A stretch of DNA of 64,000 nucleotides, from positions 832,001 through 896,000 of the forward strand of contig OY970195.1 of NCBI GenBank assembly GCA_963708185.1, read 5' to 3'. Every line of letters begins with the position of its first letter. The first letter of the stretch is position 1. Under the pieces are notes generated by a model that was given only the letters and a program-made list of their open reading frames with translations, made no database searches and was not told where the DNA came from. The position numbers were made by a program, and so were the translations under genes. The DNA is from Candidatus Peregrinibacteria bacterium (lineage in GTDB: Bacteria > Patescibacteriota > Gracilibacteria > UBA1369). Shown piece after piece: positions 1-64,000 of this stretch.

Positions 1-1
1 C

Positions 2-3000
2 ATCCAGGAAATTACGCCGATCGATTACAACGGCGACGGGTTACAGGACCTTCTCGTGGCCTACAAGGACGGGAAAGTCCGTCTGCTCCAGAACAACCGA
101 GCCAATCCGAGGTTCGTCGACCAGGGCGTTTTCCTTGATTTCCCCAACGGTATCATCAGCATGACGACGGGCGACTTCAACAAAGACGGGCTCCAAGATC
201 TGGTCATCGCCACACAGGACAGCTGTCGCACCGGGGAAGTCTGCATCAACGAATATGAAAATCACCACGGCAATTTCGTCCTCAAATATTTACCGCTCCA
301 GCCTTTCACCGATAAAAACCGCGTCTTCATGATCCGCTCCGGCGACATGAACAACGACGGCTACCCCGACCTCGTGACGTCCGACGATACCGGAACGATC
401 CGCGTGTTCTACAACAACCACGGCGAGTTCGATCCGAACGGACAGTACGTCGGTTCGCTGGGTCTGCATATCGACAACACCGCGAACTTAAAGACGGAAG
501 TCCTTGTAGCTTACGACGGCATGCCGGTCGACGATCCGAACACCACAACCGACGACCAGTATTTTGCCGAGCTGCCGGTGACAAAAAACCAGTCCGATCT
601 CACCGCCGACGACAAAGTCAAACTCGGCATCAGCGGAGACAACTCTCCGGTCTTGAGCGCTTCCGACACCGCGGCGCTCGATGCCCTGCAGGGCGGAAAA
701 GCCCAGGTGACCGAACCTCCGGCAGACGTCCAGGTTCCGACGGATTTCGTCTACCTCGACGCTTCACCTTCGCTCATTACTTCCGAAAAACGCGCGAAGG
801 ACACGACCGATCCGCTGAACGTTCTTGCGCGCGACGACGTCGTCCAGTACACGCTCTCGTTCAAGAACACTGCAAACCACGACCTGAAGAATTTCATGTT
901 CGCCGACGCATTCCCGGGAAACATGAACATCGACAAGTCCACGATCCAGTGTACGGATTGCGGCACGCAGCAACTGCAGTTCCAGGATACCGGAGAGAGT
1001 GTCCGCCCGTACATCATTTCAGGCTTCGATATCCCTGCAGGAAAGACGCGGACCATCACCTATACCGGCACGGTCGGTAATACGCCGCGCGTCAAAATCA
1101 ACATCGGGACAAACCTTTCACCAAGCATCCCCACAAGCTCGTATCCTATGATCGGCGCGGCACCGGACAACAACGCCAGCGGCAGAATGACGTATTACTA
1201 TGAAACTTCCGTCGATCCCAACACCAAGAAAGTCAATTATCAGAACTACACGACTCCGCCGCCGAAACCGGCAACGGTACCTTCGCCTACTGACGACACA
1301 ACTAAAAAGCTCACCAAGAGTTTCCCCATCACCAACGACCAGTTCGTTGACCTGAACGGCGATAAGATTCCCGACAACATCGCGAACTTCGAACAGTCCC
1401 TGACCAATGACGACAGCGACGGCGACGGCCTTCCGAACCTCTATGACGATCTGAATGGCGGCCTGAATTCGATTGCCGACGCCACCCAGGGCATCCTCGC
1501 AGCATTATCCTGCAGCCAGGGATGCATACCCATGCCGATCAATTTTGCCTTCCTCGCTCCGGGCGTCATCAACGCATTGGGCATTCCTGCGGGGTTCGAT
1601 CCCGGACTGCCGATCTTCGGATGGGGCGTACCGAGTATTATTCCGATCTGGCCGCCGAGCCCGTACCAGGGTTCCGTGGGCGGACGTATCTATCTTTCAC
1701 CGACGCTTACGGCAAGCCTGGGTATGGGAATCTGTCTCGGCCCTTATCTGGCCGGTGCGTGTTTCGCCTTCAAACTGCCCATCGACATGATTCCATCGGG
1801 AGTTTGCGACGCCATCCAGCAGGGCGTCGACGATGCCATGGCCACCGCCAACAATTTCATCAGTTCCAACGGAAATTCCGCCATGGCCGAAAGCGGCCAG
1901 ACCGCCGATTCTGAAGGAAGAAATTCGACGGGAGGCATGAGCGGGAGCACCAACCTGGGCAATTATCAGTACAACGCTTCCGTCTCAACCAATTTCAGGA
2001 TACCGAGTTTCCCCGCGGTGATTACGAAATGGCTTGAAGACCAGACCAATGAGATCGTCAACAAACTGAGCGATCTTCCGGATTTCTATTTCATTTATCC
2101 CGATCCGACGTCGATCGCCGGTGCCTTCGTTCCACAATCCGGAGCGCAACAGACCGGATCATCCGGCCAGAACGCGGCATATCAATTCCCGACCTTCAGC
2201 TCGAAACCGCTGCAGATCGACAAGGTCAATTTCAAGTCCGTGCTGTCTTCTCCGGGAAAACTTTTAAGTTTCCTGAACACGATCCCGCTCATTCAGATCC
2301 AGTCGCAGGAAATCGCCATCAAGATTCCGGCGCTGACTGCGGCCGAAATTGCCAAGGTCAAAGCTGACGCGCAGCAGTGGGTTGAAGACGAACGCAATGA
2401 AGTCAACCGTACGCTGCAGGTGTGGAGCTGCGGATATATCCAACTCGACCAGTCCTGGACCGTTCAAAAATCGCCGAACGCCTCGGCTTCCCAATACCAG
2501 ACCGCGTGCGACAAGCTCATCGTCGACATGAGCAAACTCAAGGACAGCGTCGAAAAAAACATCGACGCCATCCAGAAATACCTTGAACTGCCGCGCAAAA
2601 TCCTGGCTTGGAAAAACATTGCGGCAAAATACCTGTACCAGATCATCTGCTACCTGGATACGATCATGCAGTACACCGGCGGGTACATCAAAAAACAGAC
2701 CTCCCGTATTCTGGCGTGGATCAACATGATCAAACGCATCAGGCAGTTGCTTGAAACGTGGAAACTTATCATCGATCTTATCGTCGATTACCAGGCTTCG
2801 TGCGACCGGTGCAGCTCGGCGAGGTACACCTTACTTCAACTTATTTTACAAATTTTCGCGGCCATACCGTCGCCGCCGATCATACCTTTCCCCAAACTTC
2901 CCGACGTTTACCTTGATGTTTCCCAGATCCAGACGGGCCTGAAAATCCTGTGGCCGGATATCAAATTCATACCAGAGCGGCTCATTTTGCCCCGACTCCC

Positions 3001-6000
3001 CCGCATCACGCTTCCGGATTTACCGACGCTCACGCTGCATCTGCCGGCCCTGCCCATCCTGCCCGATCCTCCCGATCTTCCGGAACTTCCGGATCTGCCT
3101 CCGCTCCCGTTGCCGACGCTTCCCGATATTCCAAAACCTCCGAAGATTCCCGATCTTCCGAATGAAATCAAGATAACCCTGGATATTTTAAAGACGATCA
3201 TCAAGATTCTGTGTCTTATCCGCAAGGGACTTATTCCGATTCCGGAACTGAATCTGAAATCGCAGATCGAACAGCTGACGGAACGTCCGCTCACTCCGCT
3301 GATCCCTCTGGATCTTCTGGCAAAACTTCAGATCCCGCCGATCCAGTACGATTACGTGGATCATATTGAAATCAAAACCATCCTTAACCTGTCGCTCGAT
3401 TTCAGTCCGATTTACGATTTCGTCCAGGGCATCGCCGACGTTTGGAACGGACTGACCACCGATTTCGTCGAAAAACTCAACTTTGAATCCAAACAGGCTT
3501 CAGCGGCGGCCGAATCGGTGACCTCTTCGGCAAGCGGCGGACCAGGCGGAAGCGGCGGCAACATCGACATCAACGTTGGAGGAAAATCCAGCGCCCTGAT
3601 GCAACTGCTTGCCGATGTCGCCAACGGTAACGCCGACGACGCCGACCATGTGCTCGACCTGATCGCGACTATGCCGGGCAACGGCCTCAACGACGTGGCA
3701 AACCTCCTCGCCGACAATTCCCAGGCGCTTGCTGACGTGAAAACGCTTGATATCAACAAGATCGCCCCGGCCAATTTGAAGGGCATGCTCAGCGATCTGG
3801 AAAAGAACGATCCTCTGCTCGGTCATTATCTTGCTGAATACCAAAAGGCCAGCCAGGATATGCAGCAAACGGCGAAAGAGTATGCCGACAACAACAAGAA
3901 TATCGAACAAGACATCCATGTCAGCGCAAGCCAACGTTATCTTTCCAAGGACGATCCTCTGCTCAACCAGTCCATCGACGCCATCAAAGCGCATATTCCT
4001 CTGGAAGATCAGCCGCAGTACGACAGTCAGAAACAGGTCGCCCAACTCCGTGACGCCCTCATCGCCTATACCGACGAAGGAGCCAAACTGGATGCTCAAC
4101 TCGGCGATGCCTCGGGTTATGACGAATCCATGCACGCCCTTGCCGACGCGCACACGTTGAGCGACTACCTGCCCGTGCAAAAAACACAGGACGGCGGCCA
4201 CTTCTATGCCGATGCAGGGGCGACGGACAGTGCGGACAGCTCCACGGGGAATCTCTACGTCGCCGCCGTCAGCGTGGCGAACGATACGTTCCAGTCCTTC
4301 GTCGACGGCGTGAAACAAGATACAAGCAAACAGATCAAACTTCTTGCCGACGCCGGAAACCTTCCCGATGTTCCCCTCACTCCCGGTTCGCAGGGTATGC
4401 CGGTCCAGGCGAAGGGCATTTACATTTTGAATCCTACCCTCGGCGTCAACGAACGCCTCATGGAATACACCGCTGAAGCAGACAGTCCTTCCCAGCTGCT
4501 GTTCCTGGACGTCAACAACGACGGCGACCAGGAGGTCATCTATAGTTATGGCAGCAATATTTACATGAAGGAAAACTACAATAAACCTGCCATAAAAACC
4601 TATTACGGTGGTGTTCCTGAAACCAAATCACTGCTTGATATCGCACCTTCCGCGCCGGCAGTCAACGGTTTCCTCTCCAATTACGTCAACAACAAGAGTG
4701 CCGACATGAGCTGGAGAGCTCCGACGGAAGGAAACGTTTCCGGATATCTGATCACGTACCGGTTGATGCCCGACGCCTTCATTGAAAACATCAGTCCGGT
4801 CCTCCACAGGGTCGCTGTCATTCTCGAACCTGCCGATGCCGCGTCGCCGACCGGAAAAATCAGCGTAAACAAAGGCAGTTATAAACTCAACGGCCAGGAT
4901 CCGAAAGACGATCAGGCCCAGGCCGGTGCCAGCGTGCAGACCCAGGCCGACAGTGAAGTGGTGGTGGATTTCGGTTCGAACGGCAAAGTGACTGTCCCGG
5001 CCAACACGTCAGCTAAGGTTCCGGCCTTGAGCTTCCCGTACCTTACGGCGCAGAACGTCAGCGGAGATATCTATTTTGACGGAAGCGAACGGACGGTGGT
5101 GCTTCCCGGCGGAAACGGTTTCAACGCCACGGCGGGTGAATCCGTCCATGCGTTGAGCGCTTCGCAGTTTACTATTTCAGTGGACGGAACGCCTCAGGCC
5201 CAGTATGACCTTCCCTCCAACGCCATGTTCACGATTCCGAAAGACATCAAAGGCGTCATCAACGTCACCGTGAGCAGTGGTACCGTCGAGGTCATCAATC
5301 CTGAAAAAATCGTCCAGCACCAGAAAGTCGTGAACGGTTTGATGCTCAACGTCGATACCCAGCTGACGACTTCCGGAGGAAGCGCCCGCGTTGTGATGGG
5401 CGACGGTTCCTACGTTCACATTGCTTCGGGCGAAGATCTGCTGTTGAAAAAACTCGATACTCCCGACAAGCCGAACATCCATTTCGACCTTGCCAACGGC
5501 TTTTATTACGCAAAAATCCAGTCATTCGACCATCAGGGCGCACTGAGTACGCCTTCGGCGACGCAACTCATGGCGCCGTCGATTTGCGCCGATAAACAGG
5601 GCCCTCTGCCGAACGGCGGACCGTCGGAACGCACTACCTATATCTTCAAAGCGTTGTCGATCGACGCCAGTAAATCTTTCGATACCAACGGCACCATCAT
5701 TTCCTACTACATCGATACCGATCCGACGACGGACACCGATCATGACGGCGATCCGACCGATGACAAAAACGTCTGCCATGACAACGATCTGACGACCGAT
5801 ACCGACGGCGACGGCATTCCGAACAACGATTGCAGCGATCCGACGTTCAAGCTCGGGCCCTATCCCGATCTGAACGACCGTACCGTTACCCTGAACGTTG
5901 TTGATGAATCGTTGAACCGTTCCCAGCAGAACATCACCATTCACGTGGTGGTCCCGGGTATCCAGCTGAGTGCGGATACGGCTTCCAGCGGCATCGCCAA

Positions 6001-8392
6001 GGGAAATCTCGACGTCAAAGAAAGCGACATTCCGGTTGGCCTGATCCGCGACCGCGGTGGCGTCATCACTCCGATCACGACCAAGACCGCCGATGAACAC
6101 GGGAAATACTTCACCGACAGCAACGGCAAATTCCAGGTCTCGGATTTGAATCTCAAAGATACGATCGTCATCAAGAACGACAAGGGCGAAGTCATCGGTG
6201 AAATCGATCCGAAAACCGGACGCATTATTCTCAAAGACCCGAACTACGAGATTCAGGTTCTTCCGGCGGAAGAGCCGCTCCTTCCGACCCGCATCGTGGT
6301 CAAGCAAAAGAGCGACGGCAAAATTATTTCGACGTTGTTCCTGGTTCCGGACCTCAATACGGATACAACGATCGATGATCCGAACCTGGACTACAACAAA
6401 GTCACGACCGCGGTCTTCAAAGGCGTCCATGTGAAAGACGACAATGGCTTCGATAACTTCGAGTTCCGCAAGATTCCGACCGATGATCCGAACTTCCCCG
6501 GAGCCACGGAAATCATCGATACTACGACGAAGAAGCGGGCGGCCATCCTGGATACCGGCGGAAACTTCTATGTTTACGACGACCGTCTGAGCCTGCGTCT
6601 CAAAGATACGGGTGACCTGAGCGATCCGCTGGTGATCGAGATTCTCTTCACCAAGGACGCGTCGACTCCGCCCGCGGTCATCGGAGAGTTCTTCATCGCG
6701 GTGCACAGCGACAAGGGCGTGCAGATCCTTCCGGAAGAACGCTTCAAGATTTTCGTTTCCGGAGCAAAGAGCAAAGGCCCGCTCTATGACAGCGACAAGG
6801 ACGGTATGCCCGACCAGTGGGAGATCATTTACAGTCTGAATCCGAACGATTCGACCGATGCCCAAAAGGACAGCGACGGTGACGGATTGACCAACCTTGA
6901 AGAGTACCGCGCAGGAACCAATCCGCTCAATCCCGACAGTAACGGTGACGGCATTCCCGACGGTCAGGAACTTTCGATGGGACGAGATCCGTCCAAACCG
7001 GAATCATCACCATTTTCTGACGTGACCAAGGACAATCCGTACTTCCAGAGTATTTTCAATCTCTACCAGCGTCATATTCTTGACGGTATTCCAAGCGGCA
7101 ACCAGCTCGTCCTCGGTGCGAGCGCGCCGATCCCGCGCGATGAGTTCGCCGACATCATGCTCAAGATTTTCTGTATCATTCCGCGTCCGGAAGCCTACCA
7201 GGGTCCGTCAATGTTCACGGATATTCCGTATACACCCGATAATCTGCCGTGGTACTACGCTATCACCAAAGAAGCCGCGTTCCAGGGATTCATCACCGGT
7301 TATAAAGCTGAACTCGATCCCAACACCGGCAAAACCCCGTTCAAGCCCGAAGCCAATATCACCAGGGCTGAAGCGGTCAAAATCATCCTCGAAGCGCTGG
7401 AAAAGAAAGGCGTCATCGACATGGGCAACGTTCCGCTCACCGAGCCTTACTACACACCGTACATCCAGATCGCCCAGGATCTTACGCCGTATCTCAAAGA
7501 CAAATCCAAACTCCATACCACGTTCATTCTTACACCGGACGAAGCCCAAAAACCGGAAGAAATCCTGACCCGTGAAACGTTCATCGCCATGGCCGACCGT
7601 GTCCTTACCGCATACGACTGTTCACTCGTGGATGACGACCACGACGGCATGCCGAGTTACTGGGAACTTCAGCACGGCCTGAATCCGCATGATCCGAGCG
7701 ACGCCAACAAAGATCCGGACGGCGACGGACTGACCAACCTTGATGAATATAAACACGGAACCGATCCGCACAATCCCGATACCGACGGCGGCGGCGTCAA
7801 AGACGGCGAAGAAGTGAAACGCGCCACCAATCCTCTGGATCCCATCGACGATCCGATTGACACCGATGGTGACGGACTCCCGGACAAAGACGAAATCAAC
7901 GTCTATCACACCGATCCCAACAACCCGGATACGGACGGCGGCGGCGTGAACGACGGCACGGAAGTACTCATCAACAATACCGATCCGTTAAACCCCAATG
8001 ACGACAAAGATACCGACGGCGACGGACTTTCCGATTATGAAGAAACCAATAAATACCATACCGATCCGTTCAATCCGGACACTGACGGCGGCGGCATCAA
8101 CGACGGTACCGAAGTGAACCGCGGTACCGATCCGCTCAATCCGAAAGACGATCTTATCGATCCGCGCAGGGATCTCGGCGAAGGTATTTACGTCATCCAG
8201 CCGGAATGTAATACCTGTCCGTGTCCTTCGTCCATTGACCATACCGCCGACATCATTCCGGGAGACAAACTGTTTGCCGTCATCTCCAACGACGACAACT
8301 CGCAGATCTTCAGCAAGAGTAACGTCGTGGAGATCAAGGAGATCCCTCCCGAAAATCCCGTCAACGCACAGGCTCAAGCCCAAAATCCCTAG
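2..8392 (+). CDS. Giant multidomain surface protein, 5' truncated: FG-GAP/VCBS repeats, DUF11-like domain, Cys-rich helical and Pro-rich core, beta domains, Ca-binding DxDxDG repeats, SLH domains
   Basis: Frame is open from base 2 (IQEITPIDYNGDGLQDLLVAY). FG-GAP motifs DFNKDGLQDLVI and DMNNDGYPDLVT. Repeats DxDGDGLTNLxEYxxGTxPxNPDxxG near 6787-6990 and 7630-8150. SLH motifs FSDV...IPRDEFA and FKPEANITRAEAVKII. Confidence 0.85.
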   Translation: MQEITPIDYNGDGLQDLLVAYKDGKVRLLQNNRANPRFVDQGVFLDFPNGIISMTTGDFNKDGLQDLVIATQDSCRTGEVCINEYENHHGNFVLKYLPLQPFTDKNRVFMIRSGDMNNDGYPDLVTSDDTGTIRVFYNNHGEFDPNGQYVGSLGLHIDNTANLKTEVLVAYDGMPVDDPNTTTDDQYFAELPVTKNQSDLTADDKVKLGISGDNSPVLSASDTAALDALQGGKAQVTEPPADVQVPTDFVYLDASPSLITSEKRAKDTTDPLNVLARDDVVQYTLSFKNTANHDLKNFMFADAFPGNMNIDKSTIQCTDCGTQQLQFQDTGESVRPYIISGFDIPAGKTRTITYTGTVGNTPRVKINIGTNLSPSIPTSSYPMIGAAPDNNASGRMTYYYETSVDPNTKKVNYQNYTTPPPKPATVPSPTDDTTKKLTKSFPITNDQFVDLNGDKIPDNIANFEQSLTNDDSDGDGLPNLYDDLNGGLNSIADATQGILAALSCSQGCIPMPINFAFLAPGVINALGIPAGFDPGLPIFGWGVPSIIPIWPPSPYQGSVGGRIYLSPTLTASLGMGICLGPYLAGACFAFKLPIDMIPSGVCDAIQQGVDDAMATANNFISSNGNSAMAESGQTADSEGRNSTGGMSGSTNLGNYQYNASVSTNFRIPSFPAVITKWLEDQTNEIVNKLSDLPDFYFIYPDPTSIAGAFVPQSGAQQTGSSGQNAAYQFPTFSSKPLQIDKVNFKSVLSSPGKLLSFLNTIPLIQIQSQEIAIKIPALTAAEIAKVKADAQQWVEDERNEVNRTLQVWSCGYIQLDQSWTVQKSPNASASQYQTACDKLIVDMSKLKDSVEKNIDAIQKYLELPRKILAWKNIAAKYLYQIICYLDTIMQYTGGYIKKQTSRILAWINMIKRIRQLLETWKLIIDLIVDYQASCDRCSSARYTLLQLILQIFAAIPSPPIIPFPKLPDVYLDVSQIQTGLKILWPDIKFIPERLILPRLPRITLPDLPTLTLHLPALPILPDPPDLPELPDLPPLPLPTLPDIPKPPKIPDLPNEIKITLDILKTIIKILCLIRKGLIPIPELNLKSQIEQLTERPLTPLIPLDLLAKLQIPPIQYDYVDHIEIKTILNLSLDFSPIYDFVQGIADVWNGLTTDFVEKLNFESKQASAAAESVTSSASGGPGGSGGNIDINVGGKSSALMQLLADVANGNADDADHVLDLIATMPGNGLNDVANLLADNSQALADVKTLDINKIAPANLKGMLSDLEKNDPLLGHYLAEYQKASQDMQQTAKEYADNNKNIEQDIHVSASQRYLSKDDPLLNQSIDAIKAHIPLEDQPQYDSQKQVAQLRDALIAYTDEGAKLDAQLGDASGYDESMHALADAHTLSDYLPVQKTQDGGHFYADAGATDSADSSTGNLYVAAVSVANDTFQSFVDGVKQDTSKQIKLLADAGNLPDVPLTPGSQGMPVQAKGIYILNPTLGVNERLMEYTAEADSPSQLLFLDVNNDGDQEVIYSYGSNIYMKENYNKPAIKTYYGGVPETKSLLDIAPSAPAVNGFLSNYVNNKSADMSWRAPTEGNVSGYLITYRLMPDAFIENISPVLHRVAVILEPADAASPTGKISVNKGSYKLNGQDPKDDQAQAGASVQTQADSEVVVDFGSNGKVTVPANTSAKVPALSFPYLTAQNVSGDIYFDGSERTVVLPGGNGFNATAGESVHALSASQFTISVDGTPQAQYDLPSNAMFTIPKDIKGVINVTVSSGTVEVINPEKIVQHQKVVNGLMLNVDTQLTTSGGSARVVMGDGSYVHIASGEDLLLKKLDTPDKPNIHFDLANGFYYAKIQSFDHQGALSTPSATQLMAPSICADKQGPLPNGGPSERTTYIFKALSIDASKSFDTNGTIISYYIDTDPTTDTDHDGDPTDDKNVCHDNDLTTDTDGDGIPNNDCSDPTFKLGPYPDLNDRTVTLNVVDESLNRSQQNITIHVVVPGIQLSADTASSGIAKGNLDVKESDIPVGLIRDRGGVITPITTKTADEHGKYFTDSNGKFQVSDLNLKDTIVIKNDKGEVIGEIDPKTGRIILKDPNYEIQVLPAEEPLLPTRIVVKQKSDGKIISTLFLVPDLNTDTTIDDPNLDYNKVTTAVFKGVHVKDDNGFDNFEFRKIPTDDPNFPGATEIIDTTTKKRAAILDTGGNFYVYDDRLSLRLKDTGDLSDPLVIEILFTKDASTPPAVIGEFFIAVHSDKGVQILPEERFKIFVSGAKSKGPLYDSDKDGMPDQWEIIYSLNPNDSTDAQKDSDGDGLTNLEEYRAGTNPLNPDSNGDGIPDGQELSMGRDPSKPESSPFSDVTKDNPYFQSIFNLYQRHILDGIPSGNQLVLGASAPIPRDEFADIMLKIFCIIPRPEAYQGPSMFTDIPYTPDNLPWYYAITKEAAFQGFITGYKAELDPNTGKTPFKPEANITRAEAVKIILEALEKKGVIDMGNVPLTEPYYTPYIQIAQDLTPYLKDKSKLHTTFILTPDEAQKPEEILTRETFIAMADRVLTAYDCSLVDDDHDGMPSYWELQHGLNPHDPSDANKDPDGDGLTNLDEYKHGTDPHNPDTDGGGVKDGEEVKRATNPLDPIDDPIDTDGDGLPDKDEINVYHTDPNNPDTDGGGVNDGTEVLINNTDPLNPNDDKDTDGDGLSDYEETNKYHTDPFNPDTDGGGINDGTEVNRGTDPLNPKDDLIDPRRDLGEGIYVIQPECNTCPCPSSIDHTADIIPGDKLFAVISNDDNSQIFSKSNVVEIKEIPPENPVNAQAQAQNP

Positions 8393-8398
8393 TTTTTA

Positions 8399-8407
8399 TG
8401 CTATAAT
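8399..8407 (+). promoter_or_regulatory. Extended -10 promoter (TGCTATAAT), near-leaderless
   Basis: TGnTATAAT ends 8 nt before the ATG at 8416. Confidence 0.55.
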
Positions 8408-8415
8408 GTAAGGAT

Positions 8416-9027
8416 ATGAAAAAGCTCATAGACCAATTCAAATTCAAACCGCTCACCCTGACGGTGATCCTGGCGCTGCTGCTTTTTTTCGGCAACTCAT
8501 TCCAACAGACCCAGGCTCAAGTCGCAGGAGGAGGAACCGTCCCTTATCCTTTCCAGAACGCCACCGTAGACACCAATAATCTTTGCGAACCGGAAATGAA
8601 GTCTTTTGCCGACAAAGAACTCGCCAATTTCCGCGATTTTCTGGATACCAACTTTCAGAACAAGAGCGGCACGAGTTCTCTCGTTGACGTCGCCCTGGGG
8701 AAATATCGGGAAATGCGCTCGGAACTTTACACCGCCATCAACAAATACTATCCGAACTTCGGATCGAGCCTGCTCGTCACGGGGCTTCAGTCCAACCAGT
8801 GCGAACAGATCATCGTGCAGACGCTCAATGACGCCAAAACACTTTTAAAGACGCACGCCGTACGAACGTCGGGGGTCAAAAAATCCACGGCTTTGCTTGA
8901 AAAATACCAACAGATCAACGCGGAACTTGCCAACCTCTATCAACAGTTCATTTATATGAAAGCCTATCTGGATACTTTTTCCGGCAAACTGCCGTGCTAT
9001 CCAAAAACAGGCTGCGTCAAAGGATAA
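8416..9027 (+). CDS. Secreted helical hypothetical protein with 4 Cys
   Basis: 203 aa; signal peptide ending TQA; C-terminus LPCYPKTGCVKG. Confidence 0.8.
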   Translation: MKKLIDQFKFKPLTLTVILALLLFFGNSFQQTQAQVAGGGTVPYPFQNATVDTNNLCEPEMKSFADKELANFRDFLDTNFQNKSGTSSLVDVALGKYREMRSELYTAINKYYPNFGSSLLVTGLQSNQCEQIIVQTLNDAKTLLKTHAVRTSGVKKSTALLEKYQQINAELANLYQQFIYMKAYLDTFSGKLPCYPKTGCVKG

Positions 9028-9029
9028 CC

Positions 9030-9875
9030 ATGAAAAACCATAAACTCACCATCAGTCTTTCACTCCTCATCCTCATCTTCGTGGGGATGTCGGCGCTCGT
9101 TGTCCGCACAAAAGCCCAGGAAGCGTCGAGCCTGAATCCCTATGACGATCCGAATCTTGATGTCGACGGCGTTATTTCGCTCTACCACAACAACATGAAT
9201 ACCACTTTCAACAACTATATTACGTTGATGATGACGAACATCGACAAGAATCCCGACGATCCCGAAGGGAAAGCCGTCGATCAAGACGGCAATCCCCTGA
9301 CGGCCAGCCAGTGCATGGACGATCCGAACAACTACAGCACCTTCTGCGTCGCGGTGAACACACTCGGCGGCAACATCGACAACTGCGTCGCACCTTCACT
9401 TGATATTCCGCTCCCGGAAGACATGCAGAAACTCTGTTCGCTCGGCAGCGATGCTACACCGCTGAAGGGTTATTTGAACTTCGTGGCTGCTTTGAAGCGC
9501 AGGAGTAACCAGATTTTCCAGACGACCCAGCAAAAAAGCGATTACATTGACGCCATGACTTGTCTTGGGTTGCCGAACTCGGTGTGTGATCAACAAACCA
9601 AAGACAAAGCCCAGACCTATTACCAGACGTCGGTGGCGCTCCAGGTCAGCGCCGACCTCACCAAGATCCAGGATGAGATCAGCAAAGCCAAGGATACCCT
9701 TGATCAGACACTCTCCGCCTACGACCAGCTCAAGGTGGCCTGGCCGATTCACAAGAAATACGTCCAGGTTTACGCCGATCTCGAAAAATACCGCGACAAG
9801 ATCGTGGATATCCGCCACCAGACCGATGTGTTCCCGAGTAAATTTATCGACATGACTACCACCGCCTGTCTCTAA
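9030..9875 (+). CDS. Secreted Cys-rich hypothetical protein
   Basis: ATG at 9030, 2 nt after the previous stop; signal peptide ending TKA; C-terminus TTTACL. Confidence 0.8.
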   Translation: MKNHKLTISLSLLILIFVGMSALVVRTKAQEASSLNPYDDPNLDVDGVISLYHNNMNTTFNNYITLMMTNIDKNPDDPEGKAVDQDGNPLTASQCMDDPNNYSTFCVAVNTLGGNIDNCVAPSLDIPLPEDMQKLCSLGSDATPLKGYLNFVAALKRRSNQIFQTTQQKSDYIDAMTCLGLPNSVCDQQTKDKAQTYYQTSVALQVSADLTKIQDEISKAKDTLDQTLSAYDQLKVAWPIHKKYVQVYADLEKYRDKIVDIRHQTDVFPSKFIDMTTTACL

Positions 9876-9879
9876 ACCC

Positions 9880-11667
9880 ATGAAAAAATTCCTCTACACG
9901 ATAGGCTTCCTGATGTTCTGCTCCGCGCTGTTCAGCCCGGTGATAAGCCATACGGCATTCGGGCAGAACGCCAATCCGGTCGCCACCGGTTATGACAGCG
10001 GTTGTACCTTTCCCTGGTTGACCTGCGGAAACTTTTTGAATATTCCCGACGCCGACTGGGGTGCGACCTTCGGTCAGGACGATCCGGCAAAAGTCGGTCA
10101 AAATCTTTACGAGAATATCCTTGAGATGACGCGCGTTTCGCCTGACAAAAAGGCTTTTCAGAATACCGCCGGGGCTTTCGGGTCAACCCAATCCGACATG
10201 TCGAGGATCCTCAACAACGACTTCGGTCCGATTTTGGATAAAAGTCCTTATCTCACCCAGGATCAGGCCATTCAGAAAATGGTCGAAATCCAGCAGAGCT
10301 ACCAGGATGAAAAAGACATTTATGCCATTCAGGCCGATATCGACGCCTCCGTGACGCCGAATGAAATTTTTGAAGACGGAGATACTTCCAATTCCGGCTT
10401 TGATCTCATCAACGACCTCAATAATATTGAAAATATTCTTTTCAAGAAAATGGACCCCATCGACATCGGGGGAAATTTCGACGCAAGCTCGACGAGCGGG
10501 ACGGGAACCGGTGGAGGCTCCGGACCGCAGCCGACGCAAAACGGGACCAAAGCGCCGGGTAACGGACCTTCCTCAGGGCAGACCGGTACAGCGTCGAGTG
10601 CGCTTGGGAGCAGCGGGGGCGGAACGCAGCAGGTTTCTCCCGAGGCTTCCACGTCGGGCCTGGGACAAAAGCCCAGCGCGACGGACAACCCGAACATCTG
10701 TTTTGCCGATACCACCCTGGATAAAGCCCTCAAAGATTTTGAAAACAAGAAAGCCACCGATGCGAACTATAAGGAAACTCCCACCCAGACGCCACCGGCG
10801 GCTAACGCGAACAAAGGGAGCAACGGAAATAACGGCACCGGAGAAAACACCGGAACGGCTCAAAGCGCATCGACCGCCTCGGCGCCTTTCACTTTTAACC
10901 CTCCCGTGACGGCAACGGTTCAGCCGGCTCCCGCCTCGAACTGGCTGACGACGCCTCCATGCAATGATGTCCTCTGCATCCAGGTCAATTTCGTCAAAAA
11001 ACCGGCCTCAGCCTACGTTGATTCCGACAACTGCATCGCCTGCCACGTGGAAAAGATCAATGAAAAACTCAAAGAAACCATTAACCACAGCCTTATTCCG
11101 GGCAAGGCCACCGGAAATCTGCTTGAACCCGGCATCTGTAAACAGGCCACCGCCGATCTCTTCAATACTGTCGGCATGCGTTTTTACGCCGTAGCAAAAC
11201 CCGTGCTCACTCCGACCAACGATGATCTCATTTACGGATCGAGCATGGTCGATGAATGGGACAAGTTCGTGAATACCTACAAACCTTTCCCCTTCTACGA
11301 AAAGAGTGTTCCCGATCCAAGCAATCCAAACGCCGATACCTTTATTCCGAATATTGAAGACAGTGCTGCGAAAGCGGCCGTGGCCTATGCAACTCCTGAT
11401 ACGACGATCGATCAGGTCACGAACAGCATTGACCAACAGGTCCAGGGCCAACAGAAAGCCGTTTCCCAGGCTGTCGCCGTTGCTTCGCCCGCCGTCCAGA
11501 GCGATACCGACAGCAGTTTCTACCAGTCGATCCAGCGCGAACTTGAACAGATGAATTACTACTTCGACAGTTTTCAGAACATTCTCCACCGCCTTCATGA
11601 AAAAGTCGGCGATGTCGATGAAGACCATGCCTGCGCCATCCTCAGCGATATTAAACAATGCCAGTAA
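9880..11667 (+). CDS. Secreted hypothetical protein with G/S/T-rich linkers and paired Cys
   Basis: 595 aa; signal peptide ending AFG; motifs CNDVLC and CIACH; C-terminus ACAILSDIKQCQ. Confidence 0.8.
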   Translation: MKKFLYTIGFLMFCSALFSPVISHTAFGQNANPVATGYDSGCTFPWLTCGNFLNIPDADWGATFGQDDPAKVGQNLYENILEMTRVSPDKKAFQNTAGAFGSTQSDMSRILNNDFGPILDKSPYLTQDQAIQKMVEIQQSYQDEKDIYAIQADIDASVTPNEIFEDGDTSNSGFDLINDLNNIENILFKKMDPIDIGGNFDASSTSGTGTGGGSGPQPTQNGTKAPGNGPSSGQTGTASSALGSSGGGTQQVSPEASTSGLGQKPSATDNPNICFADTTLDKALKDFENKKATDANYKETPTQTPPAANANKGSNGNNGTGENTGTAQSASTASAPFTFNPPVTATVQPAPASNWLTTPPCNDVLCIQVNFVKKPASAYVDSDNCIACHVEKINEKLKETINHSLIPGKATGNLLEPGICKQATADLFNTVGMRFYAVAKPVLTPTNDDLIYGSSMVDEWDKFVNTYKPFPFYEKSVPDPSNPNADTFIPNIEDSAAKAAVAYATPDTTIDQVTNSIDQQVQGQQKAVSQAVAVASPAVQSDTDSSFYQSIQRELEQMNYYFDSFQNILHRLHEKVGDVDEDHACAILSDIKQCQ

Positions 11668-11669
11668 TT

Positions 11670-12713
11670 ATGAAACACCTTCGCAATCTCATCATCGTAC
11701 TGATCCTTTCGACCGTGACCCTGACAACGCTCGGCGGGAACGTTCAGGTCGTCCGCGCCCAGACCGGCGATGTTTCCGGCAACGGCGGCGCCGTGTACTG
11801 CCGCAACGGTGCGCGCGATTACGGCAATTTCCTTTCCGCGGTCATCAGCTACAACGGTTTCGTGGAATACTGGAAAGACATCCTCGTCCGCTACAACGCG
11901 AACATGTGTCTCTACCTGGACATCGACAGCCTTTTGACCCGCATCGACAAAGCGCGCCAGCTCATCCGCAACGCTTTCTACAATTGCGATTCCAATGCTC
12001 AGAAACTGGCCAAAACCTACTATCAGCTCGACGCCGAACTTTTCTTTTTGAGAAATTACGTCGACGTTTCCAACGGCAACATTCTCATCAAATCCGAAAA
12101 AGGGGTAACGAACGATTTCATCAGTTACTACGTGAACGACAAAGGGTTTTTCACCACCGACGAGGCACAGACACTGCTCCAGCAGTTCATCAGTAAATAT
12201 CAGGCCCGCATGGATTCTTACCTCAACTGCCAGGACCCTACCTGGGGCAACCTCATTGCCAAATGGAACGAATTCAAATCCAACCTCGGAGGATTTACCG
12301 CGGTCCAGGAGTCCGTGGAGCAGATCAATAAATCATGGGATAACGCCATCAATACTCCGTTCAAACGGACGGGAGGACTACTTGGCGGCCTTCTTGACGT
12401 TAAAATCAACGACCTGGATCCGGCAACGGCATGGAGCGACATCTCCACGCAGCTCAAAAACAACTCTCCGTCCGGTTTCACCTTTAATCAGTTCCAGGCG
12501 GCACAAACGGCTGATGCCGCCTACCATGATGACGTTTTGAGCCGCACGACGTACTTAGGACAGTACCAACAGCTTTACCAAAACGGAACCGCTGACATTA
12601 CGCAGGCCATCATCGACCGTGTGAACTATCTTGATAACTCCATCGTCGGAACGTACGACTATATCGACAAAACCGCCCAGTGCACCAAGGGCATTGTTGA
12701 AAAAGTGTGTTAA
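11670..12713 (+). CDS. Secreted helical hypothetical protein
   Basis: ATG at 11670, 2 nt after the previous stop; signal peptide ending VRA; C-terminus CTKGIVEKVC. Confidence 0.8.
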   Translation: MKHLRNLIIVLILSTVTLTTLGGNVQVVRAQTGDVSGNGGAVYCRNGARDYGNFLSAVISYNGFVEYWKDILVRYNANMCLYLDIDSLLTRIDKARQLIRNAFYNCDSNAQKLAKTYYQLDAELFFLRNYVDVSNGNILIKSEKGVTNDFISYYVNDKGFFTTDEAQTLLQQFISKYQARMDSYLNCQDPTWGNLIAKWNEFKSNLGGFTAVQESVEQINKSWDNAINTPFKRTGGLLGGLLDVKINDLDPATAWSDISTQLKNNSPSGFTFNQFQAAQTADAAYHDDVLSRTTYLGQYQQLYQNGTADITQAIIDRVNYLDNSIVGTYDYIDKTAQCTKGIVEKVC

Positions 12714-12752
12714 AACATCGTTTTTCAATTTTAACAAGTCCCACTTGGGATT

Positions 12753-12789
12753 AAAAAAATCCCCAACGCAACGGTTGGGGGTTTTTTTT
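12753..12789. terminator. Bidirectional intrinsic terminator
   Basis: A-run, CCCCAAC-loop-GTTGGGG, T-run, located between convergent genes. Confidence 0.8.
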
Positions 12790-12863
12790 GCTTTTCTAGG
12801 GCCGTAGTTACAGTTCTTCTGGAACGATGTTCCATAGTTCCTCTTGAGGAACGACACGTCGAT

Positions 12864-13055
12864 TTAACGCAGAACGAAAGAAAAAATGGTTCCTTTGGTT
12901 CTTTCCTTGAGCTGGTTTTTTTCCTTGGCGTTGATGGCGGCGTGCTTGCGCCCTTCCATCACTTCAATGATCTCAACGTTCGAAGCCCGGCAGTATGTGC
13001 AGCTGGGACTTTTACTGGAGATCGAGATTCCGCAATTGGTGCAGTTGAATATCAT
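12864..13055 (-). CDS. Small zinc-ribbon protein
   Basis: 63 aa with CTNC...CTYC; starts 14 nt after the HTH gene stop. Confidence 0.65.
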   Translation of the reverse strand: MIFNCTNCGISISSKSPSCTYCRASNVEIIEVMEGRKHAAINAKEKNQLKERTKGTIFSFVLR

Positions 13056-13069
13056 GTGGGTAAGTAATC

Positions 13070-13516
13070 CTAATCGAGAATGTAATGGTCTAACTCGTCG
13101 GTACGAGTTTTGTTGGGGGTTTGTTCTTGTTCCTTTTTTTTGCTAACAGATCGGACGAAGCTTTCTTTTTTTGGTTCCGGAGTGGTCTCCTCCGATTCCA
13201 AAAGGTTGTCTTCTGATGATCCCCTGGATGATTCTTCGCCTTTTTTCTTTTTTAATCGTTTGTCCGGCGATGGTTTTTCATTCTTGTCTTGAGTGGCCTG
13301 CATTTCTGCTTCCTTCGGAGTAGTCTTGGTGGACTTACTCGCAGCAGCAGCTTCCTGCTCATCGAGGAATTTCATGACATCGCTTTGGCGAATTCTGTAG
13401 ACCCGTCCAAGTTTGCTCGCCCTCAATTTGCCTTGTTTGATAAATTTTAAGACAGTGAAGGGATGCACCTGTAAAATTTGAGCAACTTGATCAGGTGTAA
13501 GGATCTTTTCGTCCAT
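13070..13516 (-). CDS. Excisionase-family (HTH_17) DNA-binding protein with charged tail
   Basis: ILTPDQVAQILQVHPFTVLKFIKQGKLRASKLGRVYRI. Confidence 0.85.
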   Translation of the reverse strand: MDEKILTPDQVAQILQVHPFTVLKFIKQGKLRASKLGRVYRIRQSDVMKFLDEQEAAAASKSTKTTPKEAEMQATQDKNEKPSPDKRLKKKKGEESSRGSSEDNLLESEETTPEPKKESFVRSVSKKKEQEQTPNKTRTDELDHYILD

Positions 13517-13684
13517 TTCTTTAAACTGTAAATAAGGTTTTTTGTATTTTTTATACCTTATTTAAGTTTAGCATATTTTCAAGCAACGAACAATAATATA
13601 TACCTCTGTTTATTTATTTTTATCTATCGGGGACTTTATATCATATTAAAAAACATTTTTCAATAGTTTTAGCAAGTTATTCTT

Positions 13685-13794
13685 ATTCTATTAAATTTAA
13701 TTAAACTTTGTTTAAACATACTTTAAACATTGCCAATTTTTTATTTTTGTTATCTTTTATTAAATTTTATACAATTCTATTAAATTTAATTAAA
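13685..13794. repeat. 21-bp direct repeat ATTCTATTAAATTTAATTAAA (2 copies) in an AT-rich intergenic region
   Basis: Exact copies at 13685-13705 and 13774-13794. Confidence 0.8.
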
Positions 13795-14001
13795 TCTTTT
13801 AGGGATAATTTATAAAATTGTCGACGTTTTCTCAAAAAAATGTTCAAAACTCTTCCATGCGGTTTTCGTAGAATAAATGTTATTTTTTGTTTTAAATATG
13901 CGGAAAATACGCGTTTAGCTTAAGATTCACGTTTAAAATGGCAGAAAACCTTTCAACGGCTGAGAACCCTGTCTTTTGTAAAACATGGCGGGAATAACGC
14001 C

Positions 14002-15279
14002 TTAAAGCTGTTTCAAGATGTTTTTGACGTTCTCAGCCAAGGACTCATCGCCCATTTTTTGCGCAAGATCAAGCATCTTCCGGTAATCGCCCTTATGGGT
14101 CCTCATTACCGAAAGCTCCCTCAATCCTGCCACGCGGCTCTGAATCTTATTATATTCCTTGGCGTAGCAGGCTTTGACCATCTTTTCATTCCCGATCTTT
14201 GCGAAAAGTTCGCGGGCTTTGCTTAAAGAATCTTTGTTATAGAGGTCGATTGCTTCATGTTCGTCCACGTACTTCTTCAACTCTGCATCCCCGCTCTTTT
14301 CTGCATAAAACCGTGCTTTTTTGTAGTTATGCTCTTTGGAATGGTAAATGACGGCGTTATTGAGGATGGCTGTTCTGAGTTTACGGTCTTCGTCGGTATC
14401 GATGCCCGCCCTTTCCACGAAAAAGAGTGCCGTTTCAAAATCTTTTTCCTTGAGGACCTCGACGGCGACGTTATGGTAAGCGATTTTGAGGTTCTTTGTG
14501 ACCAGTTCGCGTTCGGATGACAGCAAATTGGCGAGGTGAGCGGCCTTTAAAAACTCTCTGGGAGCCACCTTGATCTGTTTATCCCTGAAATCGGAAACAT
14601 CAAGCAGGTTGGTGGAAATAAGCTCAACGATCGGAAGAATCTTAATGTAATCCTTATAATTGGCAAAAGACCCGGCCGTGGCTTCGATATCAATCCCGTT
14701 GAAATGGAGACACACGTGGCGTTCCATGATCTTGATCTGGAGCTCCTTGATCTCATATTTCAGCGAAAAGAGGTACGTATAGAGCGTGACGATCTGGTTA
14801 CAGTCGCCGATGAGCTTCTGGTTGTGCTCAAGGTCTGTCAGGAGTTTTCCGAACGAGGCACCTTCAAGATATTCAAATCTTCCGGCCTGCGGACTCAGGA
14901 AGACCATGATCGCTGCTATAAAACGCAATTTTTCGTTGTCCTGCGGAGATTCCGGCCTACTTAAGCCAAGCTCCATCAGGTTTTTGTCCAGGGCTGCGGC
15001 GTCAATGCTGAGATTTTTTGCGAATTCGAGAAAAATTCCGGCGGTATTCTCGCTGTTGCGGTACATCCTTTTTCTCGCTGAACGCTTGAGGTACTTGTAT
15101 CCTTTGAATTTCGCTTCAAGCCACAAATCCAAAATGACGAGATTCTGCTGCATCAAGTCGAGAATTTTTTCCTGAGCTTCAAAAACTCCGAGAAAAGCTA
15201 TTTTCCGCAAAACTTTTTCGATGCGCTTTTCCTGTTTATCAGCATAACGGGAAAACGGGTTCCAGACGGGTTTGATCAT
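14002..15279 (-). CDS. Transglutaminase-like domain plus TPR-like helical protein
   Basis: GDCNQIVTLY...HVCLHF...IDIEAT putative triad; helical repeats at the C-terminus; 3-nt gap after uvrA. Confidence 0.6.
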   Translation of the reverse strand: MIKPVWNPFSRYADKQEKRIEKVLRKIAFLGVFEAQEKILDLMQQNLVILDLWLEAKFKGYKYLKRSARKRMYRNSENTAGIFLEFAKNLSIDAAALDKNLMELGLSRPESPQDNEKLRFIAAIMVFLSPQAGRFEYLEGASFGKLLTDLEHNQKLIGDCNQIVTLYTYLFSLKYEIKELQIKIMERHVCLHFNGIDIEATAGSFANYKDYIKILPIVELISTNLLDVSDFRDKQIKVAPREFLKAAHLANLLSSERELVTKNLKIAYHNVAVEVLKEKDFETALFFVERAGIDTDEDRKLRTAILNNAVIYHSKEHNYKKARFYAEKSGDAELKKYVDEHEAIDLYNKDSLSKARELFAKIGNEKMVKACYAKEYNKIQSRVAGLRELSVMRTHKGDYRKMLDLAQKMGDESLAENVKNILKQL

Positions 15280-15282
15280 CGT

Positions 15283-18186
15283 TTATTTTTTTGCGGGTTT
15301 AAGGACCTTTTTGAGCCACAAACCGGTGTAGGAGGTCTTGACCTTCGCCACCTCTTCAGGTGTCCCCGAAGCCACGATTTCTCCACCTCCTTCACCGCCA
15401 TCGGGACCGAGATCGACGATATAGTCTACGGATTTGATGACGTCGAGGTTGTGTTCTATTGTCAACACGGTATTGCCTTTATCGACGAGTTTCTGCAGTA
15501 CACCAAGCAGTTTGGCCACGTCGTCGAAATGGAGGCCGGTGGTGGGTTCGTCGAGGACGTAAAGGGTCTGGCCGGTCGAACGTTTAGAAAGCTCGGTCGC
15601 AAGCTTGATGCGCTGGGCTTCACCACCCGAAAGGGTGGTGGCTGATTGGCCGAGGCTAACGTACGAAAGGCCCACCTCGTACAAGGTCTCGAGCTTGGTC
15701 TTGATGTTCGGGATGTTCTGGAAAAACTCCAGGGCCTCGGCCACGGTCATATCAAGGACATCGGCAATGTTCTTGCCGCGGTAGGTGACTTCAAGGGCTT
15801 CGCGGTTATAACGGCGTCCCTTACAGACCTCGCAGGGAACGTAAATATCCGGAAGGAAGTGCATTTCGATCTTCTTGATGCCGTCGCCGGCGCAGGTTTC
15901 GCAGCGTCCGCCTTTGACGTTGAAGCTGAAACGGCCGCTTTTATAGCCTCTGAGCTTGGCTTCGGGTGTTCCTGAGAAAAGGTCGCGAATGTCGGTAAAT
16001 ACGCCAGTATATGTTGCCGGATTCGAGCGTGGAGTTCTGCCGATCGGTGACTGGTCGATATTGATGATCTTATCGAGGTTTTCGACGCCCTCAATGCGTT
16101 CGTGCTTACCGGGATGGTTTTTGGTTCCGTAAATAGCGTGCGAGACGGCTTTGACGAGAATATCGTTGATGAGGGTGGATTTCCCGGAACCGGAAACTCC
16201 CGTCACCCCGATGAAGGTTCCCAGAGGAAAACTTACGGATACGTCCTTGAGGTTGTGCTCCGAGGCTTTGACGATCTTGAACTCGTGGCCGTTGCTTTTG
16301 CGGCGTTTTTTGGGAACAGGGATGATTTTCTTCTCACTGAGATACTGCCCGGTGATGGAGTTGGGATTTTTCATGATTTCGGCCGGGGTGCCGGCAGCAA
16401 CGACTTTTCCGCCGTCTTTGCCCGCTCCGGGACCGATATCCAGAATGTAATCGGAAGAAAGCATCGTATCCACGTCATGTTCGACGACGATGACGGTGTT
16501 TCCCAAGTCCCTCAGCGAAACCAGAGTATTGATGAGCTTGGCGTTATCGTTCTGGTGGAGGCCGATGGAGGGTTCGTCCAGCACGTAGACGACGCCGGAA
16601 AGTTTTGAACCGATCTGCGTCGCCAGGCGGATGCGCTGGGCTTCACCCCCGGAAAGGGTATTGGCCGCGCGGTCCAGGGTCAGGTATGAAAGGCCCACGT
16701 CCTGGAGAAAGCTGAGGCGATTCACGATTTCTTTTAAAATAAGCCGCGCGATCTGTTCTTCCATCGGCGTCAATTTGAGGTTCTGGAAGAAATCCGTAGC
16801 CTTTCTTGCCGAAAACTCAGTGACTTCAATGATATTTTTATCGTTGATACGGACGGAAAGCGCTTCGGGGCGAAGACGGTTGCCGTTACAGGCCGGACAC
16901 TTGAGGATGCGCATGAATTTTTCGATTTTCTTGCGGATGTAGTCGGAATCCGTCTCGAGATAGCGACGTTCAAGGTTGGGAATAACTCCTTCAAAAGTGG
17001 TGGTGTAGTTTCCGCTGAATCCGGCTTCGCGATCTTCCTTGCCGACCTTGACGCTGTATTTGGTTTCGCGCGTTCCGTAAAGGACAATTTCCAGTGCCTC
17101 CTTGCTGAGTTTTTTGACGGGAGCATTCATGCTGAAGCCGTGGGCTTTGGCGACCTGTTCCAGAATGCGGTTGTACCAGGTCAAATGTGACGTCGTCGCG
17201 GACCAGGGCATGATGGCGCCTTCGCCGAGAGTGAGATTGTCGTTGGGGATGACGAGTTTTGGGTCGATTTCCAGTTTGGTGCCGAGTCCATGACAAACCG
17301 GACAGGCACCGTGGGGGCTGTTGAAAGAAAAACTTCTCGGACTGATTTCGGGGATGCTGATGCCACACTTGATGCAGGCAAAATGTTCGGAAAAGATCTC
17401 GTCTTTCCCCGTATCTGCGTCACTGATGATCATGATCCCTTCGCCGAATTTTACTGCAGTCTCGATGGAATCGGCCAGACGGGTGCGGTCGGGATTGGGA
17501 AGCTCGATTTCTTCACCTGATGACATTTTCTGGATCTTCTTTTTAAAATCCTTGATGACGAGGCGGTCCACGACGATTTCGATGGTATGCTTCTTATTCT
17601 CGTCGAGTTCGGGGATATTGAGAATGCTCATTATTTCCCCGTCCAAGCGGATGCGGACGAACCCGTCCTTTTTTATTTTTTCAAAGACTTTGATATGACT
17701 GCCTTTGCGGTCGCGGACAACGGGCGCAAGAAGCATGATCCTTTTGCCTTCTTTCATGCCGGCAACCGTTTCCACGATCTGACTCGTGGTCTGGCGGCTG
17801 ATTTTATTGCCGCATTTCGGACAGTACGGGTGACCGACCTTGGCGAACAAGAGACGTAAATAATCATAAATTTCCGTCACCGTTCCCACGGTTGAACGAG
17901 GGTTGCGGCTGGCGGTTTTCTGGTCGATGGAAATAGCGGGAGAAAGTCCGTCGATGGAGTCGACGTCGGGTTTTTCCATTAACTGGAGGAACTGGCGCGC
18001 ATAGGTGGAAAGGCTTTCCACGTAACGGCGCTGTCCTTCCGCATAAATAGTGTCGAATGCGAGCGATGACTTTCCGGATCCGGAAAGTCCGGTCATGACC
18101 GTCAGCTTCCCTCTTGGAATTTCCACATTGATATTTTTGAGGTTGTGGATGCGGGCTCCTTTCACGACGATTTTTTCAGCAGACAT
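15283..18186 (-). CDS. uvrA: Excinuclease ABC subunit A
   Basis: Two Walker A motifs ([18 protein letters not shown]), LSGGEAQRI twice, zinc fingers; 967 aa. Confidence 0.99.
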
Positions 18187-18269
18187 ATTGAAAAACTCAT
18201 TAAAAAATTAGTAGATCATGAATAATTTCAGGATTTACCTTCTTTATCCATGCACTACACTAGATAGCC

Positions 18270-18298
18270 ACGCTAGCACACTTTTTGCCGTTTAGCAA
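18270..18298 (-). promoter_or_regulatory. Putative sigma70 promoter of uvrA
   Basis: TTGCTA-N17-TAGCGT with TG extension on the minus strand. Confidence 0.4.
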
Positions 18299-18319
18299 GG
18301 GTGCGTGTGCGACGAACAC

Positions 18320-18373
18320 AAACAAAAACGGCGGGATGAAAGGGCTGCAGTAATAATGAGCCTAATCCCGCCG
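18320..18373 (-). terminator. Intrinsic terminator downstream of the prsW-like gene (or a short sRNA)
   Basis: CGGCGGGAT...ATCCCGCCG stem followed by TTTTTGTTT on the minus strand. Confidence 0.65.
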
Positions 18374-18445
18374 GGCGTAAATGTACCAAACGAAATAATT
18401 TTTGCAAGATGATTTTTTCGTTTCTCCTTTTTTGGCTTCGCACAG

Positions 18446-19306
18446 CTATTTTTCCGCATCCTCCAACGCGGGGGTCAATACCCTTCCGTACATCTTGTGG
18501 TCCTCTTTTTTCTCGAGCAGATAGTTGAGCCAGATGTATCCGCCGGTAAGGTAGGGAACAAGCAGGAACGTCCAGTTCATCTCAAGGAAAATGTTGAAAA
18601 GCGCGTGCAGGCCAATGGCTATGACGAGCCCCTGAGTCAGTTTTTCCTCTTTGAAACTGATGTCATTTTTAAAATGAAAAATTGACGCGATTTTACGGAA
18701 AACCGGCCAGTTATTTTTCAAATTTTCGTCTTGAAGGACCGGACCGGCAAAGTGAGCCAAACCATAGTAGTAGCCGAGAATCCCGGAAAACATGATGTGG
18801 GCGAAACTGGAAAAGAGCGATCGGAAGACGAAAGGATAGAGGATGTTTTCGGGACCGCGTTCGGTCATGATGTTGTAGAAGTAGATGATGTTCTCGACAA
18901 ACGCGAAACCCAATGCCACAGTGATGAACATTTCGATGGCGTCGTCGATTGAGGCGATTTTTTCTGCACCGCTCATCTTCACGGCCATGAATTTGGTCAC
19001 TTCCTCAATGACTCCCACGATAAGGAAAGTGAAGAGGACATCAAGAGGAATAGCCGTGAGATTGGCGAATCCGACGAAATCGTCCTGGAACTGGTGAGTG
19101 TAGGCGAAAGCGTTCAGCCAGGGAAAAAATTGCCATAAAAACTTATAGGCCAACAAAGGTGCCACAAAGACCGCACCTGCGATAAAAATGTGGAACGACA
19201 TACTCTTGTTGCCGACCTGCTTTTTATAAAAAATGTATCCCCATACTGCGGCCGGGACGAGGGCGAGGGCGAGGGCGAGGGCTGCTTTCAGGATATTTTC
19301 CGGCAT
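18446..19306 (-). CDS. PrsW-family intramembrane metalloprotease
   Basis: VGVIEEVTKF, ALGFAFVENI, FAHIMFSG, GLHALFN; ATG at 19306 chosen as the start. Confidence 0.92.
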   Translation of the reverse strand: MPENILKAALALALALVPAAVWGYIFYKKQVGNKSMSFHIFIAGAVFVAPLLAYKFLWQFFPWLNAFAYTHQFQDDFVGFANLTAIPLDVLFTFLIVGVIEEVTKFMAVKMSGAEKIASIDDAIEMFITVALGFAFVENIIYFYNIMTERGPENILYPFVFRSLFSSFAHIMFSGILGYYYGLAHFAGPVLQDENLKNNWPVFRKIASIFHFKNDISFKEEKLTQGLVIAIGLHALFNIFLEMNWTFLLVPYLTGGYIWLNYLLEKKEDHKMYGRVLTPALEDAEK

Positions 19307-19453
19307 AGTGGTATTGGTTTTTTGTTTTTTGTCTGGGAAACGGTTTGTTTTCGCTATCAAAATATTATAACATATTTTGACTATTTTTACTATACATGAC
19401 TCCCTATACCAAAAAAACGCTTTCGGGAAGGGGGATGCCTTTCTTCTGCGGTT

Positions 19454-20635
19454 TTACGGGGTGACCTCTTGGAAAAATTTCCTGGCATCGAGCTCCCGGG
19501 CGTGGATGTTGCGGTGGCGGCGGACCGGTTCGTCGATATGGGTCGTGGTGACGATGGTTTGGTGGCCTTGAATGGCCTCCATGAGAAGGTCCTGCCGTTC
19601 GGGATCCAGTTCGGAAAAGACGTCATCGAGCAGGAGAATCGGATTTTGACCGGTCCGTTCTTCGAAAAACTCCAGTTCGATGAGTTTGAGCGCCAGCAAC
19701 AATGAGCGGTACTCACCCCTTGAGGCGTGGGCTGACAATCTGAGGCCGTTGAAACTGAATTCGAGGTCGTCGCGGTGCGGACCGACCGTGGTCACGAGGG
19801 CTTGAAGGTCACGGGCTCTTGCCGAAGCAAGGTTGCCGGCAAAGTGTTCTTTCCAGATTTTTGCGGACTTCGTCTGGTTGGTTGCAGCGGGATCATCGGG
19901 TGCGTTGTAAAAATCCAGGGTGTGATGGTAGATAATCTGCACGTTTTCATTTCCGCGGGAAATTTTGCGGTAGGTTTCGCTGAGCCGCTCCTGGAAAAAC
20001 TCCACGGTCCTGGAGCGCTCCAACATAAGATAACTTCCATGCCGGACCAGTTCTTCATCCCAGATGTCCAGTTCGGAGAGATCAATGTTGCCGCTTCCTG
20101 AATTGCGCTGATCTTTGAGCTTGTGCAGCAAAGCGTTCCTCTGTTTGAGGACTTTCTGGTAGGCCCGGAGGGCGCCGAAATATTTACGGCTCACCTGGAC
20201 GTTCATGATGTTGAGATAGGCGCGGCGCAGGTCCGGTCCAAGGTAGAGCATGTTGAGGTCTTCAGGATGGAAAAAAACGACCTGGCAGCTGCCGATGAAA
20301 TTGGCGGCACTGATTTTGACGCCGTTTTTTTTGAAAGATTTCTGGGGATGGGGTGGTTTGCCCAAAAAGGCTTCCAGTCCAACGGAGTCGGCTCCATCCT
20401 CCATTTCAAAAACACCTTTCACCCGCGCGTATTCACTCTCCCAGCCGATCATGTCCTGCTGTTTCGTGGTGCGAAAAGACTTGGTCAGCGCAAGCAAATA
20501 GATCGACTCCAAAATGTTGGTTTTCCCCAGAGCGTTGGGACCAACGATGGAAGTGATGTGTTCATCGGGATCGAAATTAAGTTCGAGGTTCTGGTAGTTG
20601 CGAAATTTTTCCAGGACCAGTTTGGTAATTCTCAT
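19454..20635 (-). CDS. recF: DNA replication/repair protein RecF
   Basis: FRNY, GPNALGKTNILES, GPHRDDL, SRGE, ILLLDDVFSELD. Confidence 0.97.
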   Translation of the reverse strand: MRITKLVLEKFRNYQNLELNFDPDEHITSIVGPNALGKTNILESIYLLALTKSFRTTKQQDMIGWESEYARVKGVFEMEDGADSVGLEAFLGKPPHPQKSFKKNGVKISAANFIGSCQVVFFHPEDLNMLYLGPDLRRAYLNIMNVQVSRKYFGALRAYQKVLKQRNALLHKLKDQRNSGSGNIDLSELDIWDEELVRHGSYLMLERSRTVEFFQERLSETYRKISRGNENVQIIYHHTLDFYNAPDDPAATNQTKSAKIWKEHFAGNLASARARDLQALVTTVGPHRDDLEFSFNGLRLSAHASRGEYRSLLLALKLIELEFFEERTGQNPILLLDDVFSELDPERQDLLMEAIQGHQTIVTTTHIDEPVRRHRNIHARELDARKFFQEVTP

Positions 20636-21432
20636 GACCTTTCCTGAGCTAAATGATGTTCCGAAAACGCTTCGTAGAATTTTTTCTTGGCTTTGACCAT
20701 GGTTTCGATGCCTTTCATGATGCCTTCACGGAAGGGGTAGCGCGCCAGGACATAATTTTGCAGCGAACTTTCCATATCGGAGACCTGCGCCGAATGGACT
20801 TCCTCATTCATGCTGGCATGACGCTGCAGGATTTCAGACAAATCGATGAGCTTTCCTTTTTCTCCTCCGGGCAGCGTCCCGGTATCTTCGATGTCGGCGC
20901 GGAGTGATGCCCGTATTCCTGCGATTTTTTTCCTGGCCGACGACGGGTTCTCCGGCGGGGGCAGAAGTAATTTTTCGGACTGCCGCATCCTGAGCATCGC
21001 ATAGGCTGCTGCGGCGATTTGAAAATGGTTTCTTTTTCCACCGAGTTTATTGAGGGTCTTCAGAAACGAAAGGGTGCACGGCTCAACGAAACCGATATCC
21101 TTTCGTCTGTGCGGCGTATAGGCGGCAATCTGCTGCAACGCCTGAGCGATGTTGTCGCTTTGGGCCTCAAGCGACGACTCGATCCCGATTCTCAGCAAAT
21201 CGAAAATGTGGGGATCAAGAAAAGCCAACTGCTCTTTCAGTCTCTGCCTTGCTTCATCTTTGAGTTCGCCTTTCCCGAGTTTTATAAAAAGCGGGTTGTT
21301 GAGAATGAGCTCCTTGGCGGCGTAGTCGCCGAGCTGCCGGAGGATCCGCACATCCTGCGGAATCTCTTTTTGCTGCGGCTCTTCATGATTATCGGCCGCA
21401 CCGGGATAACCGGGATACTGGAGAGTGCTCAT
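20632..21432 (-). CDS. Hypothetical helical protein
   Basis: About 266-aa ORF whose stop overlaps the recF start (ATGA). Confidence 0.7.
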   Translation of the reverse strand: MSTLQYPGYPGAADNHEEPQQKEIPQDVRILRQLGDYAAKELILNNPLFIKLGKGELKDEARQRLKEQLAFLDPHIFDLLRIGIESSLEAQSDNIAQALQQIAAYTPHRRKDIGFVEPCTLSFLKTLNKLGGKRNHFQIAAAAYAMLRMRQSEKLLLPPPENPSSARKKIAGIRASLRADIEDTGTLPGGEKGKLIDLSEILQRHASMNEEVHSAQVSDMESSLQNYVLARYPFREGIMKGIETMVKAKKKFYEAFSEHHLAQERS

Positions 21433-21581
21433 AAAGCTCAAGCGACGCTATCCTCACAATAGTGCGTTTTGGAGGGGGTGGCAAGCATTTTGCTTTGACG
21501 CACTTTTGCGCATTGTATAAACTTTTTCTGCTGCTTTCATTCGTACCGAAGGTGGCTTCCATTCTTAAACCCACACAAACT

Positions 21582-23384
21582 ATGGCAAAGAAAGAACGCG
21601 TAGAGGTCGTCAAAAACGAAGACGAAGAACTTCACGGCATGCGTCATTCCTGCGCGCACATGCTGGCCCAGGCCGTCCTGGAAATGTTTCCCGATGCCAA
21701 ACTCGGCATCGGCCCGACTATTGAAAACGGTTTTTATTACGATTTTGAACTTCCGCGGACGCTGATTCCGGAAGATCTGGCTATTCTCCAGAAAAAGATG
21801 GAGCACATCGCCAAGCAGCGCCAGACTTTCGTGAGAAGGGAAGAGCCGGTGGATGCGGCAATCGAGCTCTACAAAAAAAGCGGCCAGATCTTCAAAATGG
21901 AGATCGCCCAGGATCTGAAGGATGAAGGAGAAAAAACCGTTTCTTTTTATGAGAACCGTTTGCCGAGCGGCGAACTGAAGTTCGTGGATCTCTGCCGCGG
22001 AGGACACAGTGAAAATACCTCCAAAACCGGCGTATTCAAATTGACGAAGATCGCGGGGGCGTACTGGCGCGGCGATGAAAAACGCCCGATGCTCCAGCGT
22101 ATCTACGGAGTCTGCTTTGCCAAAAAGGATGAACTGGATGCGTACGTGAAAATGCTTGAAGAAGCCAAGAAACGTGATCATCGCAAGATCGGACAGGAAC
22201 TTGAGCTGTTCACTTTTCATGAAAATGTTGGTCCCGGTCTTCCGTTGTGGCTGCCCAACGGGACCGTCATTGTTGAGGAACTGGAAAAACTGGCAAAGGA
22301 AACCGAGTTTCACGCAGGATATGAGCGCGTGCGCACCCCGCATATTACGAAAGGGGTGTTGTATCACACTTCAGGGCACCTTCCCTACTACAAGGATTCG
22401 ATGTACTCCCCGATGATGATCGACGAGGAGGAGTATTATCTGAAACCGATGAACTGTCCGCATCATCACATCTGTTACGCGGCTACGCCCAAGAGCTATC
22501 GTGATTTACCTTTACGGTTAGCGGAATACGGTACCTGCTACCGTTACGAAGATTCGGGAGCTTTATTCGGACTGATGCGCGTCCGCAGCATGCAGATGAA
22601 CGACGCCCACATTTACTGCACCGAGGAGCAATTCGAACAGGAGTTCATTTCCGTGGTGGAAATGTACCTTAAATACTTCAAGCTTTTCGGCGTTGAGAAA
22701 TACGTGATGCGTCTTTCGCTTCATGATCCGGCTGAACTTGGGAAAAAATATGTGGATGAACCCGAACTCTGGATCAAGACCGAAGAGATGGTTCGCAGTG
22801 CCATGAAAAAGGCCGGCGTTCCCACCGTTGAAGTCCCCAACGAAGCCGCTTTCTACGGACCGAAAATCGACGTGGAGGTCTGGAGCGCCATCGGACGCGA
22901 GTTCACCCTGGCCACGAACCAGATCGACTTTGCCGTTCCCAAACGGTTCCAGCTCACGTACACCGACGCCGACGGGAAAGATAAAACTCCGTTGTGCATC
23001 CACCGTGCGCCTTTGGGCACGCATGAACGTTTTATCGGCTTTTTGATCGAGCATTTTGGCGGCAATTTCCCAACATGGATGGCTCCGATCCAGGTAAAGG
23101 TTCTTCCGGTCAGCGACAAGTTCAACGATTACGCCCGCGAAGTTTCAACAGAGCTGTTCAACAAAGGCGTCCGCGTGAAGGTCGATGACAGCAACGAAAG
23201 TCTGGGTAAGAAAATCCGCGCCGCTGAGCTGCATAAGGTCCCGTATATGCTTATCGTCGGCGAAAAGGAGGTTGAGAACAGCCAGGTGAGCGTTCGCAGC
23301 CGCAAAACCAAAGAACAGAAAGTCATGGAAGTGGATAAGTTCGCGGTGGAGCTGTTCGAGGAGATTAAAGAGAGAAAATTATAG
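21582..23384 (+). CDS. thrS: Threonine--tRNA ligase (no N-terminal TGS domain)
   Basis: RHSCAH, DLCRGGH, GAYWRGD, KPMNCPHH, AFYGPKID, IHRA; ATG at 21582. Confidence 0.98.
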   Translation: MAKKERVEVVKNEDEELHGMRHSCAHMLAQAVLEMFPDAKLGIGPTIENGFYYDFELPRTLIPEDLAILQKKMEHIAKQRQTFVRREEPVDAAIELYKKSGQIFKMEIAQDLKDEGEKTVSFYENRLPSGELKFVDLCRGGHSENTSKTGVFKLTKIAGAYWRGDEKRPMLQRIYGVCFAKKDELDAYVKMLEEAKKRDHRKIGQELELFTFHENVGPGLPLWLPNGTVIVEELEKLAKETEFHAGYERVRTPHITKGVLYHTSGHLPYYKDSMYSPMMIDEEEYYLKPMNCPHHHICYAATPKSYRDLPLRLAEYGTCYRYEDSGALFGLMRVRSMQMNDAHIYCTEEQFEQEFISVVEMYLKYFKLFGVEKYVMRLSLHDPAELGKKYVDEPELWIKTEEMVRSAMKKAGVPTVEVPNEAAFYGPKIDVEVWSAIGREFTLATNQIDFAVPKRFQLTYTDADGKDKTPLCIHRAPLGTHERFIGFLIEHFGGNFPTWMAPIQVKVLPVSDKFNDYAREVSTELFNKGVRVKVDDSNESLGKKIRAAELHKVPYMLIVGEKEVENSQVSVRSRKTKEQKVMEVDKFAVELFEEIKERKL

Positions 23385-23399
23385 CAAATCACTCTACAA

Positions 23400-23873
23400 T
23401 CAGAGGGCTCCGTTCTGCAATAAACGGCATAAAGGGGCCTCTTTTTGGATGTGAAGAGGGAGATTTGGCAGAAGCTGTCGTAAAAGGAGATTCAGGGTCT
23501 GGGTGTAGCGGTTCTTGAAATACTCCGGAAGAAAACCCTGACGGATCTTGGCCTGGATGGAAAGCCCCACCCAGAAAGCTGCCGTAAAGCGCGCATGAAC
23601 TTCTTCCGGCCTCATCCCCCATTTCGACGCGTCTTCAACAAGAGAAAGTTTTTCCTCCGGAGATTTGGCTCCTGCGAGCTTCAGCATGACGGGCTTCAGG
23701 GCAGTTTCGGGGAACTGGCAGGCTGTCATGGCTTTTACCCATTCCTGCCCTATTTTTTTGGTTGTTTCAGGCGTTTGCGAAAGCCTTTCGGGAAAAGTTT
23801 CCCGATCATTTTGCGGAGACGTTATTCTTGTTTCGGAGTTACGATCTGAAAAAAATTTTTGCTGGGGTTTCAT
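23400..23873 (-). CDS. Hypothetical protein
   Basis: ATG at 23873 (MKPQQKFF...), 157 aa, convergent with thrS. Confidence 0.55.
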   Translation of the reverse strand: MKPQQKFFSDRNSETRITSPQNDRETFPERLSQTPETTKKIGQEWVKAMTACQFPETALKPVMLKLAGAKSPEEKLSLVEDASKWGMRPEEVHARFTAAFWVGLSIQAKIRQGFLPEYFKNRYTQTLNLLLRQLLPNLPLHIQKEAPLCRLLQNGAL

Positions 23874-23899
23874 AATTGAAATTGGTTTCACGTATAAAA

Positions 23900-24050
23900 A
23901 CTGCTGCGGGCGGCGATTCGTGACAACTCTATAAGTAAGAAAGAGTATCCGAACCGCGCGCCCGCTTTTCCGTAACGGCTGAGGTACGACTGCACCCCGT
24001 AAGCGGGATGACCGTTTGGACACGCGGTGGTCCTGTGGTTTCCCTTAAAG
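23900..24050 (-). promoter_or_regulatory. GC-rich structured leader with mutually exclusive hairpins (possible attenuator)
   Basis: 23961-23967 pairs either with 24001-24007 or, in a long hairpin, with the 23906-23920 arm, which is followed by a T-run on the minus strand. Confidence 0.4.
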
Positions 24051-24077
24051 TTAAGTTTTTCAAGCAAGAGCGGTGAA

Positions 24078-24494
24078 TCATGTCAGCTCGCGGAGGAGAC
24101 CGACACTTCGCCTTCGAGCTTCTCCGGAGCGGATCTTGTGGACGATGGGCAGGTTATTCGCCTGCTTCTTTTCCGCGAGACGGAGAATCAACTTCTTGAG
24201 CTCGTCGATGCGGCTGGCGCGATGCCCCTGCAACTGGCGGCCCGAAGGTCCCAGGTACTCGTAGAGGAGCCGCGTAGCCGCGAAGATGCGATCGTCAATT
24301 TCGTTTTCCTCCCAAACGGCATCGAGGATCAGTGCATAATACTGCACCGACTGCGACACCTTTTCGGACTTCCGACGAAGCGACTTCCGCAAGCGAGCGA
24401 CGAAGTCGGAAGTCAGCTTGATCCCAAGATCGTGAGCCGCCTTGATGTCCGATTCCACGAAGAGCTGCTGCACTGCGCGCGACTTTTTCCCCAT
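24078..24494 (-). CDS. Hypothetical basic helical protein
   Basis: ATG at 24494 after purine-rich GGAAAGGGAAGGGA; 138 aa. Confidence 0.55.
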   Translation of the reverse strand: MGKKSRAVQQLFVESDIKAAHDLGIKLTSDFVARLRKSLRRKSEKVSQSVQYYALILDAVWEENEIDDRIFAATRLLYEYLGPSGRQLQGHRASRIDELKKLILRLAEKKQANNLPIVHKIRSGEARRRSVGLLRELT

Positions 24495-24610
24495 CTTATT
24501 TCCCTTCCCTTTCCTGCTTCTGCTTTGGACTTGTAGATGTTTAAGGGTCAAACCACACCCCTGATTTGCCGACATCACCATTGATGCCTGCAAAGAGAGG
24601 GTGTGATAGA

Positions 24611-24810
24611 CAATCTGGTTGTAAAAGAACATAAAAATAACCTCTTGGCGTGGGCGAGGAGGTTCATGTGATCATTTCTTAAAACATTTGAAGAACGTTA
24701 CGTTAACCTCTCGCACACATCACCGGCTTCAGCACGCAAAGCTTCATCCAGGAGGGTGTAATAATGAGGTTGTTGGTCAAGGTTCTTGTCATGGTTTTAT
24801 CAGAGAATTG
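24611..24810 (-). ncRNA. Candidate ~200-nt rod-like ncRNA (6S-like?)
   Basis: Nested complementary segments across 24611-24810, starting just downstream of a strong minus-strand promoter; strand is inferred from that promoter. Confidence 0.4.
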
Positions 24811-24815
24811 TGCAC

Positions 24816-24843
24816 AGTATAGGGATTATTTGCGAATTGTCAA
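24816..24843 (-). promoter_or_regulatory. Sigma70 promoter
   Basis: TTGACA-N16-TATACT. Confidence 0.7.
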
Positions 24844-24904
24844 GAAGGCTCCTATGGCTTAATCATTATGACTTTCACTTTTCCTATTGCGGCTGCCGAG
24901 ACTA

Positions 24905-24933
24905 TTGACTATTTCCAATATTTATTTTATAAT
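24905..24933 (+). promoter_or_regulatory. Sigma70 promoter (divergent)
   Basis: TTGACT-N17-TATAAT. Confidence 0.7.
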
Positions 24934-24956
24934 TGCAATCCATTCTTTTCTTTCTT

Positions 24957-26360
24957 ATGACTTCACAGGAACGCCATCAAAAAGACGAGACGTTTGAAGC
25001 TTACCGCGACCGGCATAATGTGCAGGCGGAAGAAGCCATGTTTCTGCGCAGCCTCGGCCTGAACGTGGAAGGCGAAGAGAACGATGAAACGAAATCTGTC
25101 AGCGACCAGGTTGCGGAAAAGATCGAGCATATCTTTCGCTTCGTCGATAAGGCTTTTGAAGGGCACGGCATCAAGGACGCGGATATCACGCTCAACCTCC
25201 GCGAGCTTCTTTTGAAAGACCTTTCACCGTTCCTCAAAAAAGATAAAAGTTCGGTCTCAATGATGGATATTTCCACACTTGGACTGGTTGACGAAAGTAA
25301 AATCCGCGCGTTCCTGCAACGCCATGGCGTGAACCTTGACCGTCCTGCGGAACTCCAATATGCCCTCAACGTTTTCCGGGAGGCCGTTGAATTTTACGAC
25401 AATGAAATAGCGCGCGGGAAAACTCCGAAAATCCACAAAACCCTCGGCAAGTTTTCCGGCGCCGAAGATATTTATAATCTTTTTCAGACATCGTCAGGCC
25501 AGGGAATACGCCATCTTATCCCCCAGGCCTGTGCAATTTTGCGTATTGGCATGGTCATCGATTTTATCCAGAAAGACCCTTTGATTTCACACTTGTCCCA
25601 CGTGCAGGGAGAGCTGAAGAACGCGGTGCATCGGCACGTACGTCAGGTCGGCAACACCTTCATGTACCACAGCGGCGATCCACAGGAAAAACCGATTCCG
25701 CTTATTACCGCTGAAACCCGTGTAAAAACCCGCGAACGGATCATCATGAAACTTCTTCACAAGCCGAGCAACAGCACTTCGGAAGTGCTCGACCACATCG
25801 GTTACCGTTTCGTGACCGAATCGGCCATCGATACGCTCCGTCTTATTTACCAGATGTTTTTCGACAAGAACACCGCCGTACTTCCGGCCCTCAATATACG
25901 CGTCAACAAGACCAAACAGAGTCTCGTCGATCCAAAGATCCTCATGGCAGCGCTCAAGGACGCCCGTGAGGCTGAAGAGCTTTTTGCCCAGCTTTCCGAA
26001 GACACCATCAACCACCAGGACGTTGATACTGAATCGTTGACAGGAACCGACAATGCCCATTCGTCCAAGAATTATCGCGCGATTCACCTGACGATCGACT
26101 TTCCGGTCATCATTAACGGTCTTCAGCAGTTTTTCCCCATTGAAATACAGTTCGTGGACAAGACCGCCCATCGCGACAACGATGAACTTGCTCCCCATGC
26201 GGATTACGTTGAAAAACAACGGCAGGCTGCCTCTGAACGCGTCATCGGCAACAATCTCCATTCCAACTATCAAATCCAACGCCAACATTACAGCAAAAAC
26301 GGTAAAACTGCCCGGAAAGCGAAAAAAGTGAAAGCAAAAAAAAGTTTCCCGTCAGATTAG
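24957..26360 (+). CDS. TIGR04552-like protein (RelA/SpoT-related nucleotidyltransferase fold)
   Basis: RVKTRERIIMKLLHK, DHIGYRFVT, NYRAIHLT, FPIEIQF resemble RelA/SpoT synthetase motifs. Confidence 0.75.
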   Translation: MTSQERHQKDETFEAYRDRHNVQAEEAMFLRSLGLNVEGEENDETKSVSDQVAEKIEHIFRFVDKAFEGHGIKDADITLNLRELLLKDLSPFLKKDKSSVSMMDISTLGLVDESKIRAFLQRHGVNLDRPAELQYALNVFREAVEFYDNEIARGKTPKIHKTLGKFSGAEDIYNLFQTSSGQGIRHLIPQACAILRIGMVIDFIQKDPLISHLSHVQGELKNAVHRHVRQVGNTFMYHSGDPQEKPIPLITAETRVKTRERIIMKLLHKPSNSTSEVLDHIGYRFVTESAIDTLRLIYQMFFDKNTAVLPALNIRVNKTKQSLVDPKILMAALKDAREAEELFAQLSEDTINHQDVDTESLTGTDNAHSSKNYRAIHLTIDFPVIINGLQQFFPIEIQFVDKTAHRDNDELAPHADYVEKQRQAASERVIGNNLHSNYQIQRQHYSKNGKTARKAKKVKAKKSFPSD

Positions 26361-27373
26361 ACTCCGTATTTCGTCATCAAACTGTCGGCCAGATCGTTGA
26401 GCTGTTGGCCGAGATTTTGCAATGTGGTGTCTTTGGCGACTCCCTGGGCCGAGTCATTTTTGGCTTCATCGGCAAGGTTTTTTAACTGCGTAAAATCTTT
26501 TTGAACGGCGGCTCCGTATGCTTCGAAAAGTTTCTCGAATCCCTGGGCCATGAGGCTCGCTCCCTGGGTGACGTTGGAATTTGGATCTTCCTTCACGGCG
26601 TTATCGGTGTAGAAAACTGCTTCCTGGGCACGGGTCAGGGCGATTTCAATATCACCTTCCTTGACGTGAATGAGCGCATCGACAAGTTTGGCTTCCGCAG
26701 TACTGAGGAGATCCTGGGTCGTCCCGCCGTTTTTGACGATGTACATTTTGTACAAAATTTCAGCGCAATCGGCACGGGAAAGGTACTTTCCGGGTTCGAG
26801 TCGATTGTCGATGGTCGGTTCAACAATACCGACGTTTTTTGCGTAATTGAAGTACGGGACATACCAGTCACTGACGTTTACAATATCGCGTGAAAGCGCA
26901 TACTGGACCGTTTGATAGTCACTGAGATCAACGTTAAAAGCCTGCTCGGTCATTTTCAGGAATTCGGCTTTATTGACCTGGCGCGCCGGAGCGAACGTTC
27001 CGTCGGGATTTCCGTTGACGATCTTTAAATTCTGGCCGTTAAAAACATATCCGCTGAACCAATCACTGAGTTTCACGTCTGGAAATCCGGTCTGGTAAAG
27101 GCCGCTCGTGACCTGGACTCCGGCAGTCAAAAGAACCATCTTGAGGGCTTCGGCACGGTTCACTGCCTGATCGGGACGGAACGTCCCGTCGTTGTATCCC
27201 TGCACGACTCCAAGGTTTTTCAGGCTTTCGACTGCGGAATAGTAGGGACTCCCTGATGGAACGTCCGTAAAAGACGATGCGAAAATTTTCTGTACCCCCG
27301 TGAAGGACAATGCCAGGACGAGCAGAAACTGGACACCAATTCGTACAGAAAAACATACAGATGATCGATTCAT
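26357..27373 (-). CDS. S-layer homology (3xSLH) protein with helical C-terminal domain
   Basis: Signal peptide; FTDV...GYNDGTFRPDQAVNRAEALK. Confidence 0.9.
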   Translation of the reverse strand: MNRSSVCFSVRIGVQFLLVLALSFTGVQKIFASSFTDVPSGSPYYSAVESLKNLGVVQGYNDGTFRPDQAVNRAEALKMVLLTAGVQVTSGLYQTGFPDVKLSDWFSGYVFNGQNLKIVNGNPDGTFAPARQVNKAEFLKMTEQAFNVDLSDYQTVQYALSRDIVNVSDWYVPYFNYAKNVGIVEPTIDNRLEPGKYLSRADCAEILYKMYIVKNGGTTQDLLSTAEAKLVDALIHVKEGDIEIALTRAQEAVFYTDNAVKEDPNSNVTQGASLMAQGFEKLFEAYGAAVQKDFTQLKNLADEAKNDSAQGVAKDTTLQNLGQQLNDLADSLMTKYGV

Positions 27374-27404
27374 TCCTCGGTATTAAATGTCATGAATCTC
27401 CAGC

Positions 27405-28466
27405 TTAGCTTGGCGGCAGCTGGTTGAGAATTTCGTTGGCACGGTCTTTGATATGGCGGGCGATGGGCTGGATATCGTGGTTGACGTCCCAGGCTTCGGT
27501 CGCCTTGGTGATGGCCTGTTCCGCCCAGTTTTTAGCGCCGGCGTAATCCTTGGCGATCGCGGAAATGAAAGCGTTCATGAGGTAATCGTAGGCTTTGGCA
27601 AGTTTGGCCGCGGAGAGGACGACGTTATCCGTCGGCATATTCGTGTAAGCCTGCTGGCTGAAATCCACGGCGAGTTCTGAAGCGCGCTTCGCGGCCACGG
27701 TATTGTTGGCAGCCACGTAAATTTCGATCTGGCCCATTTCCGCTTCGGTCTGGTCGATGAGAAACTGGGTATTTTTATCGCTCCTGATAACGATCATCAA
27801 ATAGAGGATTTCGGCTACGTCGCCGCGTGTGAGCGACCGTCCCGGATAGAGCATGTTCTGGTCATCTTTGGAGATCAGTCCCGCTTCGCCGGCATAGTTC
27901 ATGTACGGCGTGAACCATGCGTCGGCCGGAACATCAGGAAACATCGACTGTCCGACCCACTTGTCGGTCTTGAAACCGTTCAAAATCAACAACATTTTCA
28001 GGAATTCGGCGCGAATGACGTTCCTGGCGGGAGCGAACGTTCCGTCGGGATTTCCGTTGACGATGCCGAGTGTTTTTGCCTGTTCGACATATTTTGCGAA
28101 CCAATCGTCCGCCTTGTAATCCGAAAAACTTGCCTGGGCAACGGTGTCCGGCACCTGAACCTTGTTTCCGATCAGGAGGATCTTGAGCGCTTCCGCCCTG
28201 TTCACAAGATTTTCCGGTTTGAACGTCCCATCATCGTAGCCGTCAAGAATTCCCTGTTTTTTCAAATACATGATGGCGACATAGTTGGGATGCGTCTGAG
28301 GGACGTCGGAAAAGCCGTCCGCCTGCTGGGTTGCCGTTACGGCGGCTTGTGTCGTTGCCTGCGTGGAAGTATCAGTTGTTGATGTGGCGGTCGTGTCCGT
28401 GAGGGCGTACACGTTACTCGTTACCAGAAACGAAATCAGAAAACCGATGGCAATTTTCTTTTTCAT
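27405..28466 (-). CDS. S-layer homology (3xSLH) protein, paralogue of 26357-27373
   Basis: Signal peptide; FSDV...GYDDGTFKPENLVNRAEALK. Confidence 0.9.
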   Translation of the reverse strand: MKKKIAIGFLISFLVTSNVYALTDTTATSTTDTSTQATTQAAVTATQQADGFSDVPQTHPNYVAIMYLKKQGILDGYDDGTFKPENLVNRAEALKILLIGNKVQVPDTVAQASFSDYKADDWFAKYVEQAKTLGIVNGNPDGTFAPARNVIRAEFLKMLLILNGFKTDKWVGQSMFPDVPADAWFTPYMNYAGEAGLISKDDQNMLYPGRSLTRGDVAEILYLMIVIRSDKNTQFLIDQTEAEMGQIEIYVAANNTVAAKRASELAVDFSQQAYTNMPTDNVVLSAAKLAKAYDYLMNAFISAIAKDYAGAKNWAEQAITKATEAWDVNHDIQPIARHIKDRANEILNQLPPS

Positions 28467-28593
28467 AATTTTTCTGTCAATTGAGTGTGGAAGTTACTTT
28501 TTATTATACATTCTTTTAATTTTTTTTCCAGAATAGAATATTTTCAAAAATATTCAAGAATGATTTTCTGGATGACGGCTTTTTCTTGTTATT

Positions 28594-31500
28594 TTATTTG
28601 AATTCGGTAACGATAACGACTCCGTTTGCGCCGGCGCCGCCGTCTCTATTGGTATTACTCTGGGTTAACGCTCCGCTTCCACCGGAACCATACGTGTTAC
28701 CAGCGTTACCCGTATTCGTCGAACTGACGCCCACGGCGCCCCCGCCGAAGAACGATCCGCCGCCTGATCCTGAAACTCCGTTCCCGCCTGAGAGATGCAA
28801 TCCAGGGCTTCCCGCGTCTCCTGTAGTGTTGATGTCGCCACCTGAACCTGCCCCTCCGGTTCCCGGGTCGGTCGACGAAGAGGTCCCGGATGTTGATCCA
28901 GGTCCTCCGCTTCCTCCGCTTCCTCCGGTTGCGCTCAAAAGGCCTGTCCCGAAAGTTGAGGTTCCGCCTGTGGATCCTGATCCGCTACTGGCACCAGCGC
29001 CTCCCCCGCCTCCGGTACCGACAGCATAGGCATAGCTTGCGGCAGGATTGACGATTAAGCGTCTGGTATATCCGCCGCCGCCGCCGCCAGCCCCGGCTCC
29101 CGTACCGAAACCCGTACCGTTGGAACCGCCGCCTCCTCCTCCTCCTCCGACAACTTCAACCATGATGGCGGTGACGCCAGCCGGGGTTGTATACGTGCCG
29201 CTTCCTGAAGTAAAGATCTGTCGGCTTGAGGGTCCGGGAGTAGCCCATAAGGTGTTCGTACCGTTTGTCTGTAAATACTTGTTGGCGTTTCCCGTTTGCG
29301 AGGGTAACGAAGAAGAACTGGTGTTGCCGTAGCCCGTGAAAATCCATAATGATTGCGTCGAGTCGTACATGAATCTGGCCACGGCGGGTCCGGGGACCGC
29401 GAGGTCTCCACCGGTCAACGTGAGAATCCTGTTGGCGGCCGTCGACCCTGCGTTTTGATTGGAAAGGGTCATGGTGTTGGTTGTGGTGTTGTAGAGATTG
29501 AGCATTTTCCCGTTCGCCCCGCTGCCAATCCCGGTAATGGAAAATGCAGCGCTCGGTCCGGTGATGCGAACGTTCGATGAACCGTCAATGGCGATATTGT
29601 TGTTGGCGCCGTTGGCGAGCGTGAGCGAGGTGCTGCGCAGCGCGAGGTCTCCGTTGACGTCGAGTTTGGTATTGGGAGCGGCAGTGCCTACTCCGTAACT
29701 GTTATTGGTTGAGGTCCCGTTGTCGACGATATTCGTTGATGCGTTGGTGATCTGGTTTTCCTGAACAAAATTATTTGAACTTGTGTTGTCGACGATGGAG
29801 ATGCCCGATGCAAAGTTTGACGGAGAACCGCGAACGGTGTTTCCGATAAGGGTTGAATAGGTGACGTTCGCAGCAAGCTGGATACCGATGGCCGAGGTAT
29901 TGTTGTTGCCTTCAATGGTGTTGTTCATGACCATGACGTCCTGATCGTTGTTGAGGTAGAGACCAAGGGATCCGGCATTGAAACCTACATTCCTTGCACG
30001 GTTGGAAAAGATGGCCGAGGAAGACGTGTACGTAAAATCATAGGAGGTTTCAGCGGCTTCGTTGACGATCATTTCGGAAATGATGCTGTCCATAATGCCG
30101 TTGCCATAACCGAAGGTTTGACCTGCTACCGGCGCACCGCCGTCAAAATGGACACCGTCAACCCAGCGGTCGGCGGCCACGTCGCGGTCGATAATGTTGC
30201 GGGAAGCCGTAAATCTGGCACCCGACGCCGTCGCTCCATCGGTAAAGACGATGGCGGTATGCGTGGTGGTTTTGGTGCCGATGGACTGGACGACCATATC
30301 GAGAACTTTATTCTGGGCACCGCCGTTCATTTCGATACCGTGGACATCTGGGCCGACCTGAAGCGTGAAATTATTGATGATGACGTTGCTGCGTGGGGAA
30401 GTACCGTTGGAGGCGCCGACCTGAATGACGGCGACATGACTTCCGGTTCCGCCCGTCCAGGTTCCGGTCTGTGCTCTGACCATCGTGCCGGGTCCTTCAC
30501 CTTCGAGTTCGATGTTGTCCTGTGTAATGGTGAGGGGCGCCGTGATATCATGCGTTCCGACGAGAAGTTTCACCACTCCACCACTGGCGCCGAGACTGTT
30601 GATAGCTCCCTGGATGTTCATTCCGGGAGAAACGTTAATGGTTCGGTCGGGAACCGTGGTGATCGTGCCGCTTGTGACCACGTTACTTCCTCCGACGATC
30701 GTCACCGGCCAGTCGAGAACCTTCAAAGGATCCCTGCTTAAAAGGTTAATCACGGTTATGACAGAGCTTGAACTTAAACCTGATGACGCAACAGTGTTTA
30801 AAAGTGTTCCGGTTCCAGTGGATTCCGTACACTGGTTGAAGGTGGCGATGGTGACCGGTTTTGTCCCTGCTGTACTGCTGACACCTATCTTCGAACCGTT
30901 GACGATAAAGTTCACCTGGGTGAACTGTATGGCGCTGTTGGATGCGGCATTGTACTGGACATCCATACCCATTGTTGCGGTTATCGCGGCATCAACGCTA
31001 ACGGTCAATGTTTCAAATTTCGAGTCGTAGACGCTCAGTTTTCCCGCACCCTGGACGGCGATGGTCGTGAGCGCGGTATTGGTTCCTCTTATTTTTATGT
31101 TGGCGAGGTTGACCGTGGTTGTTACCGGATAGGTGCCGGGGTCCACCCACATTTCGCCTCCGGAAAGCGTGTTCAAATAGGCCGCGGCCGCGGAAATGGT
31201 GGTATAGTCGCGTCCGCTCGGGCCGACGGTTACGATTTTCGACGCCGTCGAAGCGGTGATCGAACCTTGCAAAGGCTTCCAGATCGTTCCGTTCCAGTCG
31301 TAGGTTCCGGTACCGCAGCTTGGACTGACGCATCCCGGGGCAACCGAATCGGTGGCCGTCAATTCTACGATGCGTCCCGTGTCCGTTGCAGGGAGACCTC
31401 CGGCTCCTCCGGGCATGGCCGTGACGTTTTCGACGCGGAAGGTGGTGAGCTGGTTATTGTTGAGATCCAGCTTGTCGTTGAATTCAAAACGGGCCAGGGT

Positions 31501-31734
31501 CTGGTTATACAGGAGTGTCTTCGCCAATGTTGATCCGAACTGCAGCACGATGTTGCCTGCATTACTATTGTTGTTGTCGATGACGAGATTGTCGGAATCG
31601 ACCGTCGCAAAATTATCATCCTGGAAAAGAATCGCCGCATGGGCGGTTGGCGCTGCCTTCAACGATCCGACGGCTATAAATAGCACTGCTATCAGAATCG
31701 TTGTTCCAAATTTTTTTCGGATGTGATCCACCAT
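28594..31734 (-). CDS. Secreted fibre/adhesin-like protein with beta-helix (pectate-lyase-like) domains and Gly-rich C-terminus
   Basis: Signal peptide ending AHA; YTTISAA...PGTY and IQGAIN...GGVVKL beta-helix caps; GVGTAAPNTKLDVNG; GGGGGGG-rich tail. Confidence 0.8.
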   Translation of the reverse strand: MVDHIRKKFGTTILIAVLFIAVGSLKAAPTAHAAILFQDDNFATVDSDNLVIDNNNSNAGNIVLQFGSTLAKTLLYNQTLARFEFNDKLDLNNNQLTTFRVENVTAMPGGAGGLPATDTGRIVELTATDSVAPGCVSPSCGTGTYDWNGTIWKPLQGSITASTASKIVTVGPSGRDYTTISAAAAYLNTLSGGEMWVDPGTYPVTTTVNLANIKIRGTNTALTTIAVQGAGKLSVYDSKFETLTVSVDAAITATMGMDVQYNAASNSAIQFTQVNFIVNGSKIGVSSTAGTKPVTIATFNQCTESTGTGTLLNTVASSGLSSSSVITVINLLSRDPLKVLDWPVTIVGGSNVVTSGTITTVPDRTINVSPGMNIQGAINSLGASGGVVKLLVGTHDITAPLTITQDNIELEGEGPGTMVRAQTGTWTGGTGSHVAVIQVGASNGTSPRSNVIINNFTLQVGPDVHGIEMNGGAQNKVLDMVVQSIGTKTTTHTAIVFTDGATASGARFTASRNIIDRDVAADRWVDGVHFDGGAPVAGQTFGYGNGIMDSIISEMIVNEAAETSYDFTYTSSSAIFSNRARNVGFNAGSLGLYLNNDQDVMVMNNTIEGNNNTSAIGIQLAANVTYSTLIGNTVRGSPSNFASGISIVDNTSSNNFVQENQITNASTNIVDNGTSTNNSYGVGTAAPNTKLDVNGDLALRSTSLTLANGANNNIAIDGSSNVRITGPSAAFSITGIGSGANGKMLNLYNTTTNTMTLSNQNAGSTAANRILTLTGGDLAVPGPAVARFMYDSTQSLWIFTGYGNTSSSSLPSQTGNANKYLQTNGTNTLWATPGPSSRQIFTSGSGTYTTPAGVTAIMVEVVGGGGGGGGSNGTGFGTGAGAGGGGGGYTRRLIVNPAASYAYAVGTGGGGGAGASSGSGSTGGTSTFGTGLLSATGGSGGSGGPGSTSGTSSSTDPGTGGAGSGGDINTTGDAGSPGLHLSGGNGVSGSGGGSFFGGGAVGVSSTNTGNAGNTYGSGGSGALTQSNTNRDGGAGANGVVIVTEFK

Positions 31735-31761
31735 AATACTTTGAGAGTAATAATCACGACA

Positions 31762-31787
31762 GTGTCCCGCACCGTGGTGCGGGACAC
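31762..31787. repeat. Perfect intergenic hairpin
   Basis: GTGTCCCGCACC-GT-GGTGCGGGACAC, 12-bp arms, no U-tract. Confidence 0.8.
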
Positions 31788-31797
31788 AACCTGACTA

Positions 31798-33477
31798 TTA
31801 ATTGTTGTAGACGAGTTTTGCCGTACCTGCATCAGCGAAAGTTGTTCCGCCGGTGCGATCGTAGAGTTTGACGTCTACTTCCATGGTATCGCCTGCAGTC
31901 AGCGTGGCGCATCCTGCGTTGAGGGTGGCGGCGGTAATCGTTGCCGTTGACCAGACGTTGGCCGTAGCAAGACCTGCACTGGAGCCGCAAGTTGTAGCGG
32001 TTGTTACATCGGTGACCGTTACGTCGACTTTATTATCGGTAGCCGTGGTTGTTCCCGTACGATAACCAAAGGTAAAGTCACCGGTGCTTGCAAAGTCTGC
32101 CGGGAGCGGGAAGCGGAACTTCACGTCAATATCCTGCTGTGAGATTCTATTGGTGGTCCAACCGAAATACTGCTGGCTGTTAGTTGCATCGTAATCCTGA
32201 ACCAACGTACCGTTATTTGCTGAACCGTCGCGTGAAATCACGTAGTCGGGATACTGAGGAGCGAAGGTCAGATCTTCAACGTTCGGTGCGTTTGCACCTG
32301 TCGTGGAGCCGAGTTCCTGGAGGGCGGATTCAACGTTTGTTCCAGTGAAATAACCGCCCGCGTCGTTGATGCCAAGCAGGCTGGCGCCCTGACCGGAAGA
32401 GGTGAGGGTCAGAGCATTCAAAGCATCGAGGACTCCTGTATTACCTGCGCCGGTATAGGTCGCAGAAAGACCGGTCTGGCTGGTATTGAAGTTCAACGGA
32501 GCCGTGAGGTTGGAATCGTTGAAGGTGATGTTTCCTGCTGAAGACAGAGCGATGTCTCCGGAGGTCGTTGTCTGGAGGTTCAAATCGCCGGTATCGGTTC
32601 CCACGGTGGATGCTCCAGAACCGGTGACGCTGAACGCGCCGGTGGTGGAAGAGAAGTTCAACCCTCCCGTTCCCCATGTGCCGGTAATTCCACCGGCGGC
32701 ATTGGAAGCGTCGAGGCTGATGGCGTTGGAAGCGGCACCTGAACCTGTGATGTTCGTTGAATCAGCGGTTTGGCTGTAGGTACCAGTTCCGGCATCGATA
32801 CTGAAGTTGCCGTTGGATGTGGTCAGTGTCTGATCGCCGTCAGCGTTGTACACTGATTCAAGATCCTGAGGTCCTGCCGTTCCCCAGGTGTTGGTCGATG
32901 TACAAACCTGGAGGGTTGCTGAAGTGGTGTTGAAGAAAAGATCACCAGCGGAACATGTTGCCGGGTTGGTTGCGCCGGTTGGAACAGCCGGGGCAGGTGT
33001 TATCCATGTTCCCGGTGTACCGGTTGCGGTACAGATCATGAGGGCGTTAGATGTCGTATTCACGATGACTTCACCGGTGCTTGAACAATCTGCATTGGTG
33101 TTTGGATCGGGATCTTCACGCAGACGAACGCCTGCAGCCGCCGAGAGGTCAACCTGGCCTCCACTGACGGTCAAGCCGTTGGTGGTGGTCAAGTCGCCTG
33201 TTACGTCGACCGGATGGTCAACGGTGAAGCGGTTTGTGGTGATATCCCATGTAATGTTCCCATTTTCGGAAGCGGTCGGGTCAGCGCCGAACTGGATGCC
33301 GGTGTTGACGGAACCGCTGTCGTTGGAACCGATCTGGATGGCGTCGGATTCAACGGTTGCAAAGGTGTCATCCTGGAAAAGGATGGCAGCGGAAGCGGTT
33401 TGCGCCACGATGCCCATAAGCATCATGCCCAGTGCGAGTGAGCTTAAGAAGCGCATTTTGGTGTAGAATTTTTTCAT
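31798..33477 (-). CDS. Secreted Thr/Gly-rich fibre-like protein
   Basis: ATG at 33477; signal peptide ending ASA; two CxxGxxxxNTTSxxLxxCT repeats; FTGTNVESALQEL. Confidence 0.8.
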   Translation of the reverse strand: MKKFYTKMRFLSSLALGMMLMGIVAQTASAAILFQDDTFATVESDAIQIGSNDSGSVNTGIQFGADPTASENGNITWDITTNRFTVDHPVDVTGDLTTTNGLTVSGGQVDLSAAAGVRLREDPDPNTNADCSSTGEVIVNTTSNALMICTATGTPGTWITPAPAVPTGATNPATCSAGDLFFNTTSATLQVCTSTNTWGTAGPQDLESVYNADGDQTLTTSNGNFSIDAGTGTYSQTADSTNITGSGAASNAISLDASNAAGGITGTWGTGGLNFSSTTGAFSVTGSGASTVGTDTGDLNLQTTTSGDIALSSAGNITFNDSNLTAPLNFNTSQTGLSATYTGAGNTGVLDALNALTLTSSGQGASLLGINDAGGYFTGTNVESALQELGSTTGANAPNVEDLTFAPQYPDYVISRDGSANNGTLVQDYDATNSQQYFGWTTNRISQQDIDVKFRFPLPADFASTGDFTFGYRTGTTTATDNKVDVTVTDVTTATTCGSSAGLATANVWSTATITAATLNAGCATLTAGDTMEVDVKLYDRTGGTTFADAGTAKLVYNN

Positions 33478-33558
33478 AATGTTTTGGGGGTTAAATTTTA
33501 TTTTTAAGATATTTTTATTGTTTGAGAAGGTATGAAGTTTCAAGGCACCTGCCGTTGA

Positions 33559-33618
33559 TTTGACGTTTCCCTTTCGACTGCCATGTTCGACCATTCATAG
33601 CGGACGAAAGGGGTCAAA
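33559..33618. repeat. Intergenic stem-loop
   Basis: TTTGAC..CCCTTTCG pairs with CGAAAGGG.GTCAAA. Confidence 0.6.
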
Positions 33619-33659
33619 TTGTCATGAAGAATTTTTCATAAGTGCTTGGGGTTACTGGA

Positions 33660-34967
33660 TTAGCGTCCGTTATAATTGAGTTGAAGCCGCGCTGCATCCG
33701 CGAAGCCCGTGTCTTTTGCCGTCATTTTGACGTGGATGGTGATCGGCTCTCCGGCGGCAAACGCTGGTGATCCGCCGAACGTAATGTCAGATGTTGCAAA
33801 GGTTGTGGAAACGAGTCCGGTTGCACCGGTAAGCGTTACGCTGTTGCCGTCGGTGTCTTCAATCGAAATATCCACCTGATTGTCTGCTGTTGAAGCCGTT
33901 CCGGTTCTGTAGGTGAACTGCACCGGTGTGGCCTGCCAGGAGACGAACCCGCTCGGTAACGTCGTACGGATGACGATATCCATGTTCTGAAGCGAGGTCT
34001 GGTTGGTGGTCCATTCATAGTAGTTGATGTTGTTGTTCCCGGGGGCGCCGTCGGTATCGGCAAAGTAGTCTTTGAGTGTGCCTTTATTGCTCGTGCCGTC
34101 GGGTTGAATGACGCCGTCGGCATACTCCGGTTCGTAAACAATGCTCTGGTCGTAAGGGCCAACGGTGGTATTGTCGATGGTGACGCCGTTGATGGTTCCC
34201 GTGGTCGTTAAGTCTCCGGTTACGTTGACATTGTCGTTGAAGTTAAACCATCCCGCGGCCGTATCGTACTCTAAAAATTTATTGAGGGTATTGCCGAACT
34301 GGAGCGAAACCGACCCCGGACCAACCACGGAGTTATCGTTGTCGATGATAAACGTATCGTTATTAGTTCCACCCGGTATGGTGCTTATGGGAAGCTGTCC
34401 CGATCCATCGAGGAAGGGAACATCTCCGGGAGCGCAGGTGGAGATACTGGTACAAGCGTCGTGGTTATCAAGTGTGTCCGCGTTGATGGCGAATGCGGAA
34501 GCGTCCAAAGGGAAACGGTCCGTGGTGTTGGCGGTGTTTCCATCGGGGTCGAGCACTTCATAGCTCGTATCCGGAGAGCCGGAAGGTTTGACGTCGACTT
34601 GGAGATACACGTCGGTTGATGAATTGAAGTTCGGCAGCGTGGTGATGCTGCCAAGTCGGACCTGGAAAAGGCCGTTACTGTCTGGTGTAACGGAATAGGT
34701 TTCGGTCCATCCGGTGTATCCGGGCGCGGAAGGATCAATGGCACCGGAGCCCAAAAGATCGGAAGCCGTAAAATCAGCGTTGTCCCAGAGACTGAATCTG
34801 ATATCCTGCGTCGTGGCGACGGGAACTCCGCTCGTATCGGTTAAGCGGGCACTATAGGAGACCGTGTACGGTGACGTGGTTGTTCCCGGAGGAGGTGCTG
34901 CGAGCGTCTGCTGGAGGAGTCCTCCAACAGTGATCAAAGCAATCAAAACTGTCGTGAATTTTTTCAT
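33660..34967 (-). CDS. Secreted fibre-like protein with SYxxRLxD N-terminal domain
   Basis: Signal peptide; SYSARLTDTSG...RFSLWD...WTE...NGLFQVRLG; C-terminal domain homologous to that of 31798-33477. Confidence 0.8.
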   Translation of the reverse strand: MKKFTTVLIALITVGGLLQQTLAAPPPGTTTSPYTVSYSARLTDTSGVPVATTQDIRFSLWDNADFTASDLLGSGAIDPSAPGYTGWTETYSVTPDSNGLFQVRLGSITTLPNFNSSTDVYLQVDVKPSGSPDTSYEVLDPDGNTANTTDRFPLDASAFAINADTLDNHDACTSISTCAPGDVPFLDGSGQLPISTIPGGTNNDTFIIDNDNSVVGPGSVSLQFGNTLNKFLEYDTAAGWFNFNDNVNVTGDLTTTGTINGVTIDNTTVGPYDQSIVYEPEYADGVIQPDGTSNKGTLKDYFADTDGAPGNNNINYYEWTTNQTSLQNMDIVIRTTLPSGFVSWQATPVQFTYRTGTASTADNQVDISIEDTDGNSVTLTGATGLVSTTFATSDITFGGSPAFAAGEPITIHVKMTAKDTGFADAARLQLNYNGR

Positions 34968-35116
34968 CTCAATCTGAGCTTACATTTTGTTTTTGTTTTT
35001 TGAGATTTTTTACTATCGTTATATTTTAACATATTTTTATTATTTGTGGAGGGGCAAATGTCATTATTTCGTTAAGAATACATTGACATACTTAATAAAA
35101 TATTTTTTATAATACC

Positions 35117-36880
35117 TTGTGGCCGTTTTGGCCAGTTTCTGCTAAGGTGAGGGTTGCAGTTTTCAGCATTTTTTCTTTCCTTACGACAAAATTTACAAAA
35201 AAAATCGGTATCGTCATGGAGATTCTCTGGCTTGCCGTGGTTTTCGCTCTTCCGCTTGTCTTTTTTCCAACAGTTTTTACGACCTTTGAACTGGCAAAAA
35301 CGTTTATTTTTCAAGGAGCGGCCACGCTGCTGTTGCTGTTGTGGATTCTGAAATGTTTCTTCAATGGTTCCGGTCCGGTTTTCGAAAGGAAATCCCACCG
35401 GTTCTTATGGGTGTCATTGGCAATTTTTCTCGGTTTTTACCTTCTGGCGACGGTGTTTTCGGTGGCTCCTGCGTTGAGCGTTTTTGGCTGGTATCCCCGT
35501 TTCCAGGGATTGCTGGCGTTTTTTAGTTACATTGTTTTCGGCTTCGTGCTTTTCTTTGAACTAAAAACCGAAAAGCAAAGGGAACGTTTCATCCTGGCTG
35601 TTTTGCTGGGTTTCGTTTTGGCCTGCCTCATGGCGATGATGCAAAAATTCCTCCCCGGATTTCTGCAATGGTGGAACGATGCCGAATTTAACGGAAGAAT
35701 CTACGGAACCATGGCCAACCCCAACTACCTTGCAGGATACATCGTAATCGTCGCCCCTCTTGCTTTGGGTAACATCTTCAGGAAAAAATTCAGATGGTTT
35801 TCTGTGTTTTGCCTGCTGTTGGGCGTCACTGCATTATTGTTGACGCTTTCACGGGCAGGGTTTCTGGCGTTTTTTTTGAGCGTCGTTTTTTTGCTCGGAG
35901 CGGTCGCCTATCGTCGAAAAGCCATGAAAACACTGGTGGCTCTGGTGATTCTGCCGCTTGTGGCCGCGGGCTTCGTCTGGTTTGTCATCGCACACCAGCA
36001 GGAAGACTGGGTCACCGCCAATCCTTTTTTGAACCGTATCACCACGAATGAAGAGAACGTTTCGTCCGCGCAGTCGCGCCTGGAGATCTGGCCCGCGGCG
36101 GTAAAACAAATATTGGCGAGTCCCTTCATCGGTTTCGGACCGGAAACTTTTGCCGTCAGCTTCCCGGCCTATGCTCCTTCGACCGTCAATACCCGTGAAG
36201 ATATGGGCGAGATCGTCGATCATGCCCACAATGAGCTGCTGGACATGGCCGTTCAGACCGGTATTCCGGGAATGCTCGCCTATCTGTGTTTTCTTGCAGG
36301 ACTGGTCGCCGCGGGAGGAGGTTATTTCCTCAACAAAAAAGGCTCCGACAGCGAATCATGGCTTGTACTAGGTCTTTCCTCCTCCATTCTGGGGCTTTTC
36401 ATTGCCAACGAGTTCGGTTTTTCCGTGACCGTTCACTGGGTACTGTTCGCGGCTTTCGCTGCAGTGATGCTGAACATCATCCATCAAAAAGAGATGCGGG
36501 AAATTCCCTATCGCGTCGCGAACTGGCTGAAAGGATTGCTTTTTGCTTTGGTGGCCCTGTTGAGTATCGGCATGTTCTGGGTTCATGACGTGAACCTTGT
36601 GCTCGCCGATGCCACGATGCGGCAAGGGTATGACGCTATTCTTGCCGGTGATCTTCCCACCACCGCGCAGTACTATCAGGCGGCGGCCCAAACGGCTCCT
36701 GTGGAAGCTTTCTATTCGCTTAACCTGGCTTACGTTGATCTTCAACGGCTGTATGATGAGCAAAAACTCACGGCAGTGGAAATTCTTGACGCTTACGGTT
36801 CAGCTTTGCACGCTTCCCGTTTGCGTGGATATGACAGTTTTTCGCTTTCCGTTGCTCAGGAATTGCATAATACTTTTTAA
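35117..36880 (+). CDS. O-antigen ligase family (Wzy_C) membrane protein, possible O-oligosaccharyltransferase
   Basis: GTMANPNYLAG, TLSRAG, RLEIW, GFGPETF, HAHNELL; many TM segments; start uncertain. Confidence 0.9.
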   Translation: MWPFWPVSAKVRVAVFSIFSFLTTKFTKKIGIVMEILWLAVVFALPLVFFPTVFTTFELAKTFIFQGAATLLLLLWILKCFFNGSGPVFERKSHRFLWVSLAIFLGFYLLATVFSVAPALSVFGWYPRFQGLLAFFSYIVFGFVLFFELKTEKQRERFILAVLLGFVLACLMAMMQKFLPGFLQWWNDAEFNGRIYGTMANPNYLAGYIVIVAPLALGNIFRKKFRWFSVFCLLLGVTALLLTLSRAGFLAFFLSVVFLLGAVAYRRKAMKTLVALVILPLVAAGFVWFVIAHQQEDWVTANPFLNRITTNEENVSSAQSRLEIWPAAVKQILASPFIGFGPETFAVSFPAYAPSTVNTREDMGEIVDHAHNELLDMAVQTGIPGMLAYLCFLAGLVAAGGGYFLNKKGSDSESWLVLGLSSSILGLFIANEFGFSVTVHWVLFAAFAAVMLNIIHQKEMREIPYRVANWLKGLLFALVALLSIGMFWVHDVNLVLADATMRQGYDAILAGDLPTTAQYYQAAAQTAPVEAFYSLNLAYVDLQRLYDEQKLTAVEILDAYGSALHASRLRGYDSFSLSVAQELHNTF

Positions 36881-36892
36881 AAATTAAAGGGA

Positions 36893-36967
36893 TTGACTTT
36901 TTGTAAACTCTTCTTAAAATGTCTGGTTGACTTAATCTGGCAAGGTTAACCATAAATTATGGTTAAC
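36893..36967 (+). promoter_or_regulatory. atp operon promoter with downstream palindrome
   Basis: TTGACT-N16-TAAAAT (36893-36920); GTTAACCATAA-A-TTATGGTTAAC (36945-36967). Confidence 0.55.
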
Positions 36968-37005
36968 TTTTTCGATACATCTTAAGTCCTTACTCCACAT
37001 TTTTC

Positions 37006-37812
37006 ATGGGTATTTCTGACCTCGAGGTCCATTTATCGCCGAAAACGATCTTCCATATTGCACCGGGCATTCCGGTGACGGATACTATCATTACCATGTG
37101 GGTGGTGATGGCGATCATGATCGGTCTGGCACTTTTTGCCCGGATAACGATGAAATATCTCCCCAAAGGCTTCCAGAATTTTGTGGAATGGGCCCTGGGT
37201 GGGTTTTTGAAGTTTACGGAAGAGGTCGGAGGGAAAGAGGCGAGGAAGCATTTTCCGATCTTTGTGACCTTCTTCATCACGATTCTTTTCTCCAACTGGT
37301 TCGGAATTGCGATGGGCCTTATCAGTGAGCAACTTGGATTCCTGAGGGCCCCGACCAGTGACGTGAATACAACCGCCGGCCTGGCGATCGTGGCGTTTTT
37401 CTACTTTGAATACCAAGGAATGAAAGCCCACGGTTTCTTTGGACACCTCAGCCATTTTGTGAATCTGAAAGCGCTTTTCACGGGAGGTCCGATGGGCGTA
37501 CTGGATTTCTTCGTCGGGCTGCTCCACATTGTTTCCGAACTTGTCCGTCCGACCGCGCTGGCGCTCCGTCTTTTTGGAAACATTTTCGGTGGTGAAGTCG
37601 CCCTGACCGTAGCATTCTTACTTATCGCGCCGGCGTTTCCGCTGCCGTTCATGATTCTCGAATTCATCGTGGGGCTCGTCCAGGCGTTCGTATTTGCCGT
37701 ACTGTTCCTTGCCTTTACCGCCTTGAATACCGCTCACGAAGAAGCCGACCACGAAATGATCACTCCGACGAAAGACCAGATCGCTCCTCCGATTCACGCC
37801 GTGGTGGGTTAA
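37006..37812 (+). CDS. atpB: ATP synthase F0 subunit a
   Basis: PTSDVN, LALRLFGNIFGGE, QAFVF. Confidence 0.97.
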   Translation: MGISDLEVHLSPKTIFHIAPGIPVTDTIITMWVVMAIMIGLALFARITMKYLPKGFQNFVEWALGGFLKFTEEVGGKEARKHFPIFVTFFITILFSNWFGIAMGLISEQLGFLRAPTSDVNTTAGLAIVAFFYFEYQGMKAHGFFGHLSHFVNLKALFTGGPMGVLDFFVGLLHIVSELVRPTALALRLFGNIFGGEVALTVAFLLIAPAFPLPFMILEFIVGLVQAFVFAVLFLAFTALNTAHEEADHEMITPTKDQIAPPIHAVVG

Positions 37813-37906
37813 CAATGCTCATTTACAACCAGAGCTCACGAAGGAATTTCATGAAAGTTTCTCCAAGGAATCTTCCATGAGAGTCCATCTCAACCTTATT
37901 TCTTAA

Positions 37907-38162
<256 letters not shown>

Positions 38163-38189
38163 CTGCACAGGCGATTTTAACGCAAACTT

Positions 38190-38762
38190 ATGAACCAATT
38201 CATTCCCGTCGCTTTGGCGGCTCCGGAACAAGGTGATGCTACCACTGTCCAGCCGGAACCAGCACAACCAGAATCACAAGGACTGAGTCTTGATCCAGCC
38301 GTTATCGGGTTCCAGGCGCTGAACTTTGTTCTCCTCCTGGTGGCCCTCAATCTCATCCTCTATAAACCTCTGACCAAACTGCTCAACGAACGCGAGCAGA
38401 AGATCAGGGAAGGCGTCGAAAACGCCGAAAAGGCCGAAGCTTCACTTCGTGAAGCCCGGTCGGTTCGCGAAGACATGTTGAAAAACGCTAAAGTCGAAAG
38501 CCAAACCATGATGGAAAAATCGAGAAAAGAAGGCGAAAATATCAAGAACGGTATTGTTCAGGAAGCCCAGGAACAAGCTAAAAAAATCGTTGATAACGGA
38601 CACCAGGTCCTGAACATGGAAAAAGCGAAAGCCATGGAAGAGCTGAAAGCTCAGGCCGTGGGCCTCATCGTTAAAACGGCAGAAAAGGTCATCAAGGAAA
38701 AAATGGATTCGGGCAAAGACGCCAAAATGATCGAAGAAAGTCTTAACAGTTACGCAGCATGA
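38190..38762 (+). CDS. atpF: ATP synthase F0 subunit b
   Basis: FQALNF...LYKPL...ERE then coiled coil; operon position. Confidence 0.95.
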   Translation: MNQFIPVALAAPEQGDATTVQPEPAQPESQGLSLDPAVIGFQALNFVLLLVALNLILYKPLTKLLNEREQKIREGVENAEKAEASLREARSVREDMLKNAKVESQTMMEKSRKEGENIKNGIVQEAQEQAKKIVDNGHQVLNMEKAKAMEELKAQAVGLIVKTAEKVIKEKMDSGKDAKMIEESLNSYAA

Positions 38763-39304
38763 CGCTTACGCATTTCCACATCAAGGTCGGTCAGGCACTT
38801 GCACGTGCGGCGATGTCGCAAAAGATGGAAGACAAAGTCGCGGCCGACATGGAGGGTTTGTCCAATCTTCTGAAGGACAAGAATTTCAAACAACTTTTGC
38901 AGAGTGTCTGCTACCTGCCCCATGAAGATGCAAAAAAAGTGCTGACGAGCACTTTTCATGGCAAGATCAGCGACCTTACGCTGAACCTGATGGTGATGCT
39001 TGCCCATGACAAAGCGCTCAAATACCTCGGAAAAATCGCCGAGGTCTACAAGAAAACCTATCATGAAGCCAAAGGGATTACCGAGATCGTCATCCGAACG
39101 GCCCGTGAATTTTCTCCCCAGGAACAGCTGGCTTTCGTCCAGAAACTCCAGGCGAAAAAGAAGCAGACCGTCACCGTGAAATTCGAGGTCGATCCCGGAC
39201 TGGTCGCGGGCGCACAGATTTATGAAAAAAACTATCTTACCGACTACTCTGCAAAAAATTATTTAGAGACGCTTCAAAAACATCTTACCAGCCAAACATT
39301 TTGA
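38759..39304 (+). CDS. atpH: ATP synthase F1 subunit delta
   Basis: 181 aa, VDPGLVAG, position between atpF and atpA; divergent sequence. Confidence 0.9.
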   Translation: MTLTHFHIKVGQALARAAMSQKMEDKVAADMEGLSNLLKDKNFKQLLQSVCYLPHEDAKKVLTSTFHGKISDLTLNLMVMLAHDKALKYLGKIAEVYKKTYHEAKGITEIVIRTAREFSPQEQLAFVQKLQAKKKQTVTVKFEVDPGLVAGAQIYEKNYLTDYSAKNYLETLQKHLTSQTF

Positions 39305-39312
39305 TAGACGCT

Positions 39313-39391
39313 CACGGCGGTGGCAAAGCCACACGCTACGCTCTCGTCTCCTTGCCTTAAGGATCGACGTGCCGCCTCAGCGGCAGCCGTG
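39313..39391. other. Four-way-junction GC-rich element between atpH and atpA
   Basis: Closing stem CACGGC/GCCGTG encloses three hairpins. Confidence 0.55.
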
Positions 39392-39430
39392 CGCTCGGAT
39401 TACTACGCAAATAATTAATCATCTAAACCT

Positions 39431-40939
<1,509 letters not shown>

Positions 40940-40958
40940 TTTTTTCGTTTTTTTCACA

Positions 40959-41816
40959 ATGGCATCGCTCCGAGACATTAAAATCAGGATCAAATCCGTC
41001 CAGTCGACCAAAAAGATCACCAAGGCGATGGAAATGATTGCCGCGTCCAAAATGAAACGCGCTCAGATGGCTGCTCTTAAAGGCCGTCCGTACCTCCAAA
41101 AACTTGAAGAGGTTATTACCGATATCGTTACCTACAGTGATCCTCCGCTCAGCCATCCCTATTTGAAAGCGCGCAAGACGGTGAAAAACGTCGGCTATAT
41201 TTTCATGACCTCCAACCGTGGATTGTGTGGCGGCTTCAACGGCAACGTCATCCGCAAGATGTTCGAGATTCTCAAGGAAAACAATGAAACGAAGGAGATC
41301 GTCCTGACCGTCGGGAAAAAGGGACGTCAGGCCATGGAGCGTATCGGTAAATCCGTGCTCGCGGATTTCGAAGAGATGACGGATCGCCCTTCTTTCCTGG
41401 ATACGATCGGCATCAGCCGTGTCGTCATCGACGATTTCAAGAGCGGGAAACTTGACGAAGTGTATATGGTTTATAACCACTTTTTCTCCGCTTTAAGCCA
41501 AAGACCGGTCGTCAAAAAACTTCTGCCGATCGAACCGGGGGAACTTCATTCCGCCGGGATGAAACGCGATTATATCTTTGATCAGGACCGTGAAGTCGTT
41601 TTGGATGAACTGCTCAACCGTTATCTTGAAACGACGGTCTACCAGACGGTTCTTGAATCACTCGCCTCAGAACACAGCGCCCGCATGATGGCGATGCGCC
41701 AGGCTTCGGACAACGCCTCGGATATCATCACCAACCTTACGCTGCACTACAACAAAGCCCGCCAGGCCAAGATCACCAAGGAGATTCTTGAAGTCGTCTC
41801 GGGCTCAAACGCTTAG
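40959..41816 (+). CDS. atpG: ATP synthase F1 subunit gamma
   Basis: KITKAMEM, RGLCGGFN, SEHSARM, RQAKITKEI. Confidence 0.99.
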   Translation: MASLRDIKIRIKSVQSTKKITKAMEMIAASKMKRAQMAALKGRPYLQKLEEVITDIVTYSDPPLSHPYLKARKTVKNVGYIFMTSNRGLCGGFNGNVIRKMFEILKENNETKEIVLTVGKKGRQAMERIGKSVLADFEEMTDRPSFLDTIGISRVVIDDFKSGKLDEVYMVYNHFFSALSQRPVVKKLLPIEPGELHSAGMKRDYIFDQDREVVLDELLNRYLETTVYQTVLESLASEHSARMMAMRQASDNASDIITNLTLHYNKARQAKITKEILEVVSGSNA

Positions 41817-41838
41817 GCATTGTCTCGCTCACTATTAA

Positions 41839-43260
<1,422 letters not shown>

Positions 43261-43262
43261 TT

Positions 43263-43679
43263 ATGTTTCACTTAAGTATCGTTACAGCTGAAGGACCGCT
43301 CTACGAAGGCGACATAGAAATGCTCGTCGCCCCGTCCGTGGACGGCGAGGTCGGTATTCTGACCAACCATCATCCCCTGGTGACCAAGCTCGGTCCAGGC
43401 GGGATGCGCGTGGTCCATGCCGATAAAACGGAACAGCTTTTGTTCGTGAACGGAGGCTACCTGGAAGTACTCAACAACAAGGCGACGATTCTTGCCGATG
43501 CCGCGGAAAATATTGATGCGATCGAAGTGGAACAGGCCAAGGCCGCTCGTCAGAAGGCCGCTGAGAAGCTGAAACACGCCGCTGACGACGTAGACCGTGA
43601 AAAACTCGAACAGGAGCTGAGAGCCGAAATGATCCGTGAAAGACTGGCCGAGATCAACAAGTACAGGAAGAAGGGGTAG
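43263..43679 (+). CDS. atpC: ATP synthase F1 subunit epsilon
   Basis: GEVGILTNHHP, VNGGYLEV. Confidence 0.97.
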   Translation: MFHLSIVTAEGPLYEGDIEMLVAPSVDGEVGILTNHHPLVTKLGPGGMRVVHADKTEQLLFVNGGYLEVLNNKATILADAAENIDAIEVEQAKAARQKAAEKLKHAADDVDREKLEQELRAEMIRERLAEINKYRKKG

Positions 43680-43705
43680 GATGCTTGCGAAATCTTTTGA
43701 ATACC

Positions 43706-43737
43706 AAAAGCCCCCTCCATCCGGAGGGGGCTTTTTT
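43706..43737. terminator. Bidirectional intrinsic terminator
   Basis: AAAAGCCCCCTCC-ATCC-GGAGGGGGCTTTTTT between convergent genes. Confidence 0.9.
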
Positions 43738-43774
43738 GTCGTCTGCTGTCATGAATCAGGGCGGCGGGCGAGCA

Positions 43775-46700
43775 TCAATCGTCGTGTGCCATCGTTTCTT
43801 CACCGTCGTTTCCCGACTGCTTTGTCTGCAGGGCTTCCTTGACCTCTTCCATTTCCGACGCTCCGGCTTTGCGGTCGGTTTTTTTATCAATCAGGCCCGT
43901 AAGGTGGTTTGTCCGTGACAACATGGCTGAGACTTTTTCTATGCCCTGACGGTCAACCATTTCCTTCAAGTTTTTGGTCAGATCGGCGTTAAACTTTTCG
44001 ATAGCCTCTTTTTGCCCTTCATATTCACCCTTTCTTGTGGGGGGGATGATTTCCATGACCTTTTGGAACTCCTGATCCATGCCCAGCTGCGATGAGACGT
44101 CCCTGATGACGCCTCTGACTTCCTCAATAAATCCGCCGACGGTTTTCGCTCCGCTGATACCAGGTTTGCTGTTGTAGGTTGTTTCACTGAAGCGGAATCT
44201 GTTCGGATTGGCATGTTCATAACGTGTGGACGCCACGGCATCAAAAATGACGAACGATTTCATCATCTTTATGATGCGTCCGTAATGGGCGCTGATATTT
44301 TCGTCGACCTCTTTCATGTCGAACATCTTTTGCGTCCCAGGAGGCATTTTTCCAATGCGTTTTTTCTCCCTGAGCGATTTATCAAGGTTAAAGATTTCGC
44401 GTCTGATGAACTCATTCAGTCCGGCAAAAGCGTTCTTGATACCCGACGTTGATACCTGCTGACGGGCACCACCTGCAATTCTCGTGATCTGATCGATGGT
44501 CCCTTCATCAAGCATCTGGACGAACATATCCATATCGTCGTGATCCCAGGTACTGGGATCTCTCGCGGCTTTTTCGGCACGGACCGCGGCGTAAGGATCC
44601 CAGGCAATGGTATCACGGACGAAGTTCGTAAATTCTCCTATTTTTCCTTTCGGCCATTTTTTTTGCTTCCAGTAAACGTCGCTGGGGTTGCCCAGGTGAC
44701 CGGCTTCAAGTTTTCCGCTGGGGATGTCGGGAAGAATGTACTGATGAATCCAGCCTTTGAAGGTTCTCACATCAGGGCGTCCGGTTTCATACCCTCCAAT
44801 CGTTCCGTCGTCGTTTTCTTTTTTGGGGTCCCAGATGCGGTTGCCCTTTTCATCCAGACGGTACTGCAGCGGACTGATGAAGAAATCGATCAATGGCAAC
44901 GTATTGAGGTAGACACCCTCCAGCGCCGCGACGCGATCGATGTGGAGCAGGGTTTCTCCATGTGGGTTGGTTGCGCCGACGCCCATGATGAGGAAGAACA
45001 TTTTATCTTCAAAGGCCATCTTTCCAGCTTTCATGGCAAAATCCAGGTACTCCTCATACTGACAGGGATTGACGTGTTCCCCGTTAATAAAATTGTAAAG
45101 TAAACGTCTCAGTTCACCCGGAAGACCGTTTGGGTCATTTTCGAGACGGATCGCGTTATCTTCAAAGTTCTTCTTAATGCTGTTATACGCCGAGTCTCCG
45201 CTGTTGCGGAATTCGCGGAAGGTATCCTGCCCCCACCAGCCGTCGAGAATTTTCTCGATGTCTTCCAAGTAATGATCCGGCCTGATTTCCTCCCCGGAAA
45301 ACTTTTCGATTGCATGCCAGAAATGGTGATCGTCCCAGCGCATCTGGCCTTTTTTACACATTACCGTGATGGCGGCTTTGAGGGTATCTCTGTCCGGCGG
45401 TTCATGAAGTTCGTGCTTGATGTCTTCGATACCCTGAGTTTCCATCACATGGACATGGTGATTCACTTCCTCGTTTTCCGCGGCCTGGGCGATGGATTTG
45501 AATTCGGCGCCCAATGCGGTGCTGTAGTTGCCGAACATCATCCTTCCCGCTGCGCCGATACGGCCTTTTTGCCTTCTGCCCCAGCGACGTTTGATGAGCT
45601 CCCAGACGGTTTTGCCCATTTCGGTAAGGTCGGAGATGGAAAGAAAGTAGGTGTCGCGCCAGAGCTTGCGCATGGCACTCATCGGAACATGAGAATGCGG
45701 TTCCTCTTCCAGCAATACGGCGTTTCCCGGCTTTGCGATGATCCCTTTTTTGTCTTCCTCGATCTCATGTTCGGCTTTGGCTTTTTCTTTTTCGAATTCA
45801 GCCTCTTTCTTGAGCGGGTCTGCGATGTCGTCGGTGGCCTTGTGCGCTTCGGCTTCGGCTTCCTTTTTTTCGACTTCGTTGTCTTTGACCCAGCGCAGGA
45901 ATGCCGTGAAACTCATCATTGTTCCTCCTTCAAACTCGATTTTCTTGTCTTTTTCGTGGACCTTTTTGATGACGAACTCTTTTCCGATGTCATCGTCAAA
46001 ATAAAGCACTTCTCCGTCTTTGGCTTCCACAGGCGGATACTGCGCGCCGGAACGTTCATAAAATGTGTTTTGCTTTTCATTGAAAGCGTGAAGTTCGTGA
46101 CGGAGTTTTTCCAGATTCTCGACCTCCTTCATGACCTCGTTTTGCTTGAACCACTTTGCGAACTCGTCAAAATTGAACTCCTTTTTGAGGCCCTTTGAGG
46201 TTTTGACGTCTTTATCAAGGACGACCCTGTGATTGTCCTTGTCGAGTTTCTTGATCTCGACTTTTTCGTCTTTGTTGACCTCTTTGTCGGTCCCCTTGTT
46301 TTCAGTGATATGGTACTCCAGAACGCCTCCTTCCCTGAGCTCTTCCCCGATGCTTTTGGAGAGTTTGTCGTAGGAGTCGATGTCTTCCAGGACGTCGTAG
46401 TCGTCGGTCCATTCATAGAAGTCGTTTGTGGAGAATTTATCTTCTTCGATCCTGCCGGTATATGGATTGATCGATTCCACCGTCACGACCGGATTATTGG
46501 TTTTTACCTTCCCCACGACATTCCCTTCTTCGTCCTCAACATTGATTTCCTCGAATTTGACGTCCTTGATGACGGCTCGGTGGACTTTGGGTTCCTTCTG
46601 GTCTTTGTCTTTTTCGTTATCCTTGTAATTGAGTGCCTGGCCTGTTTTCACGTTGAGACCTGTGGCCTTTTCAAGTTCAATGAGCGCCCGGCGCTGGCGG

Positions 46701-47443
46701 GCTTTGTCGAGGAGCTTGTCGCCCACTTTGTTGAGAATTTCCCGCTGCTCGTGCATGGCCTTTTTCATGCGCTTGTCGAGCGCTTTGACCTTCTCTCCTT
46801 CTTCGCGTTTAAGACGGAGGAGTTTGATGACCTCGGGAGAATCTTTCTCCAGCCCCGGAATTTTCTTGACGGCTTTGTTCCATTTCTTTTCAAAATCGTC
46901 ATCACCGGGATCCAGTTCGAGAAGTTTTCTGGCCTGCTTCTTGGTGATCTTTTTGGTGGTGACGAGTTCGGTCAAATAGTCCTTGACCGGCTTCTGGGCT
47001 TTGGCATCTTCCTTGTCGATGCGCTGAAACTCTTTATTGATGTCCTTGAGTTTTTCCGCATCGGCTTCGAACTCTTTTTTCTCGCTTTTCTCGACTTCTT
47101 TCTGGACCTTTTCGGATTTTTCCACGGCGGCACGGGCCATTTCGCTGATCCTTTTCTTCGTGAAGTCGACGTTTCCGCCTTCTTCGCTTGCGCCTTCGGC
47201 TTTTTCTTTTTTCTTTTTGTCCTTCTCCTTTTCTTCGTTCGTCTTTTTCTCCTTCTCTTCCTGTTCTTTCTTTTTTTCCTCTTCCTCTCTTTTCTTTTCA
47301 TCATCGCTTTTTTCCGGGTTCTGGGAACCGCCGCCGCTTGATCCGGTAGCGAACACAAAACGTGCTGAGGCAAAAAGAGGCCGTCCTGCATCCTGTGTAG
47401 TTTTTAAATTAGCCAGGTTGTTGAGATAAGCATGTGTCAGCAT
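43775..47443 (-). CDS. Large K/E-rich hypothetical protein with internal repeats
   Basis: 1222-aa ORF; three repeats ending FxxW (FYEW, FAKW, FLRW); no classical signal peptide. Confidence 0.8.
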   Translation of the reverse strand: MLTHAYLNNLANLKTTQDAGRPLFASARFVFATGSSGGGSQNPEKSDDEKKREEEEKKKEQEEKEKKTNEEKEKDKKKKEKAEGASEEGGNVDFTKKRISEMARAAVEKSEKVQKEVEKSEKKEFEADAEKLKDINKEFQRIDKEDAKAQKPVKDYLTELVTTKKITKKQARKLLELDPGDDDFEKKWNKAVKKIPGLEKDSPEVIKLLRLKREEGEKVKALDKRMKKAMHEQREILNKVGDKLLDKARQRRALIELEKATGLNVKTGQALNYKDNEKDKDQKEPKVHRAVIKDVKFEEINVEDEEGNVVGKVKTNNPVVTVESINPYTGRIEEDKFSTNDFYEWTDDYDVLEDIDSYDKLSKSIGEELREGGVLEYHITENKGTDKEVNKDEKVEIKKLDKDNHRVVLDKDVKTSKGLKKEFNFDEFAKWFKQNEVMKEVENLEKLRHELHAFNEKQNTFYERSGAQYPPVEAKDGEVLYFDDDIGKEFVIKKVHEKDKKIEFEGGTMMSFTAFLRWVKDNEVEKKEAEAEAHKATDDIADPLKKEAEFEKEKAKAEHEIEEDKKGIIAKPGNAVLLEEEPHSHVPMSAMRKLWRDTYFLSISDLTEMGKTVWELIKRRWGRRQKGRIGAAGRMMFGNYSTALGAEFKSIAQAAENEEVNHHVHVMETQGIEDIKHELHEPPDRDTLKAAITVMCKKGQMRWDDHHFWHAIEKFSGEEIRPDHYLEDIEKILDGWWGQDTFREFRNSGDSAYNSIKKNFEDNAIRLENDPNGLPGELRRLLYNFINGEHVNPCQYEEYLDFAMKAGKMAFEDKMFFLIMGVGATNPHGETLLHIDRVAALEGVYLNTLPLIDFFISPLQYRLDEKGNRIWDPKKENDDGTIGGYETGRPDVRTFKGWIHQYILPDIPSGKLEAGHLGNPSDVYWKQKKWPKGKIGEFTNFVRDTIAWDPYAAVRAEKAARDPSTWDHDDMDMFVQMLDEGTIDQITRIAGGARQQVSTSGIKNAFAGLNEFIRREIFNLDKSLREKKRIGKMPPGTQKMFDMKEVDENISAHYGRIIKMMKSFVIFDAVASTRYEHANPNRFRFSETTYNSKPGISGAKTVGGFIEEVRGVIRDVSSQLGMDQEFQKVMEIIPPTRKGEYEGQKEAIEKFNADLTKNLKEMVDRQGIEKVSAMLSRTNHLTGLIDKKTDRKAGASEMEEVKEALQTKQSGNDGEETMAHDD

Positions 47444-47627
47444 AGTGATCCTTGTAAAGGGATGTATGTGTCCCTGCGGCGAGCATGCTGCGCGTATGCA
47501 TGAACAAGCATGGGTTGCTTTGGGACGTTTATGGCCTTATGGCGGCCATTTGACCATTGCTTTGATTTTCTGGTTGTTCTTTTCGGATTGTCTGATGAGA
47601 AGTGAAACCTGCAGTGTTCTCGCGCTG

Positions 47628-47655
47628 ATTTTATCATTATTTTAATTTTTGTCAA
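47628..47655 (-). promoter_or_regulatory. Sigma70 promoter of the 1222-aa gene
   Basis: TTGACA-N16-TAAAAT with TG extension. Confidence 0.65.
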
Positions 47656-47671
47656 TATTTCAGGCTTTCCG

Positions 47672-50242
47672 TTATTTCTTTTTCTGGACCCACTTGGTGC
47701 CGTCCCAATCCCAGAGCGAGACGCCATCCTCACCCTTCACGTCGGTAACTTTGCCTTGAGGAACATAGGCGGGTTCTTTGGGGGTCGGCGGTGGGCCGCC
47801 GGCGGCTTTGGCTTCAACCTTTGATAGCATGCTGTTTTTTCCGCCATCTGGCGCAGCGGTCATAAGATCTTCCTTCTGCTTGGCGTTCATATGCTGACCA
47901 GCGGCCGTGAGGACTTGCTGTTCGGCTTTCTTGTATGCGTCACCACCTTTTTCGGCGTCGGTAATTTCCGAATAACTTTTCTTCCCCATGGCATTAGCGA
48001 TCTGCTGCTGCAGTTTTCCTTCCACGGTCTGGAAATCCTGTTGTCCCACTTTTCCAGCGGTAGCGTTTTTGATCGTGACACTGATGTCGGCTTCGTTCCC
48101 CTGTTTGTGCTGTTCAGCTTTTTCATAATCATCGACTTTCTTTGCTATGGCAGCGACTTCCTCGCGTGCTTTTTTCTTATCTTCTTCGGAAGCTTTGGAA
48201 TTCGGAGCCAGAGTTTTTTCGTCTTTGGCAAGCTTCTTTTGATCATCGGCAGTGATGACTTTTTTATCCACCATATCTTTCTGTTTCTTTTTGTCGGTCA
48301 TCAGTGCATGTTCTTCGGGTTTCAAGCCTCCCAATAATGCAGCTTCCTGAGCGGTCGCCGGCTTTGCTCCTCCAATACCCAGAGACGGCTGAATGCCCAT
48401 CGCCAGGTAAAGCTTGTTCATTTCATCGTCGGATACCTTTCCGTGATTCAAATCGTCGATGAATTTCTGGTAGTTGCCGTTGTATCCGGTTTTTAAAAGG
48501 TATGCTTTGAGAGCTGCATTGTCTTTTGGATTTTTGTGGAAGTATTGCGCGAGGCCTGTCTGGAACTGAGGGCTGCTCCATTGGGCACGGTTGACGTTGC
48601 CGAGTTCCTTCTTCAAGTCTCCCATATTTTTGGCGCTTGCCATTTTCAGGCCTGCCGCACCCTGGAAAAGTTCCGGGAACTCTTCGGCTGCCTGTGCCTG
48701 GAACGTCTGTTGGGCTTTCATCTGGACCTGCTGCATGGCAGCCTGCATTTCTCCAAGATTCACCGCCTTGCCGCCCTTGGTGACCGGGAAGAGCGGGATG
48801 CTCTTTACGGCAAAACCGGCGATACCCTTGCTGGCGCTTGATACGGAATTTTTGATGGATTCGGTAATGCCCTTGGCATAGGTCTTGTCCATCGCCGCAA
48901 AGACACCGACCCAGATAAAGACGGTGGCGCCGACGGCGACGATAAGCTGCTGGAGCGTTGAAACTCCAGAGGTTAACAGACCAATGTTCAGGGTCGGATT
49001 ACTGATCAATGTGTTGACGGTCGTCGTTGCCGACTCGAGATTCTGGGATTTCAATCCCTGAAGCATGATGAATCCGATTGACATGACGAGTGCGACCGGA
49101 ATTGGAACAATGGCGTTCTGGACAAACTTATTCATAATGTCACCAGCCTCTCCGAGCGAATCTTTGATGGCTGGGACCACGAACGGCAAAACCATAAGCG
49201 GGGAAACCGCGATGAGTACCCACAGTACGACAAGACGAATGAGCAGCGTTGCGAAAAGGGCAACGAATGCCGCTCCATAAACGACGTACAGAATGATGCT
49301 GAAAATGAAGTTTACGGAAAGCTGACCCAACGTTGTATTTTGTGAGTTCACCGTCACTTTATCCAGCCCGTCGGCCTGCTGGAGGGTCAGAGCCATGATC
49401 AGTGCGGCGTTGTTGGCGTTCATGCTGTTGAAGAACGTCACCAGTTTATTATTGAGATATCCGGTATTGGCATCGTCGGTTGTCGTACAGAAGGTCAGTC
49501 CGGCTGTAGAGGTGGTTTGTGACTGGTCGCCACTCTGTCCCGAAGGAGGATTGCCGTTGACGGCTATGTTGTAGTCGTCGGTTCCCGGGTCCGCTCCATA
49601 AATGGCCGCGCACATGCTTTTGATCTGGTCTTTCGTCAAGATACCGACCTGTCCTGAACTTGAACCGCCCGTCGAAGCATTCGGACAACCGGCGGCACTG
49701 GGATTCAGGCTACACTGAACCTGGTTGGGAAGCGCGAAAATCGCCGTCGAAACGATGTTGACGCCGTCCAGCACGACCTTGGAAGCAAGGAAAGTGAAGT
49801 TCACGGCAATGAGGGCGATGACGAACTTGGGGAGGATGGTTTTGATGTGATAGTTTTCTCCGGCGCCAAGGACGTTATACAGAGCAATACCAAGAAGGAT
49901 TAAGACGAAAAGGATGTTGACGATGTTGCGGACGTTAACCCAGATTTCGTTGAGGCGCTGTTCCATTCCCGCCCCAAACAGAATGTCGTTCTGCATCAAT
50001 CCGCCGATCATCAAGAGGATCGGCCAGAAAATGTGCTTCAGCACCCCCATAATACTGCTCAGTCCCGTCATCAGGCTTCTGAGTACATCCTGTGAGCTCG
50101 GTGCGGGCGGCGGCGTTGCAGGATCCGCTGCATGCACGACGTGGGGAATGAAGATGATGGACAGTGCCAACAACGTCAGCATTGCGCCGAACAGGACAAG
50201 TGTCCTGTGTCTTTTCCAGAAATGTTGGAGTGTAGTAACCAT
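47672..50242 (-). CDS. VirB6/TrbL-like polytopic membrane protein
   Basis: WVNVRNIVNILFVLILLGIA...LPKFVIALIAVNF and LLIRLVVLWVLIAVSPL patterns; long K/A-rich tail; ATG at 50242 chosen as the start. Confidence 0.7.
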   Translation of the reverse strand: MVTTLQHFWKRHRTLVLFGAMLTLLALSIIFIPHVVHAADPATPPPAPSSQDVLRSLMTGLSSIMGVLKHIFWPILLMIGGLMQNDILFGAGMEQRLNEIWVNVRNIVNILFVLILLGIALYNVLGAGENYHIKTILPKFVIALIAVNFTFLASKVVLDGVNIVSTAIFALPNQVQCSLNPSAAGCPNASTGGSSSGQVGILTKDQIKSMCAAIYGADPGTDDYNIAVNGNPPSGQSGDQSQTTSTAGLTFCTTTDDANTGYLNNKLVTFFNSMNANNAALIMALTLQQADGLDKVTVNSQNTTLGQLSVNFIFSIILYVVYGAAFVALFATLLIRLVVLWVLIAVSPLMVLPFVVPAIKDSLGEAGDIMNKFVQNAIVPIPVALVMSIGFIMLQGLKSQNLESATTTVNTLISNPTLNIGLLTSGVSTLQQLIVAVGATVFIWVGVFAAMDKTYAKGITESIKNSVSSASKGIAGFAVKSIPLFPVTKGGKAVNLGEMQAAMQQVQMKAQQTFQAQAAEEFPELFQGAAGLKMASAKNMGDLKKELGNVNRAQWSSPQFQTGLAQYFHKNPKDNAALKAYLLKTGYNGNYQKFIDDLNHGKVSDDEMNKLYLAMGIQPSLGIGGAKPATAQEAALLGGLKPEEHALMTDKKKQKDMVDKKVITADDQKKLAKDEKTLAPNSKASEEDKKKAREEVAAIAKKVDDYEKAEQHKQGNEADISVTIKNATAGKVGQQDFQTVEGKLQQQIANAMGKKSYSEITDAEKGGDAYKKAEQQVLTAAGQHMNAKQKEDLMTAAPDGGKNSMLSKVEAKAAGGPPPTPKEPAYVPQGKVTDVKGEDGVSLWDWDGTKWVQKKK

Positions 50243-50327
50243 AAGTGTGTGTTTATTTTTTATTTTTAGGCGAATGCTGGTGCGGCTGTTCATGTTGTTG
50301 TGCGCGCCGCCGCGCGGAGTTTGATTG

Positions 50328-52064
50328 TTATCCAAAAAAATGAGGAAGATACTGGGTCAAGGCAATCATGAACGTATGGACCATGTGCCATGCAGTGTTG
50401 GGCGATGACGCTGGTGTATTGGCCACGGACCCCAGCCACCAACCGCTGCCGATGGCCGTACCGATGCCCAATGCATGGCCCACGGCGACTTTCGCCAGAG
50501 GATTTCCTTTTTTTTGAGGAGGAGGCGGCGGAGCAAGGGTTTCTTCGTTGACTCTTCCGGGGGCAAGCGGCGGCGCACTGGCACCCGCCTGACCCTGCTG
50601 TCCCTCTTCTTCGGCCTGTTTCTGCGCTTTGAGTTTGCTCTTTGCTTCCATGACGCTTTTGGCCGGGATGCCGGGGACCGGACGGGTCTTTATTTTGTAC
50701 CCGATACCGCGTTCTTTTTCTTTTCCTCCCTGTGCCTTCGGCATTTCCGGAGCTTTACCTTCGGTGGGTAATTTGAGCGGTGCCCCGCCTTCAAGACCTG
50801 TTTTTAATCCGCCGGGAAGGCCCGTCGGTATTTTCCCGGGAACCTGTCCCGGAGGAAGTTTGAAAGGAACTCCCTGACCCTGCGGGCCGGGAAGTTCCAC
50901 CTTGGGAACCGGCTGAGGTTTTTGCGGGGCTTTTTGGGGATAGGCGTCGCTTTGGATGCCGAGTTTTCTGCACAGGTCGATGTCGTCGTAGAGTTCGCGC
51001 GCGGTGCGTTTGCTTCCGTCGGCTTTGGTGAAAGCCTCGTGGAGTTTCGTTTCTTCAACGGCGAAGCTTTTTCCGGCAGCCGCGCCCGTCTGGAAGGTAA
51101 AATTCAACTTGAGATCCTGGTCGAAAGGCACGCGTGTATCCGCCGAAACCAGCAAATTGTCCGTTCCGGATTTTACTTTGACCATGGCATGTCCGTTCGT
51201 GTCGAACTGGACTTCCCCCGTCACCTGGAACCCTTCTTTCTGAAGCAGGTTGGTGATGGCCGTTCCGCGTTTTTGCTGGAAACTTTTGGTAAGTTCTTCA
51301 TTTGAACTGACCTGGTCGGGGATACCCGCCGTAGCTTCAGGCATATATTTGCTCGCGCCGGAGACTGTCTGCGGGCTTGAGGCTCCCTGACCGATGCTCT
51401 GGAGAGTTTGCATGGAAGGTATGGCGAAACCGCCCTTGAGCAGTTCGGCCATTTCCTGTGGAGGAGGAGGCAGGAACTGGACTTCGGTCTGGCCCGTTTT
51501 GAGTTCCGTGGCGCGAATGTATTTGTTGAACTCTCCGGTCGCCGGATCTTTGACAAGCATGAGCATTCCTTTTTCCAGGAGTTCACGGTCCTTTTTGGCT
51601 TCTTCGGTTTTGCCGGCGGCCTCTTTGGCCAGAATGAGGTTGTTGATCTGATCTTTTTCAAAATGTTCCGCGATGTGATAGCTCATCAAAAAGAGATTGC
51701 GTTTGACGTCGGCCGGCCAGGTGACTTCCTTGACCGGTCCTTCGGATTTTTGGTTGACCACCGGCAAAAAAGCGCGGATGCGGTCCGCCGGCTTCGCGCC
51801 GCGGCTGGCCATATAATCGACAAAATAGTTCAAAAAAATTTCTCGTTCTTTCTGTTCCTCTTCTCCCACGAACGGTACTCCCTCGTTCTTACGAACGGGA
51901 TTGAAATAGTAGTCCATCAGATTTTTCTTCTCGATGGCTTCGAGCGTTCCATTGATGAAAAGCTTGTCGAGATAGTCTTTTTTGCGCTGCGCGGTATCGG
52001 TCAGCATCTCCTCGAGAAGAGGCATTAAATGGAAATTGATGAATTGTGGTCCGAACTGCTGCAT
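50328..52064 (-). CDS. Hypothetical protein with Pro/Gly-rich linker and C-terminal Gly-rich hydrophobic segment
   Basis: 578 aa; C-terminal VAVGHALGIGTAIGSGWWLG. Confidence 0.8.
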   Translation of the reverse strand: MQQFGPQFINFHLMPLLEEMLTDTAQRKKDYLDKLFINGTLEAIEKKNLMDYYFNPVRKNEGVPFVGEEEQKEREIFLNYFVDYMASRGAKPADRIRAFLPVVNQKSEGPVKEVTWPADVKRNLFLMSYHIAEHFEKDQINNLILAKEAAGKTEEAKKDRELLEKGMLMLVKDPATGEFNKYIRATELKTGQTEVQFLPPPPQEMAELLKGGFAIPSMQTLQSIGQGASSPQTVSGASKYMPEATAGIPDQVSSNEELTKSFQQKRGTAITNLLQKEGFQVTGEVQFDTNGHAMVKVKSGTDNLLVSADTRVPFDQDLKLNFTFQTGAAAGKSFAVEETKLHEAFTKADGSKRTARELYDDIDLCRKLGIQSDAYPQKAPQKPQPVPKVELPGPQGQGVPFKLPPGQVPGKIPTGLPGGLKTGLEGGAPLKLPTEGKAPEMPKAQGGKEKERGIGYKIKTRPVPGIPAKSVMEAKSKLKAQKQAEEEGQQGQAGASAPPLAPGRVNEETLAPPPPPQKKGNPLAKVAVGHALGIGTAIGSGWWLGSVANTPASSPNTAWHMVHTFMIALTQYLPHFFG

Positions 52065-52067
52065 AGT

Positions 52068-53666
52068 TTACGAAGAAACGACTTTTTTGACCTGCGGAGG
52101 AAGGACCGGCGCCGTGGCGAGTCCCTGGTACTGCCTGACGTCGGCGATCTTGCTGTTGTAGTCATCCTGGGTTTCAAACTTCAAGACTCTCATGGCTTCC
52201 GCGACGGTATTGACCTGGACAATGATCTGCTGGGGAAAATTTTTCTGTGCGTTGGCGAGCCTTGATTGCTGGTTTCCGTTCGTCTCCGCTTTCATCAATT
52301 CGTCGAAACTTATCAAAAGTTCCTGACCCTTCTGCCCCTTTCCGATCTTGGCTTTGCGCAGATTGATAATGGTTGCCGCGCCGCCGTTCTCAAGATAGGA
52401 ACCGAGATCGGGATAGTTCAGATCGATGTCGGCGATGTTTTTAAATGCACTTTTTTCAGCGGTGGTTTTGGGGCCTTCTTTCTGAGTCCATTTTTCAAGG
52501 GCTCCGGACACCCACCCCGATCCGATGCCGAAATTTCCTGAACCTTTTTTCATACTTCCTGAAGCCATTTCAACGCCAAGGGTCCCTTCTCCTATCGCGG
52601 CCCAGATGTAAGGGTTTTTCGTAAAAAGCGTTTTGAAATCTCCACCCGAAGCGAGGACGTTCGTCAGGATCCAGAACAGCGAATGCAATGCCATTCCAAG
52701 TCCAAGAAGCGGAGATCCCACGATCCTGTTCATGATGTTGTCGGAATAAACGCCCTTCATGTGCTCAACCTCCTTGTTGAGGGCTTGCCTCACTTTCTTG
52801 ACTTCGTCGACGTAGAATCCGTTGTGGAGTTGCTTCTCATAGGTCTGATTGAAATCCTGCTCGGAGATCAGTTTCTTTTTGATGGCCTCCTGGAAAAGAG
52901 CTTCACCCTGCGCGACGGTAAGGATGCCGCTTTTCAGGAATCCGTCGATGAGTTCTGCGGTCTGTTCGCGCTTTGACGAATCCATCATCTCCTCGACGAG
53001 CTTGTAACGCTGGGCGGGTTTCATGAAGCCGACCAGAATACCGGCCGTGGTGATTTCAAAACGCTTTTGGGGGCTGGCATCTTTTGTGGCGAAGTCGAAT
53101 TTATCAATCATTCCCACGATGTGATTGTAATCCTCGGCGTTGATTTCCTTATGTTCTTTGAGTTTTCTTAAAATCTGCTGGGTCTCCACGTCCTTCATTG
53201 AAATTTTTTCGACGCCCACCAGAACACGTTTGAGTTCTGCGGCCTCTTCTTCGGTGATGTAGTCGCCCTTCACCAGACTGTCCAGCACCAGCTGGATGTT
53301 GAGAATGCGGAATTGGGCTTCCGATTCGGCTTCTGTCAGGAGTTTCTGCGCAAGCATATCTCGTTCGGCTTTGTTTTGTTCGGACTGTTCGCGATACTGT
53401 TTCTTGAACTGGTCGAAGGTTTCATGGATAACTTTTTTCTGGTTTTCCTTCATGGTACGGACTTCGTTCAAAGCGACCTCGGCAAGCTTGGAACCGGAGA
53501 TGCGTTTTTCGAACATCTCATCAACCTGTTTGACGTTCTCGGCTTCCTTTTCTTCAAATTTTCCCAGAACGGCACGTGAAGCTTCATCGAGAGGAGGAAG
53601 CTTTTTTTCTGGTCCCGTCAACGGCTGCTGGGGTTGTTTTTCCGGATTTTTTTGATTTTCCGCCAT
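52068..53666 (-). CDS. Hypothetical coiled-coil protein with hydrophobic hairpin
   Basis: 532 aa; 3-nt gaps to both neighbours. Confidence 0.8.
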   Translation of the reverse strand: MAENQKNPEKQPQQPLTGPEKKLPPLDEASRAVLGKFEEKEAENVKQVDEMFEKRISGSKLAEVALNEVRTMKENQKKVIHETFDQFKKQYREQSEQNKAERDMLAQKLLTEAESEAQFRILNIQLVLDSLVKGDYITEEEAAELKRVLVGVEKISMKDVETQQILRKLKEHKEINAEDYNHIVGMIDKFDFATKDASPQKRFEITTAGILVGFMKPAQRYKLVEEMMDSSKREQTAELIDGFLKSGILTVAQGEALFQEAIKKKLISEQDFNQTYEKQLHNGFYVDEVKKVRQALNKEVEHMKGVYSDNIMNRIVGSPLLGLGMALHSLFWILTNVLASGGDFKTLFTKNPYIWAAIGEGTLGVEMASGSMKKGSGNFGIGSGWVSGALEKWTQKEGPKTTAEKSAFKNIADIDLNYPDLGSYLENGGAATIINLRKAKIGKGQKGQELLISFDELMKAETNGNQQSRLANAQKNFPQQIIVQVNTVAEAMRVLKFETQDDYNSKIADVRQYQGLATAPVLPPQVKKVVSS

Positions 53667-53669
53667 GGT

Positions 53670-54278
53670 TTAGAGTTTGAGGAGTCGCAAAACGAGATCG
53701 CTGAAACTTTCGTGTTTTCCTTCCCATTCGGGAATCTGTCCGCATAAAAATTCCCGGATCGGTACGGGATCTTCATGATTGAGCTGAATGATGACGTCGG
53801 AAAAGAAATGTTCCTTGACGCGTAAATTCAACGTCGAAATGTGCGGCGGGTTGTAGAATATCCAGAATGCCCTGATGCTGCTGTAGGGAAAAACCATTTT
53901 CCCGACCTTGATGCCCATTTTGGAAATGGTGATTTTGATTTCCTTCGGCGGATGATGGCTGTGGACATACATGTAAACGACCGCAAGAACGATGACGGCG
54001 AGCGCCATGGTAAAATCCGCGGTAAAAATATCGACGATGACGACAATTCCCGCAATAATCGCTGCGGCGATGTACCAGACCCTGGATTTGGGATGCTGGA
54101 TATACTCCGGGGCGATCCAGGTAAAAACCGCTTTGTCGTAAAGCGAAAGTTCGTCCTTCGTCGGAGTGTGTGGCGTGAAATTCAACGGCGCTTTCTGTTT
54201 TCCTGATTTTGCCGTTTTTTCTTCGCGCTCCTGGGCTTCAAGGAGCTGCTTTTGATGTGACGGTTTATTTCTGGACAT
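53670..54278 (-). CDS. DUF5673-like two-TM membrane protein
   Basis: WIAPEYIQHPKSRVWY, two TM segments, YSSIRAFWI. Confidence 0.7.
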   Translation of the reverse strand: MSRNKPSHQKQLLEAQEREEKTAKSGKQKAPLNFTPHTPTKDELSLYDKAVFTWIAPEYIQHPKSRVWYIAAAIIAGIVVIVDIFTADFTMALAVIVLAVVYMYVHSHHPPKEIKITISKMGIKVGKMVFPYSSIRAFWIFYNPPHISTLNLRVKEHFFSDVIIQLNHEDPVPIREFLCGQIPEWEGKHESFSDLVLRLLKL

Positions 54279-54397
54279 AATTTGTTGGTTTATTTGTTTA
54301 TTTTTATCTTGTTATTTTACCACAAAAAGGCCTTTTCAACAATCCGGGAAAGGCTTGGGGAAGCCATAAATGCTTGACGTATTTTTATATTATTTTA

Positions 54398-56803
54398 CTA
54401 TAGTTTTTCGCGCAAACCGTTCATCCATCGGTCAGCGGCTTTGGTGAGGTCGAGGTCGATGAGTTTTCCGGAGCCGTTTTTGAAAATGAGTTTTGATGCG
54501 GTTGTGGTCTTGCCGATCAGGAAAGGTTCTACTCCGTACCTTTTGCAAAGCGTCAGAAACTTCTTCTCGTTTTTAGGTTCGATTTCACAGACGAAACCTC
54601 CGGTTTCGCCGAAAAGTTTTTGGTCTTCACGGAGCGAATTCAGGGTTTGAGTGGAGGTCATTTTTTTGGATGATTTTTTCGCGCTTCCGTCGCAATGCGC
54701 GACGTCGATTTGAACTCCGATTTTTCCTTCGCCGGTGTGACCGATGGCCATTTCAGCGACCGCTGCCGCAAGTCCTCCTTCACTGATGTCATGGGCGCTG
54801 GCGATCAATCCGGCCTTTGCTCCATCGACCATCGTGTAGATTTGATGCTGTGTTCCTGTGAAATCAGGTTCCGGAACGTTTTCGCCGAGGTATCCGTGTA
54901 AGCGATAATATTCGGAACCGCCGAGTTCGTTTTTGCGTTTTCCCAAAAGATACATCTTGCTTCCTTTCTTTTTGAGTTGGATGGTAACCGCTTTGGTATA
55001 GTCGTCGATTTTTCCGATGCAGCAGATGATAGCGGTCGGAGCCACGTGCCCGTTTTTGCTTTCGTTGTAAAGGCTGACGTTTCCTGAAATCACCGGCGTG
55101 GGTGACCCGGGATAGTTTTTCAGTTTTACTCCGTAACAAGCGTCGCGGACACCTTCGACGCCTTCTTTCAACTCCCACATCTGTTCTGGTTTTTCCGGAT
55201 TGCCGTAATTGAGACAATCGGTGACGGCTTGTGGATACGCTCCGACAGCTGCCACGTTACGCATCGATTCCAGCACGGCGTTGGCGGCACCTGCATACGG
55301 ACTGATCAATCCATATCTCGGGTTGCTGTCGGTGGAGACAGCCATGCCGACTTTCTTGGCTTTGGCATCTACATCTTCATCCATGAGCGGAGCGAGGATA
55401 CCGGCATCAGCAGCACCGGCTTCCAGTACCACGAAACCCTGGACCTGTTTATCGTACCGTTCGTAGACGGGTTTGCGGCAGGCGATGTTTTCGGATGAAA
55501 GGAGCGCGAGAAGTTCTTTGTTATAGTCTTTCGGAGCCGGTAAATCCGGTTCCGAAACTTGCATTTTTGGAGGCAGGTACGGACGGTTGTAGAGCAGTCC
55601 TTCGGTGATATCCCGGGATTTTGCGTCAACAACTTTTTTTCCTTTGTATTTGAGGACGTAATTGCCTTCTTTCACCTTCCCTACGAGCGATGCCCTGGCG
55701 TTTTCGGCTACGGAAGGGAGGTTCCATTTTTTGTTGTAGTGATCAAGAATCATCCTGGTGAGACTTGGATGGCACATCCAGGTGAACCGCTCCTGGGTTT
55801 CCGAACAGGCGATAACGGACGGCGGAAGGTTCTTGACGGCCACGTGGACTTTTTCCAGATTGATCTCGGCTCCGAGGCCGACCTTGGCGACCTGCTCCAC
55901 GGTTGAGCAGCTTACGCCGCCGGCACCCATGTCTTTGTAACTGACTTTGTGGATACGTTTCTTTTTTTGAAGTTCGGCGAAAAGATCATAGGTTGAAACC
56001 AGGATATGACGTTTCAAAAAAGGATTGGGTTCCTGAACGGCTCCTTTATTCTTTTCTTTCTCCGACTCCTTTAAAATTCCCGAAGCGAAAGCGGCTCCCC
56101 CCATACCGCTGAAATCCGTGGGTTTTCCCACAACAATGATGTCCCATTTTTCTTTGGCGGCGTTCTTGCTGACGAAGGAATGAATGAGCTGAGATTCACG
56201 GACCAGACCCAGCGCCACGACGTTGACGAGACAGTTGTCGTTGAAGGAAGGATCAAAATACACGTCACCTCCGAGGTTCGGGACCCCGATAGGGTTGCCG
56301 TATCCGGCGATGCCGCTGATGGCTCCGCCGGAAATCTGGCGGGCGGCGTTATCTTTTACATCACCAAAGCGGAGCGGGTCCATCACGCCGATGACTTTCG
56401 CTCCCATGCAGGCCACGTCGCGGACGCAGCCGCCCACACCGGTCGCCGCGCCTTCAAACGGGACGATCTGCGAAGGATGGTTGTGGCTTTCGTGGCTGAC
56501 GACCAAACCGTAGCGGTCGCCTTTGACTTTGGCTATTTCCACCACGCCGGCATCTTCACCCACACCCAAAATGACGTTCGGAGCGCTTATCGGCAGCATT
56601 TTAAGATAGGGTTTGCTGCTCTTGTACGAACAATGTTCGGATCCCTGGATGCCCCACAAGACTGCCTCGGTCATGGTGGGCGGACGTTTTAAAATCCCTT
56701 CCACTTTTCTCGCTTCCTCGACCGTCAACCCGATCTGATGTTTCTGAAGGGCCAAAGTGACCTCATCATCAGTCATCCGGGAGAAAGCTAAGGTTTTTTC
56801 CAT
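54398..56803 (-). CDS. purL: Phosphoribosylformylglycinamidine synthase subunit PurL
   Basis: SEHCSYKSSK, ESHNHPS, GAATGVGG, DMGAGG, SETQER, GNVSLYN, HDISEGG. Confidence 0.98.
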   Translation of the reverse strand: MEKTLAFSRMTDDEVTLALQKHQIGLTVEEARKVEGILKRPPTMTEAVLWGIQGSEHCSYKSSKPYLKMLPISAPNVILGVGEDAGVVEIAKVKGDRYGLVVSHESHNHPSQIVPFEGAATGVGGCVRDVACMGAKVIGVMDPLRFGDVKDNAARQISGGAISGIAGYGNPIGVPNLGGDVYFDPSFNDNCLVNVVALGLVRESQLIHSFVSKNAAKEKWDIIVVGKPTDFSGMGGAAFASGILKESEKEKNKGAVQEPNPFLKRHILVSTYDLFAELQKKKRIHKVSYKDMGAGGVSCSTVEQVAKVGLGAEINLEKVHVAVKNLPPSVIACSETQERFTWMCHPSLTRMILDHYNKKWNLPSVAENARASLVGKVKEGNYVLKYKGKKVVDAKSRDITEGLLYNRPYLPPKMQVSEPDLPAPKDYNKELLALLSSENIACRKPVYERYDKQVQGFVVLEAGAADAGILAPLMDEDVDAKAKKVGMAVSTDSNPRYGLISPYAGAANAVLESMRNVAAVGAYPQAVTDCLNYGNPEKPEQMWELKEGVEGVRDACYGVKLKNYPGSPTPVISGNVSLYNESKNGHVAPTAIICCIGKIDDYTKAVTIQLKKKGSKMYLLGKRKNELGGSEYYRLHGYLGENVPEPDFTGTQHQIYTMVDGAKAGLIASAHDISEGGLAAAVAEMAIGHTGEGKIGVQIDVAHCDGSAKKSSKKMTSTQTLNSLREDQKLFGETGGFVCEIEPKNEKKFLTLCKRYGVEPFLIGKTTTASKLIFKNGSGKLIDLDLTKAADRWMNGLREKL

Positions 56804-56856
56804 GGAAGGAAGAAAAAATTAGAGAGTTGCGGCTGGATCCGATCTTCGCTTCAAGC

Positions 56857-57072
56857 CTATCGTACGAAAGGCATGAGCGCCATGAAGCGCGCGTTTTTGA
56901 CGGCACGAGCCAACTGTTTCTGATATTTCAATGACGTTCCCGTGTAATAGCGGGCCGTGATCTTATTGTATTGTGAAACGTATTTCCTTAAAAGCTTTAC
57001 GTTCTTGTAATCGATGTACTTGATGTTATTGACCGTAAAGAAGCAAGGTTTGTTGTATTTATTCTTCGCCAT
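56857..57072 (-). CDS. rpsR: 30S ribosomal protein S18
   Basis: IDYKNVKLL...YQKQLARAVKNARFMALMPF. Confidence 0.97.
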   Translation of the reverse strand: MAKNKYNKPCFFTVNNIKYIDYKNVKLLRKYVSQYNKITARYYTGTSLKYQKQLARAVKNARFMALMPFVR

Positions 57073-57107
57073 AGTTCAGAGAGATTTAGAGTATAAGTAG
57101 AAAAGAG

Positions 57108-57539
57108 TTATTCCTGATGTTCGTCCATGGGCATGTCATCGGGCATCTGGTCCATTCCGGATTCGTCATGGTGATGCATGTCGTGTTCATGTTCGCCGTC
57201 TTCGGAAGAGCGTTTATCGAGCATAATCAGATCGTTGACGACGATTTCCGTTCGGAACTTCTTCACGCCTTCAGGAGTATCCCAGCTGCGGGTCTTGAGA
57301 TAACCTTCGACGTAGACCAGTTTTCCTTTGCGGATATATTTGCTGCAAATTTCAGCGAGTTTTGACCATGCAACGACTTCATGGAACTCACTCGAAGTGT
57401 GATGTTCGCCGTTCCTCGTCATCCAGTCACGGTTGGTGGCAATGCCGAATGTCGCAATCGGCTGACCGCTTACGGTCTGTTTGATTTCAGGGTCCCGCGT
57501 GACGTTTCCGATGAGAATGACTTTATTGATACTTCGCAT
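57108..57539 (-). CDS. ssb: Single-stranded DNA-binding protein
   Basis: INKVILIGNVTRDPE, KGKLVYVEGYLKTRSW. Confidence 0.98.
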   Translation of the reverse strand: MRSINKVILIGNVTRDPEIKQTVSGQPIATFGIATNRDWMTRNGEHHTSSEFHEVVAWSKLAEICSKYIRKGKLVYVEGYLKTRSWDTPEGVKKFRTEIVVNDLIMLDKRSSEDGEHEHDMHHHDESGMDQMPDDMPMDEHQE

Positions 57540-57544
57540 AGATG

Positions 57545-58165
57545 TTAGAAGTTAATGTCCGGGTTTGAAAGGATGCTGTCGAGCTTGGCATCGATATCTT
57601 CCAGAGACTTTTTCTCTTCTTTTTTCTTTGCGGGTTTCTTTGGGGTTTCTTCCGTTTCGGCTTTCTCTTCTTTCTTCTCTTCTTTTTCAGCCTTTTCAAC
57701 TTTCGCCGGCTTTTCCTCCTTTACAGGCTCCTCTTTCGGGATTTCAGCCTTTCTGACCTGGCCGATTCTTGGTTTCTTCTCTTTTTTATCCACTTTCTTT
57801 TCTTCAGGCATGATCTGTTCGACCTCAGCTTCCATTTCGGAAATGGTCTTGGGCTGGTAGATGGACGGAAGCTTGATCATGAGATGGCGAAGGACTTCCG
57901 TTTCGAGTTGGAGCATTCTTTCCAGCTCCCTGACCCGTTGAGGATCGAAGTTGAGATCCAGGACTGCGTAGTAGCCCTGGTCTTGTTTTCTGATCTGATA
58001 GGCCAGATCGCGAAGACCCCAAATGTCTTCGAAAAAGATCTCCCCGCCGAAATCCTTGATGGACTTGCGGAGAGCGTCGAGTCTTTTGTTGATAGCCGCT
58101 TCGCCGATTTCCGGCGAGACGATGACCATCAATTCATACCTTACGGTATCGGTTTGTGTGCTCAT
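57545..58165 (-). CDS. rpsF: 30S ribosomal protein S6 with long K/E-rich C-terminal extension
   Basis: YELMVIVSP, WGLRDLAYQI, VLRHL; ATG at 58165. Confidence 0.96.
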   Translation of the reverse strand: MSTQTDTVRYELMVIVSPEIGEAAINKRLDALRKSIKDFGGEIFFEDIWGLRDLAYQIRKQDQGYYAVLDLNFDPQRVRELERMLQLETEVLRHLMIKLPSIYQPKTISEMEAEVEQIMPEEKKVDKKEKKPRIGQVRKAEIPKEEPVKEEKPAKVEKAEKEEKKEEKAETEETPKKPAKKKEEKKSLEDIDAKLDSILSNPDINF

Positions 58166-58204
58166 CTTAGCTTTGGATGAAGGAATAAAATTCTTAAGAA
58201 GAGT

Positions 58205-58282
58205 CGATGCTCCATTGAGAGGAGTCGCTCTCCAGGAAAGAAGAAGCATGAGGACTCTAACAAAAAGTTTTAGCTCATGCAA
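58205..58282 (-). promoter_or_regulatory. Possible S6:S18 autoregulatory leader
   Basis: Two hairpins upstream of rpsF: GCATGAG/CTCATGC and TCC..GAGAG/CTCTC..GGA. Confidence 0.35.
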
Positions 58283-58657
58283 GGCTAATTTCGGGGTTTT
58301 CCTTGAAATTCCGACGGGAAGAATATGTATATCAATTCAATAAAGTGCCATCCAAGTCAATACTTTGCTTGCATTTTGTAAAAATTGTTTTATTTTAATA
58401 TGCTAATTTTTTGTTTTTGGCTTCTATAAGTCAAAAATCAAGATATCCGTTTACTCTTTACAAATCTTTTTTGACACTATATATTCCCTGACCGGTCAAT
58501 GGTAAAGGATAGCAAGAGTACTGAATTGGGTGTAGATTGGATTAATGGAAGGCAAGAAAAAAGTGTTCTATAAGCTAATAACTCGGTAAAACGTTTTTCC
58601 TTTTCTCACTCAAAATCAAATCGGGAGCATAAGGACTGGGACAACTAAAAAGTTATT

Positions 58658-59941
58658 ATGAGCCAAACGCCTGTCGCTAGGACTACTGAACAATTCGCTG
58701 TAAATCAGAACGCCCGCAGAGCGCGCCACCAGAAGGTTTTTGCAAAATCAACCTTGCTGCGTTGGCCAAGCTTCTCGCTTTCGTCACTCTTCGCTTCAGC
58801 CAAGAGTTCTTCAAAGGGGGTTCTTTTGGGAAAGATCGCTCCTCTTTTACATCGCGGGCATGTTGACGCTCAACATTATACTTCTCCGTCACATCGTTTA
58901 TTTACTCGCTATGGAGCTGTCGTGGCTCTTTTGTTTTTTATCGGATCAATCACGCCTTCAAATGCCTATTCCGACGGTTTTGTCTCGGGATATGTTGACC
59001 TCAACGGATCCATTGATCAGACCGCGACGGATTCTCCGCTCATGGCGGATCAGGATGGGTACCTTACAAAGGTCAATCCTCAGACCGATGCCGGAGACCG
59101 CAGCAGCATGAACGACTATCTTACGCATACCGTCGTTTCCGGCGATACCATCTCCACCATTGCCGCCCAGTACGGCCTGAAGCAGAATACTATCTTATGG
59201 GCGAACAATCTGAGCGCAAATTCGACTCTCAAAGTGAGCCAGCAATTGCTTATTCCTCCAGTGGACGGAATTTATCATCAGGTATCCAAGAATGAAACCG
59301 TCTCTAAAATCGCCAGCTCCTACAGTGTCAGCAGCGACAGCATCATCAAGCAAAACGGGCTTACCGCAGACGCAACGCTGACCGCTGGCGATGAAATTTT
59401 CATTCCGGGAGCCAAACCTCTTATCGCCGACGCACCGGTCACTTCAACAACGGGACGCGATACCCCGGCCCGCGTCGCTTCAAGTACCCGCGTGAACGCT
59501 GTCACAACGGGCGGGGCCATTCTCCAACCGACCGATGATACTCCGGTCGGAGACAAACCATTCATTTTCCCGACCCGCGGTATCATCACCCAGGGTTTCC
59601 ATCCAGGCCACTATGCCTTTGATATCGCCAACCGCGACCGTCCCGCTATCTGGGCTGCCGGTTCAGGGACCGTGGTCAAGGTTGTCAGCGGATGCGCAAA
59701 CGTCTCCTACAGCTGCGGAGGAGGCTACGGAAACCACGTTATTATCGACCACGGCAACGGCCTTCAGACACTTTACGGCCACATGACCTATCCGACGGTA
59801 AAAGTCGGTGACCACGTCACTCAGGGTCAGGTTATCGGAAAGATGGGACGTTCAGGAAACGTCCGCGGTATCACCGGCATCCATCTCCACTTCGAGGTCC
59901 GCAAGAACGGCGTGAAGATGCTTCCTTCGAACTACTACTAA
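58658..59941 (+). CDS. LysM (x2) plus M23 peptidase
   Basis: HTVVSGDTISTIA, HYAFD, GYGNHVIIDH, TLYGH, GIHLHFE. Confidence 0.95.
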   Translation: MSQTPVARTTEQFAVNQNARRARHQKVFAKSTLLRWPSFSLSSLFASAKSSSKGVLLGKIAPLLHRGHVDAQHYTSPSHRLFTRYGAVVALLFFIGSITPSNAYSDGFVSGYVDLNGSIDQTATDSPLMADQDGYLTKVNPQTDAGDRSSMNDYLTHTVVSGDTISTIAAQYGLKQNTILWANNLSANSTLKVSQQLLIPPVDGIYHQVSKNETVSKIASSYSVSSDSIIKQNGLTADATLTAGDEIFIPGAKPLIADAPVTSTTGRDTPARVASSTRVNAVTTGGAILQPTDDTPVGDKPFIFPTRGIITQGFHPGHYAFDIANRDRPAIWAAGSGTVVKVVSGCANVSYSCGGGYGNHVIIDHGNGLQTLYGHMTYPTVKVGDHVTQGQVIGKMGRSGNVRGITGIHLHFEVRKNGVKMLPSNYY

Positions 59942-60698
59942 TATCAATTCCCGGCGAGGCTCTTACCACTGCGTTTTTTAAAAGTGCCAGTGGTTTTTCG
60001 AATGCCGCCGGGTTTTTGAGGGATGCAAACCGATCTTTCAGTTCGCGAGGCGCAAACTGATCAAGAAACAGACCAAACTGGGCTGTCCCGACGGCTCCGC
60101 TGACGCGGGTGGCCGCTTGGATTTCTCCAATGGACGGGTCCTGATGCTGACTCGCCTGTCGTCCTGTGGAACGAATCCACTGCCATACTTCTTTATTTTT
60201 CTTTCCAAGTAATTGTTCAGCAAATCCCTGACATTCAAGAATAAACTGAAATAGGGCCAGCGTTTCGTTGTAATAGTCATAAAATCCTTCCTGCGGGCGG
60301 CCTTGAGTCCATCCGAAATCCATATCCAATCTTTCTTTCGATGAAATAACATCGGGCGGGAGCTTTTTTACAAATCTCTGCTTCCTTGATCCCCTGACCA
60401 GGAAATGGACGTATCCCCGTTCATCTGTGTACTCTTCATAGACCGTCCCTTGTAAATCATAAAAAAGAGAAGGATTATGAACCATTTCCCTTTTGCTTTT
60501 GTCTTTCAGGAAGACCAAAAGTCTCGACCGATAACGCATGTCATTGAGCAGCGATTGCTTCCAGCTGTCTATTCTCGCATCGAAGACCAATTTGTGTTTT
60601 CTTTCTTCAAGGTCAATGTCGGGCGTTTTTCCTTTTGCGGGTGGATTTTCCTTTTCTTGTACTTCTTTTTGTACTTCGAGGGTCTCTTTCCTGGACAT
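59871..60698 (-). CDS. Hypothetical protein
   Basis: 275-aa ATG-started ORF; its 3' end overlaps the M23 gene by 71 nt. Confidence 0.65.
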   Translation of the reverse strand: MSRKETLEVQKEVQEKENPPAKGKTPDIDLEERKHKLVFDARIDSWKQSLLNDMRYRSRLLVFLKDKSKREMVHNPSLFYDLQGTVYEEYTDERGYVHFLVRGSRKQRFVKKLPPDVISSKERLDMDFGWTQGRPQEGFYDYYNETLALFQFILECQGFAEQLLGKKNKEVWQWIRSTGRQASQHQDPSIGEIQAATRVSGAVGTAQFGLFLDQFAPRELKDRFASLKNPAAFEKPLALLKNAVVRASPGIDISSSSKEASSRRSCGPRSGDGCR

Positions 60699-60783
60699 AG
60701 CGATGTGTTAAAAATTACTTTTAAGGTTTTGCATTAAAGCATTTTTCGTTTTACAGGGCAATACCCAACATTGATCCGCCCGC

Positions 60784-60811
60784 TTGACCTTGGGGCGTGG
60801 TTTGCTAAACT
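60784..60811 (+). promoter_or_regulatory. Sigma70 promoter of yidD-purH
   Basis: TTGACC-N16-TAAACT with TG extension. Confidence 0.55.
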
Positions 60812-60870
60812 ACCCACGGCCTCAGAGCATACCATACGATGGCGAGGGCCCTGAGCGTAAAAAAAACTTT

Positions 60871-61128
60871 ATGTGGAAAACCCTCCAGGAACTTCCCAGA
60901 AAACCGGTGCTCGCGCTCATCAAGGCCTACCAGATGACACTTTCCCCGGACCATGGTTTTTTCAAGAGCCTCTTTCCCTATGGATACTGCAAGTACAAGC
61001 CCACGTGCTCACAATACGGCTACGGGGCGATCAAAAAATATGGGCTGCTTCGAGGTGTTCCATTGGCACTCTGGAGAATCATACGGTGCAATCCCTGCAG
61101 CAGGGGCGGGCACGACCCGGTGAAGTAA
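60871..61128 (+). CDS. yidD: Membrane protein insertion efficiency factor YidD
   Basis: YQMTLSP...CKYKPTCSQY...RIIRCNPCSRGGHDPV. Confidence 0.95.
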   Translation: MWKTLQELPRKPVLALIKAYQMTLSPDHGFFKSLFPYGYCKYKPTCSQYGYGAIKKYGLLRGVPLALWRIIRCNPCSRGGHDPVK

Positions 61129-61162
61129 CCCAGCCATTCAATCTTTTAACAACACCGCAGCA

Positions 61163-62698
61163 ATGATCAAACGCGCGATTCTGAGTGTCACGGACAAGAC
61201 GGGGATTGTTGAATTCGCCAAAAAACTGGCGGACAAAGGGATCGAAATTCTTTCCACCGGGGGAACGGCCAAAGTTTTACAGGAAGGCGGCGTCAACGTG
61301 GTGGAAGTTTCGGATTATACCGGTTTTCCTGAAATGATGGACGGACGGGTCAAAACGCTCCACCCAAAAATACATGGGGGCTTATTGGCCGTACGAAGCA
61401 ACAAAGACCATATGGCCGCCCTGGAAAAAATGGGGGCCGGGACCATCGACATGGTGGTGGTGAACCTGTACCAGTTTGAAGAGACCGTTGAAAAAGAGGG
61501 CGTGAGCGAGGCCGAGGCTATTGAGAACATCGACATCGGCGGCCCGAGCATGATCCGCTCGGGCGCGAAAAATTTCGCGTCCGTCACGGTGGTGGTGGAC
61601 CCCGACGATTATGACAGAGTGTGGAAGGAGATCGAAGCCGATGGAGACACAAAACCTGAAACCCGCAAACACCTTGCCTGGAAGGCTTTCAACAGGACCT
61701 ACAAATACGACGAGGCGATCGAACATTACTTCCGTAAAATCCTTGGCGAGGCCGAGCTCATGGACCTGCACTATGAGAAAGTCATGAGCCTGCGTTACGG
61801 TGAAAACCCGCATCAGAAAGCGGCATTTTTCCGCAATCCCGAAAACCATGACGCCAACATCACCAACGCCAAAGTCCTTCACGGCAAACAGCTCTCGTTC
61901 AATAACATCGTTGACGGGGATTCGGCGCTGGAACTGGTCAAGGAGTTCAAACGCCCCACCGTGACGATCATCAAACACAATAACCCCTGCGGCGTGGCTT
62001 CGGCCGATACGATCGAGGAAGCCATGGAAAAAGCCTATCAGGTGGATTCGATGTCGGCATTCGGTGGAGTGATGGCCTGCAACCGTCCGGTGACCAAAGC
62101 CATGGTGGACTCCATCAACAAAAAAAAGTGGTTCCTTGAGATCATCATTGCTCCGAAGTTCGAGGAAGATGCCCTCCAACAGCTTATGAAGAAGCCAAAT
62201 TTGAGGCTTCTGGAAACGGGCCCGCTCAAACTGGACGTCAACCGCCGCGATATCAAAAAAGTTGCCGGCGGCATTCTCATCCAGAGCGAAGACACGTATG
62301 AGGTGACAGAAAAAGACATCAACGTCGTGAGCAAAAAACAGCCGACTCAGGAACAGATCCAGGCTATGCTCTTTGCCACGAAAGTCTGCAAACGCGTGAA
62401 ATCCAACGCCATTATTCTGGCCAAAGGAGAAGAAGTCATGGGCATCGGAGCGGGGCAGATGTCGCGCGTGGATGCGGTGCATCTGGCCTGCTATAAAGCA
62501 GGAGACCGCGCCAAGGGAAGCGTGATGGCTTCGGATGCGTTCTTTCCTTTTGCCGACGGCATCGAAATGGCCGCAGAAAACGGTGTGGTTGCGGTTATTT
62601 CACCCGGCGGATCGATCCGCGACGAAGAGGTCATCAAGCGTGCCGATGAACTCGGCCTGGTGATGGTCTTCACCCGGGTGCGTCTTTTCAGACACTAA
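61163..62698 (+). CDS. purH: Bifunctional AICAR transformylase/IMP cyclohydrolase
   Basis: [38 protein letters not shown]. Confidence 0.99.
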
Positions 62699-62702
62699 AA
62701 TG

Positions 62703-63749
62703 TTATTGCCAGGAGACGTTGGTGTCGTCGAACGGCGTTTTGAAGGTGACGAAAATGAGCGGGTGGGTTTTATCGTTGGAGTTCTGAAACGCTTCCGCGA
62801 CGCCGGCCGGAATGATAACCACCGATCCGTCGGTGACGTCCTGTTTCTTGTCGCCGATGGTAAAGACGCCTTTTCCTGAAATGACGAAAATGATCTGGGT
62901 GGTGTTTTCGTAGGTATGGAGGCCGATATTTCCCTTGAGTTTATAGAGTTCGAGACTACCGTTGTTGTTTCTCTGCAGCGTGCTGTCTTCAAAGTTCCCC
63001 TTGATGTCGTCGAGACCGGCTGCCAGGAGTTTGGTCGTATCGTACGAGCCGAAGGTGAATCCGTTCTTGTCGGCAGGATTTGCGGGAGGTGCCGGTTCAG
63101 CCGGTGGCGTTGTCGCGGTCTGGTCGGCCGTGGACGCGGTGTTTGTCGTTGTCGTCGTGGTCCCGGTGGCCACAGGCGTGTTCATGACCGTAACGATGGG
63201 GTTCCCTGTTGGCAGGTTGATCTTTCCCGGATCCCATAACAGATAGACCTTGCTGTAATCGCTGGAAAGGCTCTGTGCCACATTGTTGAACTGTTCGGAA
63301 TCGAGGTCGGGCATCGCCGTCATCGTTGCCGACATAAGATCTTTCGTCGGCATCCATAATTTTTTCTCATCGGCGGTGAAGGTGTTGTACATTTCAGGTC
63401 CGACGATTGTTTCCACGCCGACAAGCCTTGAATCTCCTTCGTTGCCGTCATACAGCTGGCACTGGGTCATGTTGCCGACCACGCTTTTGCAGTATTTGTT
63501 GACTGTCATATCGGCGTTGCCGGGGAAAAGCTTTTTGGAAGTCATGTGGAGCGTCCAGCCTTCGGAAGGGACAAGTGCGGTCTGCTCCTGGGTCTGCTGT
63601 TCCGTTTGGGTCATGGCCGTGTCGGCATTTTCATCGGTTGCCGGAGCCGGGCTTCCTCCGCATCCTGAAAGCAACAGTGCCGTTGCGCAAACCGAAGCGA
63701 GAAGGATTTTCGGGGTGTGTTTTTTTTGCAGAAGCGTAAAAATTTTCAT
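62703..63749 (-). CDS. Lipoprotein, DUF1264-like domain fused to a cupin domain
   Basis: Lipobox LSGC; YC...QCQLYD...RLVGVE...EKKLW; cupin pattern IIFVISGKG...IIPAGV. Confidence 0.75.
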   Translation of the reverse strand: MKIFTLLQKKHTPKILLASVCATALLLSGCGGSPAPATDENADTAMTQTEQQTQEQTALVPSEGWTLHMTSKKLFPGNADMTVNKYCKSVVGNMTQCQLYDGNEGDSRLVGVETIVGPEMYNTFTADEKKLWMPTKDLMSATMTAMPDLDSEQFNNVAQSLSSDYSKVYLLWDPGKINLPTGNPIVTVMNTPVATGTTTTTTNTASTADQTATTPPAEPAPPANPADKNGFTFGSYDTTKLLAAGLDDIKGNFEDSTLQRNNNGSLELYKLKGNIGLHTYENTTQIIFVISGKGVFTIGDKKQDVTDGSVVIIPAGVAEAFQNSNDKTHPLIFVTFKTPFDDTNVSWQ

Positions 63750-63807
63750 GGCATTCAAGGGTTTAGAAGAGTACAATCGTTGGGCATTATAACCTCATGA
63801 TTTTGCT

Positions 63808-64000
63808 ATGTCAGTACAGGAAGCCTTGATTTTGGGAGTGATCCAGGGTTTAACAGAATTTCTGCCCGTTTCTTCATCGGGACATTTGGTCTTGGCAGAG
63901 TCACTCATGAAGCTTCCGGTGGAAAACCTGAAAAGCTTTGACATTGCCACGCACGTCGGGACGCTTTTAGCTTTGCTTGTGTATTTCTGGAAGGACATCT
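63808..64000 (+). CDS. uppP: Undecaprenyl-diphosphate phosphatase, 3' truncated
   Basis: My translation: MSVQEALILGVIQGLTEFLPVSSSGHL...HVGTLLA (not in the ORF track). Confidence 0.95.
   Translation, partial: MSVQEALILGVIQGLTEFLPVSSSGHLVLAESLMKLPVENLKSFDIATHVGTLLALLVYFWKDI

What the first reader, a model, noticed from the sequence alone, without database searches (positions are those of the whole stretch)
28594..34967. Three-gene fibre system with interlocking shared modules
Seen: all three genes have signal peptides. Two begin their mature chain almost identically (AILFQDDNFATVDSD, AILFQDDTFATVESD). All three share a module [IL]QFG...F...[VL][DN][VL]. Two share a C-terminal domain (PxYxD...DGxxNxGTL...WTTN...QxxD...LPxxF...YRTGT...DNxVD). 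The third has beta-helices and a Gly-rich tip instead. Known: motifs like FTGTNVESALQEL and GVGTAAPNTKLDVNG occur in phage tail fibres and trimeric adhesins. Inference: a Sec-exported chain-like fibre of base (435 aa), shaft (559 aa) and glycan-binding tip (1046 aa), where the conserved N-terminal peptide docks into the previous subunit's C-terminal domain.
Basis: partly seen in the sequence, partly recalled or inferred. Interest (0 to 1): 0.75.

Follow-up and report, generated by a model that had tools for sequence, protein, structure and literature searches.

The report
Secreted modular fibre genes in Peregrinibacteria
Three neighbouring genes of an uncultured, small-genome bacterium encode exported, fibre-like surface proteins built from shuffled modules, some resembling phage tail fibres, and probably used to bind sugars on other cells; how the proteins join together is still unknown.

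Summary
Three minus-strand genes, A (33660-34967, 435 aa), B (31798-33477, 559 aa) and C (28594-31734, 1046 aa), all start with Sec-type leaders and share modules.

- **B and C:** a near-identical mature N-terminal "cap", AILFQDD.FATV.SD.
- **A, B and C:** a ~60-aa module I call M (..ID.D..LQFG..L..W/YD...F.F.D).
- **A and B:** a 160-170-aa C-terminal domain (CTD).

New findings:

- The CTD models as a carbohydrate-binding-module-like beta-sandwich, as at the C-termini of Klebsiella phage tailspikes.
- C has a pectin-lyase-like beta-helix core and a phage-tail-fibre Gly-rich tip.
- M is a repeat found in 1361 representative proteins, and no Pfam family matched it here.
- The A-B pair is conserved in related genomes (38 of 42 loci), usually near small SLH wall-anchor proteins (16 of 19). 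C is accessory (5 of 31).
- The locus sits among housekeeping genes, so it is not a prophage.
- The cap is lineage-specific, shared by paralogues, and the most conserved part of B.

Best reading: a surface fibre/spike set with a shared N-terminal adaptor and lectin-like or depolymerase-like distal parts.

It assigns glycan binding to C, whereas the lectin-like fold is in A and B.

The parts
33660..34967 (-). Gene A, 435 aa: leader 1-24, N-domain 'AN' about 25-165, module M 201-265, C-terminal domain (CTD) 266-435
   Evidence: ORF. 113 relatives. AF2 model with mean pLDDT 83.7. No Pfam, NCBIfam or PHROG family.
34173..34367 (-). Module M of A (residues 201-265)
   Evidence: BLASTP to C 48-105 with E 4e-8. 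HMM hit with E 4.8e-10. Three short strands at 219-243 in the model.
33663..34172 (-). CTD of A (266-435), CBM-like beta-sandwich
   Evidence: BLASTP to the B CTD with E 4e-17. pLDDT 78-89 for 271-320 and 92-98 from 321 on. Foldseek against PDB: 8iq9_B Klebsiella phage K2-2 tailspike E 4e-5, TmCBM61 2xon/2xom, CBM35 2w1w, CBA120 TSP4 5w6h, Kp7 gp52 7xyc.
31798..33477 (-). Gene B, 559 aa: leader 1-30, cap 31-45, M 46-105, two Cys-paired small beta-domains about 106-205, extended shaft 206-398, CTD 399-559
   Evidence: ORF. Start supported by relatives. 110 relatives. AF2 model with mean pLDDT 80.3. Conserved C131, C149, C175, C192, C497, C523.
33343..33387 (-). Cap peptide of B (AILFQDDTFATVESD), directly after the A-S-A cleavage site
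   Evidence: It is the most conserved segment of the B family: mean pairwise identity 0.66 against 0.44-0.55 for the other mature segments.
31801..32283 (-). CTD of B (399-559), same fold as the CTD of A
   Evidence: Foldseek against PDB: 2xon_L E 2.1e-5, 8iq9_B E 2.5e-5, CBM11 1v0a, CBM4 1k42, 7xyc.
28594..31734 (-). Gene C, 1046 aa: leader 1-33, cap 34-48, M 49-105, conserved beta-helix core about 106-680, phage-tail-fibre-like end 654-1045
   Evidence: ORF. 62 relatives. 60-61 of the 62 cover residues 51-650, and at most 3 (self included) cover anything beyond 850.
31591..31635 (-). Cap peptide of C (AILFQDDNFATVDSD)
29695..31419 (-). Core of C (106-680), parallel beta-helix of pectin/pectate-lyase type
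   Evidence: The family profile A4 hits PDB 7chu_A 'putative pectin lyase' with E 2.2e-6. Homologue P0262 matches Pfam NosD with E 5.5e-7. The Atlas nearest clusters are Beta_helix/NosD/Pect-lyase at 0.89-0.91, which is a lead only.
28600..29775 (-). C-terminal part of C (654-1045), phage tail-fibre-like, including the Gly-rich domain 843-1042
   Evidence: phrog_863 (tail) E 1.3e-35 and phrog_6202 (tail fiber protein) E 1.3e-10. Pfam Gly_rich_2. PDB Pam3 tail fibre 7yfw/7ypx with E about 7e-5 over 834-1045.
27405..28466 (-). SLH protein 1 (353 aa): leader, SLH repeats, about 120-aa C-terminal part without a family. Candidate wall tether.
   Evidence: Pfam SLH with E 7.1e-36, 3 stretches. A small SLH protein is present in 16 of the 19 related loci that have at least 6 kb on both sides.
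26357..27373 (-). SLH protein 2 (338 aa), paralogue of SLH protein 1
   Evidence: Pfam SLH with E 1.5e-29. phmmer between the two gives about 1e-61.
35117..36880 (+). Divergent neighbour: Wzy_C (O-antigen ligase / O-oligosaccharyltransferase type) membrane protein. Possible glycan handling for the envelope or these proteins. Association is weak.
   Evidence: Pfam Wzy_C with E 2.5e-25. One search shows it beside A in L001-L004; one search counts it in 3 of the 35 loci with at least 2.5 kb upstream (L001 has less).

Best explanation
The locus encodes a set of Sec-exported, probably trimeric fibre or spike proteins for the cell surface of a Peregrinibacteria/Peribacteria-type (CPR) bacterium. They are assembled from a small kit of shuffled modules: an N-domain (AN), a ~60-aa repeat (M), a CBM-like beta-sandwich (CTD), a pectin-lyase-like beta-helix, and a phage-tail-fibre Gly-rich end.

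A and B are the conserved core pair. C belongs to a variable class of accessory spikes.

B, C and other paralogues in related genomes begin, right after signal-peptide cleavage, with the same lineage-specific cap followed by the first M unit. I read this as a common N-terminal adaptor that plugs different distal parts into one socket on the envelope. Phage receptor-binding proteins and the adenovirus fibre use conserved N-termini in this way (recalled, not from a call).

The distal parts would then bind glycans (the lectin-like CTDs of A and B) or bind and perhaps cleave them (the beta-helix and fibre tip of C). The targets would be sugars on other cells or polymers, which fits the presumed host-dependent lifestyle.

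A, B and C have no SLH domain, no LPXTG motif and no lipobox cysteine at the cleavage site. The two adjacent SLH proteins are therefore the likeliest tether to the wall.

Shown: export signals by sequence features, module sharing, folds, conservation of the locus, non-phage context.
Inferred: trimer state, surface retention, which end is proximal, glycan binding, and the partner of the cap.
For: **Module sharing.**

**Folds.** Both CTDs hit the same CBM and tailspike C-terminal domains. The C core matches pectin lyase 7chu. The C end matches PHROG tail families and the Pam3 fibre.

**Trimer hallmarks in M-bearing proteins.** Among 22 M-bearing representatives scanned with Pfam: Collagen in P0287; BclA_C/C1q in P0302 and P0354; Peptidase_S74 in P0399. 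BclA_C also occurs in C homologue P0248.

**The cap looks like a shared functional element.**
- Between B and cap-bearing paralogues of the same genome it is 8-14 of 14 identical, against 15-31 of 60 for the next 60 residues, in 7 pairs.
- It is the most conserved part of B.
- Different lineages use different caps (ILFQDD, DVLIYSxE, DLVNTESF, SSWxPTLLVNTESF), and each is shared by the paralogues of one genome. L022 has four tandem genes with the same cap.
- 95 N-terminal M copies in the 148 new representatives start at profile position 3 or lower.

**Locus conservation.**
- 52 of 58 related loci hold a full A-type gene.
- 38 of 42 have a CTD-bearing B-like gene next to it.
- 16 of 19 have a small SLH protein.
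- The C core is in 5 of 31.

**Cellular context.** Housekeeping genes flank the locus. The same atpB-Wzy-A-B order appears in L001-L004. A and B have no tblastn match in 50,697 phage records.

**Literature.** Peribacteria genomes are described as investing in cell-envelope components, S-layer genes and large extracellular proteins that may attach to other cells (PMC4736985, passages read).
Against: - No oligomer was modelled, and no partner of the cap is identified.
- The closest complete relatives L002 and L003 have A-B-C but no SLH gene within 10 kb. SLH tethering is therefore not obligatory, or is encoded elsewhere.
- A and B are evenly and fairly well conserved along their length: 0.46-0.55 mean pairwise identity for the mature domains of A and 0.44-0.66 for the mature segments of B. 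This is not the pattern of fast-evolving host-range determinants and would also suit a structural coat.
- Which end is proximal is unknown. A CBM-like CTD could just as well bind the cell's own wall polymer.
- The cap may be nothing more than the first strand of the first repeat. Native sequence upstream of internal M copies aligns to cap positions more often than shuffled sequence does (120 against 50 of 241 reach profile position 6 or lower), although the score gain is only 0.8 bit.
- Glycan binding and depolymerase activity are inferred from fold alone. No Pfam CBM or lyase family reaches threshold on the window's own proteins.
Confidence: 0.55

Rival explanations
1. A is the base, B the shaft and C the tip of one linear heteromeric fibre. 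The cap of each subunit docks into the CTD of the previous one, like donor-strand or T4 long-tail-fibre joints.
For: - The distribution of parts fits: A has a CTD and no cap, B has both, C has a cap and no CTD.
- A and B almost always co-occur (38 of 42).
- The cap is under strong protein-level constraint shared by B and C.
Against: - The CTD models as a complete beta-sandwich with no missing strand (pLDDT 92-98 from residue 321).
- B's cap stays disordered and does not contact B's own CTD in the monomer model.
- Roles are not fixed. 2 of 62 C homologues end in a CTD, 1 begins with AN, and 28 carry further M units after the core.
- 92 of the 148 best M-bearing representatives have no CTD by my HMM.
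- C is absent from most related loci.
Confidence: 0.1
2. A and B are subunits of a surface coat (an S-layer or sheath) held on the wall by the SLH proteins, not discrete fibres. Cap-bearing proteins such as C are decorations on it.
For: - A and B are evenly conserved and near-universal in the lineage.
- They neighbour SLH proteins in 16 of 19 loci.
- S+T+N+G make up 0.39-0.47 of the residues, and Cys is rare.
- S-layer genes are reported for Peribacteria (PMC4736985, passage). S-layer proteins are predicted in Patescibacteria (bioRxiv 10.1101/2024.05.28.596244, passages; its supplements were not seen).
Against: - No lattice or self-association test was possible.
- M travels with collagen, BclA_C and S74 domains, which mark trimeric fibres.
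- The B model has a roughly 170-residue extended shaft with no regular secondary structure.
- L002 and L003 lack nearby SLH genes.
Confidence: 0.15
3. Reversed polarity. The CBM-like CTD binds the cell's own wall glycopolymer and is the anchor, so the N-terminal cap and M point outward.
For: - The CTD fold is that of carbohydrate-binding modules.
- The CTD is as conserved as the rest of the protein.
- A Wzy_C gene neighbours the locus in the closest relatives.
Against: - C and most cap-bearing paralogues have no CTD and would then have no anchor.
- In the phage tailspikes with this C-terminal fold the domain is distal (recalled, not from a call).
Confidence: 0.1
4. The cap has no partner. It is simply the first beta-strand of the first M repeat, conserved for folding, and the paralogues share it by descent.
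For: - The cap resembles, by eye, the strand (RF.F.DD..) that ends each M unit and precedes the next one (alignment).
- Native upstream sequence of internal copies reaches cap positions in 120 of 241 cases, against 50 of 241 after shuffling.
Against: - The score gain is only 0.8 bit, and just 1 of 241 internal copies aligns from profile position 3 or lower.
- The cap is far more conserved between paralogues than the repeat that follows it.
- It always sits exactly at the signal-peptidase site.
Confidence: 0.2
5. A degraded prophage tail module.
For: - The end of C matches phage tail families.
- Foldseek against viral models lists minor tail, tip-attachment J and tail fibre proteins for A, at TM about 0.2.
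Against: - All three proteins carry Sec leaders.
- No other phage gene lies nearby; the flanks are ATP synthase, ThrRS, UvrA and Wzy.
- The locus is conserved across 52 of 58 related species-level genomes.
- A and B have no tblastn match in phage records.
Confidence: 0.02

Closest known systems
Phage receptor-binding proteins: tailspikes with a C-terminal lectin-like domain (Klebsiella phage K2-2 TSP 8iq9, Kp7 gp52 7xyc, CBA120 TSP4 5w6h) and the cyanophage Pam3 tail fibre (7yfw/7ypx)
   Same: - Modular build, with a conserved N-terminal part shared by paralogues and exchangeable distal parts.
- Beta-helix core in C.
- CBM-like C-terminal beta-sandwich in A and B.
- Gly-rich fibre end homologous to Pam3 and to PHROG tail families.
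   Different: - Here the proteins carry Sec signal peptides and are chromosomal genes in a conserved cellular locus.
- A and B have no sequence-level match to phage records.
- The N-terminal cap and M matched no PHROG family in the scan of A, B and C.
Gram-positive surface filaments built from trimeric modules, such as the Bacillus exosporium protein BclA (collagen stalk plus C1q-like BclA_C knob)
   Same: - Secreted, probably trimeric fibres with a distal knob.
- BclA_C, C1q and collagen domains occur in M-bearing relatives.
   Different: - The window's A, B and C have no collagen repeat or BclA_C domain.
- The anchoring is different and unknown.
SLH-anchored S-layer and cell-surface proteins
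   Same: SLH proteins are encoded next to the fibre genes and in 16 of 19 related loci.
   Different: The SLH domains are on separate small proteins, not on A, B or C. No lattice evidence exists.
Donor-strand-exchange pili (chaperone-usher, type V) and the multi-protein T4 long tail fibre
   Same: They embody the idea of a short N-terminal extension, or end-to-end joints, linking different subunits in a fixed order.
   Different: - No chaperone or usher family appears among the neighbours.
- No interface has been shown.

Membership tests
Phage tail fibre / tailspike proteins | Sequence homology to phage tail-fibre families | tested here: met
   Met for the C-terminal part of C only: phrog_863 E 1.3e-35 and phrog_6202 E 1.3e-10, Pam3 fibre E about 7e-5. 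A and B have no significant PHROG hit (A none; B's best E 0.39) and no tblastn hit in phages.
Phage tail fibre / tailspike proteins | Encoded in a phage or prophage, and part of a virion (no export signal) | tested here: not met
   Housekeeping flanks. Conserved cellular locus. Sec-type leaders on all three.
Pfam Gly_rich_2 (PF21722) | Score above the gathering cut-off | tested here: met
   C residues 843-1042, 44.8 bits against 24.3.
Parallel beta-helix, pectin/pectate-lyase-like | Profile similarity to a solved or curated beta-helix family | tested here: met
   The C-family profile matches 7chu_A putative pectin lyase with E 2.2e-6, over profile positions 370-415 only. NosD in homologue P0262. 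No Pfam beta-helix family on the window protein itself. Catalytic residues were not examined.
Carbohydrate-binding modules (beta-sandwich, CBM6/35/61/4/11-like) | Fold similarity | tested here: met
   Foldseek probability 1.00, E 2e-5 to 1e-3, TM normalised to the target 0.5-0.6 for the single-domain CBMs.
Carbohydrate-binding modules (beta-sandwich, CBM6/35/61/4/11-like) | Sequence membership of a curated CBM family; sugar binding | tested here: not met
   No Pfam CBM family even at E<=10. Sugar binding is not testable with these tools.
SLH-anchored surface proteins | SLH domains in the protein | tested here: not met
   None in A, B or C. Present in the two downstream proteins.
Chaperone-usher / donor-strand pili | Incomplete Ig-like pilin fold that needs a donated strand, with chaperone and usher genes nearby | tested here: not met
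   The CTD is a complete beta-sandwich in monomer models. No such Pfam families among 37 window proteins scanned.
Sortase-anchored or lipoprotein surface proteins | C-terminal LPXTG motif or N-terminal lipobox cysteine | tested here: not met
   No LP.TG match in A, B or C. No Cys at the cleavage sites in the printed leaders.
Trimeric fibre proteins in general | Homotrimer formation | not testable with these tools
   Indirect evidence only: M co-occurs with Collagen, BclA_C/C1q and Peptidase_S74 in relatives.

The most novel reading that the evidence does not exclude
The cap is a lineage-specific 'address tag'. After Sec export, any protein that begins with the genome's own cap plus M unit plugs non-covalently into one socket, either on the conserved A/B pair or on the helical C-terminal part of the SLH proteins. 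A small-genome episymbiont could then mount interchangeable lectin, depolymerase and phage-fibre heads on a single surface scaffold. This would be a cellular, extracellularly assembled counterpart of branched phage tailspike complexes, and a direct handle on how Peregrinibacteria recognise their hosts.
Probability: 0.15. Interest if true: 0.8.

Novelty: new variant of a known kind. Interest (0 to 1): 0.5.

Why it matters
CPR/Patescibacteria are thought to live attached to other cells. For Peregrinibacteria no attachment structure has been tied to genes in the papers I could search.

This locus offers a conserved, testable candidate with three parts:
- a core pair of lectin-ended proteins;
- variable spike genes that share one N-terminal tag;
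- nearby wall-anchor proteins.

It also brings out three sequence modules (AN, M, CTD) that no Pfam, NCBIfam or PHROG model matched in these scans. One of them, M, occurs in at least 1361 representative proteins. Naming them would annotate many 'hypothetical' surface proteins.

If the cap proves to be a docking tag, it would predict which proteins of a genome sit on the same scaffold.

Tried and rejected
- **Complex prediction.** A 196-435 (M + CTD, alignment A1) with B 31-110 (cap + M, alignment A2) as partner: no answer (score 0.07, mark 0.32). This counts neither for nor against binding.
- **Genetic code 25** (used by neighbouring lineages): the ends of A, B, C and the neighbouring genes do not change. 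TGA ends 5 of 35 ORFs. Table 11 was kept.
- **Promoter and terminator scan of 26000-35400:** counts no higher than in shuffles, so no operon boundaries could be drawn.
- **NCBIfam and Pfam at E<=1 or 10 on A and B:** nothing meaningful.
- **Sequence search of the PDB with the A and B profiles:** only chance-level hits, E 0.016 to 0.13.
- **Protein Atlas for A:** best score 0.84, unnamed clusters, not informative.
- **tblastn of A, B, the C end and the 'FTGTNVESALQEL' neck against phage records:** none, none, one 14%-coverage collagen-like hit, and one hit at E 5.
- **Clustering of C-family tails:** by single linkage, 52 of 55 tails fall into one cluster. The idea of many unrelated tips is therefore too strong. 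Rather, the window's Gly-rich end is a rare swap, seen in at most 3 of 62.
- **Cap as the strand that precedes internal repeats:** weak signal only.
- **The listing of cluster members for names and taxa of M-bearing representatives:** unavailable. The taxonomic range of M outside the 58 named loci stayed unchecked.

Full report
**1. What is there**

On the minus strand lie three ORFs:
- A, 33660-34967, 435 aa.
- B, 31798-33477, 559 aa. The ORF is open up to 33594, but relatives start at the MKK... of the 559-aa form.
- C, 28594-31734, 1046 aa.

They are followed on the same strand by two SLH-domain proteins, at 27405-28466 and 26357-27373 (Pfam SLH, E 7e-36 and 1.5e-29). Upstream, on the other strand, lie a Wzy_C membrane protein and the ATP synthase operon. 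Further out are ThrRS, a RecF-like ATPase and UvrA.

Reading TGA as Gly (table 25) does not move the ends of these genes. TGA ends 5 of 35 ORFs. The standard bacterial code therefore applies.

**2.

Each protein has a Sec-type leader by sequence features: basic start, hydrophobic core, and A-x-A before the mature end. No dedicated predictor was available.

B and C then begin with AILFQDDTFATVESDA and AILFQDDNFATVDSDN. Thirteen of 16 residues are identical, and 6 of those 13 use different codons. The match is therefore kept by selection on the protein and is not a recent DNA copy.

BLASTP results:

| Pair | Region | E-value |
|---|---|---|
| B / C | N-termini | 4e-11 |
| A / C | A 204-263 against C 48-105 | 4e-8 |
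| A / B | C-terminal domains | 4e-17 |

An HMM of the N-terminal module finds only these three genes among 589 frames in the window.

**3. Relatives and locus**

Each protein has about 60-110 relatives. All named ones come from Gracilibacteria-, Altimarinota-, Peregrinibacteria- or Patescibacteria-labelled metagenome bins, and all are called hypothetical apart from one 'beta strand repeat-containing protein'. Adjacent locus tags (KJ951_03720, _03725, _03730) already show a conserved cluster.

A scan of one genome per species returned 58 loci. Nearly all are labelled Peregrinibacteria, Peribacteria or Gracilibacteria; a few carry only a generic or another label, one of them Kaiserbacteria. My phmmer map of their ORFs gives:

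| Feature | Count |
|---|---|
| Loci with a full A-type gene | 52 of 58 |
| CTD-bearing B-like gene directly downstream of A (loci with at least 2 kb downstream) | 38 of 42 |
| Small SLH protein present (loci with at least 6 kb on both sides) | 16 of 19 |
| C-type core present (loci with at least 8 kb downstream) | 5 of 31 |
| Wzy gene (loci with at least 2.5 kb upstream) | 3 of 35 |

A-B is therefore the conserved core, SLH a frequent companion, and C an accessory. The closest complete genomes, L002 and L003, have A-B-C but no SLH gene within 10 kb.

**4. Folds**

- *A model.* AF2 mean pLDDT is 83.7. It shows a beta-sandwich N-domain, three short strands for M, and a C-terminal beta-sandwich whose 10-residue blocks score 92-98 from residue 321 on and 78-89 for 271-320.
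- *B model.* Mean pLDDT is 80.3. It shows M, two small Cys-paired beta-domains (conserved C131/C149 and C175/C192), a long extended stretch, a short helix and the same C-terminal sandwich. Residues 25-39, which include the cap, are below pLDDT 50 and do not pack on anything.
- *CTD.* Foldseek places both CTDs with carbohydrate-binding modules (CBM61, 35, 6, 4, 11) and with the C-terminal domains of Klebsiella phage K2-2 tailspike, Kp7 gp52 and CBA120 TSP4. Against viral models, A hits minor tail, tip-attachment and tail fibre proteins, but at TM about 0.2.
- *C core.* The family profile matches the putative pectin lyase 7chu with E 2.2e-6. One homologue matches Pfam NosD. The Atlas neighbours are beta-helix families, which is a lead only.
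- *C end.* Residues 654-1045 match PHROG tail families (E 1.3e-35 and 1.3e-10). Residues 834-1045 match the solved Pam3 tail fibre. Pfam calls residues 843-1042 Gly_rich_2.

**5. M is a repeat and the modules are shuffled**

A profile of the cap + M region from 29 sequences found, among 1.84 billion representatives, 1361 proteins at E<=1e-3 and 645 at E<=1e-10. Single proteins had up to 32 matched stretches and lengths up to 6674 aa.

Among the 148 new best hits, my HMMs give these architectures:
- All 148 have at least two M units.
- 56 end in the CTD; M-M-CTD (22) and M-M-M-CTD (19) are the commonest of these.
- 15 begin with A's N-domain.

Within the C family of 62:
- 31 have only the N-terminal M.
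- 28 carry further M units after the core.
- 2 end in a CTD.
- 1 begins with AN.

Pfam on 22 M-bearing representatives shows Collagen, BclA_C/C1q, Peptidase_S74, Laminin_G_3 and CBM_5_12, but no family over M itself. Most of the 40 C homologues scanned have no Pfam domain at all (35 of 40). The rest have Gly_rich_2 (1), BclA_C (1), NosD (1) or SO2946-like_C (2).

The window's Gly-rich end is shared by at most 3 of 62 family members, self included. By contrast, 52 of 55 other tails cluster together by single linkage. So C's end is a rare swap on a conserved core.

**6. The cap**

- The strict cap motif is present in 86 of 110 B relatives, 38 of 62 C relatives and 0 of 113 A relatives.
- More distant lineages replace it with other short N-terminal strings (DVLIYSxE, DLVNTESF, SSWxPTLLVNTESF). 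Each sits at the cleavage site and is shared by the paralogues of one genome. L022 has four tandem genes with the same cap.
- Between B and cap-bearing paralogues of the same genome, the cap is 8-14 of 14 identical while the next 60 residues are 15-31 of 60 identical (7 pairs).
- It is the most conserved segment of B: 0.66 against 0.44-0.55.
- A simpler reading is that the cap is just the strand that precedes every M unit. This has only weak support.

**7. Reading**

The data fit a family of exported, probably trimeric fibre or spike proteins with a shared N-terminal adaptor and exchangeable distal parts. The lectin-like ends are on the conserved pair A/B. The beta-helix with a phage-fibre tip is on the accessory C.

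A, B and C have no SLH domain, no LPXTG motif and no lipobox. They therefore need a partner to stay on the cell, and the adjacent SLH proteins are the obvious candidates. This step is an inference.

Nothing found here speaks for it beyond the distribution of parts, and module shuffling speaks against fixed roles. The glycan-binding fold belongs to A and B, not to C.

A prophage origin is rejected on four grounds:
- the proteins carry Sec leaders;
- the flanks are housekeeping genes;
- the locus is conserved across the lineage;
- A and B have no phage match.

**8. Literature**

The Peribacteria genome paper (PMC4736985, passages read through 'find') reports:
- investment in cell-envelope components;
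- S-layer genes;
- sortase;
- type IV pili;
- large extracellular proteins that may attach to other cells.

It does not describe this family. A preprint on S-layer diversity (10.1101/2024.05.28.596244, passages) predicts S-layer proteins in Patescibacteria. Its supplementary figures, which might name them, could not be seen.

Five searches found no paper on these proteins or on the cap or M module. That is the basis for calling them undescribed, within that library only.

**9. Limits**

- No oligomer was modelled.
- The taxonomic range of M beyond the named loci is unknown (unavailable).
- Signal peptides rest on sequence features only.
- Function rests on fold and context.

Noticed in passing
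window 2-8392 (+): A giant protein of 2778 aa or more, open at the window's start, with FG-GAP repeats and five bacterial TSP3 repeats. It is the kind of large extracellular protein the Peribacteria paper points out (PMC4736985).
   Followed up: no
window 24933-26360 (+): A TIGR04552/TIGR04562-family protein (E about 1e-49), with a weak RelE/StbE-like stretch at residues 324-390 (E 0.012). It lies directly after the SLH genes and converges on them.
   Followed up: no
window 43775-54278 (-): A run of five same-strand ORFs (1222, 887, 578, 532 and 202 aa) with no Pfam or NCBIfam family. The 887- and 578-aa ORFs overlap by 8 bases, which suggests an operon of unknown function.
   Followed up: partly
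window 8416-12713 (+): Four ORFs directly after the giant protein (203, 293, 595 and 351 aa), none with a Pfam or NCBIfam family.
   Followed up: partly
window 12001-14000: G+C falls to 0.41 against about 0.50-0.55 elsewhere, in a stretch with no ORF of 150 aa or more between 12713 and 14002.
   Followed up: no
L022 3488-9330 (+): Four tandem genes that all begin with the same lineage-specific cap (DVLIYSxE...) followed by M, with different distal parts. They sit between the A-type gene and an SLH gene.
   Followed up: partly
L004 14142-18785 (+): In place of C there is a 1547-aa protein whose cap is 14 of 14 identical to that of its neighbour B, and whose next 60 residues are 31 of 60 identical. 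This looks like a recent duplication or exchange of the N-terminal adaptor.
   Followed up: partly
L005 5015-7139 (+): C-type genes appear in pieces (180, 174 and 327 aa), with a masked run (X in the translation) in the first piece. The cause could be an assembly gap or a fragmented gene.
   Followed up: no
window 62703-63776 (-): A fusion of DUF1264 and a cupin domain in one 357-aa protein.
   Followed up: no
proteins P0291, P0403, P0404: Some M-bearing representatives have about 150 residues of apparently unrelated, helix-turn-helix-looking sequence before the cap. These may be mis-called starts or fusions with an upstream gene.
   Followed up: no
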